Shown here: positions 1-64,000 of the stretch, in pieces
Position numbering within the stretch: position 1 is the stretch's first letter
Layout of the letters: the number at the start of each line of letters is the position of its first letter
Assembly (NCBI GenBank): GCA_026706075.1
Contig: JAPOZM010000001.1
Coordinates: forward strand, 16,230-80,229
DNA length: 64,000 nucleotides
Direction of reading: 5' to 3'
Source of the DNA: Gemmatimonadaceae bacterium
GTDB lineage: Bacteria > Latescibacterota > UBA2968 > UBA8231
The notes under the pieces: model-generated
The model's input: the letters and a program-made list of their open reading frames with translations, nothing else
Databases searched by the model: none
Told to the model about the DNA's origin: nothing
Program-made: the position numbers and the translations under genes

Positions 1-691
1 TCTCCTGGTCCTGCTGGTCGGCGTGGAAGATCAGCTCCGGCTCGGTCCAGGTGTCGAAGTCGCGGCTCGTGGACAGGGCGAAGGAGCGCCCGTAGGGACC
101 GTGCCGCTTGGGGGTGGCGATGAACAGCCCCCGCGCGGCGTCGTGGGTGAGGTGGGCCTCGTCGAAGCTGGGGACGGCCGCGCCCTCGAGGTCGCGCCAG
201 GTCAGGCAGTCGGCGGACACGGCGGCCTGCAGGGAGCGGGCGTCGTTGCGCATGCCCTTGAATCGCCGCTCGGGATCCGGGTCGGCGCCGTCGTAGATCG
301 GGCCCTGGAGCATCCCCTTCGCCGTGGGCAGGATGTTGTTGGCGGTCCCCAGGGGCCGCCCGGCCCAGTCGCGGCCGGCGTACTCGAACAGGCCCAGGTC
401 CGGCTTCTCCCAGTTGACGCCGTCCTCGGAGGCGGCGTAGCAGGCGAAGCTCCGTCCGTCCTCCGGCGGCTCGGCGTCGAGGGCCTCCGCGGCGGACTGG
501 TAGATCATGTGGAACCGCCGCGCCTCCGGGTCCCAGGCCGGCGTGGTGCGGATCTGGATGGCGCAGTTGTCCCAGCGCCGGTCCGGCCGCACGATCGCGT
601 TGCCGTGGTACTTGGCCGGTTGGTGCAGGACGCGGGCCAGGTTGTCGATGCGGTCGACGTCGCCGTCGTCGATGAAGAGCCGTCGGGTCAT
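1..691 (-). CDS. hypothetical protein, 5' part only (gene runs off left edge); beta-propeller glycosidase-like pattern
   Basis: Not in the ORF track because it is truncated. Read by hand on the minus strand: ATG at 691-689 (ATGA overlap with the stop of the upstream NHase alpha gene), then MTRRLFIDDGDVDRIDNLARVLHQPAKYHGNAIVRPDRRWDNCAIQIR...YAASEDGVNWEKPDLGLFEY...STSRDFDTWTEPELIFH, with no stop down to nt 2. SEDGxxWEKP and DFxxW resemble 5-bladed propeller (GH32/43/130-like) proteins; family assignment is from memory only. Confidence 0.6.
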   Translation of the reverse strand, partial: MTRRLFIDDGDVDRIDNLARVLHQPAKYHGNAIVRPDRRWDNCAIQIRTTPAWDPEARRFHMIYQSAAEALDAEPPEDGRSFACYAASEDGVNWEKPDLGLFEYAGRDWAGRPLGTANNILPTAKGMLQGPIYDGADPDPERRFKGMRNDARSLQAAVSADCLTWRDLEGAAVPSFDEAHLTHDAARGLFIATPKRHGPYGRSFALSTSRDFDTWTEPELIFHADQQDQE

Positions 692-1305
692 GGGCTTTGC
701 GCCTCCGATACGCCGATCATGCTGTCGCGGGTGACCAAAGCGGCCAGTTCCTCCTGGGGCAGGCCCTCGGTGCCACCGGGCCGGCGCGGCAGCACGAGGT
801 AGCGCAGGTCGGCGGTGCTGTCGATGACGCGCACCCGCACGCTCTCGTCGAGGTCGAGGCCGAACTCGCGCATGACGACACGAGGCTCGACGACGGCCCG
901 CCGCCTGTAGGGGGCGCTCTTGTACCAGTCGGGGGGAGGACCCAGCAGGGCCGTGGGGTAGCAGGAGCACAGGGTGCAGACCACGAGGTGATGGACGCTC
1001 TCCGTGTTCTCCACCACCGCCAGCTCGGCGTCGTGGGTGAGGCTCAGGCCCAGCTCGCCCACGGCCGAACGGGCGTCGGCGAGCAGGCGCCCCTTGAAAC
1101 CCGAATCCGTCCAGGCCCGGGCCACCACCCTGGCGCCATCGGTGATGGAGCGGGACTGGACCCGGCGGGCGCGCTCCTCCACCTCCCCGTCCTCGACCAC
1201 GCCCTTCTCCACCAGCAGTTCGTGCATGGCCAGGGCGCGCCGGGCCCTGGGGGTCAGTTCCTCGTCGGGCTGCACGCCTCGGTGCTCGTCATGTCCGTGG
1301 CTCAT
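688..1305 (-). CDS. nthA: nitrile hydratase alpha subunit, cobalt type
   Basis: ORF 688..1368; start set at MSHGHDEH (ATG 1305). Contains the metal claw VVCTLCSCYP (C-T-L-C-S-C, Co type) and ADLRYLVLPRRPGGTEGL, typical of NHase alpha. Confidence 0.9.
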   Translation of the reverse strand: MSHGHDEHRGVQPDEELTPRARRALAMHELLVEKGVVEDGEVEERARRVQSRSITDGARVVARAWTDSGFKGRLLADARSAVGELGLSLTHDAELAVVENTESVHHLVVCTLCSCYPTALLGPPPDWYKSAPYRRRAVVEPRVVMREFGLDLDESVRVRVIDSTADLRYLVLPRRPGGTEGLPQEELAALVTRDSMIGVSEAQSP

Positions 1306-1627
1306 CTCGGTCCTCCTGTTCGGCCTTCTCCAGCCACTGCTCGTACAGATCGATGTGCAGCAGGTCACCCCGGCCCTCCCGGCAGCGCTCCGCCCAGACC
1401 TCGGCCTGCCGGAACTCCACGTGGTAGAGCAGCCGCCGGGGCTCGCCGGTGCCGCCGTGGGCGCGGCTCTCCGGATCGAGGAAAGGACCGCTCACGGCGC
1501 GGACCATCCCGCGCTTGCCCTTGATGAAGGAGGGCGTGCGGTGGTGGTGGTCCACCGCGTCGGTGCGGACGGTGACGGGTTCGCCCACTCGGAAGCGGCC
1601 ATGTGGGGCGGTGAAGACTACCCCCAT
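1289..1627 (-). CDS. nitrile hydratase beta subunit, C-terminal half (separate ORF as assembled)
   Basis: Inside ORF 1289..1987; ATG at 1627. MGVVFTAPHGRFRVGEPVTVR...HHRTPSFIKGKRGMV...LYHVEFRQAEVW...LLHIDLYEQWLE matches the C-terminal half of NHase beta. Overlaps alpha by 17 nt and the N-half ORF by 10 nt (ATGGGGGTAG). The split depends on a C5 run at 1621..1625. Confidence 0.7.
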   Translation of the reverse strand: MGVVFTAPHGRFRVGEPVTVRTDAVDHHHRTPSFIKGKRGMVRAVSGPFLDPESRAHGGTGEPRRLLYHVEFRQAEVWAERCREGRGDLLHIDLYEQWLEKAEQEDRDEPRT

Positions 1628-1920
1628 CGTCTCTTGACCTCGGCGGCGCGGGCGTCGATCTCGGCGGGGGTGAGGAGCCCCTTCTCCACCAGCAGGGTCT
1701 CGAGGGAGGCCGCCCAGCGCTCGTAGTAGCCGCAGGCCTCGTACTCCCCCGGGGCCATGGTCTCGATGCCGCGGCGCAACTCGTCGACGTTGACCACGCC
1801 GCGATGGCGCAGCACCCCGACCAGGGCGTTGGTAAGGCGCTCCCAGTCGGCCATCTCGCGCTCGGACCGGTCGATGGGCTCCTCGCTCGGCTGGCCGCCC
1901 ATGTCGTGAGCGCGGGTCAT
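1618..1920 (-). CDS. nitrile hydratase beta subunit, N-terminal half (separate ORF as assembled)
   Basis: Inside ORF 1618..2067; start at MTRAHDMGG (ATG 1920), the canonical NHase beta opening (M-x-x-x-HD-x-GG). Continues ...YYERWAASLETLLVEKGLLT... and stops after 100 aa. Confidence 0.7.
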   Translation of the reverse strand: MTRAHDMGGQPSEEPIDRSEREMADWERLTNALVGVLRHRGVVNVDELRRGIETMAPGEYEACGYYERWAASLETLLVEKGLLTPAEIDARAAEVKRRWG

Positions 1921-2054
1921 GGAGTGCGAATAAAGGGGGCGCCCCCGGTGGGTCAACCGGACCCATACAGGGCGGCTTGAGCAGCAACCGCGGCTCCCCT
2001 TACTTCCGGCGCCCCGCCTTGAGACGGCGACCATCCGAAACCAAGGAGCACACA

Positions 2055-2843
2055 ATGCCCGATCCACACTCCCTCGAAGGGAAGAAGGCCCTGGTGACCG
2101 GCGGCAAGCGCCGCATCGGCCGGGGGATCTGCCTGGCCCTGGCCGAGGCCGGCTGCGACGTGGGCGTCAACGACCTGGAGCGGGACGCCGACGGCGAGGA
2201 GACCCTGCGCCTCATCCGGGAACGCGGCCGGGAGGCGGAGCTGTTCGCCGCCGACATCTCCGACAGTTCGCAGGTAGAGGAGATGTTCGCCGCCTTCCTG
2301 GAACGCTTCGGCCGCATCGACATCCTGGCGAACAACCCCTTCGGCGGCACCGGCCAGTCCTTCCTGGAACTGACCGAGGAGAACTGGGACGCCAACCTCG
2401 ACATCGGCCTGAAGGGGTTCTTCCTGTGCAGCCAGCAGGCGGCGCGGGCGATGGTGGAGCAGGGGGACGGCGGGTGCATCGTGAGCACCTCCTCCGTGCA
2501 CGCCAGGCGCGCCTGGAAGGACGATACCGCCTACGGCACGGCGAAGGCGGGCATCCTGCGCCTCACCCAGAGCATGGCCGTCGACCTCGGCCCGCACGGC
2601 ATCCGCTGCAACGCCATCATGCCCGGGTACATGAACACGGATCACGTGCTCGGCACGCCGGCGCCGAAGACCGGCAGCATCCGCAAGGAGCTGTTCGACG
2701 GCGTGCCCCTGCGGCGGCCCGGCACGCCGGAGGACATCGGCCGGGCCGCGGCCTTCCTCTGCTCGCCTGCGGCGGGATGCATCACCGGTGTATCCCTCCA
2801 GGTCGACGGCGGGCTGCTGGCGGCCTCCCCGGGGGTGCCGTGA
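2055..2843 (+). CDS. SDR family oxidoreductase
   Basis: ORF 1977..2843; start moved to ATG 2055 with AAGGAG just upstream. KKALVTGGKRRIGRGICLALA Rossmann motif and YGTAKAG (YxxxK). Confidence 0.85.
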   Translation: MPDPHSLEGKKALVTGGKRRIGRGICLALAEAGCDVGVNDLERDADGEETLRLIRERGREAELFAADISDSSQVEEMFAAFLERFGRIDILANNPFGGTGQSFLELTEENWDANLDIGLKGFFLCSQQAARAMVEQGDGGCIVSTSSVHARRAWKDDTAYGTAKAGILRLTQSMAVDLGPHGIRCNAIMPGYMNTDHVLGTPAPKTGSIRKELFDGVPLRRPGTPEDIGRAAAFLCSPAAGCITGVSLQVDGGLLAASPGVP

Positions 2844-3922
2844 TGGCAGCGGGGCCGGCGGGACCGAAGTACCGAGTGGGCATCATCGGCTGCGGCAGCA
2901 TCGCCCACTACCACATTCGCGGCTGGAACGGCGTGGACCGGGTCGAGGTGGCGGCCCTGGCCGATCCGGTGGCCGAGGCGCGGGAGGAGTTCGGCGAGCG
3001 CTACGGGATCGCCCGGCGCTACGAGGACTTCCGCCAGATGCTCGACGACGAGGCCCTCGACATCGTCTCGATCTGCACCTGGCACAAGCTGCACGCGCCG
3101 ATGACCATCGCCGCCTGCGCCCGCAAGCCCAAGGCGGTGCTGTGCGAGAAGCCCATGGCCACCAGTCTGGGCGAGTGCGACGACATGCTGACCGCCGCCC
3201 GCCGCAACCGCGTCAAGCTGGCGATCGCCCACCAGCGCCGCTTCAACGCGGCGTGGACCCTGGCCAGGGAACTGGTGGCGGAGGGGGCCATCGGCGAGGT
3301 GCGGCAGGTCAGCGCGCGCGGCGGCCAGGGCCTGCTCAACGACTGCTCGCACCTGTTGGACATGATGCGCTACGTGATGGGCGATCCGCGGGCGGTGTGG
3401 GTCATGGGCAACATCGAGCGCAAGACCGAGCGCTTCGAGCGCGACATCCCCATCGAGGACCGGAGTCTGTGCGTGGTGCAGTTCGACAACGGCGCCATCG
3501 GGCAGGTCCTGCAGGAGCTGGCCGGCCCCAACTACCAGGGCGGGGTCTTCTACGGCTCGGAGGGCATCCTCGAGCTCGACGAGAGCAAGGTGCGGCTCCT
3601 CAACAGCCGGACCGGCGCCTGGCAGGAGCGTCCGTGCGAGGGCGAGGATCCCGTCGTCGGGCAGCAGCGGGAGATCGTCGAGTGGATCGAAGGCGAGGTC
3701 GAGCACCGCGGCCAGGCGGAGCACGGCCGGGCGGCCGTGGAGATCATCATGGCCACCTACGAGTCGGCGCGGCTCCACGAGGTGACCGCCCTGCCTCTGC
3801 GGACGATGGCCTCGCCCCTGGAGGTGATGATCGAGTCGGGGGATCTGCCGGTGGAGCGTCCGGGCCGCTACGACATCCGGTCCTTCCTGCTGCGCGGCGA
3901 GGAGATGCAGCCGGAGGGCTAG
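2843..3922 (+). CDS. Gfo/Idh/MocA family oxidoreductase
   Basis: In ORF 2426..3922; ATG 2843 overlaps the SDR stop (TGATG). KYRVGIIGCGSIAHYH N-terminal Rossmann motif and AVLCEKPMA motif. Confidence 0.85.
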   Translation: MAAGPAGPKYRVGIIGCGSIAHYHIRGWNGVDRVEVAALADPVAEAREEFGERYGIARRYEDFRQMLDDEALDIVSICTWHKLHAPMTIAACARKPKAVLCEKPMATSLGECDDMLTAARRNRVKLAIAHQRRFNAAWTLARELVAEGAIGEVRQVSARGGQGLLNDCSHLLDMMRYVMGDPRAVWVMGNIERKTERFERDIPIEDRSLCVVQFDNGAIGQVLQELAGPNYQGGVFYGSEGILELDESKVRLLNSRTGAWQERPCEGEDPVVGQQREIVEWIEGEVEHRGQAEHGRAAVEIIMATYESARLHEVTALPLRTMASPLEVMIESGDLPVERPGRYDIRSFLLRGEEMQPEG

Positions 3923-4572
3923 TCGATCTTGACCATCTTGCGGATGCGCATCTCACCCTGGTGCAGCCGCACGACATAGACGCCGGCGGCGACAGGGCGT
4001 CCATCTCCATTCCGGCCATCCCAACCGAGCCGGTGCTCACCAGCGGCCAGCGGACCGCTCCACAAGTGGCGCACCGGCTGCCCCGAGATATTGTAGACCG
4101 TCAGACTCACGGCGGCTCCGCCGGCCATGACCGTCACCGGGATCGTCGTGGCCGAGTTGAACGGGTTGGGATAGCTGGCACCGAGGGAACAGGTGGTGGG
4201 TGCGGTAGGCCCCTCCGCTATGGTCGTGGCCGCGCTTGAGCCACACGTGGAGTACACGTACACGCATCCCGGAATACCGGGATGGTGGTAGTAGTGATCC
4301 TGCCGGCGGTGGTGATAGTGGTCCCGCCAGTACTCGACGGGCAGGTGGTCTTCCCAGTCGCACGGAAGCGACGTCATGCGAGAGCCGCTGCTCCCCTCGG
4401 CGATCCCGTGGCAGTCATCGGCCGGCGTCCGGTCGGCGATGGAGAACACCACCACCAGCGCAGCCGCTACGCTGGCCGGCGACCGCAGAGTTAACCCCCT
4501 GGCGCGGCTCCAGGCGGCGGCTGGCGATGCCGGGGGCGTGTTCGGTCGTCGTCCCTGGAATCCCCGATTCAT
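3919..4572 (-). CDS. small secreted His/Tyr-rich protein with T9SS C-terminal sorting domain
   Basis: ORF 3919..4641; start at MNRGFQGRR (ATG 4572). Hydrophobic leader SPASVAAALVVVFSIA; EYWRDHYHHRRQDHYYHHPG stretch; C-terminus ASYPNPFNSATTIPVTV...LTVYNISGQPV...WDGRNGDGRPVAAGVYVVRL...MVKID, a T9SS type-A / FlgD-Ig-like tail. Confidence 0.7.
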   Translation of the reverse strand: MNRGFQGRRPNTPPASPAAAWSRARGLTLRSPASVAAALVVVFSIADRTPADDCHGIAEGSSGSRMTSLPCDWEDHLPVEYWRDHYHHRRQDHYYHHPGIPGCVYVYSTCGSSAATTIAEGPTAPTTCSLGASYPNPFNSATTIPVTVMAGGAAVSLTVYNISGQPVRHLWSGPLAAGEHRLGWDGRNGDGRPVAAGVYVVRLHQGEMRIRKMVKID

Positions 4573-4824
4573 GGCTCCCTCCCGGTGGAGATGGCACGCC
4601 AGGCCCGATGCCTGGCGGTGCGCTCGAGGACCTTGCAGCAAGCCCCGTGCCTCGGCCTCCGGGAGGCCCTGCGCGGTAGCTGCCCGGGAGAGATTCGTTT
4701 GAAAGGGTGTTGAGGGTGGCCGGATCCGCCACTACCCCGGCGGGAGCCGCCGGGAGCCGGGACGTTTCCGCGGGCGGCCCGGGCCTGAAAGCTGGTCAGA
4801 CGGTGCGTGCCTCCCGCGGCGGCT

Positions 4825-5738
4825 TCAGAACCGCAGCTTGGCGGTTGCTGAGAATCCCCGCCCACGGGTTGGCGACAGACGGATGGAGAGACTGCCGTCT
4901 TCAGGGGGGTCGCGGAACCACTCGGAGGCGAGCGTGGCGACTACCACGGGAGTCCCGAACACTGCCGCCGCATACAGCTCCCAAGAGTCCAATGGATCTA
5001 TATCCCCGCTCAGCGTGTCATAGCCGACCAGCGCTCCACAGATCCCGACCAATCCCGCAACACTGCCACCCAGGGCAGGTACATACCGAGCCCTTGGGTC
5101 CGACAAGCTCACGCCGGCCGCGGTTCCGAGGGCAAGCCCAGCCGTCCCGACCAGGAATGCAGACCCCGGTACACAGAATGGCTCCTCTGATCCAGAGCAC
5201 TGCCCGGCCCCGAGAATGCCTCCTACCCCAAGTCCTGCGTACGCCCCGAAGACACCCCCAAGGAGACCTATACCGAGCTTCCGGAAGATCCGCACGCCCT
5301 CGTCCTCCCTCCCTGCCATCTCAACGGGGAGGTGTTCCCGCCGGGGCCGGCCCTTGCTGGCAGCCCTCGGCCTGTCGATCGCCGCTTCCCCCGAAGGCGG
5401 CCCCTCCATGACCACCTCCGAATGCGGTCCAACGAGATCCGCACATGGCGCAGATCCCGTTCCCGGGCCAGGACCAACGCCGACACCTCGATGGCCTGGA
5501 CCCAGCCCGCCGTCGTGTCCAGCCGGGCCCACTCCCCCGAGACCGGATGCCGCTCTCCCCGCCCGTGGACGACCGCCACCCGGGCGCCGGCCGGCACCGT
5601 GCGGGCATCGATCTCGCCGGCTTCCAGGACCACCTTCTCCGGACGCAGTCCGACCTCTGCGAACGCGGATGCCGCCCACGCCAGGCATGCCCCGGCAAGA
5701 AGGGGGATCACCCCATGAGGGATCCGGACCGAGTTCAT
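4825..5738 (-). pseudogene. frameshifted paralog of the Gly-zipper partner gene 7983..8840
   Basis: The N-part lies in ORF 5268..5975 from ATG 5738 (MNSVRIPHGVIPLLAGACLAWAASAFA...ISLDRIRR). The C-part lies in ORF 4825..5688 (...VVMEGPPSGE...FRKLGIGLLGGVFG...SATAKLRF). The 914-nt span is not a multiple of 3. Around the junction this copy (5404..5426, ctccatgaccacctccgaatgcg) is 1 nt shorter than the intact copy (8508..8531, ctccatgaccaaccggtgaatgcg). Confidence 0.6.
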
Positions 5739-5784
5739 GTCTCTCTCCCTCTCGCCGCCATATCTCCGAGACGGGGACGGCGCC

Positions 5785-7971
5785 TTACTTGAGTAGAAGC
5801 ATCTTCCGCATCTGGACGATCGCCCCGGCCTGCAGCCGGGCGAAGTAGACCCCGCTGGCCAGAGGCTCGCCCCGCTGGCCCCGGCCGTCCCAGCGTGCAG
5901 CTCTTCCGCTGGCTCGGTACCAGCCCGCCGGCCGGCGGCCCAGATCGATCTCGCGCACCCGGGCGCCCCGGACATCGTGGATCGTCAGGCGCACCCGCGC
6001 CGGCGCCTGGAGCTGGAAGGGGATCCAGGTCTCCGGGTTGAAGGGATTGGGGTAGCTGGCCAGCAGGGCGGTCCGGTCCGGCAGAGGCTGGGAGAGCCCG
6101 ACCGACGTCGGTCCGGCCAGATGCGGCGACATGTCCCACAGCAGGATGGTGCCGTCGGAGTTGCCGCTGGCCAGGGTCGCGCCGTCGGGAGAGAAGGCCA
6201 CCGAAATGACCACACTCCCGTCTCCCTGGCCCTTGAGGATGGACCGGAGCTCCCAGGTGTGGGCGTCCCACAGACGGATCGGGCTGGAGCCACCGGTGTA
6301 GATCCGTCCGTCGGGAGAGAAGGCCACGGAACCAGTGGCGGCTCCTTCAAGCGTAGTCCGCAGCTCTCCGGTTTCCGCGTCCCACAGCCATCCGCCATTG
6401 GCGAGGGTCCGTCCATCCGGTGAGAAGGCCACCGAGCCTCTGGTTCCCCCCTCCAGGACGGACCGGAGCTCTCCGGTGTCGGGGTCCCACAGCCGGATGG
6501 TGTCGTCGTCATGGGCGCTGGCGAGGGTTCGTCCATCCGGCGCGAAGGCTACCGACCAGACCGTCTCCGGATAGGCGTCGAGAACGGCCTTCAGCCTGCG
6601 GTCGGCCACCGACCACAGCAGGATCTGCCCGTGCCAGTCGCCGTTGGCCAGGAGGGAGCCGTCCGGCGAGAAGGCCACCGAACCGACTCGCCCCGCGGGG
6701 CCCCGAAGGGTGGCCATGTGCCGGCCGCTGGCGGGGTCCCACAAGCGGACCGTCAGGTCCTGGCTGCCGGTGGCCAGGAGGGAGCCGTCCGGGGAGAAAA
6801 CCACCGAGGTGACCCGCCGCTGATGCCCGGGGAGGAAGGCCCTGAGGCGGCGGCCGTCCACGTCCCACAGACGGACCGCATTGTCGTCGCCCGTACTGGC
6901 CAGGCTCTTCCCGTCCGGCGAGAACGCTACCGACCGCACCCTCCCCATGTGCTCCCCCGCAAAGTGCAAGACGGACTCGAGCGCTCCGCTGGCCACGTCC
7001 CACCGGCCGACCGTATGGCGCTGACCGCCGCTGACGACGACCCTGCCTTCAGGCGAGAAGGTCACGGAGAGGATCCTGTAGTTTCCCATCTGCAGCGACG
7101 CCCCGGACTGGCCGCTGGCCACGTCCCACAACCGCACCTCGCGACCGCCGCCGCCGACCAGGGTCGCCCCGTCCGGAGAGAAAGCCAGGAAGTAGACCCC
7201 GCCCCGGCGAGGCAGGGTGGTCCTGCGCGCGCCGGTAGCCGCGTCCCACAGCCGGATCTCGCCGTCCCGGGTGCCGCTGGCCAGGAGCGAGCCGTCCGGA
7301 GAGAAGGCCACGGCATGGACCCAGTGCCCATGTCCTTCCAGGGTGGCCGTGGGCAGGCCGTCCTCGACCGACCACAGCCGCGCCGTGCCGTCGCCGCTGC
7401 CGCTGGCCAGGGTCGTCCCGTCCGGCGAGAAGGCCACGGAGAGGACGTCCCACCGGTGCCCCGCGAGGGTGGCCTCGTGTCGGGCGGTCTCCACGTCCCA
7501 CAGCCGGATCCGCTTGTCCTCGCCGCCGGTGGTGGCCAGGGTGGTTCCGTCCGGGGAGAAGGCCATGGCGAGAACCCCGCCTCTGTGCTTCTCGGCGGTG
7601 TCCTTGTAGCCCCCGCTCTCAACGTCCCAGAACCGGACCGAACCGTCCGCGCCTCCGCCGGCCAGGATGGACCCGTCCGGGGAGAAGGCCAGGCTTCTGC
7701 GGCTCCCGTCCGCGCTCCCTTGCAGCCGGGCGATCTCTTCGCCGGTGTGCCCGTCCCGGAGCCAGAGGCCGTACTTGCTGCTCACGGCCAGCCGCGTGCC
7801 GTCGGCCGAGAGGGCGGGCCGCACCCAGGACTCGCCCCGGCCCAGGCGGGCGATGGTGCCTTCGGGCAGCGGCACCGTTTCGCCGCCGGCGAGGCCGTCC
7901 CGCGCCAGCAGGAGACCGAGCCCGGCGAGGGCAACGGAGGTGAGCACCGGGTCCGGCGATGGACGACGCAT
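5785..7971 (-). CDS. secreted WD40-repeat protein (about 14 blades) with T9SS C-terminal sorting domain, copy B
   Basis: ORF 5785..8079; start moved to ATG 7971 (MRRPSPDPVLTSVALAGLGLLLA leader). About 14 repeats of the xAFSPDGxxLA...RLWD WD40 signature. C-terminus LLASYPNPFNPETWIPFQL...GVYFARL...MLLLK. Confidence 0.85.
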   Translation of the reverse strand: MRRPSPDPVLTSVALAGLGLLLARDGLAGGETVPLPEGTIARLGRGESWVRPALSADGTRLAVSSKYGLWLRDGHTGEEIARLQGSADGSRRSLAFSPDGSILAGGGADGSVRFWDVESGGYKDTAEKHRGGVLAMAFSPDGTTLATTGGEDKRIRLWDVETARHEATLAGHRWDVLSVAFSPDGTTLASGSGDGTARLWSVEDGLPTATLEGHGHWVHAVAFSPDGSLLASGTRDGEIRLWDAATGARRTTLPRRGGVYFLAFSPDGATLVGGGGREVRLWDVASGQSGASLQMGNYRILSVTFSPEGRVVVSGGQRHTVGRWDVASGALESVLHFAGEHMGRVRSVAFSPDGKSLASTGDDNAVRLWDVDGRRLRAFLPGHQRRVTSVVFSPDGSLLATGSQDLTVRLWDPASGRHMATLRGPAGRVGSVAFSPDGSLLANGDWHGQILLWSVADRRLKAVLDAYPETVWSVAFAPDGRTLASAHDDDTIRLWDPDTGELRSVLEGGTRGSVAFSPDGRTLANGGWLWDAETGELRTTLEGAATGSVAFSPDGRIYTGGSSPIRLWDAHTWELRSILKGQGDGSVVISVAFSPDGATLASGNSDGTILLWDMSPHLAGPTSVGLSQPLPDRTALLASYPNPFNPETWIPFQLQAPARVRLTIHDVRGARVREIDLGRRPAGWYRASGRAARWDGRGQRGEPLASGVYFARLQAGAIVQMRKMLLLK

Positions 7972-7982
7972 GCGACCCGGCT

Positions 7983-8840
7983 TCAGAACCGCAGCGTGGC
8001 GGCCGTTGACATTCCGCCCCCGGGGTGTGGCTGCAGCGCGATGGAGATGCGCTGGGCCTCGGGAGGCTCGCGGGACCACTCGGACACCATCGTTGCCACG
8101 GCGACCGGGCCGGCGAACAAGGTCGGCCAGAGTATCTCTGCTGCACCCGTCAGGTAGAAGCCGGCGACGAGTCCCGCCGCACTGCCCCCCAGGACCGGAA
8201 TGAACCGGTCATGGGGATCCACCCGGCTGACGCCGGCGGCGGCTCCGACCGTATAGCCCGTCGTCCCAAAGAGAAGAGCACCGGCGACTCTCCCCAATCC
8301 GCAGAGGTCACCCTCGTCTCCCCCCGGGCAGCTTTCCGACGAGCCCAGGGCCGCTCCGGCAACCATGCCCCCCAAGCCCCACACGACACCCCCGAGGACA
8401 CCCCCACCCAGCTTTCGGAAGACCCGTGCGCCCCTGTCCTCCCTTCTCACTTCAACGGAGACGGGCGCCGGCCGTGGCCTGCCCTCCCCGGAGGCCCCCG
8501 AGGGCATCTCCATGACCAACCGGTGAATGCGATCCAGAGGGACCCTCTGCTGGCTGAGGTTCCCTTCCCGGGCCAGGATCAGCGCAGAATCATCGACAGC
8601 CTGGACGTGGCCCATCGACGAGTCCAGGCGCGCCCACTTCCCCGAGACCGGATGCCGCTCACCCCGCCCGTGGACGACCGTCACCCGGGCGCCCGCCTGC
8701 ATGCGGACATCGATCTCGCCGGCTTTCATCACCACCTCCGCCGGCGGCAGTCCGCCCTCTGCGGACGCGGATGCCGCCCACACCAGGCATGCCAGGGCAA
8801 GAAGGGGGCTCACCCCATGAGGGGTCCGGATGGATTTCAT
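7983..8840 (-). CDS. exported Gly-zipper protein, partner of the WD40 genes (family not recognised)
   Basis: ORF 7983..8840, 285 aa. Signal peptide MKSIRTPHGVSPLLALACLVWAASASA, then a roughly 90-aa beta-rich domain. Gly-rich hydrophobic segments GGVLGGVVWGLGGMVAGAALG, GALLFGTTGYTVGAAAG and LGGSAAGLVAGFYLTGAA. C-terminal ...TAATLRF has an aromatic last residue, as in OM beta-signals. Confidence 0.75.
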   Translation of the reverse strand: MKSIRTPHGVSPLLALACLVWAASASAEGGLPPAEVVMKAGEIDVRMQAGARVTVVHGRGERHPVSGKWARLDSSMGHVQAVDDSALILAREGNLSQQRVPLDRIHRLVMEMPSGASGEGRPRPAPVSVEVRREDRGARVFRKLGGGVLGGVVWGLGGMVAGAALGSSESCPGGDEGDLCGLGRVAGALLFGTTGYTVGAAAGVSRVDPHDRFIPVLGGSAAGLVAGFYLTGAAEILWPTLFAGPVAVATMVSEWSREPPEAQRISIALQPHPGGGMSTAATLRF

Positions 8841-8858
8841 GTCAACAGGGCCGGCGCC

Positions 8859-11078
8859 TCACTTGAGTAGAAGCATCTTCCGCATCTGGACGACCGGCCC
8901 GGCCTGCAGCCGGGCGAAGTAGACCCCGGTGGCGAGTGGCTCGCCCCGCTGGCCGCGGCCGTCCCATCGAGCGGCTCTTCCGCTGGCTTGGTACCAGCCC
9001 GCCGGCCGGTAGCCCAGATCGATCTCGCGCACCAGGGCCCCCCGCACATCGTGGATCGTCAGGCGCACCCGCGCCGGCGCCTGGAGCTGGAAGGGGATCC
9101 AGGTCTCCTGGTTGAAGGGATTGGGGTAGCTGGCCAGCAGGGCGGTCCAGTCCGGCAGTGGCTGGGAGAGCCCGACCGACGTCGGGGCGCCGAGGTACGG
9201 CGACAGGTCCCACAGCAGGATGGTGCCGTCCGAGCCGCTCGCCAACAGCTCGCCGTCGGGAGAGAAGGCCACCGACAGGACCGGAGTCTCATCTCCCTGT
9301 CTTTCAAGGACGGCCCGCAGCTCCCAGGTATCCGTGTCCCACAGCCGGACCAGGCTGCCGCCACAGCCCGCCAGGATCCGTCCGTCGGGAGAGAAGGCCA
9401 GGGAACGAGAGTCCTCCAGAGAACCCCGGAGCTCCCAGGTGTCCGTATCCCACAACCTGATCCGACTGCCGCCGCCGGCGAGGATCCGTCCGTCGGGAGA
9501 GAAGGCTACGGGCGTCCTCCAGTACTCGGGTGAGCTCTCTTCCAGAAGGGTGCGGGGGGCTGCGGTGTCAACGTCCCACAGCAGGACCAGACGACCGCCG
9601 CCGCTGGCGAGGGTCCGTCCATCCGGTGAGAAGGCCAGCGACTGCGCGCCGCCGACCGTCTCGTCCCCGCCCAGGATCTCCTTCAACCGGGCATCGGGCA
9701 CCGAGTACAGGTAGATCAGCCCGCGCCCGGCGGAGTTGGCCAGGCATGCGCCGTCCGGCGAGAAGGCCAGGCCTACGACCGCCGCGCCGCCTGGAAGCCT
9801 GGCCAGGTGCCGGCCGCTGCCGACGTCCCACAACCGGACCGCATGGTCGCCGCCTCCAGTGGCCAGGAGGGAGCCGTCCGGGGAGAATGCCACCTTGAGG
9901 GCCCGCCGCCAGTGGCCGTAGAGAACGGTTCGGAGGCGGCGGCCCTCTACGTCCCACAAGCGGACGGGATTGTCGTCGCCGGTACTGGCCAGACTCTTCC
10001 CATCGGGAGAAAAAGCCAGCGACCCCACGTATCCCATGTGCTCGGCTTCGAGGCCCAGGGTGGCCTCGAGCTCTCCGCTTTCCACGTCCCACCGGCCGAC
10101 CGTATGGCCCTGACCGCCGCTGACGGCGACCCTGCCTTCGGGCGAGAAAGTCACGGAGAGGATCCTGTAGTTCCCCATCGGCAGCGAGGCCCCGGACTTG
10201 CCGCTGGCCACGTCCCACACCCGCACCTCGCTGCCGCCGCCGCTGACCAGGGTCGCCCCGTCCGGAGAGAAGGCCAGGTGATAGACCATGGCCCGGTGGC
10301 GATGCGGCAGGACCTGGTGTCCGCCGGCGGCCAGGTCCCACAGCCGGACCTCGCCGTTGCGCCCGCCGCTGGCAAGCATCGAGCCGTCCGGAGAGAAGGC
10401 CAGAGCCTGGACCCAGGTCCCGAGACCCTCGAGAGTGCCGGTGTGAAGACCCTCGTCGACGGACCAGAGCCGGATCGTGCCGTCGGCGCTGCCGCTCGCC
10501 AGCGTCTCCCCGTCCGGAGAGAAGGCCACGGAGAGGACGTCCCACAGATGCCCCGCCAGGACCGCCTCGGTCCGGGCGGAGTCCACGGACCACAGCCGGA
10601 CCCGCCTGTCCTTGCCGCCGGCCGCCGCCAGTAGCGAGCCGTCCGGCGAGAAGGCCAGGGCGACCACCATCCCCCTGTGCCTTTCCAGCAGGCTGTCCTC
10701 CAGCAGGCTGTCTTCGTAGCGACCGCTGGCCAGGTCCCACAGCCGCACCAGGCCGCCCTCGCCCCCGCCGGCCAGGCTCGACCCGTCCGGGGAGAGGGCC
10801 AGAATGCGGATCCCCTCCGCAGTCCCCTCCAGCCGGGCGAGGTCGGCGCCGGTCCGCCCGTCCCGGATCCAGACACCGTACTTGCCGCCCAGGGCCAGCC
10901 GGGTGCCATCGGTCGAGAAAGCCATGACCTGGATCTCCCCCCGGCCCAGGCGGGCGATTGCGCCTTCGGGCAGCGGCACCGCTTCGCCGCCGGCGAGGGT
11001 GTCCCGCGCCATCAGGAGACCGAGCCCGGCGAGGGCCACGGCGGTCAGCGGTCCCGGCGTTATCCAGGTCCTACCCAT
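8859..11078 (-). CDS. secreted WD40-repeat protein with T9SS C-terminal sorting domain, copy A
   Basis: ORF 8859..11078, ATG start. MGRTWITPGPLTAVALAGLGLLMA leader and the same AFSPDG...RLWD repeat series. C-terminus LLASYPNPFNQETWIPFQL...GVYFARL...MLLLK. The start overlaps the MATE stop by 8 nt. Confidence 0.85.
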   Translation of the reverse strand: MGRTWITPGPLTAVALAGLGLLMARDTLAGGEAVPLPEGAIARLGRGEIQVMAFSTDGTRLALGGKYGVWIRDGRTGADLARLEGTAEGIRILALSPDGSSLAGGGEGGLVRLWDLASGRYEDSLLEDSLLERHRGMVVALAFSPDGSLLAAAGGKDRRVRLWSVDSARTEAVLAGHLWDVLSVAFSPDGETLASGSADGTIRLWSVDEGLHTGTLEGLGTWVQALAFSPDGSMLASGGRNGEVRLWDLAAGGHQVLPHRHRAMVYHLAFSPDGATLVSGGGSEVRVWDVASGKSGASLPMGNYRILSVTFSPEGRVAVSGGQGHTVGRWDVESGELEATLGLEAEHMGYVGSLAFSPDGKSLASTGDDNPVRLWDVEGRRLRTVLYGHWRRALKVAFSPDGSLLATGGGDHAVRLWDVGSGRHLARLPGGAAVVGLAFSPDGACLANSAGRGLIYLYSVPDARLKEILGGDETVGGAQSLAFSPDGRTLASGGGRLVLLWDVDTAAPRTLLEESSPEYWRTPVAFSPDGRILAGGGSRIRLWDTDTWELRGSLEDSRSLAFSPDGRILAGCGGSLVRLWDTDTWELRAVLERQGDETPVLSVAFSPDGELLASGSDGTILLWDLSPYLGAPTSVGLSQPLPDWTALLASYPNPFNQETWIPFQLQAPARVRLTIHDVRGALVREIDLGYRPAGWYQASGRAARWDGRGQRGEPLATGVYFARLQAGPVVQMRKMLLLK

Positions 11079-12447
11079 GCCTCCGCCTCTCCCTCCGCTC
11101 CTCCGCCCGCAGACGCCGGTGCATCCACGCCAGGGCGACGAAGGAGGTGATCAGCCCCGAGGCGGCGAAGGAGAGCCACACGCTCCCGATGCCGAGGTGG
11201 AAGACGCGCGTCAGGGTCCATGCCAGGGGCACCGAGATCAGCAGCACGCGCAGGGAGGTCAGCACCAGGCCGGGCAGACCGCTGCCCAGCCCCCGGAAGA
11301 CGCTGCCCGAGACGATGCCCACGGCGATGAAGGGGAAGGCCCAGGTGATGACGCGGATGTAGCCGACGGCGACGTCGACGATGACGGGCTCGGTGGTGAA
11401 GAGGCCGGCCAGCCTGGGCGCGAAGATCCAGAACAGGACGCCGATGGCCACGGCGAAGGCGACGCTGCGGGTGAGGGCATAGCGCACGGTGGAGCGGATC
11501 AGGTCGACGCGGCCGGCGCCGAAGAACATGCCGACCACGGTGACCATGCTCGTGGCCAGGGCGATGACGGGGAGGAAGAACACGGCGTCGAGACGGCTGC
11601 CCACGCCGATCCCGGCCACGGCGTCGGGCCCGAAGGCGGAGACGATGCGGTTGTAGAACATGCCGCCCGCCGCCATGATCAGCATCGACCCCGACGACGG
11701 CAGGCCGACTCGAAGCAGGCCGGCGGCGGTGGCCGCCGAGGGCCGGAACTCGCGGAAGCGGAACTCGACGTAGCTGCCGCGGCGGACGAAGAGGTGGATG
11801 AGAAAGGCGCAGCAGACCAGGGCCTGGCTGACGACGGTGGCCACCGCGGCGCCCCGGATCCCCATGCCGGCGACGAAGATGAAGACGGGGTCGAGGCCGA
11901 TGTTGAGCAGCGTGCCGCTGCCCTGCAGGGCCACGGGGGTGCGCGTGTCCCCCTCGCCGGCGAGGATGGCGTGGAAGGTCCCGTTGAGCAGGACGAGGAC
12001 GAAGCCGGGGGCCAGGATCCCGAAGTAGCGGGTGGCCAGGTGCAGGGGCTCGTCCCGGGCGCCGAGGGCGCGGAAGAGGTCGAGCTGAAAGGTGATCGCC
12101 GCCGCCGCGGTGCCGAGGCCGACGGCCAGGGCCAGGAGGATGGCGTGCTCGGCGGCGTGGCCCGCGCCCGGCCTGTCACCGGCCCCCAGGTGGCGCGCCA
12201 CGGCGCTCGTCGCCCCCGCGCCGAGACCGAAGGCGATGCCGGTGGCGAGGAAGACCAAGGGCATGCTGAAGGTCAGGGCCGCCACCGCCGAGCCGCCGAG
12301 GCGGCCGACGAAGGCCATGTCGGTGAGGTTGTAGAGGGTCTGCACGCCGATCCCCGCCAGGATCGGCAGGGCCAGCCGCCAGACCGCCCGGCGCGGGTCG
12401 GCCAGGGCCTCGGCGACCCGGTCCCCTCCGGCCGGCCGCCGGGTCAC
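11071..12447 (-). CDS. MATE family efflux transporter
   Basis: ORF 11071..12447 (GTG start). Opening ...AVWRLALPILAGIGVQTLYNLTDMAFVGRLG... is the canonical MATE (NorM/DinF-like) N-terminus. The protein is hydrophobic and multi-helix throughout. Confidence 0.85.
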   Translation of the reverse strand: MTRRPAGGDRVAEALADPRRAVWRLALPILAGIGVQTLYNLTDMAFVGRLGGSAVAALTFSMPLVFLATGIAFGLGAGATSAVARHLGAGDRPGAGHAAEHAILLALAVGLGTAAAAITFQLDLFRALGARDEPLHLATRYFGILAPGFVLVLLNGTFHAILAGEGDTRTPVALQGSGTLLNIGLDPVFIFVAGMGIRGAAVATVVSQALVCCAFLIHLFVRRGSYVEFRFREFRPSAATAAGLLRVGLPSSGSMLIMAAGGMFYNRIVSAFGPDAVAGIGVGSRLDAVFFLPVIALATSMVTVVGMFFGAGRVDLIRSTVRYALTRSVAFAVAIGVLFWIFAPRLAGLFTTEPVIVDVAVGYIRVITWAFPFIAVGIVSGSVFRGLGSGLPGLVLTSLRVLLISVPLAWTLTRVFHLGIGSVWLSFAASGLITSFVALAWMHRRLRAEERRERRRHG

Positions 12448-12643
12448 GTCCGGGGGTGGGCGCGGCCACCCTGGAGCGGATCGGCTGGAGCGCCGCGCTC
12501 TCGGCCCGTCAGGGTACTTGGGTTCTCGGTGGAGCGCCCGCCACCAGGTCCGGCGCGGCCGTCACTCGCTGCGGCCCTCACGGTAGCTGCGGCCGATCGA
12601 GCGCCCGTCACCAAACCGGCGGCGCCGTCACTCGCTGCGCCCG

Positions 12644-13264
12644 TCAACGGGCTGACGCCTCGCAGCCGCTCTCGAGGCGGACGTAGCGGAAGGCCTCCGG
12701 GTCCCGATCCCGGGCGGCGAGGTAGTCGCCGCGGCTGACGGCGTACTCCTCCTTGTCGTGGTGCGACTCCCACTTGGGCACGAAGTGCAGCCGCCGGCGC
12801 TGATGGCGCATGCCCAGCTTGCGCAGCACGCTCCCCGAGCGCGGGTTGTGGCTCAGGTGCGAGGCCGCGATCCGCTCCAGGCCCAGCTCCTCGAAGCCGA
12901 AGGCGACCACGGCCCGCCCCGCCTCGGTGGCGTAGCCCTGCCCCCAGTGGCGGCGGCCGAACCAGTAGCCCATCCCGGCGTCGGTGTCGCCGCCGCCCAT
13001 GCCGACGAAACCGACCACGGCCCCGGTGGCCCGCTCCTCCACGGCGAAGCTCAGGGAGCCGGAGGACTCGTACCCCGGGCCGTGGCGGGAGAGCCAGCGG
13101 CGCGCCATCTCCTCGGTGTAGGGATACCGCACCGCCACCAGGGTGGAGGCCACCTCCCAGTCCCCCACCAGTCCCTTGACCTCGGCGGACTCGTCCGGGG
13201 AGAAGGGCCGCAGGCGAAGGCGCGGGGTCTGGAGGACGGGGTAGGCGGAGGAGACCTTCCTCAT
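12644..13264 (-). CDS. GNAT family N-acetyltransferase (RimJ/RimL-like)
   Basis: Last 206 aa of ORF 12644..14356; ATG 13264 (ATGA overlap with the upstream stop). LQTPRLRLRPFSPDE...GYWFGRRHWGQGYATEAGRAVVAFGFEELGLERI pattern. Confidence 0.85.
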   Translation of the reverse strand: MRKVSSAYPVLQTPRLRLRPFSPDESAEVKGLVGDWEVASTLVAVRYPYTEEMARRWLSRHGPGYESSGSLSFAVEERATGAVVGFVGMGGGDTDAGMGYWFGRRHWGQGYATEAGRAVVAFGFEELGLERIAASHLSHNPRSGSVLRKLGMRHQRRRLHFVPKWESHHDKEEYAVSRGDYLAARDRDPEAFRYVRLESGCEASAR

Positions 13265-14505
13265 GCCGGCCCGAAGAAGGAGCCCTCGGCCTGGGCGCGC
13301 GCATAGAGTCGGGCGAACTCCTCGGAGCCGTCGTCCTGCCGCAGCTCGAACCGGTGGCCGCGGATCAGGCCCTCCTGGTAGCCCATCTCGCGCTCGAGGT
13401 TCGGCGGCCCCACCGAGTAGAGGGTGCTCCCCCCGCCGAAGCGGGTCACGCCGAGGACCCGCGGCATGACGTAGGGCTCGCGGGCGGCCAGCCGGGACAG
13501 TTCGTCCTCGCGGACCTCGACGCCGAGACCCGGTCCCTCGGGCACCCGCGAGCAGCCCTCGACGACGGGGATGCGCTCGGCCGCCAGGTCCTCCTCGTAG
13601 TTGTCGTCGAGGGTGATGGTGTGGGCAACCCGCGGCAGCACCGCCCCGAGGTGGAGGGCGAAGGCGGTGGCCAGGGAGCCGCCGGTGAGCTGGATCACCG
13701 AGGGGATGTTGGCCTTGGAGTAGGCGAAGCCGCGGTGCAGGGCGTCGCCGAAGCCGCCGCAGTACTCGCCGATGATGTAGCCGTCGGCGAGTCCGTGGAT
13801 CATCTCCTGCAGGCCGCCGAGGGGCGGCACGTGCATGTAGAGGGGGATCTCCGTCTTCTCGCGCAGGCGCCGCCAGCCGTCGATGTCCCTCAGGTCCAGG
13901 GGGTCCTCGATCGAGCCCACGACCCAGGACTTCTCCAGGCGCTTGATGATCGGCAGCACCACCCCGACGGAGCGGTTGTGGTTGAAGTCGTACTGGATGC
14001 GGAAACGGTCCGGCGCGCTCTGCTCCACCGCCTCGTTCTGCTCGAAGACGTCGTAGTGGTGGCAGGTGTGCATCTTGAAGAGGTTGTAGCCCTGGTCGAC
14101 GGCGCGGCGGATCTCGCGGCTCAGGACCTCGGGCGGCGCCGGACGCGTCCAGGCGGCCACGGCCACGCGGTCCCGCACCTTGGTCCCCATCAGCTTGTAG
14201 GCCGGGATCTCCAGGTGCTTGCCCATGGCGTCGTAGAGGGCCGCCGACAGGCCGAGGCACCACTGGCTGAGGCCGATGTTCAGGTCGTGGTTGATGAAGT
14301 CGAAGGGGTTGCGCCCGATGAGGGGCTCCACGGCGGAGCGGTCCGGCGCGTAGCACCGGTACTCGCCGTACCCGGCGACGCCGTTGTCGAGGCTGACCTT
14401 GAAGACGACGCGCTGGTGGAGCTGCGCCATGGGCGGCAGGTAGTCGGGCAGGTGGGGGCCGATCGCCGGCTCGACGCAGAAGACCTCGATGTCCTCGATT
14501 CTCAT
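13261..14505 (-). CDS. enolase-superfamily enzyme (mandelate racemase / muconate lactonizing enzyme-like)
   Basis: ORF 13261..14505, ATG start. MRIEDIEVF..., YNLFKMHT, QYDFNHN and GSIEDPL spacing resembles the MR/MLE metal-ligand pattern. Assignment made by eye. Confidence 0.75.
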   Translation of the reverse strand: MRIEDIEVFCVEPAIGPHLPDYLPPMAQLHQRVVFKVSLDNGVAGYGEYRCYAPDRSAVEPLIGRNPFDFINHDLNIGLSQWCLGLSAALYDAMGKHLEIPAYKLMGTKVRDRVAVAAWTRPAPPEVLSREIRRAVDQGYNLFKMHTCHHYDVFEQNEAVEQSAPDRFRIQYDFNHNRSVGVVLPIIKRLEKSWVVGSIEDPLDLRDIDGWRRLREKTEIPLYMHVPPLGGLQEMIHGLADGYIIGEYCGGFGDALHRGFAYSKANIPSVIQLTGGSLATAFALHLGAVLPRVAHTITLDDNYEEDLAAERIPVVEGCSRVPEGPGLGVEVREDELSRLAAREPYVMPRVLGVTRFGGGSTLYSVGPPNLEREMGYQEGLIRGHRFELRQDDGSEEFARLYARAQAEGSFFGPA

Positions 14506-14521
14506 GGCTCTCGTGTTCCTC

Positions 14522-14941
14522 TCACGGGTTGGGCGGCGAGGTGCAGATCAGGATCACCAGGGTCTCTCGCCCCGTGTTCTCCACCCCGTGCTCGCACCAG
14601 GGCGGCAGGTAGATGAAGTCGCCCTTGCTCACCTGGCGCTGCGAGTTGGCAAAAGTCATCAGCCCCTCGCCCTCGAGGACGACGTAGGTCTCCTCCGTCG
14701 GGTGGGATCCGGGCTCCAGCACGACGTGGGGCGGCACGTAGAACAGGACCAGGCCCAGGTTGCTGGCCGGCGCCTTGTCGTTGGCTGGATGGACGACGCG
14801 CACGCCCACGCCGTGGCACCCGGGGTAGACCACCGGGACCCCGTCGGCGACGCTGACGATCCTGGGGTCCGGCGACTCTTCCGGCCGCGGCGGGCCCGTG
14901 GGCGGGCCGTCGTATCCCTTGAACTCGGTGATCTTCGCCAT
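14522..14941 (-). CDS. cupin domain protein
   Basis: In ORF 14522..15094; start at MAKITEFKG (ATG 14941). LEPGSHPTEETYVVLEGEG and GDFIYLPPWCEHGVEN fit the two cupin motifs. Confidence 0.75.
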   Translation of the reverse strand: MAKITEFKGYDGPPTGPPRPEESPDPRIVSVADGVPVVYPGCHGVGVRVVHPANDKAPASNLGLVLFYVPPHVVLEPGSHPTEETYVVLEGEGLMTFANSQRQVSKGDFIYLPPWCEHGVENTGRETLVILICTSPPNP

Positions 14942-15074
14942 GCTCTCGTCCTTCTCCTCGGTGTGGTTGGGTCTGGCGGCCGGGGAAGGTACGCAAGGCG
15001 CACCTGCCTCGCCGGAGCCGGACGCGGTGACTACATTGCGCCGCTCCCGAACCCGAGACAGGAGACCCGCCGGA

Positions 15075-15905
15075 ATGATGAAGCTTGGCTGCATGTCCCT
15101 CAGCTACAACCAGGAGTTCAAAGCCGGACACCTCGACCTGGAGGGATTCATCGATCGCGCCCACGAGCTGCGCCTCGACGGCATCGACCTGCACACCCGC
15201 GCCTTCGCCTCGGAGAGCCCCGACTACCTGCGCAACATCCGCATGCAGGCCCTCAAGCGGGGCCTCGCCCTCTCCTACATCGGCGTCAGCTCGAACTTCG
15301 GCGTGCCCGCCGGCGAGCAGCTCGACGAGCAGGTGAGCAGCGCCAGGCACTGGATCGACGTGGCCGAGTTCATGGGCATCCCCCTGGTGCGCGTCTTCGC
15401 CGCCTGGATCCCCGAGGGCGACACCGAGGAGGCCGTGTGGGCGCGCATGATCCCCTGCCTGAAGGAGGTCGCCGCCCACGGCCGGGAGAAGGGCGTGGTG
15501 GTGGGCCTGCACAACCACAACCACGGCTGCGTCACCCGCACCGGCCGCGACGTGCGCCGCATCATCGAGGAGGTCGACGACCCGTACTTCTCGCACATCC
15601 TCGACACCGGGCAGTACGTGGGCTCCCCCGGCGCCACCGGCCAGCGGGGCCATGAGGACCCGTCCCTGAACTTCTACGGCTCCATCGCCGAGACGGCGCC
15701 CCTGGCGGTGCACGTGCGCTGCAAGATCTACCGCATCCAGTCGGGGACCGAGGAGTGGCTCGACTACCCCCGCATCTTCGAGATCCTGCGAGGCGTCGAC
15801 TTCAACGGCTGGTGCTCCATCGTCTACGAGGGCCAGGACGTGGAGGCCGAAGCGACCGCGGTGCCGAAGGCGGTCAACTACCTGCGCGGCCTGATGGACG
15901 CCTGA
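15075..15905 (+). CDS. sugar phosphate isomerase/epimerase (xylose isomerase-like TIM barrel)
   Basis: In ORF 14898..15905; start at MMKLGCMSL (ATG 15075). LDGIDLH, IPLVRVFA, GVVVGLHNHN and WCSIVYEG elements. Confidence 0.8.
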   Translation: MMKLGCMSLSYNQEFKAGHLDLEGFIDRAHELRLDGIDLHTRAFASESPDYLRNIRMQALKRGLALSYIGVSSNFGVPAGEQLDEQVSSARHWIDVAEFMGIPLVRVFAAWIPEGDTEEAVWARMIPCLKEVAAHGREKGVVVGLHNHNHGCVTRTGRDVRRIIEEVDDPYFSHILDTGQYVGSPGATGQRGHEDPSLNFYGSIAETAPLAVHVRCKIYRIQSGTEEWLDYPRIFEILRGVDFNGWCSIVYEGQDVEAEATAVPKAVNYLRGLMDA

Positions 15906-15908
15906 GCC

Positions 15909-17105
15909 TCAGGCTGTCTCCCAGCCGTCGACGAAGCTCTCCAGGGTCAGCCCTCCGGGGAAGCTCTCGAAGCGGTAGCTCATCGGCCCCGACTGGTACC
16001 CGGGCACGTACTCCCTGCCTCCCGGGGCCTTGAGCATGTCGTCGAGGGGCCCGAACCGCCGCCACAGGGTCTCCAGGTCTTCACCGCCAAAACGCGGCTT
16101 CAGCTCCCGGTCCTGGGTGAAGTCGCCGCCGTAGCCCGGGCGCTCGGGGTGGGGGCCGCGGGCCAGCTTGCGGGCCAGCTTGGACAGCAGGATGAGGCAG
16201 ACCTCGCGCATCGATTCACCGGGGTGCAGGCGCGCCACGCTCTCGAGGAAGGCCGGTCCGTCCCCGGCGATCGCCGCCCGGAAGGCGGCCTCCATGAGGT
16301 CGCACTCGGTCTCGTAGAGCTCGCGGTGCCGGCGCCAGGCCTCCTGGTCGGCGGCGCCGAGGAAGGGGGACGGGTCGCCGCGCCGGTGCAGGCCGGCCAC
16401 GTAGGGCAGCAGGTCCCCTCCGAAGCTGCGGTGCCCGAAGTGCACGGTGCGCCGCAGCCTGCGGCTGTAGTCGCTCCCCCAGTGCAGGATCAGGTTGGTG
16501 TAGACAACCGCGTCGCCGGCGGCCAGCTCCACCGGGACGCCGCCCGGCAGGGGCCGCCGCGGGTCCTGTGCGAGGGCCTGGCTCTCGGCCTCGGTGTTCG
16601 GCCGCCGGTGGCTGCCGGGCACGACCCACAGGACGGGGTCGTCGTAGAGGGGCAGGTTCCACTGCAGGTACCCGGGCCCGTTGGCCAGCAGGTCCCGCTG
16701 CAGGCCGGCGACCGGGGCCTGGTCGATGGGGTGGATGTCCCGGTGCCAGACCGCCGGCCCGTGGTCCCGCACGGGGCTGCACATCATCATGAAACTGGTC
16801 GGGGCCGCCTCGGCGCCCATGATCCGGCGGCTCGTCTCCAGGGGCCGGCCGAGGAGAAGCTCCACGGCGGCCGCCGACTCGCCGTCGTCCACGAGACCGT
16901 CGAAGCCGACGACCCGCGGTTGGGGTGATCTCTCCCAGACGCCCCCGGGCGGGTCCTCCCGGCCCCGCTCGCGGCGCCAGATCCGGCGCTGGCGGTCGAG
17001 AAGGCCCTCGAAGACGGTGCGCAGGCGGTCCAGCTCCGAAGGCGGGACGGCGTTGCGGACGATGCAGAAGCCGTTCTCCAACAGCTTGGCCCGGAGATCG
17101 CTCAT
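15909..17105 (-). CDS. phytanoyl-CoA dioxygenase (PhyH) family Fe(II)/2-oxoglutarate oxygenase-like protein
   Basis: In ORF 15909..17153; start at MSDLRAKLLENGFCIVRNAV (ATG 17105). WHRDIH (HxD), VVPGSH and LILHWG motifs. Confidence 0.65.
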   Translation of the reverse strand: MSDLRAKLLENGFCIVRNAVPPSELDRLRTVFEGLLDRQRRIWRRERGREDPPGGVWERSPQPRVVGFDGLVDDGESAAAVELLLGRPLETSRRIMGAEAAPTSFMMMCSPVRDHGPAVWHRDIHPIDQAPVAGLQRDLLANGPGYLQWNLPLYDDPVLWVVPGSHRRPNTEAESQALAQDPRRPLPGGVPVELAAGDAVVYTNLILHWGSDYSRRLRRTVHFGHRSFGGDLLPYVAGLHRRGDPSPFLGAADQEAWRRHRELYETECDLMEAAFRAAIAGDGPAFLESVARLHPGESMREVCLILLSKLARKLARGPHPERPGYGGDFTQDRELKPRFGGEDLETLWRRFGPLDDMLKAPGGREYVPGYQSGPMSYRFESFPGGLTLESFVDGWETA

Positions 17106-17229
17106 GGCCGGCGGTCCTGTGAGAGAGGGTGAGTGGCTCGCGGGTCCCCGCATGGGCCGCCGAGTGAAGCCCCTCGACGGCCGGGGCGCAATCGGGACGA
17201 TTCCGGCCCCGGGCCTCGGGGTTCGCGCG

Positions 17230-18120
17230 CTAGGGGATCCCCAACTCGGCCCGGAAGGCCTCGTCGTCCAGGGACTGCAGGTTCCAGTACGGGCGCCGCA
17301 CCGAGGCCAGCAGCTCGCCGCTGGCGCCGGAGGAGTCCTGCCACCGCAGGATCCGGTGCGGGTACTCGGTGTCGACCCATACCGTCTTCCGCCGCTGACC
17401 GTAGCTCCAGGTCCACGGCACGGCCTCCCGGCTGCGGCCCTGCACCACCACCGGCTCCCGCCGGCCCTTGCTCAGGACCGCCTCCACCAGCTCCCGGGGG
17501 CGATGACGGAGGCGCAGCTCCCACAGGCCGGGCAGCAGCATCACGCCGCGGCTCTCCCCCTCCTCCATCAGCGGCCCCCGCAGCTCGCGGATCCGGATCA
17601 GCAGGTTGTCCTCGCTGACCAGCTCCGGCGGCCGGTCCAGGCGCCAGGACTGGCGGCCCACGCGCTCGAAGTAGCTGAACAGCTCCCCGAGGACGGCGCC
17701 GCCGCGCACCTGCACCTCCTCGAAGACGTGGCCGCACCACTCCTGGGCGGTGAAGGTGATGCGCAGGGGCTCGAAGGACCGGCCGCCGGCCCGGGGCTCC
17801 ACGGCGCTGAAGACGGAGGTCATCATCGAGTAGTCGTAGATGCCGGTGGTGAATCGCAGCATCCGGTTGAGCTTGAGGGCGTAGATGCGGTCCGACTTCG
17901 GCGTGTCCGGGCTCTCCACCTTGATGAGGGTCCCGGCGTGCACGTCCTCGGTGACGAAGACGAGGACGGCGTGGCCCTCGCGGGGCTCGCCGTAGCGCGG
18001 CTGCACCACCTGGTAGCCGGACAGCTCGGCGCGGCCGTCGGCCCAGTGCCCGTAGAAGTCCTGGGCCGGGGCCGGCGCCGCCGCCGTCAGCAGGACGAGA
18101 GCCAGAGTCGTTTCTCTCAC
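17230..18120 (-). CDS. hypothetical exported protein
   Basis: In ORF 17230..18306; GTG at 18120 preceded by GGAGG. VRETTLALVLLTAAAPAPAQD signal-peptide-like leader. No family recognised. Confidence 0.6.
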   Translation of the reverse strand: MRETTLALVLLTAAAPAPAQDFYGHWADGRAELSGYQVVQPRYGEPREGHAVLVFVTEDVHAGTLIKVESPDTPKSDRIYALKLNRMLRFTTGIYDYSMMTSVFSAVEPRAGGRSFEPLRITFTAQEWCGHVFEEVQVRGGAVLGELFSYFERVGRQSWRLDRPPELVSEDNLLIRIRELRGPLMEEGESRGVMLLPGLWELRLRHRPRELVEAVLSKGRREPVVVQGRSREAVPWTWSYGQRRKTVWVDTEYPHRILRWQDSSGASGELLASVRRPYWNLQSLDDEAFRAELGIP

Positions 18121-18419
18121 GACGGTTCCTCCCTTGTCAAGAGGGCCAGGGGTCCCGCCATCGACGGGGTCCGGGAGAGCAAGGGCGGTGTCGCCGACAC
18201 CGACGCGGGTCGAGGCCGCCGGCCCTGGCGGGCGCAATGTAGGTGCATCCCCCGGAGAGCATAAAGCCCCGGTCCCCATCCAGCCTCGATATACACGGAC
18301 AACCATCTGTTTCCCATGACAAACAGGCGGTGCCCTGCCTGAACTGGATCCTTGGGAGGCCCGACCCGGATACCCGGTAAGGGCGGGAATTCCTTTCAGT
18401 CAGGTGCCGCATTTCCCCG

Positions 18420-18447
18420 TTGCATTGTGACCCCCCGTGGCTATATT
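18420..18447 (+). promoter_or_regulatory. candidate sigma70-type promoter for feoAB
   Basis: TTGCAT (18420..18425), a 16-nt spacer, then TATATT (18442..18447), in a lower-GC intergenic stretch 67 nt upstream of the feoA ATG. Confidence 0.3.
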
Positions 18448-18513
18448 TGGGCGGACCGATCATCCGTTAGGCATGCCATACACCGCTTCGATAGCCCAAA
18501 CGGCGGAGGCGCC

Positions 18514-18801
18514 ATGAGAGCCCTTCTGGAGTGGTTCCAAGCGAGCGTGGAGGAGGACCTCCCCCAGAAGGGCCGACTCTCCGAGTGGCGCCGCGACGCC
18601 GAGGCCGTCGTCGTCGACCTGCCCGGGACCGACCGCCTGTCGGCGCGGCTGCGCGAGTTGGGGATCCTGCCCGGCGTGCGCCTCCGGGTCCTGCGCACCG
18701 GCAGCCGCCTCGTGGTGCAGATCGGCGAGGACCGTTTCGCCCTCAGACGCGCCGACGCCGACGCCATCCTCGTGAGCGCCGCCGGCCCCGCGGCGGCGTG
18801 A
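18514..18801 (+). CDS. feoA: FeoA family protein
   Basis: In ORF 18352..18801; ATG 18514 preceded by GGAGG. LSARLRELGILPGVRLRVLRTGSRLVVQIGEDRFALRRADADAILV, a FeoA SH3-like domain. Confidence 0.8.
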   Translation: MRALLEWFQASVEEDLPQKGRLSEWRRDAEAVVVDLPGTDRLSARLRELGILPGVRLRVLRTGSRLVVQIGEDRFALRRADADAILVSAAGPAAA

Positions 18802-20960
18802 CGGTCTCCGTCGGTCTCGTCGGCAACCCCAATACCGGCAAGTCCACCCTCTTCAACGCCCTCACCGGTCTCTCGCAGCGGGTTGGCAACTACCCGGGCG
18901 TGACCGTCGAGCGCAAGGCCGGCTCCCTGGGCCTGCCCGACGGGACCGAGGCCGAGCTGGTCGACCTTCCCGGCGTGTACAGCCTCTCCGTCGACGCGCC
19001 TGACGAGCGGATCGCCGCCGAGGTGCTCCTCGAGGGCCGCCGCGACGAGATCGACGCGGTGATCGCCATCGTCGACGCCGGCAACCTGCGGCGCAACCTC
19101 TACCTGGTCTCCCAGCTCCTCGAAGGGGAACTCCCCGTCATCGTCGCCCTCAACATGTGCGACGTCGCCGAGGCCCGGGGGGTGCGGATCGACGCCGCCG
19201 GCCTCGAGGCGCGTCTGCAGACGCCGGTTGTGCCCATGGTCGCCAATCGAGGACGGGGCATCGATGAGCTGCTCCGGCGGTTGCCGGAGACGCTCGAGGA
19301 AGAGAGGCCGACGCGGCAGCCCCCGCCCCTGCCCCCGGAGCTGGCAGGCGCGGTCGACCGCCTGCTGGCGGCCTCCGGGGAGGCGGGCGGGGGCCCTACC
19401 CGGCAGCAGGCGCTGCGCGCCCTCGTCGACGAGGGCGGCCCCTCGGAGCAGGGGCTGATCGAGGCCCGGGGCGACGGCTTCGGGCGCCTGCTATCCGACC
19501 TGCGCAACGGCGCCGGCGTCTCCGCCCCCCTGTCGGCGATCGAGTCCGAGGCCCGGTATGCCTGGATCGGGCAGGTCCTCGATGGCTGCGTCCGGGAGGG
19601 GTACCCCCTCGGCCGGAGCCACTCCGACCGCATCGACCGCGTCCTCACGCACCGCGTCTTCGGACTGGCCGCCTTCCTGGGGCTCAGCGCCATCCTCTTC
19701 CAGGGCATCTACGCCTGGGCGGCGCCGGCCATGGACCTCGTGGAGACCGCCGTCTCCACCCTGGGAGCCGCCCTCGGTTCCTCCCTGCCCGAGGGACCGC
19801 TGCGGAGCCTGCTGGTCGACGGCGTCGTCGCCGGCGTCGGCGGCGTGCTCGTCTTCCTGCCCCAGATCGCCCTCCTCTTCCTGCTGATCGCGATCCTGGA
19901 GGACTGCGGCTACATGGCCCGCGCCGCCTTGCTCATGGACCGCCTCCTCGGCCGGCTGGGGCTCTCCGGACGCTCCTTCATTCCCCTGCTCTCCAGCTTC
20001 GCCTGCGCCGTGCCGGGGGTGATGGCGGCGCGCACCATCGCCGACCGGCGCGACCGCTTCGTCACCGTCCTCGTGGCGCCGCTCATGAGCTGCTCCGCCC
20101 GGCTGCCGGTGTACGCCCTGTTCATCGCCGCCTTCATCCCCGAGCGCGCCCTCCTCGGCGGCTGGGTGGGGCTCCAGGGCCTGACCCTGCTGGCCATGTA
20201 CTCCCTCGGCGCGGTGGTCGCCGTGCCCGTCGCCTGGCTGCTGCGCAGGACCCTCCTTCGGGGGGAGTCGAGCCCGTTCCTGCTGGAGCTGCCGGCCTAC
20301 AACTGGCCGACGCCGCGCACCGTGCTGCTGCGCGTCTACCAGGCCAGCCGCGCCTTCGTCGTGCGCGCCGGCAGCGTCATCCTCGCCGCCACCATCGTCA
20401 TGTGGGCCCTGGCCTACTATCCGCGGTCGTCGGAGATCGCCGACCGCTACGAGGCCGAACGCACCGCCGCCGCGGTCCTCGCCGAGGAGCCCCGCGAGGC
20501 CCGTCTCGCCGGCATCGACCGGGCCGAGGCCGCCGACTACCTGCGGACCAGCTACCTCGGCCGCGCCGGCCGGAGCCTCGAGCCCGTCTTCGAGCCCCTG
20601 GGCTGGGACTGGCGCATCGGCATGGCGGCCCTCGCCTCCTTCCCCGCCCGGGAGGTGATCATCTCCGCCCTGGGAACCATCTACAGCCTCGGCTCCGACG
20701 TGAACGAGACCTCACCGGAGCTGCGCGACGGGTTGCGCCAGGCCAGGCGGCCCGACGGCAGCCCCGCCCTGAACGTGCCCGTGGCCCTGTCGGTGATGGT
20801 GTTCTTCGCCCTCTGCGCCCAGTGCATGTCCACCCTCGCCGTCATCCAGCGCGAGACCTCGAGCTGGGCCTGGCCGGTGTTCTCCTTCGTCTACATGACC
20901 GCCCTGGCCTACGCCGGCGCCCTGGCGGCCTACCGCCTTGGCCTGTGGATGGGATGGTGA
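18798..20960 (+). CDS. feoB: ferrous iron transporter FeoB (full length)
   Basis: In ORF 18531..20960; GTG 18798 (GTGA overlap with the feoA stop). VGLVGNPNTGKSTLFNALTG (G1) and VDLPGVYSL (G3), followed by the polytopic membrane domain. Confidence 0.9.
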   Translation: MTVSVGLVGNPNTGKSTLFNALTGLSQRVGNYPGVTVERKAGSLGLPDGTEAELVDLPGVYSLSVDAPDERIAAEVLLEGRRDEIDAVIAIVDAGNLRRNLYLVSQLLEGELPVIVALNMCDVAEARGVRIDAAGLEARLQTPVVPMVANRGRGIDELLRRLPETLEEERPTRQPPPLPPELAGAVDRLLAASGEAGGGPTRQQALRALVDEGGPSEQGLIEARGDGFGRLLSDLRNGAGVSAPLSAIESEARYAWIGQVLDGCVREGYPLGRSHSDRIDRVLTHRVFGLAAFLGLSAILFQGIYAWAAPAMDLVETAVSTLGAALGSSLPEGPLRSLLVDGVVAGVGGVLVFLPQIALLFLLIAILEDCGYMARAALLMDRLLGRLGLSGRSFIPLLSSFACAVPGVMAARTIADRRDRFVTVLVAPLMSCSARLPVYALFIAAFIPERALLGGWVGLQGLTLLAMYSLGAVVAVPVAWLLRRTLLRGESSPFLLELPAYNWPTPRTVLLRVYQASRAFVVRAGSVILAATIVMWALAYYPRSSEIADRYEAERTAAAVLAEEPREARLAGIDRAEAADYLRTSYLGRAGRSLEPVFEPLGWDWRIGMAALASFPAREVIISALGTIYSLGSDVNETSPELRDGLRQARRPDGSPALNVPVALSVMVFFALCAQCMSTLAVIQRETSSWAWPVFSFVYMTALAYAGALAAYRLGLWMGW

Positions 20961-21171
20961 CGGCCGTGGACTGGCAGGTCCCGGTCACCATCCTCCTCGC
21001 CGCGGCTTGTGCGGCCTACCTCCTGTACGGGTGGCTGCGCCCCCTGTTCTCCCGGTTGGCCGGCGCCTGCGGCGCCTGTCCGAGCTGCGGTTCCGGCGAA
21101 GAGGATGGAGGGCCGGGGCTCGTGCAGATCGACGCCGCCGAGGGGCCCACCGGGGACCGGGACTCCGCCCC

Positions 21172-21175
<4 letters not shown>
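20954..21175 (+). CDS. FeoB-associated Cys-rich membrane peptide
   Basis: Frame of ORF 20402..21175; ATG 20954 (ATGGTGA overlap with the feoB stop). One TM helix VPVTILLAAACAAYLLYGWL followed by CGACPSCGSG. Confidence 0.7.
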
Positions 21176-23294
<2,119 letters not shown>

Positions 23295-23777
23295 CTAGGC
23301 CTGCCCGAACCTCTCCCGGAGGCGCCTCTCCACTCCCGGCGGCACGAAGCGGCTCACGTCGCCGCCGTGCTCGGCGACCTGCTTCACCGTGGACGACCGC
23401 AGGTACATGTACTCGGCGCTGGTCATCAGGTAGACGGTGTCGAACTCCTCCCAGAGGCTGCGGTTCATGAGGGCCATGGAGAACTCGGACTCGAAGTCGG
23501 TCACCGCCCGCAGGCCGCGCACGGCCTGGCGGATCCCGTGGGCGCGCGCGTAGTCGACCAGGAGTCCGTCGGTGGCGTCGACCTCGACCTGGGGCCAGTG
23601 AGAGGTGGCCTCGCGGATCATGGCCAGGTTCTCCTCGTCGGTGAAGGTCGACCGCTTGTCGGGGTTCACGGCGAGGAGCACCACGAGGCCGTCGTACATG
23701 TCGAGGGCGCGCTCTATGATGTTCAGGTGACCCCGGGTGATGGGGTCGAAACTGCCCGGATAGACGGCTCGGCTCAT
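23295..23777 (-). CDS. coaD: phosphopantetheine adenylyltransferase
   Basis: In ORF 23295..23831; ATG 23777 preceded by GAGGAGG. MSRAVYPGSFDPITRGHLNIIERA. Confidence 0.9.
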   Translation of the reverse strand: MSRAVYPGSFDPITRGHLNIIERALDMYDGLVVLLAVNPDKRSTFTDEENLAMIREATSHWPQVEVDATDGLLVDYARAHGIRQAVRGLRAVTDFESEFSMALMNRSLWEEFDTVYLMTSAEYMYLRSSTVKQVAEHGGDVSRFVPPGVERRLRERFGQA

Positions 23778-23874
23778 CGTTCCTCCTCGGCGGATTCGGT
23801 GATGACGGCGCGGACATCCGACGGCCCGCACCCCCCGGGTGCCGTGACCCTGGCGGCGTGGAGTCGGATCCGAA

Positions 23875-24792
23875 TCACCGGGTCCCGGCCTCCAGGGTCG
23901 AACGGTACGCGAGGCCGGCGGCGACGGCGAAGGCGCCCGGCGGACGGCCGCTGCGCTCCAGTCCGCGGGAGGCCTCCGGACGGCGGGCCAGGCCGCTGAA
24001 GGGGTCCAGGAGGGCGACGCTGTCGGCGAGACCGGCCAGCCCCTCGACGTGGGCGGGACCCTCCGGCCCGCTCAGCCACAAGGCGCGGGGCGGCTCTTCC
24101 CCGAGCTCTTCCTCCAGCATCTGCCTCAGGTGCCCCGCCAGGCCGTCGCCGCCGCTGCCGTCGGCGGACCACACCCACTCGGCCTCGTACTCCCCGGCGC
24201 GCAGCAGAACCGCGCGCGCCTGCCCGGCCTCCCCGTGGACGATGACGTCCACGCCCTCGGCCGCGGACGGTCGGCTGCCCTCCAAGGCGTGGCACAGGGC
24301 GAAGGACGCCATGTCGAAACCGGGGGCGTCGACGCCGGATTCCTCGCAGAGGGTGTTCCACCGGGCGAGGAGCTCCCGGTGCGCCGCGGCCACGAAGCCG
24401 TGCCGCCGGGTCACGAGGTAGTCGACGACGTAGTCGTCCAGGTCGTCCCCCAGGAGCTGACCCGCCTCCCAGCGAAGGTGGTCCCGGCTCGGCGCCTCCG
24501 CGCCCGGCAGCACCGGGCGGCGGCGGAGGATGGTGGCCGGACCGCCCAGGGGGAGATAGGGCCGGCCCCGCGGCAGTCCGAGGTCTCGCAGCTCGCGCAG
24601 GGCCCCGGCCAGTCCGCGGCGGGCGTCTTCATCGGCCAGATCCTGCGGGAGGCGGGGCGCCTTCTCGAGGGCTGCGGCCGAGCAGTATGCCAGGGAGAGC
24701 CGGCCCCGGCTGCGGGTCAGCCCGACGGCGTACACGGCCTCGGCCCCGAAGTGGATCCCCGTGTGGTGGGTCGTTGCGCGCCAGCCGGGCAC
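23875..24792 (-). CDS. hypothetical protein; weak PilM/FtsA-like (actin-fold) resemblance
   Basis: ORF 23875..24792 (GTG start). The only similarity noted by eye is a GIHFGAEAVYAVGL... opening like PilM-type ATPase folds. Not verified. Confidence 0.45.
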   Translation of the reverse strand: MPGWRATTHHTGIHFGAEAVYAVGLTRSRGRLSLAYCSAAALEKAPRLPQDLADEDARRGLAGALRELRDLGLPRGRPYLPLGGPATILRRRPVLPGAEAPSRDHLRWEAGQLLGDDLDDYVVDYLVTRRHGFVAAAHRELLARWNTLCEESGVDAPGFDMASFALCHALEGSRPSAAEGVDVIVHGEAGQARAVLLRAGEYEAEWVWSADGSGGDGLAGHLRQMLEEELGEEPPRALWLSGPEGPAHVEGLAGLADSVALLDPFSGLARRPEASRGLERSGRPPGAFAVAAGLAYRSTLEAGTR

Positions 24793-24803
24793 CGGAAGGG
24801 ACC

Positions 24804-25181
24804 TCAGTCCGCCGTCACCAGGGGGCGGAGCCGCTGCACCGTGCGGGGCCCGATCCCCCTTACGGCGGTCAGGTCGTCGACGGCGGCGAAGGGGCCGTTG
24901 GCCTCGCGGTGGGCGATGATCGCCGCTGCCGTCTTCGGCCCGATGTGGGGCAGGCTCTCCAACTCGGTTCGTGTCGCCTGGTTGATGGAGACGATGGGCG
25001 GCGGCAGGTGGACGACCGACTCGGGAGCCGGAGGCGGCACCTCCACCGCCTGCGGCACGACGTGGAAGTCCTCCAGACGGTCCGGGCGGTGGTGATCGAT
25101 GACGGCCACCGCCGAACCGACCAGCAGGGCGCCGCTGAGGAACAGCACCGCCACCTGCTCCTGGCGGTTGAGGTGTATCAA
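24804..25181 (-). CDS. comEA: ComEA family helix-hairpin-helix DNA-binding protein
   Basis: C-terminal end of ORF 24804..28931; TTG at 25181 chosen, start uncertain. TM helix VAVLFLSGALLVGSAVAVI, then INQATRTELESLPHIGPKTAAAIIAHREANGPFAAVDDLTAVRGIGPRTVQRL. Confidence 0.75.
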   Translation of the reverse strand: MIHLNRQEQVAVLFLSGALLVGSAVAVIDHHRPDRLEDFHVVPQAVEVPPPAPESVVHLPPPIVSINQATRTELESLPHIGPKTAAAIIAHREANGPFAAVDDLTAVRGIGPRTVQRLRPLVTAD

Positions 25182-25204
25182 GATAGTCCCGCTCCCATCC
25201 CCGG

Positions 25205-28200
25205 CTACCTGAAGAACAGGGTTCCCCCCACCTTCACCTCGCGCACCTTGCGGGTGCGGTGGTTGTGGGGCTTGCGGTCCTCGAGGCGGATCAGGCCGGT
25301 GCCGCGGAAGCTCTCGCTGAAGTTGTAGGTGCCGTCGAGACGCACCTCCCAGCGGTCGGTGGAGTTGAAGGGCTCCAGATCCTGCTCGCCCGTGGCGTTC
25401 TGCCGGACCTGGCTCTCCAGGGTGAGGGAGAGCTTGAGGTCGAGGTTGCTCTTGAGGGTGCCGATGAGGGGCAGCTTCCGCGGCCTCAGCTTGTAGCGGG
25501 TCTCGAGGTTGGTGGAGCGCCGCTCCTCCTGGCCGCGGCCCCGCAGCGGCGGGCGCCCGTCGGGGGAGGCCTCGGCGGTGGAGAGGTCGGCCAGCTCGTA
25601 GTTGACCGACTCGTCCCGGCTCCGGCGCATCTCCAGGCGCGTCGTCGGGCCGACCCGCCACTGCCCCGTCCACGAGACGTTCCACTCCCGCTTCGTGCTC
25701 TCCTCGATCAGGTTCGCCGGCTCGAGGCTGCCCTCGGCCTGCTCGGTCCGCGCCGACTGCATGCGCACGTTGACCTGGGCGCTGTTGAGGTAGCGCCGCA
25801 GCAGCGGCACCCGGTCCGCCCTCGACCAGGCCACGGCGAGGCCGGGCCAGGTCAGCTGCCGCTCGACGCGGAGCCGGTTCTGGGTGCTGCCCGAGCGCCA
25901 CGACACCTGCTCCTTGAGGGTTGGCTTGACGCTGAAGCCGAGGGGCAGGCGCAGCCCGGAGCCCAGGTCGGTGTTGGCCGAACGGGTCCAGCTGTCGGTC
26001 CTCGTCAGCCCGACGGCGCGCTGCTCGACGAGGAGGCTGTCGCCGAAGCCGAGCTGGTAGGCCAGGTCCGGACGTTCCACCAGGTTGTAGTTGCGGGCGT
26101 CGGTGTTGCGCCGCCAGGTGTAGCTGAAGGGCTCGACGTACGACGACGAGAAGTGGAGGAACCGGCGCAGGAAGAAGGGCTGTCCGGGGCCTTCCTCCTC
26201 CTCCCCCTCCTCCGACCGGCGGCGGGGTCCCGCCTTCGACCGGCGTCCCGGCGCCCCCACGGCCTTGAGCAGGGCCGGCAGACGCAGGTTGACCCGCGTG
26301 GTGAAGGTGTTCCGCGAGGTGATGTCCAGGGTCCGCACGACCCGCAGCCGGCCGTCGACGGTGTCGGTGAAGGCGGTCTGCCGGCTGCGGCGGGGGTCGC
26401 TGTCCTCCTGGTAGTTGGCCTGGAAGGTGAGGTTCGGGTCCAGCCAGCTCACCCAGCGCAACTGCAGCCGCAGGTCGGCCTTCTGGTTGCGGCCCACCTC
26501 GCGGCCGAAGGCCAGGGACCGGGGCTCGTACTTCTTCCGCAGGTCGCGGTGGACCTGAAGGTTGTAGTCCGAGGTCAGGGAGCGCAGGGGATTGACCTTG
26601 GTGGCGTAGATCTCCTTCAGGGTGAAGATCTCGTTGAAGGTCGTGTCGATCTGGGTCCTCTTCCAGGTCGCGCTCTCCTGGCGGTTGACGTTCACCGAGT
26701 AGCTCGCCGTGGCCGGCAGGGGCGACAGCTCCGAGTTGCGCATCGACTTCGGCATGTACTCGGGCAGCCACCCCAGGTACTTCCACTTCGGCTTGGGCAG
26801 GGGCATCTTGTAGCGGAAGGAGCCGGTCTGCGCCTCGCGCGAGTCGACGGGGGTCACGGGAGAGAGGCGGTCGTCGATGGAGCTGGACCAGCGCAGGTTC
26901 ATCTGGTCGATGGTCCAGCGCGCCGCCCAGTGCCTGCCGGCCCGCTTGCTCACCGAGACCTCGACATGGCGCTTCACCTGCTCCGAACGCATGGAGTCCT
27001 TCTCCGACGGCGTGAGCTCCACGTCGGAGTTGGGGGCGAAGCGCGGCAGGCTCTGGCTGCGGCTCAAGGTGACCTTCACGGGCACCGAGAAACCCCAGCT
27101 CCCCGGCAGGAACTTGCTCAGGTGGGTCGTCGTCGACAGGCCGCTTCGCATGTCCGAGCTCTTGCGCCCCGTGCTGGTGATGGTGCGGTAGTTCTCCGCC
27201 CGCCAATCGATGGAGGCGTCGACGTCCATGAAGTCGGCCAGCTGGGTGTTGATGCGGGCGTAGACGGCGGCGCCGGGATCGTTGCGCGCCTGGTCCAGGC
27301 GCAGCTCGTCGACGTACACGGCGCCGCTGAGGGAGCCGTCGGCGGCGCGGTTGCGCAGTCCCAGGCGCAGCTGCCGCACCTGCTGCATGGACGGTGTGCC
27401 GCTGACCCGGTAGACGGCCGGGGCCCCGTCGCGCACGCCGGGATCCACGACGACCGTGTCGAGCTCGACGAGCTGCAGGCCGGTGGCGGTGTCGACGCGC
27501 CCTTCCAACTCCCCCTTCAGCCGCGACATGAGCCGCAGGTCGATCTCCAGCTCGTTGCGTTCGTCCCAGCCGGGGAAGAGGGGGGTCACGTACTCGTAGT
27601 AGTTGAGGTCGTCGCGCCCGAAGCGGAGGAACAGCTCGAGGTTGCTGGAGTCGGGTGGCACCACGTAGGCGGCGTTCGAGTCGCCGTGGGCGAACATGCG
27701 CAGGCGGCGGTACTTGGTGTAGTCGGAGTTCCTCGTCAGCACCCGCGTGGCCGACGCCTCGTGGCCGGCCCCGAGGTTGTCGAAGTCGAGGACCAGGGAC
27801 TGCTCGCGCTCGCGTACGCGGGAGGTGGTGGAGCGCTCGCCCTTGACCCCCGGCGGCGGCTTGTAGCTCAGGTTCTCGTCGGTGCCGATGACGGCGACCT
27901 CGAAGAGCTCCTCCTCGGTGACGTCGAAGGCGTCCGGGTCGTAGCGGGAGACGCCCTCGCCCTGCCATTCGTTGACTGCGATCTCCACGAGGGCGATGGC
28001 GACACTGTCGGCCTCGGCCGGCCCGTTCTGCGTGGCGAAGAGGAGACGGGCGTACTCGATGCGGCTCGAGTCCGGGGATCCGATCCGCCGCACCGACTCG
28101 TCGAAGAGACGCAGCCGGAAGAGGCGCCAGCCGCGGCACTCGCCGTCGACCAAGGGCTCGCTGCAGGTGCCCGGCTCGTGGCGGTCCCGGGCCAGGTCGA

Positions 28201-31200
28201 TCTCGTAGTGGTAGTAGTCGTTGCGCTGGTTGAGGTTGCCGTCGCCGTTGAGGTCCTCCGTGTCGGGTTGCTCGCGCACGCGGCGGTTGCCCTCGGTGCC
28301 GTTGTAGCGCTCGTAGTTGTGGCGGTCCCGCGTCGGATCGTAGTCCCAGTTGTCTCCCTCGGCGTCGCCCGGGTCGCGGCCGAGGGCGCGGATCAGGTCG
28401 CCGAAGCGGCTGCTCTTGTCTCTGAAGCTGAGCCCTTCCAGCTCCTCGGCCGTCACCTCCGTGTCCCGCGTCAGGTAGTAGTCGAGCTCCTCCTCGTCGG
28501 TGCGGCCGTCGATGCCGACATCCTCCTCCTCGGAGAGAGTGCCGTCGCCGATGGTCCGGCCCCGCAGGGGCAGGTCCTCGGTGTCGATGCGGCCGTTGGG
28601 GATCCAGTCCTCGCTGATGTCGCCGAGATGGAGCTGCAGGGAGCCGCTCTGCCCGCGCAGCCAGATGCCGACGAACTTCGACTGGGAGAAGTCGCGCACG
28701 CCGCCGCTGAAGACGGTCATCACCCCGCCCCAGGTCGTCACCCCCGCGCCTTCGGGGGGCGTCACCTTCAGGGTGAGGACGTCGGTCTGCTCGTTGCGCG
28801 CCTCCACCTGGTCCCGCTGGCCCGGCCAGATCGAGGTCCGCTGCACGCGGTCGTAGGGGTTGTACCAGAGCATCGGTCCGCGGTTCTCCACGGCCAGGCC
28901 GCCGTCGACGGGGACGCTCGCCGGCGTCCACCGGGAATAGAACACGGGCAGCAGGGTGGAGTGCTCGGAGCCCTCGAAGTCGTCGATGAACGCCTTGCCA
29001 CGGGTGTTCAGGTTCGGCCGGCTCTGGGCGATCTCGGCCTGGACGGTCACCTTCGACGCCTGGGTCGTCGTCAGCAGCGGCAGGGCGTCGACGACGCGGG
29101 TCAGCAGGGGCGCCCGGAAGGTGGCTCGCACGTCCATGTCCCAGAGCACGGTGCGCGCCGGCTCGTTGCCGACCCGCACGCGCCGGTCGCCGCTCTGGTT
29201 GTTGTAGATGAGGGTGCCGCCCAGGACCCCGTCGCCGCCGAGGAACTCGTACTCGGCGCGGGTGCCGAGGAGGGTCTTCTGCTGGCGCCCGAGGCCGATG
29301 ATGTCCTGGCTCTCGAAGGTGATCTCCAGGTCGGCGGCCGGATCGGCTACCTGGTCGGCGGCGGCCCCAAGGAACTGCACCTCCCCCGTGTAGGTCACGG
29401 TGTAGTCCACGTTCTGGGTCAGCTGGCGCCCGTCGAGGCGAACCTCCACCGACTCGACGTCGATGCTGGTCAGCCTTCCCTGGGTCAGGTTGATGCGCTG
29501 CTCCGAGGAACTGTTGATCACCTGGATGATGTAGCGGCTCGCCTCGACGTGGTCACGGTGCTGCTCGGTGTCGTAGATCTCGGAGACCCGGTCCTCGAGG
29601 CCGTACTTCGACAGCTGAGGATCGAAGGGCCGCTGGTCGGGAAAGATCAGCACCCCCAGGTCCTCCCGGAGGCCGTCGTAGTCGGCGTCGATGATCTGGT
29701 CCGGCGGCGTGCCGGCGTCCTGGCCGTGGGTGTCGAGCCCCATGAGCCGCAGGAGAGAGCGTCCGCCCTGGGTCGTCTCCGGCTCCTTTCCCGGCACCTC
29801 GCGCAGGATCTCCACCCGGATCCGCTGGCGGTCGAACTGGCGGCCGCGGGCGAAGCCCCGCACGATGCGGTACACGTTCTTCCACTCCAGGTCCCACGTG
29901 GGGAAGCCGGGCCGCGCGTCTCGGGCCTTGATCAGCTTGAGCCTCAGGGAGTCCTGGTCGGCGGCGGCGCTGCCCACCTCCCGATCTCCGACGCGGTAGG
30001 TCACGGCGAGGGCGTGACGGTCCTGCACCGGCGTGCGCAGGGTGATGGAGCCCAGGGCGGCGTCCAGGATGTAGTCGTTGTCCGGGTCGAGGCGGTGCCA
30101 GGTGCCGACCTCGCGGTGGCCCGTCGAGTCGTTGTCGGCCTTGCCCAGGTCGGCCTGGGCCCGGCCCGGGCGCGCCAGCTGTTCGGGGTCGTTGTTGACG
30201 TTGAAGTCGTTGACGTAGACCTGAAGGGTGCGCTCGTCCACCGGCTCCTCGGGCCGGAAGTCGGAGGTGGAGACGGCCGCGTAGTCGCGCAGGCTCTCCT
30301 TGTAGTTGTGGTCGAGGAAGAAGAACTGGTTGCGCACGTACTCGTAGTCGCGGATCTCGGTGGTGTCGACCTGGGCGCCGCCGCGGAAGCTCTGGCGGTT
30401 GGACTCGCTCTTCTCGTGGCTGGCGATAGTCGTGAAGCCGAAGGGCCCCAGGCGCCCCTTGGCCCGGATCCCGAAGAGACCCTTGTGCTGCTGGTTGAAG
30501 CCGACGAACCGCGTGTTGGGCAGGGAGAGGGTGGTGTTGCCCGCCTGCACCTCCTGGAAGATGTTGTCCTCGTCACCCTTGTAGTCGAGCTTGATCTGGT
30601 CGAGCTGGTCCTGCAGGTTCTGGCCGAAGGAGCTGGACAGGCCCCTGGTGTCCTGGTTGATGCGGATGTTGATCGCCTCCCCCACCTTGCCTTCCACCGA
30701 GAAGTCCGACTCCTGGTCCATGCTCAGGGCCGGGAACTTCGACGACCGGCCCGCCAGGGTCGCGACCTCTTTGGCCGTCCAGCTGCTCTTGCCGCCGATC
30801 GAGGCGGTGTGAGAGCCGTTGATGCGCAGCGATCCCTCGTCGCCGATGAACCGCCTGACCACCGGGGGCGCCGGGATCGGCACCCTCCACTCCAGGCGCC
30901 CCCGCCGGCCCTCGCCCAGGCGCGACTCGCGGCGCATGCCCTCGCGCACCTTCTGCCGCCACTCCGTCCGGTAGAGGTGGCGGTTCCCCATCGCCAGATA
31001 GCGCGCCAGGGGCAGGGTGATCGGCGGACCCTCGTCGAACCCCGCCGACCGCGGCTGGTAGTGGGCCCCGGTGGAGTCGATGGTCACCCGCTTGCTGGTG
31101 AAGGGGGTGCGGGACTCCACCAGGGGTGTCGCCGGGGGCCGCGCGCGCAGCAGCGGCGACCCGGCGCGGAAGGCGCCGTACTCTGCCGGATCATGGAAGA

Positions 31201-31363
31201 TCCGATGGACGGGGGCCCGGGGCGGGGGCTCGAGCCCGATCCCCGACCGGGCCGGAAGAGGGGTGAGGACAAGGGCGCCCAGGAGCGCGCACTCAAGGGC
31301 GAGGCGGGGGCCCGGGAACGCACGGGGGACCGGCCTCGGAATGGCGGGATCGGTTACAGGCAC
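25205..31363 (-). CDS. sprA: SprA-like T9SS outer-membrane translocon (cell surface protein SprA family)
   Basis: ORF 25205..31720. A candidate GTG at 31363 gives VPVTDPAIPRPVPRAFPGPRLALECALLGALVLTPLPA as leader; the start is uncertain. ...IKLDYKGDEDNIFQEVQAGNTTLSLPNTRFVGFNQQHKGLFGIRAKGRLGPFGFTTIASHEKSESN... matches my memory of the conserved SprA N-terminal block. Size is about 2050 aa and the protein is beta-rich throughout. Confidence 0.8.
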   Translation of the reverse strand: MPVTDPAIPRPVPRAFPGPRLALECALLGALVLTPLPARSGIGLEPPPRAPVHRIFHDPAEYGAFRAGSPLLRARPPATPLVESRTPFTSKRVTIDSTGAHYQPRSAGFDEGPPITLPLARYLAMGNRHLYRTEWRQKVREGMRRESRLGEGRRGRLEWRVPIPAPPVVRRFIGDEGSLRINGSHTASIGGKSSWTAKEVATLAGRSSKFPALSMDQESDFSVEGKVGEAINIRINQDTRGLSSSFGQNLQDQLDQIKLDYKGDEDNIFQEVQAGNTTLSLPNTRFVGFNQQHKGLFGIRAKGRLGPFGFTTIASHEKSESNRQSFRGGAQVDTTEIRDYEYVRNQFFFLDHNYKESLRDYAAVSTSDFRPEEPVDERTLQVYVNDFNVNNDPEQLARPGRAQADLGKADNDSTGHREVGTWHRLDPDNDYILDAALGSITLRTPVQDRHALAVTYRVGDREVGSAAADQDSLRLKLIKARDARPGFPTWDLEWKNVYRIVRGFARGRQFDRQRIRVEILREVPGKEPETTQGGRSLLRLMGLDTHGQDAGTPPDQIIDADYDGLREDLGVLIFPDQRPFDPQLSKYGLEDRVSEIYDTEQHRDHVEASRYIIQVINSSSEQRINLTQGRLTSIDVESVEVRLDGRQLTQNVDYTVTYTGEVQFLGAAADQVADPAADLEITFESQDIIGLGRQQKTLLGTRAEYEFLGGDGVLGGTLIYNNQSGDRRVRVGNEPARTVLWDMDVRATFRAPLLTRVVDALPLLTTTQASKVTVQAEIAQSRPNLNTRGKAFIDDFEGSEHSTLLPVFYSRWTPASVPVDGGLAVENRGPMLWYNPYDRVQRTSIWPGQRDQVEARNEQTDVLTLKVTPPEGAGVTTWGGVMTVFSGGVRDFSQSKFVGIWLRGQSGSLQLHLGDISEDWIPNGRIDTEDLPLRGRTIGDGTLSEEEDVGIDGRTDEEELDYYLTRDTEVTAEELEGLSFRDKSSRFGDLIRALGRDPGDAEGDNWDYDPTRDRHNYERYNGTEGNRRVREQPDTEDLNGDGNLNQRNDYYHYEIDLARDRHEPGTCSEPLVDGECRGWRLFRLRLFDESVRRIGSPDSSRIEYARLLFATQNGPAEADSVAIALVEIAVNEWQGEGVSRYDPDAFDVTEEELFEVAVIGTDENLSYKPPPGVKGERSTTSRVREREQSLVLDFDNLGAGHEASATRVLTRNSDYTKYRRLRMFAHGDSNAAYVVPPDSSNLELFLRFGRDDLNYYEYVTPLFPGWDERNELEIDLRLMSRLKGELEGRVDTATGLQLVELDTVVVDPGVRDGAPAVYRVSGTPSMQQVRQLRLGLRNRAADGSLSGAVYVDELRLDQARNDPGAAVYARINTQLADFMDVDASIDWRAENYRTITSTGRKSSDMRSGLSTTTHLSKFLPGSWGFSVPVKVTLSRSQSLPRFAPNSDVELTPSEKDSMRSEQVKRHVEVSVSKRAGRHWAARWTIDQMNLRWSSSIDDRLSPVTPVDSREAQTGSFRYKMPLPKPKWKYLGWLPEYMPKSMRNSELSPLPATASYSVNVNRQESATWKRTQIDTTFNEIFTLKEIYATKVNPLRSLTSDYNLQVHRDLRKKYEPRSLAFGREVGRNQKADLRLQLRWVSWLDPNLTFQANYQEDSDPRRSRQTAFTDTVDGRLRVVRTLDITSRNTFTTRVNLRLPALLKAVGAPGRRSKAGPRRRSEEGEEEEGPGQPFFLRRFLHFSSSYVEPFSYTWRRNTDARNYNLVERPDLAYQLGFGDSLLVEQRAVGLTRTDSWTRSANTDLGSGLRLPLGFSVKPTLKEQVSWRSGSTQNRLRVERQLTWPGLAVAWSRADRVPLLRRYLNSAQVNVRMQSARTEQAEGSLEPANLIEESTKREWNVSWTGQWRVGPTTRLEMRRSRDESVNYELADLSTAEASPDGRPPLRGRGQEERRSTNLETRYKLRPRKLPLIGTLKSNLDLKLSLTLESQVRQNATGEQDLEPFNSTDRWEVRLDGTYNFSESFRGTGLIRLEDRKPHNHRTRKVREVKVGGTLFFR

Positions 31364-31798
31364 GAGCAGGCGGCGGGTCCCTTGCGTCCGGTGGCGGGAG
31401 TGGAGGGCCCCCGGAAGCTGGGTCGCCCGGCGGGCCGGGGCCGGGGAGGGCGAGGCGGCCTCCCGGGGAGCGCGGCCCCCGGTGGGGACCTCCGGCCGGG
31501 GGGTCTGGAGGCGGATCTGCAGGTGGGGGGACGGGACGGCGCCATAGCCCTCTGGGAACCTACGGGAGGGGCCGGGATCCGGCAATCGGAGAACCCGCCG
31601 CTCCGGCGGACAGCGGCGCCCGCCGGAGCAAGCGAAAGCCGTTCCTCCCGTCCGGCCGGCGGCGCGGCGGCCGGAAGACGGCGCGGAGTGACGACCGGAG
31701 CACACACCGGCGACACCCACGGCACCCGGAGCGGCCCTCCTTCTCGGCCCGGACGGGGCCTGGCGGCGGGGCCTTAGACAGACCCATCACGGGGCTCC

Positions 31799-33112
31799 TT
31801 GGTTTCCCTCTCCCGCTATCTGCTGCGCCGGCACCTGGAGGCCTTCGCCCTCGGCTTCGGCCTGATCGTCTTCATCCTCGAGATCGATGTCATGCTGCAG
31901 CTGCTGGACCAGCTGCTGAGCAAGGGCATCGGTCCGGGCGTCGCCGTGGAGTTGTTCCTCCGCAACCTCGCCTGGATCGTCGCCCTGGCGGTCCCGATGG
32001 CGGTGCTGATCTCGGTGCTCATGGTCTTCGGCCGGCTCGCCGCCGACAACGAGATCCTGGCCTGGAAGGCGGCGGGGGTGAGCTTCGGCCATCTCCTCGC
32101 CCCCGTCCTGCTCGCCGCCCTGGTGCTGACCCTTGCCATGGTGTGGTTCAACGACCGCGTCCTGCCCGACTCCAACCACCGGACCCGGGAGCTGACCACC
32201 AGCCTGCAACGGCGCAAGGCGGCCCTGGTCCTCAAGGAGAAGGAGGGGGTCTTCATCCGCGATCTCGGCCCCTACAGCCTGCGGATCGGCCGCGTCGACG
32301 GCGAGTCCAACCGCCTCCACGACATCACCCTCGTCGACGCCGGGAAGAGCGGCCCGCCGACGACGTTACGCGCCGAGTCGGGGAGCCTGGAGATCTTCGG
32401 AGGCGGCGGATACGTACGCCTGACCCTCGAGGACGGCGAGATTCACCGCGTCGACTCGGCCGACCCCTCCCGGGGGACCCGGGGGCGCTTCCGCCGCCAG
32501 GTGGTCCACATCCGCGACCGCGACCGGGAGCTGTCTCCCTTCCGCTCCCCCTACCGCTCCGACCGCGAGATGGACGTGGCCGCCATGCTCGCCGCCGCCG
32601 ATGCGGCGCGCCTCGACAACGCCCGGGCCCGCGCCGGCATCGACTCCACGGCCCTGGCCTTTCTGGCCATGGCCCGTGAGGACACCGCCGAAGTCACCCG
32701 GCTCCGGGACCTGGCCCAGAAAACGGCCGCCTCGATCGGACGGCAGTGGCGGCTGCACGACAGCCGCCAGCGGCGGGCCGACGCCTACCTCGTTGAGGTG
32801 CACAAGAAGTTCTCCATCCCCTTCGCCTGCGTCGTCTTCGTCCTCGTGGGCGCTCCTCTGGGAGCCCTCGTGAGGGCCCGCGGGGCCACCGTCTCCGCGG
32901 CGATGAGCCTGTTGTTCTTCTACGCCTACTGGATCTTCCTCATCGGCGGTGAGCGCCTCGCCGACCGCGGCTTCGTCTCCCCCGGGGCGGCCATGTGGGC
33001 GCCGAACCTGTTCTTCGGCGTGCTGGGGCTGCTGCTGGTTCGCGCCCATGTCCTCGACCGGCCCCTGCTCGGGCTGCGCGAGCGGCTGCGACGCCCCACC
33101 GGGGTCTCGTGA
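31799..33112 (+). CDS. LptF/LptG family LPS export permease
   Basis: ORF 31799..33112 (TTG start). LSRYLLRRHLEAFALGFGLIVFIL...AAGVSFGHLL..., the YjgP/YjgQ pattern. Confidence 0.85.
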   Translation: MVSLSRYLLRRHLEAFALGFGLIVFILEIDVMLQLLDQLLSKGIGPGVAVELFLRNLAWIVALAVPMAVLISVLMVFGRLAADNEILAWKAAGVSFGHLLAPVLLAALVLTLAMVWFNDRVLPDSNHRTRELTTSLQRRKAALVLKEKEGVFIRDLGPYSLRIGRVDGESNRLHDITLVDAGKSGPPTTLRAESGSLEIFGGGGYVRLTLEDGEIHRVDSADPSRGTRGRFRRQVVHIRDRDRELSPFRSPYRSDREMDVAAMLAAADAARLDNARARAGIDSTALAFLAMAREDTAEVTRLRDLAQKTAASIGRQWRLHDSRQRRADAYLVEVHKKFSIPFACVVFVLVGAPLGALVRARGATVSAAMSLLFFYAYWIFLIGGERLADRGFVSPGAAMWAPNLFFGVLGLLLVRAHVLDRPLLGLRERLRRPTGVS

Positions 33113-34185
33113 CCCTCCTCGACCGCTATCTCCTGCGCCGCTTCCTCGCCTGTCTGGGACTGAGCGCCGCGGGGATGTGGGGCCTCGCCGCGGTGGTCGA
33201 CCTCACCGAGAACATCGACACCTTCATAGACCACCAGGCCTCCCTCTCCCAGGTCGGCCGCTACTACCTCTACCGCTCGCCCTACTGGATCCTCCTGACC
33301 CTTCCCGTCACCACCCTGCTCGCCACCCTGTTCTGCCTCTCGAGCCTGGCCCGCCGCTCCGAGATCACCGCGGCGAAGGCCGCCGGCATCGGTCTGCACC
33401 GCTTTCTCGCGCCCCTCTACGCGTTCTCCGTCGTCATCGCGGGAGCGACGCTGTTGTTCACCGATCTCGTCGTCCCCCCCGCCACCTGGCACTACAACAG
33501 CACCCGCGACGAAATCCGCTCGTACCGGCGCTCCGACGGCTCCCGGCGCCAGGTCCTGCTGCAGGACGTGGGGGGCCAACTCCTCTTCGCCCGCTCCTAC
33601 GACCACCGCCGCAGGCGAGCCGAGGATGTCACCTGGGAACGCACCCGTGGGAGCCGCACCCTCGAGCGCGCCACCGGCCGCTCGGCCTCCTGGCGCCCCG
33701 GCGACAGCCGCTGGATGATGCACGAGGGCCATCGCCAGCTCTTCGAGGAGTCGGGGGCCGCCGCCGCTTTCTTCGACAGCCTGGCCCTGACCCGCCTGAC
33801 CCTGCAGCCGGAGGACCTCGCCCGCCAACAAAGAGAACCGGAGGAGATGGACTTCACCGAGCTGGCCGGGTACGTACGCAGGGCCCGCGCCAACGGCGAG
33901 GACGTGACGCGGCTCCTCGTCGACCTCCACCTGAAGATCTCCTTCCCCTTCACCTGCCTGGTCATCCTGCTCCTGGCGGCGCCCCTCGGGGCCGGCGCCC
34001 GGCGCGGCGGCGGGGGCCGCCACTTCGGACTCGGCGTGCTGATCTGCTTCGCCTTCTACGGATCGGTGAAGGCCGGCCAGGCCCTGGGCTGGAACGAGAT
34101 TCTGGCGCCCTGGCTCGGCGCCTGGCTGGCCAACCTGGTCTACGGCGCGCTTGCGGTCCTGCTGCTGCGCAGGACCCACACCTGA
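33109..34185 (+). CDS. LptF/LptG family LPS export permease (second subunit)
   Basis: In ORF 32995..34185; GTG 33109 (GTGA overlap). VTLLDRYLLRRFLACLGLSAAGMW...AAKAAGIGLHRF. Confidence 0.85.
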   Translation: MTLLDRYLLRRFLACLGLSAAGMWGLAAVVDLTENIDTFIDHQASLSQVGRYYLYRSPYWILLTLPVTTLLATLFCLSSLARRSEITAAKAAGIGLHRFLAPLYAFSVVIAGATLLFTDLVVPPATWHYNSTRDEIRSYRRSDGSRRQVLLQDVGGQLLFARSYDHRRRRAEDVTWERTRGSRTLERATGRSASWRPGDSRWMMHEGHRQLFEESGAAAAFFDSLALTRLTLQPEDLARQQREPEEMDFTELAGYVRRARANGEDVTRLLVDLHLKISFPFTCLVILLLAAPLGAGARRGGGGRHFGLGVLICFAFYGSVKAGQALGWNEILAPWLGAWLANLVYGALAVLLLRRTHT

Positions 34186-34205
34186 GGCACGGTGTTGGCC
34201 TTCGG

Positions 34206-35318
34206 CTAGGTCAGACCCTGCTGGAGATGGAAGATCTTCAGCTTGAGGGCGGGGGACATGCCCTTCCACTTCTCGATGAGATCGGAGGCCTGGGAACGGC
34301 TGTCCTCCCCGGAGATCTTGTCGCCGAGGCTCATCAGCAGCCTGGCCATGAGTTCGACCCGGTCCTCGGAGGCGCCTACGGTGAGCCTCTCGAGATCGTC
34401 CAGGACATCGGCGCCGATCTTCTCGCGGGTGTTGTCCATCGCCTTTTCCAGAAAGGCTGCGTGGCGCCGGCCGAAGGCCTCGTCGGCGACGCTGCGGTTG
34501 ACGAGCAAGCGGATCAGATCCGCCCCCGGCCGCTCCCGCAGCAGCCTGGCCGTCAGGCGCGACATCCGCCTCGCCTCCTGGTTGCCCCGCGACTCCCCAG
34601 GCTTCGCGTCCATCGTCCAGGCCGTGCGACCGCGCCCGTCCACGAGGAGATCGAAGAGCGAAGGCTGCGGCAAGCGGGACAGGACCTCCCCCAGGGCCTG
34701 ATCGTCTATCGAGGCCGACACGCGCAGCAGATGGTCCACCGACAGGGGCGTGAGGTTGGGATGCATCCCGGCGAGCTTGGCCGCCAGGACGCGGTCGGCC
34801 TCGGGATCGGCGCCCGCCAGGAGCGCGTCGAGCAGGGCCTCCAGGGTCTCGGGATTGACCGGTAGACCCAGGGCCGCCTCCCGGACCACGGGCGCGGCCG
34901 GGTGCCGCAGGAACTCCTGCACCACATCCCGGTGCCGCAGCACCCAGACCAGGGACGCCGCCGCCGCCGGATCGGTCTCGGCGCGGGCCCAGCCGAGGAC
35001 CCGCTGAACCGAGGAGCGGTTGAACAGCCAGTGGCGGTGAAAGCCGAGGACCTGGATGGCCACCAGCCGGCGGGGGTCGGCCGGGTCCTCGACGATTCGG
35101 CACAGGCGCTCGACTCCCTCTGCCGTGGGCACCAGGACGCGCAGCCGGGCCACGGCGCCCATGCGCTCCCCGGGATCCCCGTCGCCGGCGGCGGCAGCGA
35201 CCAGGGCCTCCAGATCGGGATGGGACTCCTCGGCGGCCGGTTCCTCATTCACCAGGCCCGGCCCGGGGCCTTCCTCCTCGGGACCGCCGGGGAACAGATG
35301 ACGTACGTCGAAGACCAT
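34206..35318 (-). CDS. hypothetical helical-repeat (HEAT-like) protein
   Basis: ORF 34206..35318, ATG start. Alpha-helical, Leu/Ala/Arg-rich repeat character. No family recognised. Confidence 0.6.
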   Translation of the reverse strand: MVFDVRHLFPGGPEEEGPGPGLVNEEPAAEESHPDLEALVAAAAGDGDPGERMGAVARLRVLVPTAEGVERLCRIVEDPADPRRLVAIQVLGFHRHWLFNRSSVQRVLGWARAETDPAAAASLVWVLRHRDVVQEFLRHPAAPVVREAALGLPVNPETLEALLDALLAGADPEADRVLAAKLAGMHPNLTPLSVDHLLRVSASIDDQALGEVLSRLPQPSLFDLLVDGRGRTAWTMDAKPGESRGNQEARRMSRLTARLLRERPGADLIRLLVNRSVADEAFGRRHAAFLEKAMDNTREKIGADVLDDLERLTVGASEDRVELMARLLMSLGDKISGEDSRSQASDLIEKWKGMSPALKLKIFHLQQGLT

Positions 35319-35321
35319 GGC

Positions 35322-36182
35322 TCAGCGGCCCCGGGCGGCGGGACGGTCGGGGCCGCCCCCATGGAGGAAGAACTCCTTCAGGAACCCGTTGATCTGCTCC
35401 ATGGCCAGGCGGGACCGCACCAGACCCTCCTGACCGGGATCCTCGAGGAACTCCTCGATCGCGGCCAGCGGCTGGACCAACCCCTCCCGGAGTCGGCCGT
35501 ACAGCTCCTCCTGGAGCTCCGCCTGGATGTGGGAGACCTCCTCCAGCAACGATACGTCGCGCAGCAGGATGAGGACGGCGGTGCCCGACGTCAGTTCGCG
35601 GCGGTGGAGGGTGATCTCCAGCGCCGAGGGTTCGATGAGGGAGAAGGAGTGGGGGTCGTCGTGGCCCAGGGCGGCCACGGGATCGACTCCGGTGATCCTC
35701 TCGAAGGCCTTGCCATCGAGGTCGGCCAGGGGTACCCCGAGCATCTCCGCGGCGCGTTGGTTGACCACCTCGGCGGCACCCGAAGCGCGCACCACGAGAA
35801 GGCCGAAGGGCAGGGCGTCGACGAGTCCCGGATCGTCGAGAGGACCGCCGGCGATCAGCTGGGTGAGGGTGTGCGGGAACTCCCGGGCCGGGGCGCCGCT
35901 TCCCTCGGAGGGCCCAGGGACTTCGTCGGCTGGGATCTTGCCTCCGGGGGGTTCGTCCGCACCCTGGCTCAGGACGTAGCCGGCGCCAGCGGCCTCGAGG
36001 AAACCGGCCTCGCGCAGACCGGCCAGGGCGGAGGCCGCGTCGGCCTCGGGAGCGCCGAGGCGAAGGCCCAGGGCCTTGACGTCGTCGTCGAGGAAGGGGT
36101 TGCGCCGCCACTCCGCCAGCATGCGGCGCTCGAGGTCCGCCATCGGTGGCCCGGGAACCACCGGAAGGTCCCAGTCGTACAT
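35322..36182 (-). CDS. hypothetical protein with PAS-like C-terminal region
   Basis: In ORF 35322..36305; ATG 36182 (MYDWDLP) chosen, start uncertain. ...FGLLVVRASGAAEVVNQRAAEMLGVPLADLDGKAFERI... resembles a PAS fold opening. Confidence 0.5.
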   Translation of the reverse strand: MYDWDLPVVPGPPMADLERRMLAEWRRNPFLDDDVKALGLRLGAPEADAASALAGLREAGFLEAAGAGYVLSQGADEPPGGKIPADEVPGPSEGSGAPAREFPHTLTQLIAGGPLDDPGLVDALPFGLLVVRASGAAEVVNQRAAEMLGVPLADLDGKAFERITGVDPVAALGHDDPHSFSLIEPSALEITLHRRELTSGTAVLILLRDVSLLEEVSHIQAELQEELYGRLREGLVQPLAAIEEFLEDPGQEGLVRSRLAMEQINGFLKEFFLHGGGPDRPAARGR

Positions 36183-36328
36183 GATTCGTCCGCTGCCTGA
36201 CGGCCGGCGCGACAAAGAGGAACCGGCGACCGTAGTGTACCCGGGGAGGGTTGGAACGAACCGCTTCTCAGGGGGGGTCTTCAATATAACCGGTCTCGCC
36301 CCCATCCTGCAAGCGGCTGTCGGCCCGG

Positions 36329-36745
36329 TCAGGCGCCTCCGGCCTCCTGCACCGTGACCTGCAGGCTGAAGGGGTCCGACGGGTCCGGCAGCGCCAGGAT
36401 CACCTCCATGTCCCCGTCGATGGCGACCGATGCCTTGCGGCGAACCCGGAGCCCCTGGTCCGGAGGGACCAGAAGCACCAGATCGAGCTTCAACTCGGTG
36501 CCGGCGCTCAGTCTTCCCCCGGCCACGTCCCGCCTTTCCCCCGGCCCCACGACGGCCCGGACGACGGCCGCCTCATCCTGCTCTCCCACCCGCAGATGGG
36601 CGACCTCCACCGCAAAGGGCGTCCGGTTGTCGACCAGAACCGATCCGTCCTCCGGTGGGGCGCCGTTCTCCGGATCGACGATATCCGTCCCGCCGCCGCC
36701 GCAGGCGAGCATCCCCGCGGCTGCCGGCCCCAGCCATCGCCGCAA
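36329..36745 (-). CDS. putative lipoprotein
   Basis: In ORF 36329..37003; TTG 36745 chosen. (M)RRWLGPAAAGMLAC-GGGG is a lipobox-like leader. The start is uncertain. Confidence 0.45.
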   Translation of the reverse strand: MRRWLGPAAAGMLACGGGGTDIVDPENGAPPEDGSVLVDNRTPFAVEVAHLRVGEQDEAAVVRAVVGPGERRDVAGGRLSAGTELKLDLVLLVPPDQGLRVRRKASVAIDGDMEVILALPDPSDPFSLQVTVQEAGGA

Positions 36746-36898
36746 CCGCCCGAGAGGCCGGCAGCGGAGCTGATTGCGTACGGCCCAAGTTGGGGCTATA
36801 CTTGGCGTTACCCCCCATTCGGCGGTGCCATCTTCAGGCGCCCGCCGACGCTCCCGTACCACTGCCTCTCTCCCCGTCCGTTTCCACGGACCCTCCAT

Positions 36899-38833
36899 TT
36901 GCACCTGTGCCGGTTGCTGCTTGCATCGGTGTGTCTCTTCGCCGCCCCTGTCACCACGGGCGGGGACGTGCACATGGTGCGCCCGGGCGACACCTTGTCG
37001 CAAATCGCCCAGCGCTACGGCGTCAGACTGGACGACCTGCGGCGCTGGAACCGGCTCTCCTCAGATGCCATCGCCGTGGGCCAGCGGCTGGAGATCTCGG
37101 CCCCCGCCAGCACCTGCATCGTGCGGCCCGGCGACACCCTTTCCGAGATCGCCCATCGCCACGGCCTCAGCACCGCGGACCTGAGACGCCTCAACGGTCT
37201 GACAAACGACCGCATCCGCCCCGGCCAGGTGCTCCGCCTGCGGGGGCAGCCGGAGAGACCTGCCAGATACGTGGTCCGGCCCGGCGACACCCTCTCGGAG
37301 ATCGCCGTCCGCTTCGATGTCGAGCTGGCGCTGCTGCGGCAGCTCAACGACCTCGAGGGTGATCGCATCCGTGCCGGCCAGAGGCTGCGACTGCAGCCCT
37401 CGCCGAAGCAGGCGAGCATCCACGTGGTGCTGCCCGGCCAGACCCTCTATCAGATCGCCGCCCTGTACGATATCGGTGTCGGACGCCTGCGTCACCTGAA
37501 CGGCGTCGAGGGCGACCTCATCCGGCCCGGCCAGAAGCTCCGCCTTCGGCCGACCCCGGCCACGGTGCACGTCGTCGAGCGTGGGGACGCCCTGTGGGAG
37601 ATTGCCCGGGCCTACGGCCTGTCGGTGGCGGACCTGAAGGCCCTCAACCGTCTCCGGGGGGACAGCATCTTTCCGGGACAACGGCTGCTCCTGGGACAGG
37701 ACCGCCGACCGCGGCTGGCCAGCCACACCGTCGTCCGCGGCGACAACCTGTCGGAGATCGCCCAGCTTCACCAGATGAGCGTCGCCGAGCTGCGGCGTCT
37801 CAACGATCTGTCCGGCATGGTCATCCACCCCGGACAGAAGCTGAAGGTCCGGCCGCTGCTGGGGAGACCGGGAGGGCTCGACCCGTCCCAACTCGACCCG
37901 TCCCGGATCCCCTGGGAGCGACTCCTGGTCGACGTGGCCGGCCTCCGCCGCATCGCCCTGGAGAACGGACCGTACTACGGACAGCGTCCCCGGGCGCGGC
38001 GCCAGCCGAGTCGGCAGTACGCCGAGAAACACCCCCCCTCGCCCCTGCGGACCTACCGGCAGGCGAGGAAGCTCTGGGACCGGTTCGAAGGCGAGGTGGG
38101 GCGCCTGGGACGCCTCGGCAACGACCTCGCGGGTTGGCACTTCGTGCTCGATCCCGGCCACGGCGGGATCGACCCCGGGGCGATCGTGCGGACCATCTCC
38201 GGCGACGGCACCCGCCTCTATGTCGTCGAGGACGAGTACGTCTACGACATCACCCTGCGCGCCTACGTGCTGCTGCGACTGCACGGGGCCAAGGTCGACA
38301 TCACGATGTTGAGCCCCAACCACCTCATCCGTCGAACGGAGCCGGCGACACAGACCTTCGTGCACCAGCAGAACGAGGTCTTCAACAGCTTGGCCCTGAA
38401 CCGCTCCAACCAGTGGCCCTTCGGCAACTCCAGGGGACTCAAAGCCCGGGTGCAGATCGCGAAGGACGCCCTGCGGCATGCCCCAGGAGGCCGCACGATC
38501 TTCCTGTCCTTCCACGCCGATCACGACCCCAACTCTCCCCAGGCGCCCCTGGTCCTCTACTACGAGCGGCGCGGAAAGCGCGACGACGCCTCCCGCCGCT
38601 TCGCCCGGGCCCTGCTGCCCGCCCTCGGCGCCGGAGCCCGGACCCGCGGTCAGTCCCTGGCGGTCCTGCGCGGCAATCCCGCTTCGGTGAAGGTCCTGGT
38701 GGAGGTCGCCAACCTCGCCTACGTCGATCACGCCTGGGCCCTCCGGTTCGAGCAGCACCGGCAGCGGGAAGCGGAGAAGGTCGTCCGCGGCGTTCTGGAC
38801 TACGTGCGCCGCAAGCAGTTGGCTCGGCGCTGA
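36899..38833 (+). CDS. N-acetylmuramoyl-L-alanine amidase (Amidase_3) with six N-terminal LysM repeats
   Basis: In ORF 36596..38833; TTG 36899 gives the leader (M)HLCRLLLASVCLFAAPV. Six repeats of the type VRPGDTLSxIAxRxGxxxxxLxxLNxLxxDxIxxGQxLxL. C-terminal part WHFVLDPGHGGIDPGA...FLSFHADH...VLVEVANL. Confidence 0.85.
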   Translation: MHLCRLLLASVCLFAAPVTTGGDVHMVRPGDTLSQIAQRYGVRLDDLRRWNRLSSDAIAVGQRLEISAPASTCIVRPGDTLSEIAHRHGLSTADLRRLNGLTNDRIRPGQVLRLRGQPERPARYVVRPGDTLSEIAVRFDVELALLRQLNDLEGDRIRAGQRLRLQPSPKQASIHVVLPGQTLYQIAALYDIGVGRLRHLNGVEGDLIRPGQKLRLRPTPATVHVVERGDALWEIARAYGLSVADLKALNRLRGDSIFPGQRLLLGQDRRPRLASHTVVRGDNLSEIAQLHQMSVAELRRLNDLSGMVIHPGQKLKVRPLLGRPGGLDPSQLDPSRIPWERLLVDVAGLRRIALENGPYYGQRPRARRQPSRQYAEKHPPSPLRTYRQARKLWDRFEGEVGRLGRLGNDLAGWHFVLDPGHGGIDPGAIVRTISGDGTRLYVVEDEYVYDITLRAYVLLRLHGAKVDITMLSPNHLIRRTEPATQTFVHQQNEVFNSLALNRSNQWPFGNSRGLKARVQIAKDALRHAPGGRTIFLSFHADHDPNSPQAPLVLYYERRGKRDDASRRFARALLPALGAGARTRGQSLAVLRGNPASVKVLVEVANLAYVDHAWALRFEQHRQREAEKVVRGVLDYVRRKQLARR

Positions 38834-38847
38834 TCCCCGGAACGCAG

Positions 38848-38882
38848 AAAGGCCCCGGGGAGATCAACTCCCCGGGGCCTTT
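38848..38882. terminator. GC-rich hairpin between convergent genes (terminator-like)
   Basis: aaaGGCCCCGGGGAgatcaacTCCCCGGGGCCttt: an 11-bp perfect GC stem extended by AAA/TTT with a 7-nt loop. The U-tract is short on both strands. Confidence 0.5.
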
Positions 38883-38902
38883 GCACCTTGAGCAGTACCC
38901 CT

Positions 38903-39178
38903 TCAGGCGGTAACCACCCGCACACCGAGCAGACGCCTGGCGGCTCGCCGCACGACCTCGGGCTCGAGGCCGGCCAACTCGCACCAGGGATCGATCCGGG
39001 GACTCTCGACGAAGTCCACCTCCATCACCTCCTCGGTTACCTCCTCGGTCTTCGAGATTTCCCGCAACGTGCTGAGAATCATGGCGTTGGCCAACCTACG
39101 ATAGGCCAGGGACACGCGTTCTACCTGGGCTGCGTCCTGATCCGTACGCATGGCGATCCCGTTCGTTAAAGTGGACAT
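38903..39178 (-). CDS. small hypothetical protein (91 aa)
   Basis: ORF 38903..39178, ATG start, in a locally lower-GC stretch. No motif recognised, so coding status is uncertain. Confidence 0.4.
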   Translation of the reverse strand: MSTLTNGIAMRTDQDAAQVERVSLAYRRLANAMILSTLREISKTEEVTEEVMEVDFVESPRIDPWCELAGLEPEVVRRAARRLLGVRVVTA

Positions 39179-39333
39179 GATCTGGTGTTTTTCGCCCTAT
39201 GGGGCGCTTTGGCCACAATGTACGGAATTATCGAGCCGGAATCGGGAAAAAGTTGAGCCCTGCCTGAAAAAAGCCCGCACGGGGGGCCCGGCGCATCCCC
39301 TTTGTGATTGTTTTCATTGGAGTTGCGGCTTCC

Positions 39334-40335
39334 TCAGGGGGCTTGTTCGCGGGCGGCGGCGTAGAGCCGCCCCAGGTGGCGCATGGTGCGCAACGCCGCC
39401 TCCCCGTCGGCACCGGCCGCGGGCCGGCCCTCGACGGCGTCCACGAAGGCCTTCCACTCCCGTGCCCAGGACCGGTCGGGGCCGGGGAACCGCCGGAGGC
39501 GCTCCTGCGGAGCCCCTCCCTCCGGGGCCCGGCGGCCGAGGACGAGCCGCTCCTCGCCGTAGGACCCGCCGAGTCCCTCGGCGACGGCGTATCCGTCCCG
39601 TCCGAAAACCTCCAGGCTGAACAGGTTCTTCCACTGGGTCCAGCTCACGTGCATGGAGGCGATCTGGCCCGCCGTCGTGCGCAACAGGGCGAAGGCGTTG
39701 TCCTCCACGGGCATGTCCCAGAAGGCCGTTACCGCCTCGGCGCTGACGGCCTCGAAGTCGCAGCCGAGGATCCACAGGAAGAGGTCAACGAGGTGAGCGC
39801 CCTGGTCGAGCAGCTCGCCGCCTCCCGAAGCGGCCGCATCGGACCGCCACTCCCGGTCGTACCCGGGGCGGCCCCCGTGCCCGTAGCGCCCGCGCACGAA
39901 CATCAGGGGGCCGAGGCTCCCCTCCCCCGCCGCCCGCCGGACTCCCTCTACGGCCGGGTGGAAGCGATGGTTGTATCCGGCTCTCAGGACCCGGCCGTTC
40001 TCCCGGGCGGCGGCGGCGACCTCTTCGACCTCGGCGGCATTCCGCCCGAGGGGTTTCTCGCAGAGAACGTGCCGGCCGGCCTCCAGCGCCGCCACCGAGA
40101 TCTCCGCCAGGAGATGGTGGGGAGTCGAGACCACGACCAGATCGACGCCGTCGGCGGCGGCCAGGGTCCGCCAGTCGCCGTGGGCCCGGGTACCGTGCTC
40201 GCCAGCCAGACGCCGGGCCGCCTTCTCGTCGACATCGCAGACGGCCACCAGCCGGCTCGCCCCGTCGGCGGCCACCGCCGCGGCCCTCTGGCTCCCCGCG
40301 CGGCCGGCTCCGATCACCACGACCCGGTGGATCAT
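39334..40335 (-). CDS. Gfo/Idh/MocA family oxidoreductase
   Basis: In ORF 39334..40785; ATG 40335. MIHRVVVIGAGRAGSQRA... and HVLCEKPLG motifs. Confidence 0.85.
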   Translation of the reverse strand: MIHRVVVIGAGRAGSQRAAAVAADGASRLVAVCDVDEKAARRLAGEHGTRAHGDWRTLAAADGVDLVVVSTPHHLLAEISVAALEAGRHVLCEKPLGRNAAEVEEVAAAARENGRVLRAGYNHRFHPAVEGVRRAAGEGSLGPLMFVRGRYGHGGRPGYDREWRSDAAASGGGELLDQGAHLVDLFLWILGCDFEAVSAEAVTAFWDMPVEDNAFALLRTTAGQIASMHVSWTQWKNLFSLEVFGRDGYAVAEGLGGSYGEERLVLGRRAPEGGAPQERLRRFPGPDRSWAREWKAFVDAVEGRPAAGADGEAALRTMRHLGRLYAAAREQAP

Positions 40336-41156
40336 GGCCTCAGGCGCCGTACCGCGCCGCCCTCGCCGGCCATCACCTCCTCGACATCGAGGTGCTCCCA
40401 GTCGTCCCACACGGCCGACAGCAGACGGCCGCTCAGGCCCGCCGAGCGCGGCGAGACCAGGTAGAGAACGAGTTCCGCCGCCCCTTCGGGAGTGGCTCCC
40501 GGCTCCTCGGGGGCGGCTCCTCCCCGGGCGGCGGCCATCTCCCGGAGCGCGGCGGCGGCCTCCCGCGCCATGTCGGTGCGGACTTCCCCGGGGGCGACGG
40601 CGTTGACGCGCACCCCGTGGGGCGACACCTCGGCCGCAAGGGTCTCGGTGAAGCTCACCACGCCGGCCTTGGCGGCCCCGTAGGCGGTGAACCACGGCCG
40701 CGGACTCACGGCTCCTCCGCCGGAGAGGTTCACGATCCCGCCGCGCCGACGGGCGATCATGCCGGGCAGCACGGCGCGGCAGCACAGGAAGCAGCCGCCG
40801 AGGTTGACTCGTACCGCCCGCAGCCAGGCCTCCGGTTCGGCTTCGTGAGCCGGTCCGGCCGGGCCCAGGACTCCGGCGTTGTTCACCAGGATGTCGACCC
40901 CTCCCCAGGCCCGCTCCGCCTCGGCGACGGCGGCGGCGACCTGCCCGGGGACGGAGACGTCGGCGGTCAGGGCCAGGACCGAGGAGCCTGCGGCCGACAG
41001 CTCCTGCGCCGCCTCTTCGACCTGTTCCCGCGTCCGGGCCAGGATGGCCACACGGGCTCCGGCGGCCCCCAGGGTCAGGGCGATGGACCGCCCGATGCCC
41101 CGTCCGCCGCCGGTGACCAGGGCGTTCCTGCCCTCCAGCTCCCCCTCAGCGCTCAT
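40332..41156 (-). CDS. SDR family oxidoreductase
   Basis: In ORF 40332..41222; ATG 41156. GRNALVTGGGRGIGRSIAL and YGAAKAG (YxxxK). ATGA overlap with the downstream gene. Confidence 0.85.
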   Translation of the reverse strand: MSAEGELEGRNALVTGGGRGIGRSIALTLGAAGARVAILARTREQVEEAAQELSAAGSSVLALTADVSVPGQVAAAVAEAERAWGGVDILVNNAGVLGPAGPAHEAEPEAWLRAVRVNLGGCFLCCRAVLPGMIARRRGGIVNLSGGGAVSPRPWFTAYGAAKAGVVSFTETLAAEVSPHGVRVNAVAPGEVRTDMAREAAAALREMAAARGGAAPEEPGATPEGAAELVLYLVSPRSAGLSGRLLSAVWDDWEHLDVEEVMAGEGGAVRRLRP

Positions 41157-41275
41157 GGGCGGCCAAAGTATGCGGGATCTCCCTTCGGGGAAAGACAGGC
41201 CGCGTTGCCTGTGTGCTCCCATCCCTTACATTTTACAACCACTTCGGACCACCCAGCCCTGCACGGATCACCCCC

Positions 41276-42727
41276 ATGTCCCTCTGCGCGACCCAGGCCG
41301 ACCCGCGCGCGATCTGCCGCCGCATCAACGAGAGCGCTCCCACCGAGTACATCTTCGAGGGCGACCGCTCGCGGCTCCATCCAGAGAGCCGGTTGCCCTG
41401 GCGGATCTCGCCGGAGCCGTTCTGGCTGACCGGCGACCAGCACGCCTTCCTGCTACGGCTGGGGCCGGCGCTGCACGCCTTCAACCGCGCCGCCAATCTC
41501 CTTTACCACCAGAGCATCAGGGGCCTGCGGCCGGACTGGGTGCGCGCCTATCTCGACGCCGGCAAGCCGGAGCGGACCGTCGACCTGGGCCGGCTCAACC
41601 GCGTCAAGTCGCACCTGCCCGTGGTGATCCGCCCCGACCTCATCGTCACCGCCGACGGCGTGCGCGCGGCCGAGCTCGACTCGGTGCCCGGCGGCATCGG
41701 CTTCACCGCCCAGCTCACCGCCGCCTACGCCGATCTCGGCTACGAGCTGGTGGGCGGCGCCCACGGCCTGGTGGAGGGATTCTGGCGGGCCGTTGCCGGG
41801 ACGGCGAGGAACTGCGACGAGCCCGTGGTCTGCATCCTCGTCTCCGACGAGGCCGAGGCCTACCGGGACGAGATGGAGTGGCTGGCCGGCGCCCTCCGGG
41901 AACGTGGCCGTCCCGTCCACTGCCGCCACCCGCGTGAGTTGCACGTCGACGACGACGGCGTGCTCATAGACGGCGGCGACGGACGGGTACGGGTGGACGT
42001 GGCCTACCGGTTCTTCGAGCTCTTCGACCTGCCCAACATTCCGAAGGTCGAACTGGTCTCCTACCACGCCAAGAAGAACGCGGTTCGCGTGACCCCGCCC
42101 ATGAAGGCCTATCTCGAGGAGAAGATGTGGCTCGCCCTGTTCCACAATCCGCGCCTGGCCGCCTTCTGGGAGCGGGAGTTGCCCGGAGACGCCTGTGATC
42201 TGCTGCGGGACGTCTTCCCCCGCACCTGGGTCCTCGACCCCACGCCCGTGCCGCCCCATGTCGTGGTGCCCGGTCTGCAAGTCGGGGGGCGTCCGGTCAG
42301 CGACTGGGAGGAGCTGCGCCACCTCAGCAAGAAGGAGCGCGAGCTCGTCATCAAGCCCTCGGGGTTCTCGGAGAAGGCCCAGCAGAGCCGCGGCGTCACC
42401 GTCGGCCACGACGTGCCCGAAGAGGACTGGCGGGCCGCTCTCGACGAGGCCCTGCGGTCCTTCGAGCAGACCCCCCGGGTGCTGCAGAACTTCCACAAGG
42501 GCGCGCGCCTGCCGGCCCGCTACTACGACTTCGAGTCCGACACCATCGAGAGCATGCACGGCCGCGTCCTCCTGCGCCCCTACTACTACGTCGTCGGCGA
42601 GGAGGTGCTGCTCGCCGGCGTGCAGTGCCTGGTCTGCCCCTCGGACAAGAAGGTCCTGCACGGCATGACCGAGGCCGTTCTGACGCCCGCCGCGGTGGCG
42701 CCGGCCTCGGAGGATGGACCCGGTTGA
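41276..42727 (+). CDS. hypothetical protein, ATP-grasp-like (glutathionylspermidine-synthase / circularly permuted ATP-grasp resemblance)
   Basis: In ORF 41213..42727; ATG 41276 chosen. ...ELVIKPSGFSEKAQQSRGVTVG... and ...GRVLLRPYYYV... recall ATP-grasp ligases. The assignment is weak. Confidence 0.55.
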   Translation: MSLCATQADPRAICRRINESAPTEYIFEGDRSRLHPESRLPWRISPEPFWLTGDQHAFLLRLGPALHAFNRAANLLYHQSIRGLRPDWVRAYLDAGKPERTVDLGRLNRVKSHLPVVIRPDLIVTADGVRAAELDSVPGGIGFTAQLTAAYADLGYELVGGAHGLVEGFWRAVAGTARNCDEPVVCILVSDEAEAYRDEMEWLAGALRERGRPVHCRHPRELHVDDDGVLIDGGDGRVRVDVAYRFFELFDLPNIPKVELVSYHAKKNAVRVTPPMKAYLEEKMWLALFHNPRLAAFWERELPGDACDLLRDVFPRTWVLDPTPVPPHVVVPGLQVGGRPVSDWEELRHLSKKERELVIKPSGFSEKAQQSRGVTVGHDVPEEDWRAALDEALRSFEQTPRVLQNFHKGARLPARYYDFESDTIESMHGRVLLRPYYYVVGEEVLLAGVQCLVCPSDKKVLHGMTEAVLTPAAVAPASEDGPG

Positions 42728-43806
42728 GCGGCCCCATCCTCATCGACGGCGCCCCGGTCGAGGCGGATCCCCGCGGCCCTCAGGCCAAGCTCGCCGACCT
42801 CGAGGAGCTCCTGCGCCCCATGGGACGCGTTCTGATCGGCTACTCCGGCGGAGTCGACAGCGCTCTCCTCGTCGTCGCCACCCACCGGGTCCTGGGCGCG
42901 GACGCCATCGCCGTCACCGCCGACTCCGAGAGCTACGCCGAGGGCGAGCTGGAGCTGGCGGCGGAAGTGCTGCGCCCCTTCGGCATCCGCCACGAAGTAG
43001 TCCGCACCGGCGAGCTCGACAACCCGGACTACGCCGCCAACCCCGTCAACCGCTGCTACTACTGCAAGAGCGAACTGTTCTCCCACATGACCGCACTCGC
43101 CGCGGAGCTGCAGGTCGACAATCTGCTCTTCGGCCACAACGCCGACGACCGCGGCGACTACCGCCCGGGGGCCACCGCCGCCCGCGAGTTCGGGGTGCGG
43201 GCGCCGCTGCAGGAGGCGGGCTTGACGAAGCGCGACGTGCGCGAGCTGGCCCGGCGCATGGGCATCCCGGTGTGGGACCGTCCGGCCCTGGCCTGTCTGT
43301 CCTCCCGGTTCCCCTACGGCACCCCGGTCACCCGCGAGGGACTGCGCCGCGTCGATGCCGCCGAGAACCGGGTACGGGCGGAGGGGTTCGGCTCCGACGT
43401 CCGGGTGCGCCACCACGACGACGTGGCCCGTATCGAGTTGCCGGCCGACGACCTCGCGCGGCTGTTGTCCGACCGCTCCGTGCGAGACCGGCTGAGGGCG
43501 GCCCTGGTCGATCTCGGCTACGCCAGGGTCACGGCCGATCTCCGCGGCTTCCGCTCCGGCAGCCTGAACGAGGTGCTGAGGAGCCCGGGGGGCGACGGCG
43601 AACCGGCGGCGGCCGTGCGCCGGGAGGCCTCCGGCCTCGGCCTCGACCCCTGCGAGTGCGGGGAGCAGGGCCAGATCCTGTGGATGCGCCTCTCGGAAGA
43701 GGCCGGAGACCGCCTCGCCCAGGACTCGCTGCGTACCGCCCTGGTCTCCGCCGGGGAGCGCGCCGGGGCCCGCTATATCGCCCTCGACCTGACTCCCGCC
43801 TCTTGA
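42724..43806 (+). CDS. PP-loop ATP-utilising enzyme, LarE-like (TIGR00268-type)
   Basis: In ORF 42625..43806; TTG 42724 (TTGA overlap). VLIGYSGGVDSALLV (SGGxDS), NRCYYCKSELF and ACLSSRFPYG. Confidence 0.8.
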   Translation: MSGPILIDGAPVEADPRGPQAKLADLEELLRPMGRVLIGYSGGVDSALLVVATHRVLGADAIAVTADSESYAEGELELAAEVLRPFGIRHEVVRTGELDNPDYAANPVNRCYYCKSELFSHMTALAAELQVDNLLFGHNADDRGDYRPGATAAREFGVRAPLQEAGLTKRDVRELARRMGIPVWDRPALACLSSRFPYGTPVTREGLRRVDAAENRVRAEGFGSDVRVRHHDDVARIELPADDLARLLSDRSVRDRLRAALVDLGYARVTADLRGFRSGSLNEVLRSPGGDGEPAAAVRREASGLGLDPCECGEQGQILWMRLSEEAGDRLAQDSLRTALVSAGERAGARYIALDLTPAS

Positions 43807-44336
43807 TCCGCGAGATCGTCCGCTACGGCTCGAAGGTACTGCGCCGCAAGGCACTCCCGGTGACCTCGGTCGACGCCGAGGTGAATGCACTCATCCAGGA
43901 TCTCTTCGACACCCTGGCCGAGGCCGACGGCGTCGGCCTGGCGGCGCCCCAGATCGGGGTCTCGCGCCGCGTCATCGTCGTCGACATCTCCGCCGCCGAG
44001 GCCACCCAGCCGCCCATGGCTCTGGTAAACCCGGCCATCGACGCCGCCGAGGGCACGGCCACCGCCGAAGAGGGCTGCCTGAGCATCCCCGATCTCTACG
44101 GCGAGGTTCCGCGGTTCACGGAAGTCACCATCTCGGCCCTCGACCACGAGGGGTGCGCCTTCGAGCTCTCCGCCGAGGGATTCTTCGCCCGCGTCCTGCA
44201 GCACGAGATCGACCATCTCGACGGCCGGTTGTTCATCGACCACATGCCCCCCCTGAGACGTCAGCTGTTGCGCGGCCCACTCAAGCGCATCCGCAAGGAG
44301 GGCGAGGAGTGGGACCGACGGCACTCGTCGCACTGA
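43803..44336 (+). CDS. def: peptide deformylase
   Basis: In ORF 42714..44336; TTG 43803 (TTGA overlap). GVGLAAPQIG, EGCLSIP and HEIDHLDG motifs. Confidence 0.9.
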   Translation: MIREIVRYGSKVLRRKALPVTSVDAEVNALIQDLFDTLAEADGVGLAAPQIGVSRRVIVVDISAAEATQPPMALVNPAIDAAEGTATAEEGCLSIPDLYGEVPRFTEVTISALDHEGCAFELSAEGFFARVLQHEIDHLDGRLFIDHMPPLRRQLLRGPLKRIRKEGEEWDRRHSSH

Positions 44337-44343
44337 CGGCGCG

Positions 44344-44372
44344 TTGACAGGCGCCGGGAACGCCGTTAGCTT
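44344..44372 (+). promoter_or_regulatory. candidate promoter for tRNA-Asp
   Basis: TTGACA (44344..44349), a 17-nt spacer, then TAGCTT (44367..44372), about 21 nt upstream of the tRNA 5' end. Confidence 0.35.
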
Positions 44373-44393
44373 TCTGCACTTGCTCTACTGCAC

Positions 44394-44471
44394 GGGATCG
44401 TAGTTCAGCTGGTATAGAACGCCGGCCTGTCACGCCGGAGGTCGCGGGTTCGAGTCCCGTCGGTCCCGCCA
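44394..44471 (+). tRNA. tRNA-Asp (anticodon GTC), CCA encoded
   Basis: Folded by hand. Acceptor GGGATCG/CGGTCCC, D arm GTTC..GAAC, anticodon stem CCGGC/GCCGG with loop CTGTCAC, T arm GCGGG-TTCGAGT-CCCGT, discriminator G plus CCA. Confidence 0.9.
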
Positions 44472-44477
44472 GAAATG

Positions 44478-44510
44478 AAGGCCCTGGATGCCGCATCCAG
44501 GGCCTTTTTT
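44478..44510. terminator. rho-independent terminator between tRNA-Asp and the convergent feoB
   Basis: AAGGCCCTGGATgccgcATCCAGGGCCTT followed by TTTT, giving a T6 run at 44505..44510. An A/T-rich flank on the other side could serve the minus-strand gene. Confidence 0.65.
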
Positions 44511-44537
44511 CATGGTGGGTCAGGAGGAGGCCAGGCG

Positions 44538-45962
44538 TCAGCTCAGGGCGCGCCAGACGATTGCGACGAGGAAGCAGAGCAGGAAGCCCATGGCCACGGG
44601 CAGCAACGCCGAGACCGTCGTCCACTTGGCGCTCCGGGTCTCCTTGTAGATCGTGTAGATCGTCGTCGAGCACGGATTGTGGACCAGGCTGAAGAGCATC
44701 AGGTTCACCGCCGTCAGCAGGGTCCATCCGCCCGAGGCCAGGATCCGTGCGGTGTCCGCCTCTGAGTCGAGCTCGAACATCACCCCCGCCCCCGCTCCGA
44801 GCTCCGGCGTGCCGACGCTCATGACCGTGAGCATGAGGATCGTTGGAATGATGATCTCGTTGGCCGGGATGGCGATCACGTAGGCCAGCAGGATCACGCC
44901 GTTGAGGCCGATGATGGCGCCGAAGGGGCCGGTGAAGTCGATGAAGTGCTCGGCCAGGCTGGCCTGTCCGACGGTGATGTTGGAGGACAGCCAGATCACG
45001 GCGCCGGCGGGAATGGCGAAAATCACCGCCCGCCACAACACGATGAGGGTGCGGTCGATCACCGAGGTGTAGACGGTGCGCAGGATCTGTGGGGGCCGGT
45101 ACGGAGGCAGCTCGAGGCTGAAGGCGGAGGCCTCTCCCCTGAGCACGGTCCGGGAGAGTGCCCAGGAGACGACGAATGCCAGCAGGATCCCGGTCACGGC
45201 CACGGCCACCACGGAGGCGGCCGAGACCAGACCCGCCAAGTGCGCGGGCACGAGACCGCCGATGAAGATGGTGGCCACCAGGATCTGCGTCGGCCAGCGG
45301 CCGTTGCAGAGGGAGAAGTTGTTGGTGATGATGGCGATCAGGCGCTCCCGCGGGCTGTCGATGACGCGCGTGGAGACGATCGCCGCGGCGTTGCAGCCGA
45401 AGCCCATGGCCATGGTCAGGGCCTGCTTGCCGTGGGCCCCGGCGCGGCGGAAGAGGCCGTCGAGGTTGAAGGCCACCCTCGGCAGGTAGCCGAAGTCCTC
45501 GAGGAGGGTGAAGAGGGGGAAGAAGATCGCCATGGGAGGCAGCATGACACTGATCACCCAGGCCATGGCCAGGTAGATGCCGTCGATGAGCAGACCGTCG
45601 AGCCACGACCACATGCCGATGGCGGCGGCCCCCCCCTTGAGAGCGGGATGGATCGTATCGACGAGCAGGGTCGTCAGCATGGCCGAGGGATAGTTGGCGC
45701 CCTCGATGGTCAGCCAGAAGACCACGGTCAGCATCAGCAGCATCAGCGGGAAGCCGAGCCAGCGGCTGGTCACGAAGCGGTCGATGGTGCGGTCCAGGTC
45801 GAAGCGCCCGCGCTCTCCCTCGCGGGTCACGGCGCGGTCGGCGATGCGGGCCGCATCGGTGTAGATCGACTCGACGAGGTCGTCGTGGAAGTCACGGCCC
45901 GCGTCCCAGCGCAGGGAGCCGGCCCGGGAGAGGATCCTCTCCGTATGCAGTCGCTGCTCCAT
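44538..45962 (-). CDS. FeoB membrane (permease) domain protein, separate ORF
   Basis: C-terminal 474 aa of ORF 44538..46988; ATG 45962. ...[26 protein letters not shown]... aligns by eye with the start of the membrane part of the full-length FeoB at 18798..20960. Polytopic. Confidence 0.85.
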
Positions 45963-46792
45963 CAACTGACCTCCAATCGTGCCTGACCCGCCTCTGAGGC
46001 AGCCCGCGCCAGGTGACGCCCGAGGTCGGCGATCTCCCCGGAGCGCACGGCCTCGACGATTCGCGGGTCCCCCTCCAGCAGCCGCAGAGCCACCCAGCGC
46101 CCGTTCGGCAGTCCGGGATAAGCGGTCTCCACTTCGGCCATGAGCTCCTCGACGGCGGCCTTCAACCCCTGGGGCGGCTCGACCCGGTGCGGCCTGCACA
46201 CGGACCGTCCCGTGGCCACGTCGGCCACCGCCTGCAGCAGCTCCGGGATGCCCTGGCCCCGGCGGGCCACGGTGGGCACCACCGGCACGCCGAGGTCGCG
46301 GGCCAGACGCCGGTCGTCGACCACCATGCCCCGGCGCTCTCCCTCGTCCATGAGGTTCAGGCAGAGGACGGCGCGGTCGGTGATCTCCAGCACCTGGAGG
46401 ACGAGGTTCAGATTGCGCTCCAGCAGGGTCGCATCGACGACGATCACGGTCACGTCGGGGCTGCCGAAGAGGAGGAAGTCCCGCGCCACCTCCTCGTCGT
46501 CGCTGGTGGAGAGGAGGGAGTAGGTCCCGGGCAGGTCGACCAGCTTGTAACGGCTCCCTCCATAGCCGAAGCCGCCTTCGGCGCGCACCACGGTCTTGCC
46601 GGGCCAGTTGCCGGTGTGCTGCCGCAGCCCCGTGAGGGCGTTGAAGACCGTCGTCTTGCCGGTGTTCGGGTTCCCGGCCAGGGCCACCACGAAGTCCCAG
46701 TTGTCCATGTTCACGCCGAGCCGGATCAGGTTGGCGGCGTGATGGGCGGGACAGGCCTCGCAGGCGCCCGCGGCGGCGGGTCTCTCTGTCAT
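45962..46792 (-). CDS. FeoB N-terminal GTPase (G plus helical) domain protein, separate ORF
   Basis: In ORF 45962..47779; ATG 46792. ...[22 protein letters not shown] (G1), VDLPGTYSL (G3), NLMDE. The stop TGA shares one nt with the ATG of the membrane ORF (TGATG). Confidence 0.85.
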
Positions 46793-47802
46793 TTCGATTT
46801 CTTCTCCACCTGGATATGCTCGGCCTGCTGCCGGCGCAGGGCGACCGTCGCCCCCCGCACCTGGTAGGCCACGGGGTCGCCGGTGGGGCTGACCATCTCG
46901 GCGCACACCTCGGTCCCCGGCAGAAGTCCCATGTCCAGCAGCCGCCGGCGCTCCAGGCCCCGGCAGGCCGGCGAGATGCGCACCACACGGGCCCGCTCCC
47001 CCCTGGCCAGCTCGTCCAGGCTGTCGTACGGCCCCGGCATCTCCCCCTCCACCGGGTGCACGAAGACGTTGCCCGCCACCACCGGCGGCAGGCTGTGCGG
47101 CCGGCCGTCGGCGATCAGGCGGATCTCTTCGTCGCCGGCGCTCACCAGCTGCACCCGGATGCCCGGATAGAGGCCGGCTTCGGTCAACTGGCGGAAGACC
47201 TCCTCGGGCTCGTCCTCGACATGCTCGATGCGGGCCAACTCGCCCTCCTGGAGGGCCGGCAGCGCGACCGTCTGCGGCGGCGGCACCTCCCCTTCGGCGG
47301 TGGGGATCGGGTCGCCGTGGGGATCGTAGGCGGGGTGACCCATCTCCTGGGAGAGCCTCTCCGTCTCCTCGGCCGAGAGGTGATGCTCCCGCCTCTCCGC
47401 CTCCTCGTGCCATCGGGAACGGCTGACGCCGGTGCGCTCGGCGAGGTAGCGCTCCCAGAGCCGGTGGATACGCACCATCCGCAGCGCCTCCTCGCGGCCG
47501 TCGCGAGTCAGCGCCATGCCGTGCTCGAGGGTCGAGACGAGGCCGAGGGACTCCAGGCGGATGAGGACGCCGGCGGCCCGGCTCCGGGGCACCTCGAGGG
47601 CTCCGGCGAGGCTCTCGACGCTGGCCGTCCGCTTCTGGTACTCGCAGTCGTAGAGATGCTTGAGCCCGTCCTCGACCAGGATCCGCTCCCCCATCCCCCG
47701 CAGCCGGCGCCACCGGCGCACCCAGCCGCGCCCGAGCCACAGGAGCAGGGCGAGAGCGGCGGCCAGGACGGCCGCCCAATAGAGAGGGGTTGATGATTCC
47801 AT
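46789..47802 (-). CDS. DtxR-type metal regulator fused to an N-terminal TM helix and two FeoA domains
   Basis: ORF 46789..47802, ATG start. [19 protein letters not shown] helix. ...[43 protein letters not shown]...[12 protein letters not shown] is a DtxR HTH plus dimerisation region. Then two FeoA-like segments (...[11 protein letters not shown]... and ...[27 protein letters not shown]...). ATGA overlap with the feoB G-domain gene. Confidence 0.75.
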
Positions 47803-47819
47803 GACTGCGAACTTTATTT

Positions 47820-47838
47820 TTAGGCTAGGCTAAATCGC
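47820..47838. promoter_or_regulatory. candidate DtxR/IdeR-type operator
   Basis: TTAGGCTAGGCTAAATCGC compared with the remembered IdeR/DtxR consensus TTAGGTTAGGCTAACCTAA. This gives 13/19 matches, all within the first 14 positions. It lies in the AT-richer intergenic region between two divergent DtxR-family genes. Confidence 0.4.
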
Positions 47839-47913
47839 CTCGGCCCCATAGGATAGGTCCGGCCCCCGGTGCCCGTCAAGATCCTGGTGGGGGCCGCCGA
47901 CAAGGATCGACCG

Positions 47914-48582
47914 ATGCTCAGCGACGCGGTGCAGGACTACCTGAAGGCGATCTTCAAGCTCTCCCGGGCCCCGGAGGCGGCCGGCATGGTGACCACCTCC
48001 CACATCGCCGCGCGCCTGCGGGTATCGGCGGCTTCGGCTACGAACATGATCAAGAAGCTGGCGGAGATGCGGCTCCTCGACCACCACCCGTACCAGGGGG
48101 TGGAGCTGACGCCCGCGGGCGAGAAGATCGCCCTGGAGATCGTGCGCCATCACCGCCTCCTCGAGCTCTATCTCCGCGAGGCCCTGGGCTACGAGTGGGA
48201 CCAGGTCGATGCCGAGGCCGACCGCCTCGAGCACGTCATCTCCGAGGACTTCGAGGACCGCATCGACAAGGCCCTCGGGCACCCCACCGTCGGCGCCCAC
48301 GGCGAGCCGATCCCCACCAAGGACGGGGAGATCGCCGACCACCACTACCAGCGGCTCTCCGAGCTGAGCGCGGGGCAGCGCGGCCGCATCCGGCAGGTGA
48401 GCGACCGGGACCCGGAGTTGCTCCGCTACCTCGACCGCAGCGGACTCGTCCTCGGCACCGAGGTCCGAGTCCGCGACCGGGCTCCCTTCCAGGGGCCCAT
48501 CCTCCTGGACGTGGGACGCTCCGGCGAGCGGCACATCGGCCTCGACGTGGCTGCGGCGATCTATGTCGACGTTCTGCGGTAG
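47914..48582 (+). CDS. DtxR/MntR family metal-dependent transcriptional regulator
   Basis: In ORF 47869..48582; ATG 47914 (MLSDAVQDYLKAIFKL). ...TTSHIAARLRVSAASATNMIKKLAEMRLL...RHHRLLELYL...C-terminal SH3/FeoA-like domain. Confidence 0.85.
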   Translation: MLSDAVQDYLKAIFKLSRAPEAAGMVTTSHIAARLRVSAASATNMIKKLAEMRLLDHHPYQGVELTPAGEKIALEIVRHHRLLELYLREALGYEWDQVDAEADRLEHVISEDFEDRIDKALGHPTVGAHGEPIPTKDGEIADHHYQRLSELSAGQRGRIRQVSDRDPELLRYLDRSGLVLGTEVRVRDRAPFQGPILLDVGRSGERHIGLDVAAAIYVDVLR

Positions 48583-48883
48583 GGTGGAACCCTTCTTCAC
48601 ACCCGCCTCGGAGGAGCATGTGGCCCGCGAGAAGGGCAGGGCCCGGGACCTCCGCAGAAGCCAGTGGTGGAAACGCCGGCTGGGCCGCGGAAGGTGCCAC
48701 TACTGCGGCCGGTCGACGCCGCCGCGGGAGCTCACCATGGACCACGTGGTGCCCATCGTGCGCGGCGGCGCCAGCGAGAAGGGCAACGTCGTCCCCTGCT
48801 GCAAGGAGTGCAACAGCCGCAAGAGGGACCTGCTGCCTCTCGAATGGGAGGAGTATCTCCAGCGGCTGGAAGGACGGGACTAG
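48563..48883 (+). CDS. HNH endonuclease domain protein
   Basis: ORF 48563..48883; an in-frame GTG at 48584 would avoid the overlap. CHYCGR...MDHVVPIVRGG...NVVPCCKECNSRK is a CxxC...H...N...CxxC HNH motif. Confidence 0.7.
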   Translation: MSTFCGRVEPFFTPASEEHVAREKGRARDLRRSQWWKRRLGRGRCHYCGRSTPPRELTMDHVVPIVRGGASEKGNVVPCCKECNSRKRDLLPLEWEEYLQRLEGRD

Positions 48884-48907
48884 CCGGAGGTCCGCTCCCT
48901 CCGGTAC

Positions 48908-49849
48908 TCAGTGGTAGTGGAGGATGGGGCGGATGGCGGCTTCCACCTCGGCGGCCACCTCCGGCGGCACCCGCGGGTTGAAGGGGCCCCCCTCGCCGCC
49001 CTCGATGTCTTCGAAGCCGCCCAGGTGCATCGCCTCGACGACGGCGGAGTAGTTGTAGCGGCGGTCGTCGCGGAAGCGGATCTCCTCCAGCGGCGCCAGC
49101 TCCTCCTCGACCATGCGGGCGCGCTCGTAGTCGCCGCGCCGCTGGGCGTTGTTGATCTCGTCCGAGGCCCTGGCGAAGACCACGTTGATTCCCGAGGTGT
49201 GGCCCCGGGCTCCCTCCTGAGCCGGTCCCGTGCTGCGGTCGCCGATCCCCCAGATGACGATGCCGGCGCCGTCCCGGACGCCTTCTACCATTGGTCTCAC
49301 GTCGCCGGGGCGGGTACCGATCTTGACCCCGAGGAAGTGGGCCGAGTCATTCACCAGGCGCAGGGCCGTGGGCGCCTGGTTGGACTGGCGCAGGTAGTAG
49401 AGGAAGCGGGCCCCGTGCTCGCCTCCGAGCCGCTCGGCGAGGGCCATGTAGCCGTGGTAGATGCCCTCCGGATCGGCCACGCCGGTCAGCGGCATGATCA
49501 GGTAGGCGTCGGGCGGGTTCGCGAGCCGGCACTGGGCGGCGATGAGCCGCTCGGCGTCGGCCTGCGGGTTGGGCGCCACCCCGGAGATGAAGATCCCCCT
49601 GCCCGCTACCCGGGCTGCCGTGAACTCCATCAGGTTCAACTGCTCGTCCGTGTCGATGTGGTGGACGAGGCTGGTGCCGGCGATGGAGACCACGCGGGCG
49701 CGATCCCCCTCCAGCAACTTGGTGCCGAGTAGGTACTCGATGTTCCTCCCGTGGGCCTCGTAGTCGATCCGCCCGCCCCTGAAGGGGACGATGGGGATGG
49801 AGATGACGGTGTCGAGGGCGTCGATCAGATCTTCGGTGCTCAGGGGCAT
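48908..49849 (-). CDS. dihydrodipicolinate synthase/N-acetylneuraminate lyase (DapA) family protein, divergent
   Basis: ORF 48908..49849, ATG start. IPIVPFRGGRIDYEAHGRNIEYLL...FISGV...GVKIGT follows the DHDPS-fold layout, but the GxxGE motif is degenerate (AGTSLV). It is the last gene of the BMC operon strand run. Confidence 0.55.
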   Translation of the reverse strand: MPLSTEDLIDALDTVISIPIVPFRGGRIDYEAHGRNIEYLLGTKLLEGDRARVVSIAGTSLVHHIDTDEQLNLMEFTAARVAGRGIFISGVAPNPQADAERLIAAQCRLANPPDAYLIMPLTGVADPEGIYHGYMALAERLGGEHGARFLYYLRQSNQAPTALRLVNDSAHFLGVKIGTRPGDVRPMVEGVRDGAGIVIWGIGDRSTGPAQEGARGHTSGINVVFARASDEINNAQRRGDYERARMVEEELAPLEEIRFRDDRRYNYSAVVEAMHLGGFEDIEGGEGGPFNPRVPPEVAAEVEAAIRPILHYH

Positions 49850-49928
49850 GCAGGGCTCCGGTCATTGGGTGAGTGGGTGGCGTGCCGCGGCAGGCGCGGT
49901 AGAGAGTACGGAGGCTCGTCGATGGCCG

Positions 49929-51029
49929 TCAACGATCCACCCGGAAGGGGGACATCTCCCGGCCCGGGTCGCCCCTGGTGATCCACCGGGCGAGGACCCG
50001 CCCCGTGAGAGGCCCCATGAGGATGCCGTTTCTGTAGTGGCCGGTGGCCGCCCAGAGGTTGTCCGCACCAGGCACGGGGCCGATGAGAGGGCGACCCTGG
50101 GGGGGCTTGGGGCGCAGGCCGGCGCGCTGTTCGCGCAGGACCGGGGGTCGGGCGAGAACCCGCCCGCACAGGGCCGACAGCTCCTGATGCGCCGCCGGTG
50201 TGGTGCGGGCGTCGAACCCGGTCTCCTCGACGGTGCCGCCGACGAGCAGGCCTCCCGGGGCCGGCAGCACGTTTCCCCCGGAGCAGCGGAGCACGTGGCG
50301 TACGGGACCGCCGGCGAAGAGACAGCTCTGACCTCGTACCGGCCGCACCCGCAGCCGCCCCGCCGCCGGGCCGTCGAAGTCCGCGGACCAGGATCCGGCG
50401 GCGATCACCGCGGCATCGAAGGTGGCTCGCCTGGAACCGCCGCCCTCGTGCAGGTCGCACTCCACCCCGCCGGGCGCCGGGCGCAGGCCGCCGACGGCGA
50501 CGCCGAAGCGGAACCGGGCGCCCCTGCCCTCGGCGGCGCGCTGCAGGACCGATGCCAGAGTCGGCGGGTCGACCCGCTGATCGCCGGGGTAGAAGGCGGC
50601 CCCCGCCGCCGACTCCGACAGGGCGGGTTCGGCCTCCCGCAGCCGGCCCTCTTCGAGCCACTCCCCCCGGACGCCGCGGGACAGGTTCTCCTCCAGGCGT
50701 GAGCGCAGCGCCTCGGCCTCCCCCTCATCGAGAGCCAGATCCAGTCCCCCCAGGGGCCGCCAACCCGCATCCAGGCCGGTCTCCTCGCGCAGCTGCCCGC
50801 TCAGCCTCTCATGCAGGGAATGGGCGTCGCGATAGAAGGAGGAGAACGGGTCCTGCCCCCCGGTGGGCCGGGTCAGGACCCCGAGGGAGGCCCGCGTCGT
50901 GACCGAGGGGGACGAGTCCCGGTCGGCGACGACCACGGAGACCCCCGAGCGGGCGAGATAGTATGCGGCCGAGCGTCCGACGATGCCGGCGCCGGCCACC
51001 AGGACCCGGGCGCGGTTCCCGGCGCTCAC
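49929..51029 (-). CDS. FAD-dependent oxidoreductase (DAO / glycine oxidase ThiO-like)
   Basis: ORF 49929..51029 (GTG start). RVLVAGAGIVGRSAAYYLARSGVSVVVADRD dinucleotide fold and C-terminal ...ATGHYRNGILMGPLTG... Confidence 0.8.
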   Translation of the reverse strand: MSAGNRARVLVAGAGIVGRSAAYYLARSGVSVVVADRDSSPSVTTRASLGVLTRPTGGQDPFSSFYRDAHSLHERLSGQLREETGLDAGWRPLGGLDLALDEGEAEALRSRLEENLSRGVRGEWLEEGRLREAEPALSESAAGAAFYPGDQRVDPPTLASVLQRAAEGRGARFRFGVAVGGLRPAPGGVECDLHEGGGSRRATFDAAVIAAGSWSADFDGPAAGRLRVRPVRGQSCLFAGGPVRHVLRCSGGNVLPAPGGLLVGGTVEETGFDARTTPAAHQELSALCGRVLARPPVLREQRAGLRPKPPQGRPLIGPVPGADNLWAATGHYRNGILMGPLTGRVLARWITRGDPGREMSPFRVDR

Positions 51030-51047
51030 GACGCCCGCCGGACCGCC

Positions 51048-52253
51048 TCAGCCTCCGGCCGCGGGCCTGCGAGCGGCCACGATGGGCGGCAGATGGGTCA
51101 CCGGACAGCCCCGGGCTCCACGCACGGAATAGCCCATGTCGCCGAGGACGCAGCCGATCTCCGACTCGAGGCGAAGCAGGTAGTCGCGCTCCTCGGCGCT
51201 CAGCACGGTCCGCGGCGGACCGGCGTCGAAACCGCGCACGGCGACCCCGGTCCTGAATCCCTCGGGGAAGTTGACCCCCTGCAGCATGAGGTTGATCAGA
51301 GGCAGGAGGCGGTACTGAAGCTCCCTGGCCCGCTCCAGGTCTCCGGCGACGGCGCGGTCGTAGAGCTCGACGATGACCTCGGGGACGATGCCGGAGGTGG
51401 CGGTGGTGCCGCCGTTGGCGCCCATGACGATCGACGGGAGCAGGATCTCCTCACAGCCGTTGAGCACGACGTAGTCGGGCCGCTGCGGGCGCAGGCGGTG
51501 CATGGTGTTGAGGATGCGCGGCAGGTCGCGGCTGGAGTCCTTGGTGCCGAAGATGCGCTCGAAGGCGAGGAGCCGCTCCATCGTGTCGAGGGGCAGCTCC
51601 TGGGTGAACTGGGGGATGTTGTAGAGCAGGATGTCGAGGGGCGAGTGGCGGGCGATCTCGGCGAAGTACTCGTAGAGGCTGGTGTCGGAGATCCTGTAAT
51701 AGTAGGGCGGCACGAGGGAGATGGCGTCGGCGCCGAGGTCGGCGTAGTACCCGGCCATCTGCAGCACGTCGCGGATGTTGGCCTCGCTGGCGCCCGCGAG
51801 GATCGGCACCCGCCCCTGGTTGACCTCGGCAATGAGCCGCACCACGTCGCGCCGCTCCTCGCTGGAGAGGCGCACGAACTCGCCCGTGCTGCCGTTCGGG
51901 TAGAGACCGTGGATGCCGGCCTCGATCAACCACGCGATGTAGCGCTCCATCTTGCCGTAGGAGATGCCCCCCTGGTCGTCGTAGATGACGATGTTGGCGG
52001 TGAAGATGCCGCTGAAGCGGCGGCTGCGCTCGGTCCCGCCGGGAGACGCGGCCACGCTGGAGGGAGGGTCTTCCGGCCGGGGGTCCGGCCCGGCCACCGG
52101 GCGCAGCACGACCTCGATCCCCCGGGCCCGCAGCAGGTCCCTGGCGGAGGGTGTGAGCTTCGAGCCCGGCGAGATCTCCACCTGTCCGTCGTCCTCCCCG
52201 AGGCGGGTCTCGAGCAGTTGGGCGGTGACTACGGGATCATCGATGCGGACCAT
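51048..52253 (-). CDS. DapA/NAL-family class I (Schiff-base) lyase with a roughly 95-aa N-terminal extension
   Basis: ORF 51048..52253, ATG start. The core carries PNGSTGEF (GxxGE), LLYNIPQFT and FGTKDSS (Lys context). It is preceded by MVRIDDPVVTAQLLETRLGEDDGQVEISPGSKLTPSARDLLRARGIEVVL plus a Pro-rich linker. Confidence 0.8.
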   Translation of the reverse strand: MVRIDDPVVTAQLLETRLGEDDGQVEISPGSKLTPSARDLLRARGIEVVLRPVAGPDPRPEDPPSSVAASPGGTERSRRFSGIFTANIVIYDDQGGISYGKMERYIAWLIEAGIHGLYPNGSTGEFVRLSSEERRDVVRLIAEVNQGRVPILAGASEANIRDVLQMAGYYADLGADAISLVPPYYYRISDTSLYEYFAEIARHSPLDILLYNIPQFTQELPLDTMERLLAFERIFGTKDSSRDLPRILNTMHRLRPQRPDYVVLNGCEEILLPSIVMGANGGTTATSGIVPEVIVELYDRAVAGDLERARELQYRLLPLINLMLQGVNFPEGFRTGVAVRGFDAGPPRTVLSAEERDYLLRLESEIGCVLGDMGYSVRGARGCPVTHLPPIVAARRPAAGG

Positions 52254-52264
52254 GCCTGTGTCGC

Positions 52265-53416
52265 CTAACCGTGGGGCAGGCGCATCTCCATCTCTTGATA
52301 GGGCAGGTGGATGGCGTGAGCGGCGACCAGCTCCCCGTAGGGGCCGGCCGTGTGCCTCGCGACCTCGAGAGCTGTGTCGACAGCCCCCGTCTCTCCGCGG
52401 ACTACGCAGGCGGTCAGGAAGTAGCCAACCTTGTAGCGGCCCTCGTAGGTCACGTCGGCGTGCTTGAGCATCTCGTCGAGGGCCTTGACGAGACCGGCGG
52501 TGGTGCGCGTCTCCACCAGACCCAGGGCGCGGCCTGCGAGGGTGCGCGCACCGGGAGACTCGCCGGCCCGGGCGAAGCAGGCCACCACTTGCGGATCCGG
52601 ACCGCTGATCACCACCTGCCCCTCCAGCTCTGCGGTCTCACCGGCCCTTCGGGCGCCCTCGGCGACGGCGGCGCCGACCTCGTCCAGGGATCCGGAGGCG
52701 ATGGCCGCCACGCGGCCCCCGCTGCCGATCGTCAGCCGCGCCAGGTCGACGCGCCCTCCCTTCACCATGCCGTCGACGGCGGCCACCGAGCCCGCGTACC
52801 CCGTGGCCTCGACGATCCCGAGAGCGGCCGCGGTGCGTGGGTCGCCCGGGGGAATGGAGGGCAGCAGGACGCCCACTTCGGCCTCCGGTTGGGGCAGCAC
52901 GAGGGCGCCGTGGAACTCCCCCGCCCGCCGGGCCGCCCCTTCCCCGGCCCGCACGGCCGCCTCCACCGCCCCCACCGAGCCGCTGACGGTGGCATGCACC
53001 AGGGCGCCGCCGATGAAGGCCCAGCCGTGGAGCTCGACGGCGCCGGCCTTGACCATGGCGTCGGCGGCGGCGGCCAGGGGGACCAGGCCCCGCGTCTCCA
53101 GGAGGCCGATGGCCTGGAGGCCGGGCCTGGGCTCGAGAGGGGCGCCGAGGTGCGGCATCGGCTCGAGGGCGCCGGAGTCGGCCCCCGGTACGAGGGCCGC
53201 CGTGATCACCTCTCCGTGGGCGGCGGCCGCCTCCCGCCCCGCGTCGAGGGCGGTGCGCGCGTCGGCCGTGGAGCCTTCGACGATCACGGTCAACCAGCCG
53301 GAGCCGATACCGTGGCGTCCCCCCAGGCGCACCGAGGCCGCCTTGTGCATCGAGTCGAGGGCCGCCGCCAGAGCCGTCATGCCCCTGACCTCCAGGATGC
53401 CGAGGGCACGTTCCAT
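52265..53416 (-). CDS. BMC shell protein with four tandem BMC (PF00936-like) domains
   Basis: In ORF 52265..53506; ATG 53416 (ATGA overlap). Four domain openings sit in one frame with no stops: ALGILEVRGMTALAAALDSMHKAASV, AIGLLETRGLVPLAAAADAMVKAGAV, ALGIVEATGYAGSVAAVDGMVKGGRV and ALGLVETRTTAGLVKALDEMLKHADV. Each is followed by about 60 aa of the fold. Confidence 0.85.
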   Translation of the reverse strand: MERALGILEVRGMTALAAALDSMHKAASVRLGGRHGIGSGWLTVIVEGSTADARTALDAGREAAAAHGEVITAALVPGADSGALEPMPHLGAPLEPRPGLQAIGLLETRGLVPLAAAADAMVKAGAVELHGWAFIGGALVHATVSGSVGAVEAAVRAGEGAARRAGEFHGALVLPQPEAEVGVLLPSIPPGDPRTAAALGIVEATGYAGSVAAVDGMVKGGRVDLARLTIGSGGRVAAIASGSLDEVGAAVAEGARRAGETAELEGQVVISGPDPQVVACFARAGESPGARTLAGRALGLVETRTTAGLVKALDEMLKHADVTYEGRYKVGYFLTACVVRGETGAVDTALEVARHTAGPYGELVAAHAIHLPYQEMEMRLPHG

Positions 53417-53994
53417 CAGCCTGCCCCGGCGGCCGGACGGAAGAGGAGGAAGGCCCGCAGCACCGCCGGCAGGGGGCGCGGGATCACCGCCGCTGCCATG
53501 AACCACTCGCTGCCGCCCAGTCTCTCCCGGCCGCGGCCGATGGCCTGTTCGACGGCGTCCACGGTGCCGGTGATCAGGCTGCAGACGACGCGGTTGTGCA
53601 CCGTGAGGACGTTGGCCACGGCCACATCGGCGGCCTTCGCCATGGCGTCGTTCACCTCCACGTGGACGCCGTACCCCCGCGTCTCGATCAGGCCAAGGGC
53701 GCCGGCCTCGATCTCACCCGCGGGAAGGGGGCAGCCGACGAAACCGGCGCACTCGGGCTGAGGCTGATCGAGGCAGGCTCCGACCACGTGGCCGGTGACG
53801 GCGCCGGCCGCCGCCTCGCCTGCGCGCAGGGCGGTGCTGACGTCTCCGAGGGGCCCGCGCAGGAAGAGGGTGGTGAACCCGCCGATCGACTCCCATCCCA
53901 TCAGCTCGACCCGCGCCGCCTTGCAGGCGGCGTCAGCGCCGACGACGATACCCGCGACTCCTTCGACCTCGATCATCCCCATGGCGTCGGACAC
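53416..53994 (-). CDS. BMC shell protein, tandem-domain (BMC-T-like)
   Basis: C-terminal part of ORF 53416..54600; GTG 53994 chosen (an ATG at 53982 is also possible), with GAGGA upstream. AMGMIEVEGVAGIVVGADAACKAARV... and ALGLIETRGYGVHVEVNDAMAKAADV... Confidence 0.85.
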   Translation of the reverse strand: MSDAMGMIEVEGVAGIVVGADAACKAARVELMGWESIGGFTTLFLRGPLGDVSTALRAGEAAAGAVTGHVVGACLDQPQPECAGFVGCPLPAGEIEAGALGLIETRGYGVHVEVNDAMAKAADVAVANVLTVHNRVVCSLITGTVDAVEQAIGRGRERLGGSEWFMAAAVIPRPLPAVLRAFLLFRPAAGAG

Positions 53995-53999
53995 GGCTT

Positions 54000-54482
54000 T
54001 CAATCCTCGTTCAGCCGGCGAATGATCTCGTCGGTCAGACGCTGCACGAGCGCCTCTTCCTCGCGGTCGGCGGCGGCGCGGCGATTGCAGCCGCCGCAGC
54101 CGCCGTTGGGCCGTCCCGCCGCCTCGGCCCGGTACACGGCGCACTCGGAGCAGGAGGAGGGCTCCACGAACCCGGAGCCGAACTCCTCGGTCTTGCAGCC
54201 GTAGGGGCGGTCGGGGTGATCGCAGCGTCCACGGGCCAGGACCCCGCCCTCGGCGCCGGGAGGCAGCACCTCGGGGACCGCCTCCGCCGGCGCCGGTCCG
54301 AATCCGCCCCGTCCGGTGGACTCTCCCCGGGTCAGCCGCACCCCGTGGCCGCGCAGGTAGTCCCACCCGGTGGGCGTCACCACCGCCTCGGTAGCCACCG
54401 ACACCTCCTTTTGGCCCGCGTGGCGGGCGCGCAGGATCTCCCCGGTGACGACCGTTTCGGAGATGTGCAGCCGACCAGCCAC
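54000..54482 (-). CDS. BMC-associated Cys-rich protein with C-terminal encapsulation-peptide-like helix
   Basis: ORF 54000..54482 (GTG start). N-terminal ISETVVTGEILRARHAGQKEVSVATEAVVTPTGWDYLRGHGVRL. Cys cluster RCDHPDRPYGCKTEEFGSGFVEPSSCSECAVYRAEAAGRPNGGCGGC. C-terminus EEALVQRLTDEIIRRLNED. Confidence 0.65.
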   Translation of the reverse strand: MAGRLHISETVVTGEILRARHAGQKEVSVATEAVVTPTGWDYLRGHGVRLTRGESTGRGGFGPAPAEAVPEVLPPGAEGGVLARGRCDHPDRPYGCKTEEFGSGFVEPSSCSECAVYRAEAAGRPNGGCGGCNRRAAADREEEALVQRLTDEIIRRLNED

Positions 54483-54577
54483 CGTTCAGATTCCCGGGGC
54501 GCCCTCGAGCCTGTCGACGGACCGCGGGATCCCCGCCGCAGCCGCCGGACCCAGCGTCTCCCCCATGACGAATGCCC

Positions 54578-55291
54578 TCAAGGCCGGCTTCCTCCGCCAT
54601 CCTGCTTCTCCAGCACCACCTTCCCGGCGTTCACGAGATCCACGGCGTTGCCTTCGTCGGTGTCGACGTGGACCTCCAGCTTCGAGGCGGCGTCGACGCG
54701 CACGATCACGTCCTCGAGGGCTCCCGGCTGACCGCTGTCGACGACCAGGCGCATGCGATCTCCCGGGGCGACGCCGTAGAACGACGCCTCCCCGGGGTTC
54801 ATGTGCACGTGGCGCGCCGCCCGGATCACCCCCTGGCGCATCTCCAGGCCGCCGGCGGGCCCCACGAGGTAGCACCCGGGCGAGCCGTCGATGTGGCCGC
54901 TGAGCCGCACCGGGGCATCGATCCCGAGAAAGCGCGCGTCGGAGAAAGCGAGCTCTACCTGGCACGCCTCGCGCAACGGCCCGAGGACCCGCAGGTTGGA
55001 GATCATCTGCTTGCGCGGCCCGAAGATGGCCACCGTCTCCTCGGCGGCGAAGGCGCCTTCCTGGTACAGGGGCTTCAGGACGGTCAGCTCGGCGCCGCGA
55101 CCGAAGAGAGTCCGCAGGGCGCCCTCGTCCAGATGACAGTGGCGGGCGGAGATGTTGGCGATCAGGCGAGGGGCCCCGCTCCCGGGACCGGCATCGACAA
55201 CGGGACGGCCCGGCCGGCTGCGAAGGAGGGACTGGCGAACCAGCGCTTCGACCCGGGACCTGTCGACGGCGGCGACCACCTCTCCCCTCAC
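54578..55291 (-). CDS. pduL: phosphate propanoyl/acyl-transferase PduL (PTAC)
   Basis: ORF 54578..55291 (GTG start, GTGA overlap). Both PduL repeats are present (ISARHCHL and RAARHVHM). N-terminal VDRSRVEALVRQSLLRS is an amphipathic helix. Confidence 0.85.
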   Translation of the reverse strand: MRGEVVAAVDRSRVEALVRQSLLRSRPGRPVVDAGPGSGAPRLIANISARHCHLDEGALRTLFGRGAELTVLKPLYQEGAFAAEETVAIFGPRKQMISNLRVLGPLREACQVELAFSDARFLGIDAPVRLSGHIDGSPGCYLVGPAGGLEMRQGVIRAARHVHMNPGEASFYGVAPGDRMRLVVDSGQPGALEDVIVRVDAASKLEVHVDTDEGNAVDLVNAGKVVLEKQDGGGSRP

Positions 55292-55605
55292 CCGGCCCCT
55301 TCTGCGACGCGTCCCAGATCGAGGCGCTCGCCGTCGGCGCTCAGTCCTTCGAGGATGGCGACGATGGCGGCGTCGGTGGGAACCGCACCCAGCTCGGGGG
55401 CGGTGCGCGCCGAGCTGCCCATGACGACGAGGACGATCTCCCCCGTGCCGGCGCTGACGGCGTCGACACAGACGAGCTTGCGGCCGGTCGAGTGGAGCCC
55501 GTCGGGGCGCACGGTGAGAACCTCGGCGAGGAGCAGCCGGCGGCCCGACAGGTTGTCGAGCTTGGCGCTGGCCACCACCGGACCCTTCACCTGGGCGAGG
55601 AGCAT
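55288..55605 (-). CDS. BMC pentamer vertex protein (EutN/CcmL family), copy 1
   Basis: ORF 55288..55605. MLLAQVKGPVVASAKLDNLSGRRLLLAEVL...VCVDAVSAGTGEIVLVVMGSSAR...PTDAAIVAILE. Confidence 0.85.
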   Translation of the reverse strand: MLLAQVKGPVVASAKLDNLSGRRLLLAEVLTVRPDGLHSTGRKLVCVDAVSAGTGEIVLVVMGSSARTAPELGAVPTDAAIVAILEGLSADGERLDLGRVAEGAG

Positions 55606-55608
55606 CGA

Positions 55609-57033
55609 TCAGGTGATGCGGAAGTAATCCACCAGGGCGCAGCGGCGCCGGCGGGTGAAGGTGCGGGCCGTGGTCAGGCCCTCGCCGGTGGGACCGGCGA
55701 TTGAGTAGGTGGAGAACCCTTCGCCGCCGACACCGAGACCGGCATAGGAAGGACCGTTCTTGACGAAGACGGTGGTGTCCACGGCGCGGGCCATGTTGTG
55801 CATGCTCTCCACGTTCCGGGAATGGATCATGGCGGTGTGCCGGTAGCCGTGCTCGGACTCCACGGCGGCGCGGATGCCCTCGTTCACGTCGCGCACGCGC
55901 ACGATGGGCAGAAACGTCATCATCTGCTCCACCGTGACGAAGGGATGGTCGGCGCCGGTCTCACCGATGAGCAACCGCACCCGGTCGTCGAGCTCGAGGC
56001 CGATGGCCCGGCTCAGGACGTTGGCATTGCGGCCGATGAACTCGCGCCCGGGGTGAGGCTGCCCGTCCCCCCCCCGGGGGAGGGCGGCCCTGGTCAGGGC
56101 GTCGACCTGACCCGTGTCGAGCTCGACGGCGCTGTAGGCGACCATCTCCGCCTTGAGGTCATCGGCCACGTCGTCGACGACGAAGCACTGCTTCTCGCCG
56201 ATGCAGAGGATGTTGTTGTCGAAGGCGGCGCCGTCGACGATGTCGCGCGCGGCCTTGCGGATGTCCGCGGTCTCGTCGACGACGACGGGGGGATTCCCGG
56301 GGCCGGCGACGATCGACTTCTTGGGGCTGGCGAGGGCGGCTCGGGCCACGGCAGCCCCGCCGGTGACGAGGATGACCCGGACCCCTCGATGGTTGAACAG
56401 CTCTCCGGCGCTATCGATCGTCGGCTCGGCGATGCAGGCGATCAGGTTCCCCGGTCCTCCGGCGGCGGCGATGGCGTCGTTCAGCAGTTGCACGGAGTGA
56501 GCCGACACCCCCTTGGCCCCGGGGTGCGGGTTGAAGACGACGGAGTTGCCCGCGGCGATGATGCCGATGGCGTTGTTCACCAAGGTCGGCACGGGATGGG
56601 TGGAAGGGGTGACGGCGCAGAAGACGCCGTACGGCGCCATCTCCTCAACCGTCAGGCCGTGGTCCCCCGTCCAGGAAACCGCCTCGAGATCCTCGACCCC
56701 GGGGGTGAGATCGGCCGCCAGATGGTGCTTCTGCACCTTGTCCTCGAAGCGGCCCATGCCGGTCTCTTCGAGGGCCATGCGCGAGAACGTCTCGGCGTGA
56801 TCGCGGGTCGTCTGCCGGATCGCCTCGACGATCTTGCGCCGCAGCTCCAGGCTCTCGTCGACAAGGGCCCTCTGCGCCCGGCCAGCGGCGGCCACCGCCT
56901 CGTCGGCGGAACGGAACAGCCCGGACCCGGATCCGCCCACGGACGAGGGGGCCTGGGCGGACTCGGACCCGACGACCTGCTGCACCACCTCCTCGACGAT
57001 GCGGCGGACCCGCTCTTCGCTCACCTTGGACAC
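55609..57033 (-). CDS. CoA-acylating aldehyde dehydrogenase (PduP/EutE type) with N-terminal encapsulation peptide
   Basis: ORF 55609..57033 (GTG start). SEERVRRIVEEVVQQVV followed by a Gly/Ser linker. NPHPGAK, GPGNPPVVVDETAD and FDNNILCIGEKQ (catalytic Cys context). Confidence 0.9.
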   Translation of the reverse strand: MSKVSEERVRRIVEEVVQQVVGSESAQAPSSVGGSGSGLFRSADEAVAAAGRAQRALVDESLELRRKIVEAIRQTTRDHAETFSRMALEETGMGRFEDKVQKHHLAADLTPGVEDLEAVSWTGDHGLTVEEMAPYGVFCAVTPSTHPVPTLVNNAIGIIAAGNSVVFNPHPGAKGVSAHSVQLLNDAIAAAGGPGNLIACIAEPTIDSAGELFNHRGVRVILVTGGAAVARAALASPKKSIVAGPGNPPVVVDETADIRKAARDIVDGAAFDNNILCIGEKQCFVVDDVADDLKAEMVAYSAVELDTGQVDALTRAALPRGGDGQPHPGREFIGRNANVLSRAIGLELDDRVRLLIGETGADHPFVTVEQMMTFLPIVRVRDVNEGIRAAVESEHGYRHTAMIHSRNVESMHNMARAVDTTVFVKNGPSYAGLGVGGEGFSTYSIAGPTGEGLTTARTFTRRRRCALVDYFRIT

Positions 57034-57043
57034 GTCGGTCCCG

Positions 57044-57310
57044 TCAGATGCCGGCGGCGCTCTTGAGCTTGTCGATGGGACGCGGGATCACATGCACGCT
57101 GCGCAGCTCCCCCACGCCCTGGGCAGCCTGGGCACCGGCGTCGACTGCTGACTTCACCGAGGCCACGTCCCCCTCCACCACAACCGACACCAGGCCTCCG
57201 CCCACACGCTTCTGGCCCGCGTAGCGGACGTCCGCCGTCTTCAGCATCGCGTCCAGCGCCTCCACCGCCGCCGCCAGACCCCGCGTCTCCACCATGCCGA
57301 GAGCACTCAT
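57044..57310 (-). CDS. BMC-H hexamer shell protein
   Basis: ORF 57044..57310. [59 protein letters not shown]...VHVIPRP. Confidence 0.9.
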
Positions 57311-57323
57311 GGCCGTCTCCTCC

Positions 57324-57881
57324 TCAGCCCAGGTACAGGGAAAGGACCGCTTCGGACGGACGGGCGATAACGTGGCGCGTCAGGAGCTCGCCCACGCGCT
57401 CCGCTGCCTCCGCGCCGGACGTGACCGCCGACTGCACGCTGCCCACGTCCCCGGTTACGAGGACCGAAATGTAGCCGCCTCCGATCTCCTGCACGCGGAC
57501 GACCTCCACCTCCGCCGCCTTCTCCATGGCGTCGGCGGCCTCGATGACCCCCGTAGAGCCGCGGGTCTCCACCATGCCCAGGGCGCGGACCCCGCTCACC
57601 TCCCCGCCCCCCTTCGATGGCAGGATCACCCCCAGCTCGGAATGAGGCCGGGGGATCACGTGCACGGCGCGCACCTCCCCGACCTTCGACGCCTCCTGGG
57701 CGCCGGCGTCGACCGCCGACTTCACGGCCGCCACGTCGCCGCCGCAGAAGAGGGTGGTCATGCCCGAGCCCACCCGGTCCCAGCCCAGCAGCTCCACCTT
57801 CGCCGCTTTGGATATCGCGTCTCCCCCGGCGATGAGGCCCGTGAGCCCCACGGTCTCCAACATGCCCAGAGCCTCTGTCAT
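57324..57881 (-). CDS. BMC shell protein, fusion of two canonical BMC domains
   Basis: ORF 57324..57881. [26 protein letters not shown]...VHVIPRP, then [26 protein letters not shown]...RHVIARP. Confidence 0.9.
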
Positions 57882-58168
57882 TTCTCTCCTGCCTGCTCAG
57901 AAGCGGTATCGATGTGAACCCGGTCGACTCGCCCGATGATGGCAGCGTCGGCCGGAACCCCGTCCTCGAAGGCGTTGCATGCCTCCCGGGAGACCTCTAC
58001 GACGACCAAGTCTCCCTCCGCCATGGGCTGCCAGCCGACGGCCACCTCCGGATCGCCCACGCCCCTCAACTCGCCGTCCACGTCCTGCACCAGGTGCAGG
58101 CTCTTGTCGCGGTACGGCTCGACTGTCCGCGACAGGACCACCTGGCCGAGAACGCGGGCGAGCTTCAC
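57878..58168 (-). CDS. BMC pentamer vertex protein (EutN/CcmL family), copy 2
   Basis: ORF 57878..58168 (GTG start, GTGA overlap). MKLARVLGQVVLSRTVEPYRDKSLHLVQ...PADAAIIGRVD. Confidence 0.8.
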   Translation of the reverse strand: MKLARVLGQVVLSRTVEPYRDKSLHLVQDVDGELRGVGDPEVAVGWQPMAEGDLVVVEVSREACNAFEDGVPADAAIIGRVDRVHIDTASEQAGEK

Positions 58169-58425
58169 GGCGCCCCTTCGGGGCCGTCGACGATACCCAC
58201 GACGACGCTGCGCACGGGAGGGAACTCCAGGCCCGTCACCTCGCTGCCGGCGGCGCCCGAGTCGGCCACCAGGACGCGGCAGCCGGGACCGGCGCCCACG
58301 GCGTCGACCGCCAGCTGCAGGGCGGCGTCGCCGTCGCCGTCGTCGACGACCAGGATCCGGCGGCGGTCGAGGGCCGGATGGCGCTCATCGGCCACGACGC
58401 TGCCGATGACCCGCGCCATCCTCAT
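58165..58425 (-). CDS. BMC pentamer vertex protein (EutN/CcmL family), copy 3
   Basis: C-terminal end of ORF 58165..59307; ATG 58425 (ATGA overlap). MRMARVIGSVVADERHPALDRRRILVV...AVDAVGAGPGCRVLV...SVVVGIVD. Confidence 0.75.
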   Translation of the reverse strand: MRMARVIGSVVADERHPALDRRRILVVDDGDGDAALQLAVDAVGAGPGCRVLVADSGAAGSEVTGLEFPPVRSVVVGIVDGPEGAP

Positions 58426-58724
58426 GCGGCAGCCTGGGCGAAGCGACGGCCTCCGGAGCTCACCGCGTCGACGATGCCCACCAGAACGGCATCCACGGGC
58501 AGGTCTCCCATACCCGGGCACTGACGGGCCGAGCTGCCTTGCACCAGGAGCACGACCTGGCCCTGGCCGGCGCCCACGGAGTCGACGCAGACCAGGTGCC
58601 TGCGCGTGGGAAGGGCCTCCTCGCCATCGACGGTGAGCAACTCCACGAGCAGCAGTCTCCGGCCCTCGAGAGCGGCGGCCTTGGCCGAGGCCACCGCCTG
58701 CCCCTTGACCCGCGCCAGGACCAT
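58422..58724 (-). CDS. BMC pentamer vertex protein (EutN/CcmL family), copy 4
   Basis: ORF 58422..58724. MVLARVKGQAVASAKAAALEGRRLLLVELL...VCVDSVGAGQGQVVLLVQGSSAR...PVDAVLVGIVD. Confidence 0.85.
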   Translation of the reverse strand: MVLARVKGQAVASAKAAALEGRRLLLVELLTVDGEEALPTRRHLVCVDSVGAGQGQVVLLVQGSSARQCPGMGDLPVDAVLVGIVDAVSSGGRRFAQAAA

Positions 58725-58730
58725 CTCGCC

Positions 58731-59999
58731 TCAGGACACGGCCGCGGGCTCGTGCAGAGCCAGGTTCCTGAGTCCGGCCCGGATGTCGTCGCCGTCGTAT
58801 CCGTAGTACCCGGCGATGCGCTGGACCACGTCGTCCATGAGCACGTCGGGGCAACTGGCGCCGGAGGTGACCACCAGGCGGGCGGGCAACTCCTCCGGGA
58901 GCCACATCCCGGTCTCGACGACCTCCTTCCGGTGGATGTCGTAGTGACGGATGCGCTCGCGGGAAAGAAGGTCGCCGGCCGAACCGATCAGGTAGCTCGG
59001 CATCACCCGTTCGCAGATCTCCACCAGATGCGAGGTGTTGGAGCTGTTGTAGCCGCCGACGATCACCGCCAGGTCCGGTTCGCTGTCGAGGAGCGCCCGG
59101 GTGGCGTTCTGGTTCCAGTTGGTGGCGTAGCACAGGGTGTCGGCCGTATCGGCAAAGTGACGGTCGAGATCCTTGGAGCCGTAACGCTCGGCCATGGCGT
59201 CGCGGAGGATGGCGGCCACCTCCTTGGTCTCCTCGGCGAGCATCGTCGTCTGGTTGACGACGGCCACCCGCGACAGGTCCCGTTCGGGGTCGAAGCCCTC
59301 CGACCACTTGCCCTCGAAGACCTCGCGGAACTCGCCGACACCGGTCCGGCCGGTGATGAAGGCGGCCACGCTCAGCGCCTCCTCCCGGTCGAGGACGACA
59401 AGGGTCCTGCCGTACTGCTGGGTGTGGGAACGGGTGGCCTGCGTCTCCTCGTGCCGGTACTTCCCGTGGATGATGATCGTGTAGCCCTCGCGGGCGAGCT
59501 CCTCGCCGCGGGTCCAGACCTTGGAGACGAAGGGACAGGTGGTGTCGTAGTGCTCGCGAAACTCCTCCGACGCGGTGTCGATGCCGCTGCGCTGCAGGGA
59601 ATCCTCGATCTCCCGCGTCGTCCCGAAGGCCGGTATCAGGACGACGTCGTCAGAGGAGATCTCCTCTTCGGAGACGAGGCGCTCCCCGTTCTGGTCGTGC
59701 ATGAAGCGGACCCCGCGGCCTTCGAGGTCGTCGTTGACCAGGGGGTTGTGGATGATCTCGCTCACCAGGTTGAACCGCTTGTCGGGATGCCGATCCATGG
59801 CGGAGAAGGCCATGTGGATGGCCCGCTCCACGCCGTAGCAGAACCCGAAGTGGCGTGGGACGAGGACTTCGAGCCGTCCGACGGTCAGGCGGGTCGGCGC
59901 CAGCGAGCGCTTGCCCTCGTTCTCCCGGAAGTCCTTGATCCGCTGAATCACGGGGCCGGCGTAGTGATTGGGCACCCGATCGAACTGCTTGAAGGCCAT
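58731..59999 (-). CDS. ispH: 4-hydroxy-3-methylbut-2-enyl diphosphate reductase (long form)
   Basis: C-terminal 422 aa of ORF 58731..60677; ATG 59999. HFGFCYGVERAI, TTCPFVSKVW and GGYNSSNTSHLVE. Confidence 0.9.
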   Translation of the reverse strand: MAFKQFDRVPNHYAGPVIQRIKDFRENEGKRSLAPTRLTVGRLEVLVPRHFGFCYGVERAIHMAFSAMDRHPDKRFNLVSEIIHNPLVNDDLEGRGVRFMHDQNGERLVSEEEISSDDVVLIPAFGTTREIEDSLQRSGIDTASEEFREHYDTTCPFVSKVWTRGEELAREGYTIIIHGKYRHEETQATRSHTQQYGRTLVVLDREEALSVAAFITGRTGVGEFREVFEGKWSEGFDPERDLSRVAVVNQTTMLAEETKEVAAILRDAMAERYGSKDLDRHFADTADTLCYATNWNQNATRALLDSEPDLAVIVGGYNSSNTSHLVEICERVMPSYLIGSAGDLLSRERIRHYDIHRKEVVETGMWLPEELPARLVVTSGASCPDVLMDDVVQRIAGYYGYDGDDIRAGLRNLALHEPAAVS

Positions 60000-60059
60000 G
60001 GCGGAGGAATCTATGGACCCCCCGGGGAGTGTCAAACTTATATTGGGTCTCATCAAACG

Positions 60060-60746
60060 ATGACCCGTCCGGTTCCCTCCATCACCGCCATCGCCCTCGT
60101 CAGCGGGGGCCTCGACAGCTGCGTCGCCCTCGCCGAGGCCGTGCATCGAACGGCCGGCGAGGTGGCGGCCCTGCACGCCGGCTACGGCCAGCGGACCGAG
60201 AGCCGCGAGCGCCGGGCCTTCCTGGAGATCGCCGATCACTACGGTCTCGCGCACCGCCGGGAGGTCGACCTCCGCTACCTGCGGCAACTCGGCGGTTCGA
60301 GCCTGACCGACCGGACGATCCCAATGCCCGGGGAGGATCTTTGCGCCGACGAAGTACCGTCGACGTACGTCCCCTTCCGCAACGCCAGCCTGCTGTCGGC
60401 GGCCGTCGCCTGCGCCGAGGTCCTCGGCGCCCCGGAGATCTACTGCGGCGCCCACGCGCCCGGCTCGCCCTACCCGGATACGCGGCCGGCCTTCTTCGGC
60501 GCTTTCGGCCGTCTGGTGGACGCCGCGACTCCGCCCTCGGTGCGGATCGGCGTGCGCACGCCCCTGCTCCATCTCGACAAGGCGGCCATCATCCGCCGCG
60601 GGATGCAGTTGGGAGCACCGCTGGGCCTCACATGGTCCTGCTACGTCGACACCGAGTCCCCTTGCGGCGACTGCCACAGCTGCCGGCTGCGCTCCCGCGG
60701 CTTCGCCGCCGCGGGGCTTCCCGACCCCCTGGAGAGCCGATGCTGA
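60060..60746 (+). CDS. queC: 7-cyano-7-deazaguanine synthase
   Basis: Last 228 aa of ORF 58539..60746; ATG 60060. AIALVSGGLDSCVAL (PP-loop), YVPFRN, and the C-terminal Zn cluster SCY...CGDCHSCRLR. Confidence 0.9.
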   Translation: MTRPVPSITAIALVSGGLDSCVALAEAVHRTAGEVAALHAGYGQRTESRERRAFLEIADHYGLAHRREVDLRYLRQLGGSSLTDRTIPMPGEDLCADEVPSTYVPFRNASLLSAAVACAEVLGAPEIYCGAHAPGSPYPDTRPAFFGAFGRLVDAATPPSVRIGVRTPLLHLDKAAIIRRGMQLGAPLGLTWSCYVDTESPCGDCHSCRLRSRGFAAAGLPDPLESRC

Positions 60747-62323
60747 TCGGATACGTGAGCGACGAGCGCTACGTGGCCCTGCCGGACACGCTCCTGGAGT
60801 TCACCGGATCCGCGGGAGACGTGGTGCAGGCGCGGTCCGGCGCCTCCGGCGCCGTATACGCGGATCTGCCGCCGGGGCCCTGCAAGGTGGTCCTCGCCCG
60901 CCAGGGCTACGGCAGCAAGCGCGTGAGCATCAGCGTCGTCGAGGGCCGCCCCTGCCACTTCCGGCTCCTCGCCGACGGGCTGCTTGGCTATGCCTGGCCC
61001 AAGTGGGTGCGCGGCGGCGAGCGCTCCGAGTTCCGCGTTCACAGCCACGAGGCCTACAAGCTCGAGCTCTTCCGCTACGGCCGCGAGAAGGAGTTCGTGC
61101 GCACCATCGGCTGGTACGACGAGCACGGCCCCCGGGCGAACGTGCAGATTACGCCGGACGGCGACTACACCCAGACCGGGGTCGAGTGGAACCGCCACGG
61201 CTACACCAGCCCCCGCCATCCGCAGCAGGTGGCCGCCCCGGAGCGCACCGGCCTCTACTACTTCCACGCCTCCACCGAGAGCGGCCGTTTCTTCTCCTTC
61301 CCGTGGATCGTGGCGCCCGCCGCCCCCGGAGCCCCGGTGGCGGTCCTGGCCAGCAACATCACCTGGAACGCCTACAACAACTTCGGCGGTCGCAGCAACT
61401 ACATCCATCCCGACCGGGTGCCGCCCACGCCGACGGTCAACGCCCGCCTCGACCTGGACCGCTACACCGACCCCGATCACGACACCTACGGCGCCGACGA
61501 CTACGCCCCCCTCTCCTTCGACCGCCCCGAGCCGGTCAACCACATCCCCCTCGAGGCGCGGCTCACCGGCCCCATCGAGGGGCGCGCGGCCTGCCACCTG
61601 GCCGAGGCCGAGTGGCGGCTCCTCGGATGGATGGAAAGGCAGGGCTTCTCCTACGACCTGTGGGCGGAGACCCAACTCCACTACGGCCAGCTGCGGCTCG
61701 ACGACTACCGGGTCCTGGTGATCAGCACCCATCCCGAGTACTGGTCCGAGGAGATGTACCGCGCCGTGAAGTCCTGGGTCTTCGAGCGCGGCGGCAAGCT
61801 CATGTACCTGGGCGGCAACGGCCTCAACTGCAAGATCGAGATGCTCGACGGAGCAACGATGAAGGCCTTCAATGGCAACGCCCGGGAGCTCGCCCGCCAT
61901 GGGGCCGAGAGCCGCTTTCACCTCCAGGTCGAGTCGGAGGCCAACCTCCTCGGCGTCGTCTACTCCGAATCGGGCATCATGACCGCGGCGCCTTACCGGG
62001 TTGTCGACGCCGGCCACTGGACTCTCGCCGGCACCGGCCTAACCGAGGGCGACCGCTTCGGCCAGGCCAGCCTGCACATGAGGATCCCCGGCGGCGCCTC
62101 GGGACACGAGACCGACAAGACCTCGCCGAGCTCGCCCGCCAACGTGCACGTCGTCGCCAAGGGGATGAATCCCGATGAGGGCGGCGGCGAGATCGTGCAC
62201 TTCGACACCGGCAGCGGCGGCGAGGTGTTCTCCGTGGGTTCCATCACCTGGCCCGCCTCGATCCTCGTGGACCACGCCGTCTCCCGCATCACGGCGAACG
62301 TGCTGACCCGCTTCCTCGCCTGA
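60740..62323 (+). CDS. N,N-dimethylformamidase large-subunit-like protein (function unknown)
   Basis: In ORF 60029..62323; ATG 60740 (7-nt overlap with the queC stop). ...VAVLASNITWNAYNNFGGRSNY...RVLVISTHPEYWS...LMYLGGNG... resembles the DMFase beta-subunit-like family as I remember it. Confidence 0.65.
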   Translation: MLIGYVSDERYVALPDTLLEFTGSAGDVVQARSGASGAVYADLPPGPCKVVLARQGYGSKRVSISVVEGRPCHFRLLADGLLGYAWPKWVRGGERSEFRVHSHEAYKLELFRYGREKEFVRTIGWYDEHGPRANVQITPDGDYTQTGVEWNRHGYTSPRHPQQVAAPERTGLYYFHASTESGRFFSFPWIVAPAAPGAPVAVLASNITWNAYNNFGGRSNYIHPDRVPPTPTVNARLDLDRYTDPDHDTYGADDYAPLSFDRPEPVNHIPLEARLTGPIEGRAACHLAEAEWRLLGWMERQGFSYDLWAETQLHYGQLRLDDYRVLVISTHPEYWSEEMYRAVKSWVFERGGKLMYLGGNGLNCKIEMLDGATMKAFNGNARELARHGAESRFHLQVESEANLLGVVYSESGIMTAAPYRVVDAGHWTLAGTGLTEGDRFGQASLHMRIPGGASGHETDKTSPSSPANVHVVAKGMNPDEGGGEIVHFDTGSGGEVFSVGSITWPASILVDHAVSRITANVLTRFLA

Positions 62324-62368
62324 GGCACAACTTGCCGGCCCGGAGGGCGTGGCCTAGTTTCCCGGGGG

Positions 62369-62716
62369 ATGCCCCATCCCGAGGAACTCCTTGAAATCTT
62401 CCCGAACCCCGAACCGGGTCGGGAGTACACGATCGACATCGACTGTCCCGAGTTCACCTCGGTCTGTCCCCGAACCGGCCAACCGGACTTCGGTACCATC
62501 CATATCACCTATGTCCCCGGCGACAGCTGCCTGGAGCTCAAGTCTCTCAAGCTCTATCTGCAGTCCTTTCGCCAGCAGGGCATCTTCTACGAAGCCGTGA
62601 CCAACGCCATCCTCGATCATCTCGTGGCCGCATGCGCACCCAGGCGGATGACCGTGATCGGCGACTACAGCGCCCGCGGAGGCATCACCACCAAGGTGGC
62701 GGCCGCCTACCCCTGA
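62369..62716 (+). CDS. queF: NADPH-dependent 7-cyano-7-deazaguanine reductase (type I)
   Basis: ORF 62369..62716. [18 protein letters not shown] (catalytic Cys, QPD) and [10 protein letters not shown]. Confidence 0.9.
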
Positions 62717-62775
62717 CCGTTCGGGGGGGGCGTAGCGCCGCGGCTTCGCCATCCATCTCACCGGAGCGTATTCCC

Positions 62776-63705
62776 ATGGCAGAATCCAGGGATGAAGAGG
62801 AGGTCGTCGCCGGCGAAGGCGAGGGCCAGCAGGGCAAGGACAAGCCCTGGTATCCTTACATCACCAAGACCCAGTTCGAGAAGTTCCTCTCCCGACTGCA
62901 GAGCAAGATTCCCGAGGAGATCGACCGCGACTACGTGCGCGCCATCATCCGCACGCCTTCGATGATCTACCGCTTCCTCCGCGGCATCGAGGCGATGGGT
63001 CTGATCGACGACGAGCAGCACCCCACGGACCGGCTGAAGAGTCTGGTGGAGAAGGAGTCCCGCCGGCAGGCCATCGGCGAGGTCCTCGACGACCTCTACC
63101 CCGAGCTGCTGGGCCAGTACCGCGACAGCAACGGCGAGATGACCGACCGCGACATGGTCGCCTACTTCCGCCGCGAGACAGGGATGGGGAACGACTCGGC
63201 CAACAAGATGAAGATGTTCTTCAAGTATCTGCTCACCGAGGCCGAGGGCGGAGAGCCTGCCCCTGCCGCCGAAGAGGCGGGGGAGGCCGCCGAGGCCGAA
63301 GAGCCCGCCAAGGTCGACGCCGAGAGTGCCCCGGTCCGGGAGAGCCGCGAGCCCCCGGCGGCGAGTTCCGGCAACGGGCGTCGCGGTGAGGCCCGGGCTC
63401 AGCAATCCGACCGGCGGCCCCAGGGCCGGGGTGGAGACCGCGGCGACCGGGAGCGTGGAGAGCGCGAGCGGGAACGCGGCGACCGGGGAGAGCGCGACCG
63501 GGAGCGCGGCGACCGGGGTGAGCGGGAGCGCGACCGGGAACGACCCGTGAACAGCAACCGTCCCCTCACCGAGGCCCAGCGAGCCTACCTCGACACCCTC
63601 AAGTCCGTGTTGCGAGTCAACGTCGACGGCGACTGGGACGACGACATGATCCGCCTGGCCTTCGATCGGCTGGAGCGGTTGTTCGACCGCGTGCGGCGCA
63701 ACTAG
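62776..63705 (+). CDS. hypothetical protein with Arg/Asp/Glu-rich repeat region
   Basis: In ORF 62632..63705; ATG 62776 (MAESRDEEE). A globular N-terminal region, an acidic Ala/Glu linker, GDRGDRERGERERERGDRGERDRERGDRGERERDRER, and a conserved-looking C-terminal helix region. Confidence 0.6.
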   Translation: MAESRDEEEVVAGEGEGQQGKDKPWYPYITKTQFEKFLSRLQSKIPEEIDRDYVRAIIRTPSMIYRFLRGIEAMGLIDDEQHPTDRLKSLVEKESRRQAIGEVLDDLYPELLGQYRDSNGEMTDRDMVAYFRRETGMGNDSANKMKMFFKYLLTEAEGGEPAPAAEEAGEAAEAEEPAKVDAESAPVRESREPPAASSGNGRRGEARAQQSDRRPQGRGGDRGDRERGERERERGDRGERDRERGDRGERERDRERPVNSNRPLTEAQRAYLDTLKSVLRVNVDGDWDDDMIRLAFDRLERLFDRVRRN

Positions 63706-63723
63706 AGAGACTGGCCGGAAGCA

Positions 63724-63770
63724 CAGCAGCCCCCGTCTCGGCCTGGGCGAGACGGGGGCTGCTGGCTTTT
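63724..63770 (+). terminator. rho-independent terminator
   Basis: CAGCAGCCCCCGTCTCG (63724..63740), a 7-nt loop, CGAGACGGGGGCTGCTG (63748..63764), then gcTTTT. The 17-bp perfect stem lies 19 nt after the stop. Confidence 0.65.
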
Positions 63771-63785
63771 CCGGGCGATCCTCCT

Positions 63786-64000
63786 CTACTCCTCCCACAC
63801 CCCCATGGCCGAGAACTTCTCGACGCGCTGATCGATCAGGTCCTGCGGTTGCAGTGGACGCAGTTCGGCCAGGGCCTCCTGGATATGGTGCTTCAGGGTC
63901 GAGGCGACCTGGTTGTAGTCGCGGTGAGCGCCGCCGAAGGGCTCGGGCACGACCCGGTCGATGACCTTGTGCTCGATCAGGTCTGCCGCCGAGAGCCTGA
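63786..64000 (-). CDS. accA: acetyl-CoA carboxylase carboxyltransferase alpha subunit, 3' end only
   Basis: Not in the ORF track because it is truncated. Hand translation of the minus strand ends ...AADLIEHKVIDRVVPEPFGGAHRDYNQVASTLKHHIQEALAELRPLQPQDLIDQRVEKFSAMGVWEE with stop TAG at 63788..63786. VIDxxxPEPxGGAHRD is the AccA C-terminal signature. Confidence 0.8.
   Translation of the reverse strand, partial: RLSAADLIEHKVIDRVVPEPFGGAHRDYNQVASTLKHHIQEALAELRPLQPQDLIDQRVEKFSAMGVWEE

Follow-up and report, generated by a model that had tools for sequence, protein, structure and literature searches.

The microcompartment (BMC) locus analysed here lies in a 64-kb stretch of DNA (hereafter the window) whose host is an uncultured Latescibacterota bacterium. 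From its gene content, the locus is of the MUF2 type, already catalogued but functionally unsolved. Comparison with relatives singled out the class I aldolase DapA1 as the enzyme that probably supplies this compartment with its aldehyde. We estimate at about one in two the probability that DapA1 acts as the encapsulated aldolase of a MUF2-type metabolosome, converting a 2-keto-3-deoxy acid into pyruvate and an aldehyde, most likely lactaldehyde; we infer this substrate from gene context only.

Locus organization and assignment to the MUF2 type

The 14 co-directional, tightly packed genes of the minus strand at positions 48908-58724 form a true BMC operon (Table 1). Sequence and Pfam analyses bore out the extent and gene number given in a preliminary description of this DNA, and the recomputed spacing agreed with its junctions of -4 to +95 nt. 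The four pentamer genes and four shell genes with nine BMC domains that it reported were also found with Pfam. In operon order, the PF00936 domains number 2, 1, 2 and 4, and the set comprises four BMC-P, one BMC-H, two tandem BMC proteins and one quadruple BMC fusion.

Table 1. Features of the BMC operon and its flank, from high to low window coordinates
Feature	Length (aa)	Position	Strand	Evidence and details
ispH/lytB (flank)		58731..59900 (start unfixed; at least this long)	-	PF02401 E 5e-62
BMC-P 1 (EutN/CcmL pentamer)	100	58422..58724	-	PF03319 E 4.4e-24; 4-nt overlap with next gene
BMC-P 2	86	58165..58425	-	PF03319 E 2.4e-18; start codon read from sequence
BMC-P 3	96	57878..58168	-	PF03319 E 3.7e-12
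Tandem BMC shell protein (BMC-T type, 2 domains)	185	57324..57881	-	PF00936, 2 stretches, E 1.3e-47
BMC-H	88	57044..57310	-	PF00936 E 3.7e-27
CoA-acylating aldehyde dehydrogenase (PduP/EutE type)	474	55609..57033	-	PF00171; ILCIGEK motif
BMC-P 4	105	55288..55605	-	PF03319 E 2.9e-21
PduL phosphotransacylase	237	54578..55291	-	PF06130 (PTAC) E 1.3e-63; ISARHCHL, AARHVHM
95-nt spacer, putative relic of lost second BMC-H gene		54483..54577	-	one frame ends in IPRSVDRLEGAPGI and a stop
MUF2 Cys-rich protein	160	54000..54482	-	N-domain 54327-54482; six-Cys core about 54087-54230; C-terminal helix 54006-54083
Tandem BMC shell protein 2	192	53416..53994	-	GTG start; PF00936, 2 stretches, E 3e-32
Quadruple BMC-domain fusion	383	52265..53416	-	PF00936, 4 stretches, E 1.1e-62
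DapA1, DHDPS/NAL-family class I aldolase	401	51048..52253	-	PF00701 E 1.4e-59; N-domain 52104-52253; Schiff-base Lys238 codon 51540-51542
ThiO-like FAD-dependent glycine/D-amino-acid oxidase family protein	366	49929..51029	-	PF01266 (DAO) E 1e-62
DapA2, divergent DHDPS-fold protein	313	48908..49849	-	PF00701 E 7e-9 (weak)

Since ispH ends only 6 nt upstream of the BMC-P 1 gene on the same strand, the transcription unit may include 15 genes; this synteny is kept in relatives, and ispH is probably no functional part of the BMC. Relatives carry an additional BMC-T and BMC-H pair at the position of the spacer, which may be the remnant of a lost second BMC-H gene. The frame end shown in Table 1 matched the C-terminal 14 residues of BMC-H with a tblastn E-value of 0.57, insignificant alone.

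The assignment to MUF2 is based on point-by-point agreement with the catalogue text (Sutter, Melnicki, Schulz, Woyke and Kerfeld 2021, Nat Commun 12:3809, Supplementary Data 2; PMC8217296). Both have an aldehyde dehydrogenase and a phosphotransacylase (PTAC) in the main locus, an encapsulation peptide (EP) on the dehydrogenase, a BMC-P triplet with an extra copy, and double and quadruple BMC-H fusions, the latter described as 'very unusual quadruple linear fusions' (PMC8217296). Both also encode a six-Cys protein that bears a C-terminal EP and has its N-terminal domain in common with the nearby pfam00701 class I aldolase (PMC8217296), and the catalogued hosts bear a Gemmatimonadetes label, like the window. 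In contrast, the window has one BMC-H against two or more in MUF2, no class II aldolase within its 64 kb, and an FAD oxidase and a second DHDPS-like gene of which the entry makes no mention. The preliminary description had left open whether the locus was a named type: it is, but with a different signature enzyme, the catalogue proposing a pfam00596 aldolase and not a DHDPS-family enzyme (PMC8217296).

The earlier view of a metabolosome with aldehyde dehydrogenase and PduL, whose locus encodes none of the classical signature enzymes, is supported. A dedicated query for a class II aldolase (tblastn with E. coli FucA) returned nothing from the 64-kb window, and Pfam scans covering the locus and about 27 further ORFs of the window detected none of the other enzymes listed earlier as absent. 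Pfam and motif analysis confirmed the PduP/EutE-type dehydrogenase and PduL, the former also scoring 641 bits against NCBIfam NF011927 (cut-off 403). Each carries an EP-like N-terminal helix: ERVRRIVEEVVQQV in the dehydrogenase (about 56974-57015; hydrophobic moment 0.76), followed by a Gly/Ser linker, and DRSRVEALVRQSLL in PduL, with a Pro/Gly linker. The Cys-rich protein, which gave no sequence match in Pfam, NCBIfam or PDB, has 109 homologues with conserved C87, C96, C111, C114, C129 and C132. As described earlier, it ends in an amphipathic helix, which is EP-like (hydrophobic moment 0.79); in the AF2 model, pLDDT values are 85-96 for its N-domain and about 90 for helix 134-159.

DapA1 and its linkage to shell genes

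DapA1 is composed of an N-domain, a disordered linker, a catalytic barrel and a conserved Cys-containing C-terminal tail. The N-terminal extension noticed previously is present, although it measures about 79 residues and not 95, the DHDPS domain beginning at residue 80. The GSTGE motif, YY pair, Tyr and Lys of DapA1 align to T44/T45, Y106/Y107, Y133 and K161 of E. coli DapA; the lysine of GTKDSS, whose alignment had been suggested as a check, falls on the Schiff-base K161. DapA1 was also aligned to NanA, whose GYDE motif its GCEE resembles, and a Phe stands in place of the DapA-specific R138. It scores below the cut-offs of the NCBIfam models for NanA, DapA, KDG aldolase and KdgD, and shares 26% identity with YagE. 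Judged by these alignments, DapA1 has the complete catalytic set of a class I aldolase, and this long DHDPS/NAL-family enzyme is a credible candidate for the aldehyde-generating signature enzyme that the preliminary description saw in it.

The N-domain of DapA1 resembles that of the Cys-rich protein (BLASTP E 4e-4), and AF2 predicts the same fold for both, with pLDDT values of 80-93 for this domain in DapA1 and below 50 for the linker. This domain of about 50 residues (VxTxxxL...TPxAxDxLR) recurs in further BMC proteins, namely at the N-terminus of E. coli EutT and in RpiB-like proteins of about 230 residues from BMC loci (some weakly pfam02502), where, unlike in DapA1, it is joined to other catalytic or uncharacterised domains.

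In a comparison of aldolase content across 80 aldehyde dehydrogenase-anchored loci, DapA1-like genes occurred only in eight MUF2-like loci and FucA-like class II aldolases only in 39 non-MUF2 loci, with zero overlap. In main loci, and likewise in a satellite-like locus with very different genes otherwise around it, DapA1 with the N-domain always lies 3' of the tandem and quadruple BMC genes. In L081 and the P0101 locus it accompanies shell genes without the oxidase or DapA2, and two MUF2-like loci (L009 and L010) lack it within 10 kb and retain the oxidase and DapA2, which speaks against DapA1 as the signature enzyme.

In nearly all of the 66 closest relatives lacking the N-domain (44-54% identity), the C-terminus is an amphipathic, EP-like helix of the ...IVxxVxxELKRRG type, and in 20 of the 52 evaluable cases a BMC-T gene lies directly downstream, its start codon often overlapping the preceding stop codon. 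These terminal helices and adjoining BMC-T genes lead us to read the DapA1 subfamily as BMC cargo elsewhere. In the present lineage, DapA1 would have lost the C-terminal EP of its relatives and gained an N-terminal beta-alpha-beta-alpha-beta domain. As this domain is common to the EP-bearing Cys-rich protein, it may target DapA1 to the compartment, with the Cys-rich protein possibly acting as an adaptor.

Proposed pathway and the class II alternative

In the proposed mechanism, Lys238 of DapA1 would form a Schiff base with a 2-keto-3-deoxy (4-hydroxy-2-oxo) acid and release pyruvate and a short aldehyde. The latter would most likely be L-lactaldehyde, derived from 2-keto-3-deoxy-L-rhamnonate or -fuconate in a non-phosphorylative 6-deoxyhexose route. 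The dehydrogenase would then trap the aldehyde as acyl-CoA, which PduL would convert into acyl-phosphate.

Gene contexts in relatives point to this type of substrate. Several BMC-T-coupled relatives of DapA1 stand in rhamnose or sugar-acid operons, and operons of the relatives include genes for RhaT, alpha-L-rhamnosidase or GH106, MR_MLE dehydratase, GFO_IDH_MocA dehydrogenase and an AraC regulator. Rhamnose-specific markers are found in few of these loci (RhaT in two, rhamnosidase in two, GH106 in the near-identical contexts of one protein cluster), and none was seen among the window ORFs scanned. MUF2 relatives contain an FAH-family gene best matching 2,4-didehydro-3-deoxy-L-rhamnonate hydrolase, and one carries rhaM. 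A further hint is that the catalogue groups the MUF2 dehydrogenase with that of the fucose/rhamnose BMC of Planctomycetes-Verrucomicrobia (PMC8217296). Of the substrates considered earlier, the contexts of relatives favour the 2-keto-3-deoxy acid; the D-hydroxyproline analogy is not the best reading.

Non-phosphorylative L-fucose and L-rhamnose routes employ a DHDPS-fold pyruvate aldolase with the same Lys, Tyr and GxTGE set as DapA1, examples being the L-KDF aldolase (Watanabe 2020 JBC), the dapA-like gene of the C. jejuni fucose locus (PMC12566272) and E. coli YagE/YjhH. As in these routes, genes for a sugar dehydrogenase, an MR_MLE dehydratase, an amidohydrolase and an SDR occur alongside DapA1 relatives. 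However, the aldolases of these routes are free cytosolic proteins of about 300 residues, whereas the DapA1 subfamily has putative BMC-targeting appendages and lies beside shell genes.

The fucose/rhamnose metabolosome of Planctomycetes-Verrucomicrobia (PVM) resembles the window in its BMC-P triplet and in its lactaldehyde-type logic, running from aldolase to aldehyde dehydrogenase to PTAC; identities with Pirellulales loci are about 50% for the dehydrogenase and 50-61% for PduL. The aldolase of PVM is a metal-dependent class II enzyme that acts on sugar phosphates, and PVM also has an acetate kinase, while the window has a candidate Schiff-base class I aldolase for a non-phosphorylated keto-deoxy acid and no kinase in the locus. 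Following the catalogue, the route could nevertheless be phosphorylative and PVM-like: a satellite EP-tagged class II aldolase (pfam00596) inside the compartment would cleave fuculose-1-P or rhamnulose-1-P into DHAP and lactaldehyde, DapA1 being a nearby accessory. The EPs on all copies of that satellite-locus aldolase and the placement of the MUF2 dehydrogenase nearest that of PVM argue for it (PMC8217296), as do the FucA-like genes adjoining the dehydrogenase in other Latescibacterota BMC loci (L012-L019, L034). Against this, no FucA-like gene was found within 10 kb of the dehydrogenase in the MUF2-like loci L001-L011 and L024, any more than in the window, and it is the DapA1 subfamily itself that is EP-tagged, coupled to BMC-T genes and, in DapA1, linked by a common domain to an EP-bearing BMC protein. 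We regard the catalogue's scheme as unlikely; since both aldolases would yield the same aldehyde, the two schemes are compatible.

The FAD oxidase and DapA2

The oxidase has glycine oxidase 4ysh as its best PDB match (E 2e-37) and scores 186 bits against the ThiO model TIGR02352, under the cut-off of 250.8. Alignment with 23 orthologues and terminus analysis revealed no terminal extension or targeting peptide, and a GLRP motif, whose Arg we take to bind the substrate carboxylate, kept in 24/24 sequences. In 22 of 25 evaluable loci the gene directly behind DapA1 is that of the oxidase, 0-190 nt away (18 nt in the window, 0 nt in L092), a position that fits a shared pathway and counts against an aldolase-only reading. 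The oxidase is absent from three loci with N-domain DapA1 (L081, the P0101 locus and L101) and was not detected beside any N-domain-less DapA1 relative. DapA2, also without terminal extension or targeting peptide, still has counterparts of the Lys and Tyr133, but those of Thr44, Tyr106/107 and GxTGE are gone; its homologues (58-59% identity) occur outside BMC loci without the oxidase, and it is missing in L093.

The preliminary description proposed a DHDPS/NAL-family aldehyde source fed by the FAD oxidase. The families of the oxidase and the two DapA-like genes were confirmed, but the variants in L009, L010, L093, L081 and the P0101 locus do not bear out one conserved BMC module or a conserved hydroxyproline-like route: all three genes occur together with shell genes only in one syntenic Latescibacterota lineage, to which the linkage of the oxidase and DapA2 is limited and where ispH, HNH and DtxR are just as syntenic. 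Both are probably co-transcribed, lineage-restricted and non-encapsulated, and could be a side input or operon passengers unrelated to the compartment, like ispH.

These genes underlie the amino/imino-acid metabolosome proposed earlier, in which the FAD oxidase would act on a D- or gamma-hydroxy amino/imino acid, such as cis-4-hydroxy-D-proline, and DapA1 or DapA2 would deaminate or cleave the product to a semialdehyde or aldehyde for the dehydrogenase and PduL. The D-hydroxyproline route of bacteria draws on the same three enzyme families, with an FAD D-Hyp dehydrogenase, a DHDPS-family Pyr4H2C deaminase and a KGSA dehydrogenase. The chemistry is coherent if the oxidase yields a 4-hydroxy-2-oxo acid for a pyruvate aldolase, and the conserved position and GLRP motif of this glycine/D-amino-acid oxidase-group enzyme speak for it. 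Yet the window dehydrogenase is CoA-acylating (PduP type) and not a KGSA dehydrogenase, and neither the locus nor the window ORFs scanned yielded a hydroxyproline epimerase or an amino-acid transporter. The single-lineage linkage, the loci without oxidase, the occurrence of DapA2 homologues outside BMC loci and the loss of Thr44 and Tyr107 in DapA2 weigh against it too. Given three genes that form no conserved module, a ThiO-like oxidase, and the lack of a targeting peptide on both the oxidase and DapA2, we keep the analogy as a possibility, and consider such a metabolosome quite improbable.

Equally improbable is that the oxidase and DapA2 have no compartment role whatever, the oxidase serving thiamine synthesis, for instance, as a housekeeping glycine oxidase of the ThiO type: neither thiamine genes nor a TPP riboswitch lie near it, the ThiO score is below cut-off, and its place right behind DapA1 is conserved. 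This passenger status, which would be compatible with either aldolase, agrees with the equally tight packing and synteny of the unrelated ispH and with the frequency of DapA2 family members as stand-alone genes elsewhere. The oxidase is also the fastest-diverging gene of the cluster, with 38-54% identity compared with 76-80% for DapA1.

Operon content and locus type

The fourteen minus-strand genes announced in the preliminary description, spanning 48908-58724 and spaced from neighbor to neighbor by -4 to +95 nt, were recovered, and Pfam and NCBIfam upheld all of its gene-family assignments. A promoter/terminator scan found no internal terminator-like site in the operon and placed its sole promoter-like site upstream of ispH, while Rfam matched a tRNA only and no element in the operon. 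Alcohol dehydrogenase is absent, so that the mechanism proposed below does not account for NAD+ recycling. The dehydrogenase (hydrophobic moment 0.76), PduL and the Cys-rich protein (0.79) each carry a helix resembling an encapsulation peptide (EP).

Features of the bacterial microcompartment (BMC) operon, of its surroundings and of related loci (positions are those of the window unless preceded by the L-number of a relative's locus)
Feature	Position	Assignment or remark
EutN/CcmL pentamer (BMC-P) genes, four		PF03319
Shell genes with 2, 1, 2 and 4 BMC domains		Pfam
CoA-acylating aldehyde dehydrogenase, PduP/EutE type	55609-57033	NF011927, 641 bits (cut-off 403); ILCIGEK motif in translation
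PduL phosphotransacylase (PTAC)	54578-55291	PF06130, E 1.3e-63; SARHCHL and AARHVHM metal-site His motifs in translation
Spacer between PduL and Cys-rich genes	54483-54577	95 nt
Cys-rich protein	54000-54482	160 aa; without family match
N-domain of Cys-rich protein	54327-54482	
Quadruple BMC gene	52265-53416	
DapA1	51048-52253	DHDPS family; 401 aa; catalytic domain from residue 80
N-domain of DapA1	52104-52253	
Conserved tail of DapA1	51048-51160	
ThiO-like oxidase	49929-51029	DAO-family flavoprotein
DapA2	48908-49849	Weak DHDPS-like match, Pfam E 7e-9
ispH	58731-59900	Same strand; end 6 nt upstream of the first pentamer gene
HNH endonuclease gene	48563-48883	Converges on the 3' end of the operon (DapA2 end)
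FeoB genes (two) and genes for DtxR-FeoA fusion repressors (two)	18495-20960, 44538-46988, 46789-47802, 47869-48582	
MR_MLE, cupin and xylose-isomerase-like TIM-barrel genes	13261-15905	About 35 kb from the BMC operon
Two WD40-repeat proteins	5785-8208, 8859-11150	About 800 aa each; side by side
SprA-like protein	25205-31786	2193 aa; type IX secretion
Nitrile-hydratase-alpha-like ORF	688-1491	
tRNA gene	44394-44468	
EP-tagged aldolase	L118:7188-8818	GFO_IDH_MocA dehydrogenase, solute-binding protein (SBP), RhaT, xylose-isomerase-like TIM barrel, aldolase, BMC-T, AraC
EP-tagged aldolase	L171:2920-4667	Aldolase, BMC-T, alpha-L-rhamnosidase
EP-tagged aldolase, protein cluster P0490	L175:10001-11649	GH106, GH62, GH2, AraC, MR_MLE dehydratase, GFO_IDH_MocA, SBP, TIM barrel, aldolase, BMC-T
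FAH-family gene	L009:8986-9888	
eutT with N-domain	L087:18503-19306	E. coli
Gene with N-domain	L094:4948-5682	
DapA2 homologue and DHDPS-family gene	L086:7042-9300	Poribacteria MAG contig

The locus is a further member of a catalogued type, MUF2, which was defined from 13 loci, mostly labelled Gemmatimonadetes (Sutter et al. 2021, supplementary locus descriptions, PMC8217296). Its main locus encodes an AldDh (pfam00171), a PduL-type PTAC and the Cys-rich protein, with six conserved Cys, a C-terminal helix and an N-domain like that of DapA1, while the shell combines a BMC-P triplet and a further BMC-P (four PF03319 genes) with double and quadruple BMC-H fusions (2+1+2+4). All the idiosyncratic MUF2 features are present in the window, and a single BMC-H, of 88 aa, is the only misfit. 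Since PduL is followed in relatives by a second pair of BMC-T and BMC-H genes, the 95-nt spacer at this place in the window may be the scar of the pair's deletion; one frame of the spacer ends ...IPRSVDRLEGAPGI*, resembling the C-terminus of the BMC-H, a match that alone is not significant.

The catalogue authors suggested that the aldehyde probably comes from a class II aldolase (pfam00596) encoded in a satellite locus, and expected substrates like those of the Planctomycetes-Verrucomicrobia fucose/rhamnose type (PVM) because the MUF2 dehydrogenase is closest to that of PVM (PMC8217296). The preliminary description had left open whether its combination of shell and enzymes was a named locus type: it is already catalogued, but with this aldolase as the proposed source of the aldehyde. 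No mention of MUF2 was found in the later papers searched.

DapA1 and its encapsulation-tagged relatives

DapA1 was aligned to E. coli DapA, NanA and YagE. Its K238, the lysine of the GTKDSS motif named in the preliminary description, aligns with the catalytic Schiff-base Lys (K161 in DapA, K165 in NanA). The proton-relay Y133 (LYNIP), the Tyr pair Y106/Y107 (PPYYY) and the carboxylate-binding GxTGE motif (GSTGE) are also present, and this catalytic set is invariant across 14 orthologues. Because the DapA-specific R138, which binds aspartate semialdehyde, is replaced by Phe and the GCEE motif is NanA-like, DapA1 is not a DapA of lysine biosynthesis; with the true-DapA model TIGR00674 it scores 155.8 bits, where the cut-off is 206. 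DapA1 passes none of the curated NCBIfam models, and since NCBIfam has no equivalog for its subfamily, its substrate is not assignable by homology. A meso-diaminopimelate route, with DapA reversed to give aspartate semialdehyde, was rejected, R138 being absent. Judged from its sequence, DapA1 appears to belong to a subfamily of class I aldolases that is dedicated to BMCs.

A metagenome scan with an alignment of DapA1 separated two classes of relatives. First, 14 loci (65-77% identity to DapA1) share its N-terminal domain of about 50 aa (N-domain) and have a MUF2 context. Secondly, 66 loci lack this domain (44-54% identity), and nearly all of their proteins carry at the C-terminus an added stretch with an amphipathic, ...IVxxVxxELKRRG-type helix, which is the classic form of a C-terminal EP. 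These EP-tagged aldolases (metagenome loci L109-L174; examples, with L175, in the table) have a tandem BMC gene directly downstream in 20/52 evaluable contigs, often with overlapping stop and start codons. Several of these aldolases are encoded in rhamnose or sugar-acid operons, with RhaT, rhamnosidase or GH106, MR_MLE, GFO_IDH_MocA and AraC. MR_MLE is the commonest non-shell neighbour family (5/107 neighbouring ORFs scanned, 12 loci). The tail of the DapA1 family is conserved as C.L.DMGY..G.R.CP.T.LP.IV, with two invariant Cys; it has this Cys stretch in common with the EP-tagged relatives, but ends at the first residues of their helix. In those files of the 2021 catalogue that were searched, pfam00701 is not named among BMC enzymes outside the MUF2 note, and no report was found of a widespread EP-tagged, BMC-T-coupled DHDPS-family aldolase subfamily in sugar-acid operons, which is also absent from that catalogue.

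Over its first 50 residues, DapA1 is similar to the N-terminal part of the Cys-rich protein (BLASTP E 4e-4; motif VxTxxxL...TPxAxDxLR). AlphaFold predicts the same beta-alpha-beta-alpha-beta fold for both with high confidence, followed in DapA1 by a disordered linker; N-domain and linker are the only usable parts of the DapA1 model, in which the barrel is poor (AF2, mean pLDDT 60, shallow alignment). Neither the Cys-rich protein nor the N-domain had a match in Pfam (E up to 10), NCBIfam or a PDB profile search, and Foldseek of the model against the PDB returned no solved homologue at E < 0.01. An N-domain profile matched 989 cluster representatives among 1.84 billion proteins, many of them proteins of about 230 aa with an EP-like N-terminal helix; a weak RpiB-like domain also occurs in 25 of the 60 examined. 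In one case the gene for such a protein lies between the pentamer genes of a BMC locus with dehydrogenase and class II aldolase, and the N-terminus of E. coli EutT matches as well. These profile, locus and EutT matches show the N-domain to be an appendage that recurs among BMC-associated proteins; no report of its recurrence in EutT and RpiB-like BMC proteins was found, and the 2021 catalogue does not contain it.

Proposed pathway and competing explanations

In the mechanism that we propose, DapA1 would enter the compartment lumen, for which its relatives would use their own EP; here, targeting may proceed through the N-domain, possibly by its pairing with the EP-bearing Cys-rich protein. DapA1 would cleave a 2-keto-3-deoxy acid into pyruvate and an aldehyde, which the dehydrogenase would convert to an acyl-CoA and PduL to an acyl-phosphate; a redox role of the six-Cys protein is conceivable, though speculative. 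Genomic context favors 2-keto-3-deoxy-L-rhamnonate or -fuconate as the substrate, and hence lactaldehyde as the aldehyde. Eight MUF2 loci (L009, L010, L011, L092, L093, L099, L103, L104), though not the window, have an FAH-family gene in antisense orientation immediately ahead of the dehydrogenase gene; the best NCBIfam match of this FAH-family gene, below cut-off, is 2,4-didehydro-3-deoxy-L-rhamnonate hydrolase, and rhaM adjoins it in L092. L-KDF aldolases of the DHDPS family exist, reportedly described by Watanabe in 2020. Lactaldehyde agrees with the PVM-like expectation of the catalogue, whereas the route through DapA1 would be non-phosphorylative. Lactaldehyde also agrees with earlier in-silico work linking Latescibacteria BMCs to fucose and rhamnose (PMC4454575), and a dapA-like gene of the C. 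jejuni fucose locus is fucose-induced (PMC12566272).

To a wider reading, whose several parts follow, we give as a whole a probability of about 0.4. A distinct subfamily of DHDPS/NAL class I aldolases would be a previously unlisted BMC signature enzyme, mostly with a C-terminal EP and translational coupling to BMC-T in rhamnose-type sugar-acid operons, thereby joining a non-phosphorylative 6-deoxyhexose route to lactaldehyde-processing compartments. The MUF2 member would have exchanged the EP for the N-domain that it has in common with the six-Cys protein, EutT and RpiB-like BMC proteins, suggesting adaptor-type targeting, and the ThiO-like oxidase might add an amino-acid-derived 4-hydroxy-2-oxo acid. 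MUF2 is a catalogued metabolosome type without an established aldehyde-generating enzyme; if DapA1 is that enzyme, MUF2 gains a concrete function that can be assayed, the BMC signature enzymes come to include Schiff-base (class I) aldolases beside the class II and DeoC-type ones, and a tie emerges between microcompartments and the non-phosphorylative breakdown of sugar acids, a common trait of marine and sponge-associated bacteria. Both the EP-tagged relatives and the N-domain with its recurrence are testable handles on cargo targeting and, as read from context and sequence, would make MUF2 function directly testable; the general picture of how metabolosomes work is unchanged.

That the satellite class II aldolase proposed in the catalogue is the real signature enzyme seems unlikely to us; such an enzyme would be compatible with DapA1 as a second input. 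A FucA search found no FucA-like class II aldolase in the 64-kb window, nor, for the MUF2-like loci L001-L011 and L024, in the 10 kb around the dehydrogenase. DapA1-like and FucA-like aldolases were mutually exclusive in the 80 loci anchored on the dehydrogenase, 8 MUF2-like loci having the former and 39 others the latter, with an overlap of 0.

These 80 loci came from a genome scan queried with the dehydrogenase. At 65-98% dehydrogenase identity (98% also in OZ220089.1) they are from Latescibacterota or 'Gemmatimonadetes' MAGs (L001-L011, L024), several from chromosome-level metagenome assemblies; the remainder (45-59%) belong to different BMC types, in Planctomycetota, Clostridia and further groups. 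The Cys-rich gene occurs in L001-L010 and L024 and was not detected in L011, a short contig. The quadruple BMC gene is followed by DapA1, oxidase and DapA2 in L001-L007, L024 and L092, and the metagenome loci L095-L106 have the same three-enzyme order where the contig is long enough, except L101, in which no oxidase was detected after DapA1. Because ispH, the HNH gene and the DtxR-type regulator are equally syntenic in those loci, this linkage mostly reflects shallow vertical inheritance. Co-conservation of the three enzymes with shell genes, a check proposed in the preliminary description, thus mostly holds inside the syntenic lineage, but the module splits elsewhere. DapA1 is absent in L009 and L010, which keep the oxidase and DapA2, and DapA2 is absent in L093, which has DapA1 and the oxidase. 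Two DapA1 orthologues (68-69% identity) likewise come after tandem and quadruple shell genes, yet the genes downstream of them are quite different: a CehA-like hydrolase, PhyH, ADH, DAP-epimerase-like, MR_MLE and SDR in one, an amidohydrolase and an alginate-lyase/heparinase in the other. Homologues of DapA2 (58-59% identity) occur in three unrelated non-BMC neighborhoods, with an oxidase in none. The tie of DapA1 to shell genes is therefore robust, while that of the oxidase and DapA2 does not reach beyond one lineage. A 314-aa gene after DapA1 in L081 was rejected as a DapA2 homologue, being a CehA/McbA-type metallohydrolase.

Glycine oxidases are the nearest relatives of the oxidase (4ysh, E 2e-37); its score with the ThiO model TIGR02352 is 186 bits, below the cut-off of 250.8, ThiO still being its closest family, and neither thiamine genes nor a TPP riboswitch were found in the window. 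It has a GLRP motif in common with 23 orthologues, none of which, like the oxidase itself, has a terminal extension, and it is the fastest-diverging gene in the cluster. DapA2 keeps only the Lys and Tyr133 equivalents of the DHDPS/NAL catalytic set; the aligned family members (4/4, stand-alone homologues included) have G for T44, L/T for Y106/Y107 and AGTSL for GTTGE. No EP-like terminus outside the fold was found on either protein.

The amino/imino-acid route put forward in the preliminary description has in its favor the tight coupling of DapA1 and oxidase and a coherent chemistry, but its enzymes lack EPs and are not conserved beyond one lineage, and we consider it quite improbable. Its likeness to a D-hydroxyproline cluster, in which Hyp 2-epimerase, D-Hyp dehydrogenase, Pyr4H2C deaminase and a non-acylating KGSA dehydrogenase are co-conserved, is not supported: neither the epimerase nor the KGSA dehydrogenase was found among the locus and window ORFs scanned, the dehydrogenase is of the PduP/EutE type, and the oxidase and DHDPS genes are not co-conserved beyond one lineage. 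Little credence is likewise given to the oxidase and DapA2 being operon passengers, like the equally syntenic ispH.

Further observations

In L086, a DapA2 homologue (59%) is followed by a 90-aa ORF and a DHDPS-family gene of canonical length, 28% identical to DapA1; no BMC genes were found on this 9.5-kb contig. In general, proteins of the DapA2 type may function alongside a second enzyme of the DHDPS fold.

Synteny of ispH, the HNH gene and the DtxR/FeoA-type regulator with the BMC operon is kept in relatives down to about 65% dehydrogenase identity, and one of the two DtxR-FeoA repressors of the window directly adjoins the operon. The MR_MLE, cupin and xylose-isomerase-like TIM-barrel genes of the window belong to families that also neighbor EP-tagged aldolases. 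Eukaryote-like repeat proteins, such as the WD40-repeat proteins present here, are typical of host-associated, e.g. sponge-associated, bacteria. The window also encodes the SprA-like protein, one tRNA and the nitrile-hydratase-alpha-like ORF, which may be of the leader-peptide type.

Follow-up and report, generated by a model that had tools for sequence, protein, structure and literature searches.

By current descriptions, three kinds of building block make up a BMC shell: hexamers, pseudohexameric trimers and pentamers. BMC-H proteins carry one PF00936 domain per chain of ~90-100 aa, BMC-Ts proteins carry exactly two, and BMC-Tdp and BMC-Tsp proteins have a circularly permuted BMC fold. In the BMC-Ts trimers (PduT, 3N79/3PAC; HO BMC-T1, 5DIH/6N06), three chains form a pseudohexagonal tile that breaks six-fold symmetry, while the discs of the double-stacked BMC-Tdp trimers (CsoS1D, CcmP) are separate trimers held together non-covalently. 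A tile may also contain more than one gene product. Mixed BMC hexamers such as the CcmK3/CcmK4 heterohexamers combine single-domain chains from adjacent genes in variable stoichiometry (PMC6788708; Sommer et al. 2019 as cited in PMC6787980), and BMC-H paralogues cross-assemble promiscuously in other systems (PMC12058022, PMC6788708). Finally, head-to-tail BMC-H domains have been placed in neighbouring hexamer positions by engineering, in the 'Synthetic Haliangium ochraceum BMC shell' (6NER).

Chains with four BMC domains, a rare type, have been recorded before. A 2021 catalogue describes four fused BMC-H-like domains in a Gemmatimonadetes-type locus, MUF2, devoting to the protein a single sentence in which it is called 'very unusual' and left unexplained (Sutter et al. 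2021, Nat Commun 12:3809, Supplementary Data 2). The entry gives no oligomeric model, no structure and no obligate pairing with a two-domain gene, and the main text of that paper is silent on the protein, which is mentioned only in the supplement. Our full-text literature search returned no paper on four-BMC-domain proteins, the term 'MUF2' occurred in the literature searched only in Sutter et al. 2021 and its preprint, and no structure or mechanism for the four-domain protein is published in the searchable literature.

Here we analyse such a gene, Q, in a stretch of 64,000 nucleotides (the window, whose numbering is used throughout). An earlier sequence-only reading of this DNA had taken BMC-H and BMC-T to be the only building blocks described; this needs correcting, as the four-domain type is already in the 2021 supplement and the window locus fits that entry. 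Its view that one chain with four BMC domains makes an unusual shell building block stands.

Results

Q is a single chain of four BMC domains

Q (52265..53416, minus strand) encodes a shell protein of 383 aa in which four non-permuted BMC (PF00936) domains follow one another in tandem. Its translation is unbroken from the ATG at 53416 to the stop at 52265-52267. An in-frame GTG at 53506 is a second start candidate; the ATG is preferred because the upstream gene's stop codon overlaps it (gcaggcTGATGgaa) and because homologues are 382-387 aa long. Pfam finds PF00936 in four separate stretches (208.4 bits against a gathering cutoff of 24.5, E 1e-62), and a family-specific domain HMM places the domains at about aa 4-88, 102-186, 198-283 and 297-383 (approximately Q1 53153-53407, Q2 52859-53113, Q3 52568-52825 and Q4 52268-52528, minus strand). 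The HMM count is therefore four PF00936 domains in Q, and the claim of a single uninterrupted 383-aa frame with four complete PF00936-like domains is upheld by translation, Pfam and domain HMM alike. Two details of that claim survive in part. The domains open with ALGILEVRG, AIGLLETRG, ALGIVEATG and ALGLVETRT, so that the proposed opening A[LI]G[ILV][LV]E[VAT][RT]G describes the first three, but the fourth ends in T, not G. Linkers of 15-25 aa come close to the ~20-25 aa that separate the last strand of one domain from the first strand of the next, but the unstructured part in the AlphaFold model is 10-15 aa.

The AlphaFold2 model of Q is rigid and confident (pLDDT 92.7, pTM 0.90), and the best sequence and fold matches in the PDB are all BMC shell proteins. 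Every modelled domain has the secondary-structure order E-H-E-E-H-E, which is that of BMC-H, and each is collinear with PF00936 positions 1-75, i.e. without circular permutation. None of 75 sequences departs from the edge-lysine motif D-x-x-x-K in any of the four domains (D21/K25, D119/K123, D215/K219 and D314/K318), and the corner motif (I/V)PRPH is degenerate (VPGAD, LPQPE, ISGPD and IHLPY in the window). With four domains in 383 aa, Q departs from the one-domain BMC-H and the two-domain BMC-Ts chain, and its unpermuted fold sets it apart from BMC-Tdp and BMC-Tsp.

Could this architecture be an artefact, either a mis-assembled repeat or two BMC-T genes fused by a frameshift? Relatives' loci, taken from an alignment-based metagenome scan, include a few that are split (2+2 in L113, 3+1 in L123, 1+3 in L132), as such a reading might expect, but these are best read as sequencing errors on single low-coverage contigs. 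Against them stand complete four-domain chains in 51 independently assembled loci and more than 120 protein clusters, 46-92% identical, that keep the four-domain length of 366-404 aa. The longest DNA repeat inside the Q gene is 45 nt at 73% identity, the Q domains of the window are mutually 27-37% identical, and GC (0.69-0.75) is uniform over the operon. Because the domains have diverged, long DNA repeats are absent, the assemblies are independent and GC is uniform, a collapsed or expanded repeat can be excluded without read mapping. The conservation data effectively refute an assembly artefact, to which we attach virtually no credence.

Q is preceded by a coupled two-domain gene

Directly upstream of Q lies T (53416..54000, minus strand), encoding a 194-aa BMC protein with two PF00936 stretches in Pfam, the proposed partner of Q. 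The TGA stop of T overlaps the ATG of Q by one base (TGATG). A two-domain BMC gene occupies this position in 43/43 loci with enough upstream sequence, the window included (8 further Q loci, cut by contig ends, were left out of this count), at stop-to-start distances of -32 to +17 nt, mostly -1 or -8. Starting from T, a ~385-aa BMC gene follows in 3/3 sampled homologues, down to 52% identity. Adjacency and coupling of the two genes are thus obligate in the loci at hand, and they extend to L153 and the P0240 contig, where T, Q and an aldolase gene stand with no other shell gene in the flanks shown.

The six domains T1, T2 and Q1-Q4 are mutually 24-40% identical within a genome, and each is 55-66% conserved across genomes. 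From one domain start to the next the distance is 96.2, 97.2 (the step that crosses the T|Q gene boundary), 98.4, 96.4 and 98.6 codons, the standard deviation never exceeding 2.5 (n=42). Six distinct classes, each conserved in its own right, make up a single array with a period of ~97 codons. The junction between Q2 and Q3 varies as little as the others and is modelled with the same confidence. All six domains retain D-x-x-x-K, and the corner PRPH arginine motif is degenerate in all of them. The identity matrix shows no alternating pattern; it lends no support to an origin of Q from two fused BMC-T units (Q1~Q3, Q2~Q4).

In a mirror-tree comparison, T and Q distances correlate with r=0.92 (partial r=0.82 given the shell proteins U and H), a co-divergence greater than that of any other shell-protein pair and equal to that between Q's two halves, although shared phylogeny and similar rates of evolution confound this measure. 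Covariation was used to compare the Q2|Q3 interface in kind with Q1|Q2 and Q3|Q4; APC-corrected mutual information between domain positions gave no signal at an Neff of ~49, and block correlations were driven by column variability. No T-Q fusion occurs among the listed homologues of Q (up to 404 aa) or of T (up to 212 aa), and the best 150 matches from an exhaustive search of 1.84 billion representatives contain no five- or six-domain BMC chain. As evidence on a shared ring, the fact that T and Q are never fused is neutral at best.

Consecutive domains are modelled side by side

The AlphaFold2 model of T is confident too (pLDDT 94.1, pTM 0.91). By Foldseek, two consecutive Q domains and T superpose on 6NER with TM 0.82-0.91, 2-4.6 A and 36-42% identity, the values for Q alone being TM 0.87-0.91 and 2-3.5 A. 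Q aligns with PduT and HO BMC-T1 at a TM of about 0.41 and an RMSD of 15-16 A, unlike the BMC-Ts domain arrangement, and the same natural BMC-T proteins against the Q and T models together give about 0.4 and 15-17 A. In domain arrangement, the two models match only the engineered BMC-H tandem fusion, which ranks first among the structural matches both of T and of two consecutive Q domains. Within the scope of these superpositions, at least one consecutive Q domain pair is modelled as hexamer-like, with its domains side by side.

The likeness to 6NER lies in the head-to-tail BMC-H domains occupying neighbouring hexamer positions. However, 6NER is synthetic, with two identical domains that form symmetric trimers, whereas Q has four different domains and no self-closing ring. 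BMC-Ts proteins share with Q a chain of several PF00936 domains, but they have two per chain and three chains per tile, and place successive domains differently. The BMC-Tdp trimers offer a precedent for stacking, but their domains are circularly permuted and their discs are not covalently joined, while Q domains are unpermuted.

The operon matches the MUF2 type

The remaining genes of the operon, all on the minus strand, are those of a metabolosome. Upstream of T lie genes for a 160-aa protein with six cysteines and no Pfam match (54000..54482), a PduL-type phosphotransacylase (PF06130, 54578..55291), a BMC-P pentamer protein (PF03319, 55288..55605), the core enzyme aldehyde dehydrogenase (PF00171, 55609..57033), the canonical single-domain BMC-H protein H (87 aa, with an IPRP corner motif; 57062..57322), a second two-domain BMC protein, U (185 aa, 57324..57881), and two further BMC-P proteins (PF03319, 57878..58168 and 58165..58425). 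The last of these is matched at residues 295-374 of a 380-aa ORF (58165-59307) and so occupies its last ~85 codons, the true start probably lying near 58425. H is 85% conserved across genomes, the U domains of the window are 45-56% identical to one another and to H, and within the operon the corner motif is canonical only in H and U1.

Immediately downstream of Q is a class I aldolase of the DHDPS family (PF00701) that is extended by ~80 aa at its N-terminus (51048..52253), followed by a FAD-dependent oxidoreductase (PF01266, DAO; 49929..51029) and a second, more divergent DHDPS-family protein (PF00701, E 7e-9; 48908..49849). The N-terminus (~50 aa) of the six-cysteine protein is 32% identical to the aldolase extension (E 4e-4). 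Among relatives, the DHDPS-family gene directly follows Q in L153 and on the P0240 contig; in L154 and L155 a DAO gene follows Q and the DHDPS-family gene lies two genes downstream.

This gene content matches the MUF2 description (Sutter et al. 2021, Supplementary Data 2). In both, a Gemmatimonadetes-type locus encodes four BMC-H-like domains fused in one chain, and both have AldDh and PTAC in the main locus (here PF00171 at 55609-57033 and PF06130 at 54578-55291), a BMC-P triplet (three PF03319 genes), a two-domain protein ('Ts_hazel' in the catalogue), and a six-cysteine protein between shell genes whose N-terminal domain is common to a pfam00701 aldolase. The pfam00596 class II aldolase of MUF2 main or satellite loci is absent from the ORFs scanned, between 40 and 64 kb. 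Ts_hazel proteins of MUF2 Gemmatimonadetes loci are 194 and 187 aa long, the first being the length of T. By the description in the catalogue, as opposed to its HMMs, Q is a candidate H_blurple and T a candidate Ts_hazel. The window locus is almost certainly a member of MUF2, with no difference in kind. Organelles of this type are widespread among the Gemmatimonadota and Latescibacterota of marine and sediment metagenomes. A scan of a genome collection with a single protein, using peptide patterns that proved over-specific, returned 4 true family loci, the 76 other loci kept being unrelated BMC loci, mostly cyanobacterial.

Discussion

We propose that Q is a shell protein of the MUF2-type metabolosome that would close no tile alone. 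One Q, with four domains, and one co-translated T, with two, may instead lie side by side in a single hexagonal pseudohexamer, in the ring order T1-T2-Q1-Q2-Q3-Q4. Because each position would be a different, separately evolving domain, this tile would lack internal symmetry: its six edges would all differ, as would the six loops around its single central pore (in the window GGF, HNR, GSGW, GGA, SGGR and GYF). In a shell whose other components are canonical H, U and the three pentamers, it could provide a unique, directional gate or docking site, possibly for two proteins that accompany the T-Q pair, the DHDPS-type aldolase and the six-cysteine protein. Like the CcmK3/CcmK4 and other BMC-H heterohexamers (PMC6788708; Sommer et al. 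2019 as cited in PMC6787980), such a tile would draw on adjacent genes, but its two chains would always combine 1:1 and its six different domains would keep a set order. We infer a heterodimeric, fully asymmetric pseudohexamer at about even odds, and any function ascribed to it is likewise inferred.

Several observations argue for this ring. Four and two make six, the genes overlap at TGA/ATG, and Q implies T as T implies Q. The six distinct classes form one periodic array with 6NER-like connectivity, T and Q co-diverge, and D-x-x-x-K is present in all six domains, as expected of in-plane facet tiles. By analogy, the CcmK3/CcmK4 heterohexamers are a precedent and the coupled three-domain genes described below an independent 3+3 parallel. 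On the other side, adjacency and translational coupling are also expected of two shell proteins that assemble separately from one operon, and a fusion of tandem BMC-H genes could have left the ~97-codon periodicity behind as a relic.

The sequence-only reading had held that a closed tile needs three chains and hence twelve domains, giving two pseudohexamers that are either coaxially stacked, (Q1Q2)x3 on (Q3Q4)x3, or stapled side by side, which would leave T to form its own trimer. Twelve is indeed the smallest multiple of six available to Q alone, double discs exist in nature (BMC-Tdp, and CcmK2 dodecamers among the PDB matches), the high pTM fits fixed stacking equally well, the T model resembles a self-sufficient two-domain unit, and T and Q are never fused. 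Nonetheless, this was the least supported point of that reading, since the coupled neighbour T could supply the two missing domains and the Q domains are unpermuted. Known stacking tiles are circularly permuted, whereas Q is collinear with PF00936 1-75 in BMC-H order; the Q2-Q3 linker is not longer, more variable or less confident than the linkers within pairs; and there is no Q1~Q3 / Q2~Q4 alternation to suggest a fusion of two BMC-T units. The in-plane version would further require non-cognate lateral contacts (Q4|Q1, Q2|Q1, Q4|Q3) between domains only 27-40% identical, and both versions leave unexplained an invariable T beside Q, even where no other shell gene is nearby. We consider an assembly of three Q chains unlikely.

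The Q ring might alternatively be closed by two H, by one U or by a promiscuous mix, with T as a separate tile. Both H and U are encoded in the same operon, and BMC-H paralogues are known to mix elsewhere (PMC12058022, PMC6788708). However, the constant companion of Q is T rather than H or U, also where neither is nearby; neither U nor H comes close to T in co-divergence with Q; and H and U are far better conserved and more canonical, as one would expect of bulk facet proteins. Closure by H or U appears distinctly improbable. Less probable again is that Q forms no closed hexagonal tile, building open arcs, strips or tubes, or taking the part of an internal scaffold or lid instead of joining the facets. 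H and U1 have the canonical corner PRPH motif, but every T and Q domain has a degenerate one, and inter-tile contacts would therefore be non-standard. Yet corner motifs are partly degenerate in natural BMC-T proteins as well, the edge lysine motif is invariant in every domain, and consecutive domains have the geometry of adjacent hexamer protomers, all of which makes an open assembly very doubtful.

If the T+Q ring is correct, a tile of one four-domain and one two-domain chain would be less symmetric than any known building block, and a fully asymmetric class would be added to the BMC-H / BMC-T / BMC-P scheme. Six individually evolvable edges and a six-loop pore would allow directional placement in the facet, a highly specific conduit or a unique docking site for cargo. 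For shell engineering, it would provide a natural scaffold with six separately addressable positions from only two genes. The MUF2 organelle is uncharacterised, and the T-Q pair gives a starting point for work on its function.

More broadly, a hard-wired 2+4 pseudohexamer with six differing positions and edges may be one case of a wider, undescribed rule by which multi-domain BMC chains sum to six, a combined claim to which we give slightly less than an even chance. The cases would be the 4+2 pair, coupled 3+3 pairs and single three-domain chains, the last presumably as dimers; among three-domain proteins, however, summing to six cannot fail, as 3 divides 6. The coupled 3+3 arrangement occurs in two loci (L157 and L158), in each of which two different three-domain BMC genes are adjacent and overlap by 4 nt.

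Results

The protein encoded on the minus strand at 52265-53416 (Q) is a real, conserved object. Translation gives an unbroken frame of 383 aa from ATG 53416 to a stop codon at 52265-52267, with PF00936 (BMC) found by Pfam in four separate stretches (208 bits, E 1e-62); a family-specific domain HMM places these domains, Q1 to Q4, at approximately aa 4-88, 102-186, 198-283 and 297-383. The proposal of the sequence-only reading that one uninterrupted polypeptide holds four BMC domains is thus borne out, and the HMM domain count it called for gives four by both methods. The open frame extends upstream to GTG 53506. ATG 53416 is nevertheless the credible start because it overlaps by one base the stop codon of T, the gene next upstream (gcaggcTGATGgaacgt), and because homologues of 382-387 aa agree with it.

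In the window, the four domains are mutually 27-37% identical, the longest DNA repeat inside the gene is 45 nt at 73% identity, and GC content is even along the operon. The domains are old and diverged, the gene holds no long repeat and GC is uniform, which together rule out a collapsed or expanded repeat even without read mapping. Searching 5.8 billion proteins yielded over 120 clusters of 366-404 aa (query coverage 93-100%, identity 46-92%), those with names belonging to Gemmatimonadota and Latescibacterota MAGs. Our own HMM finds four domains in 118 of the 120 clusters listed, the other two being truncated, and 51 complete four-domain ORFs come from independent genome and metagenome contigs. 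The four-domain architecture is strongly conserved, and this, together with the divergence of the domains, the short repeat and the uniform GC, leaves artefact a negligible probability as an explanation of Q. The nearest public relative (97% identity) lies on a MAG chromosome (OZ220089.1) whose label is Candidatus Latescibacterota. In the metagenomic relatives L113, L123 and L132 the quad is split into 2+2, 3+1 and 1+3 domain ORFs, respectively. The splits probably reflect erroneous frameshifts, the contigs being of low coverage.

Read along the minus strand, the operon has two BMC-P genes, followed by a two-domain BMC protein (U, 57324-57881), a canonical BMC-H (H, 57062-57322), an aldehyde dehydrogenase, a third BMC-P and a PduL-type phosphotransacylase. 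A 160-aa six-cysteine protein (54000-54482) then precedes T (53416-54000) and Q, and the stop of its gene abuts the T start. After Q come a PF00701 DHDPS-family aldolase with an N-terminal extension (51048-52253), a DAO oxidoreductase and a second DHDPS-like protein. The aldolase extension and the N-terminus of the six-cysteine protein have a domain of ~50 aa in common (32% identity, E 4e-4), for which targeting and shell docking are candidate roles. A ferrous-iron uptake cluster downstream of the operon (44538-47802, minus strand), comprising an iron-dependent repressor/FeoA fusion and FeoB, is unrelated.

This operon matches, gene for gene, a locus type termed MUF2 in the catalogue of Sutter et al. 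(2021, Nat Commun 12:3809), which makes Q a new member of a family that is catalogued but uncharacterised. Supplementary Data 2 of that work ('MUF2 - 13 loci') flags the four-domain type in one sentence, the catalogue's wording for such proteins being 'linear fusions of BMC-H domains', and lists among the MUF2 features an uncharacterised protein in which six cysteines are conserved; a pfam00701 class I aldolase encoded nearby has the N-terminal domain of this protein as well. The earlier statement, by which described shell proteins have one or two domains, is thus not quite right: the main text of the catalogue treats BMC-T as two fused pfam00936 domains, and this supplement goes beyond that. 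We found no mention of four-domain BMC proteins or MUF2 in the literature beyond the catalogue, and no solved structure with more than two BMC domains per chain. Q is thus not new as a sighting, yet it is unexplained.

T is a protein of 194 aa with exactly two BMC domains by Pfam (T1 and T2). When ORFs were called and BMC domains counted in every related locus, a two-domain gene lay directly upstream of Q in 43 of 43 loci with enough upstream sequence, the window included; these contain near-duplicates and are not 43 independent lineages, with Q identities spanning 97% to 46%. The estimated distance from T stop to Q start is -32 to +17 nt, mostly -1 or -8. Eight other Q loci are cut short by contig ends, and in seven of them the last part of a BMC gene is visible upstream, cut off where the contig stops. 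A BMC gene of ~385 aa likewise follows the T homologue in all three contigs sampled, down to 52% identity. Two of the three have no other shell genes in the flanks shown: the module is T, Q and DHDPS aldolase alone, with a peptidase and unknown genes upstream in one and an Rce1-like gene in the other. Such trios, satellite-like and apart from other shell and core-enzyme genes, occur in some genomes, as in locus L153 (4001-6937) and on the P0240 contig. Within T (53419-54000), C140 in the pore-proximal strand of T2 is invariant, a cysteine in the D-A-A-C-K edge motif of T1 is the majority consensus, and the window sequence has further cysteines in the T1-T2 linker; the conserved cysteines are a possible metal or cluster site.

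The six domains of T and Q are mutually 24-40% identical within a genome, and each is conserved at 55-66% across genomes. Identities among the six classes follow no alternating pattern of the kind that a fusion of two BMC-T units would leave, and such an origin of Q is not supported. Start-to-start spacings (n=42) are 96.2 +/- 0.8 codons for T1 to T2, 97.2 +/- 2.5 for T2 to Q1, which spans the gene boundary, 98.4 +/- 1.2 for Q1 to Q2, 96.4 +/- 1.1 for Q2 to Q3 and 98.6 +/- 1.3 for Q3 to Q4. By these near-equal values, T-Q reads as one six-unit periodic array with a single break. The six pore loops all differ (consensus sIGGf, tVhnRV, giGsGW, fIGGaL, IgSGGR and KVGYfL).

The AlphaFold2 model of Q (75 homologues) is rigid, with pLDDT 92.7, linkers at 78-89, and a pTM of 0.90 that speaks only for a well-defined arrangement of the four domains and does not confirm a planar four-sixths arc; that of T (73 homologues) has pLDDT 94.1 and pTM 0.91. 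In Foldseek searches of the PDB, the only working two-domain superpositions were with 6NER ('BMC-H tandem fusion protein'), an engineered construct in which a hexamer protein is fused head to tail. Target-normalised TM was 0.87-0.91 for Q, the domain pair being unspecified (RMSD 2.0-3.6 A), and TM was 0.83-0.87 for T (RMSD 2.9-4.6 A). By contrast, the natural BMC-T proteins PduT and HO BMC-T1 place their two domains differently and aligned over only one domain (TM ~0.4, RMSD 15-17 A). The pattern is the same for both models, so T and Q share the connectivity of consecutive BMC-H protomers, in agreement with the catalogue's wording.

U (185 aa) and H (87 aa) form a second conserved shell pair (57062-57881), and a two-domain gene followed by a one-domain gene recurs in most related loci. 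Identity among their three domains is 45-56% in the window and averages 50-59% across genomes, and each domain, in contrast to the T and Q classes, is 77-85% conserved across genomes. Both proteins have the canonical IPRP(H) corner motif. By these sequence features, U and H look like bulk facet proteins.

Discussion

The reading we favour, to which we give about an even chance, is that T and Q, one chain of each, pair into a single pseudohexamer, heterodimeric and fully asymmetric, with its domains ordered T1-T2-Q1-Q2-Q3-Q4. Translational coupling would yield the two in a 1:1 ratio, and two T domains with four Q domains would complete a six-membered ring that four alone could not close. The product would be a special tile within a shell whose main components are H, U and three pentamer proteins. 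With a pore and edges that are unique, and with genes linked to those of the DHDPS-type aldolase and the six-cysteine protein, such a tile may serve as a dedicated gate or docking site. Across 27 genomes with all four shell proteins, T-Q pairwise distances correlate at r=0.92 (partial correlation given U and H, 0.82). This co-divergence supports the four-plus-two arrangement, but shared phylogeny and similar rates of evolution confound it. The other pairs give 0.76 (T-U), 0.70 (T-H), 0.88 (Q-U), 0.77 (Q-H) and 0.83 (U-H); T follows the first half of Q (0.92) no less closely than the Q halves follow each other (0.87).

The sequence-only reading instead had three Q chains form a twelve-domain double tile, which would leave T as a separate trimer. 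We consider this unlikely: the Q2-Q3 junction, needed as the tether between tiles, is no longer or more variable than the other junctions and is modelled at equal or higher confidence. An unusual shell architecture stands, but the specifics of that proposal are probably wrong, since it left the obligate two-domain partner out of account. A ring in which H or U completes Q seems quite improbable, and a non-closed or non-facet Q very improbable; the edge-lysine motif D-x-x-x-K, present in all six domains and kept without exception across 75 Q and 73 T sequences, is consistent with each domain offering a facet edge in the plane.

Chains with at least three PF00936 domains, for which the earlier reading had proposed a database check, do exist: when 1.84 billion representatives were searched exhaustively with HMMER, 3,837 matched, and the best 150 of these include only one full-length four-domain representative plus fragments, at least 14 complete three-domain chains (283-330 aa) and no five- or six-domain chains. 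On several contigs two different three-domain genes (292 and 288 aa) adjoin with a 4-nt overlap, as in the loci L157 (5126-6867) and L158 (2893-4634). Here, independently of T and Q, two coupled multi-domain genes sum to six domains (3+3); three-domain cases cannot falsify such a rule, because 3 divides 6. In L157 and L158 no other shell genes lie nearby, the neighbours being an SSF transporter, a prepilin-like N_methyl protein and a BNR_2 protein. Other three-domain genes stand single. Two of them, one in L160 (952-1818, 288 aa, Ca. Calescamantes) and one in L164 and L165 (3501-4352, 283 aa), lie far from any BMC locus and have in common a conserved housekeeping context in which the three-domain gene is followed by guanylate kinase and CoaBC flavoprotein/DFP.
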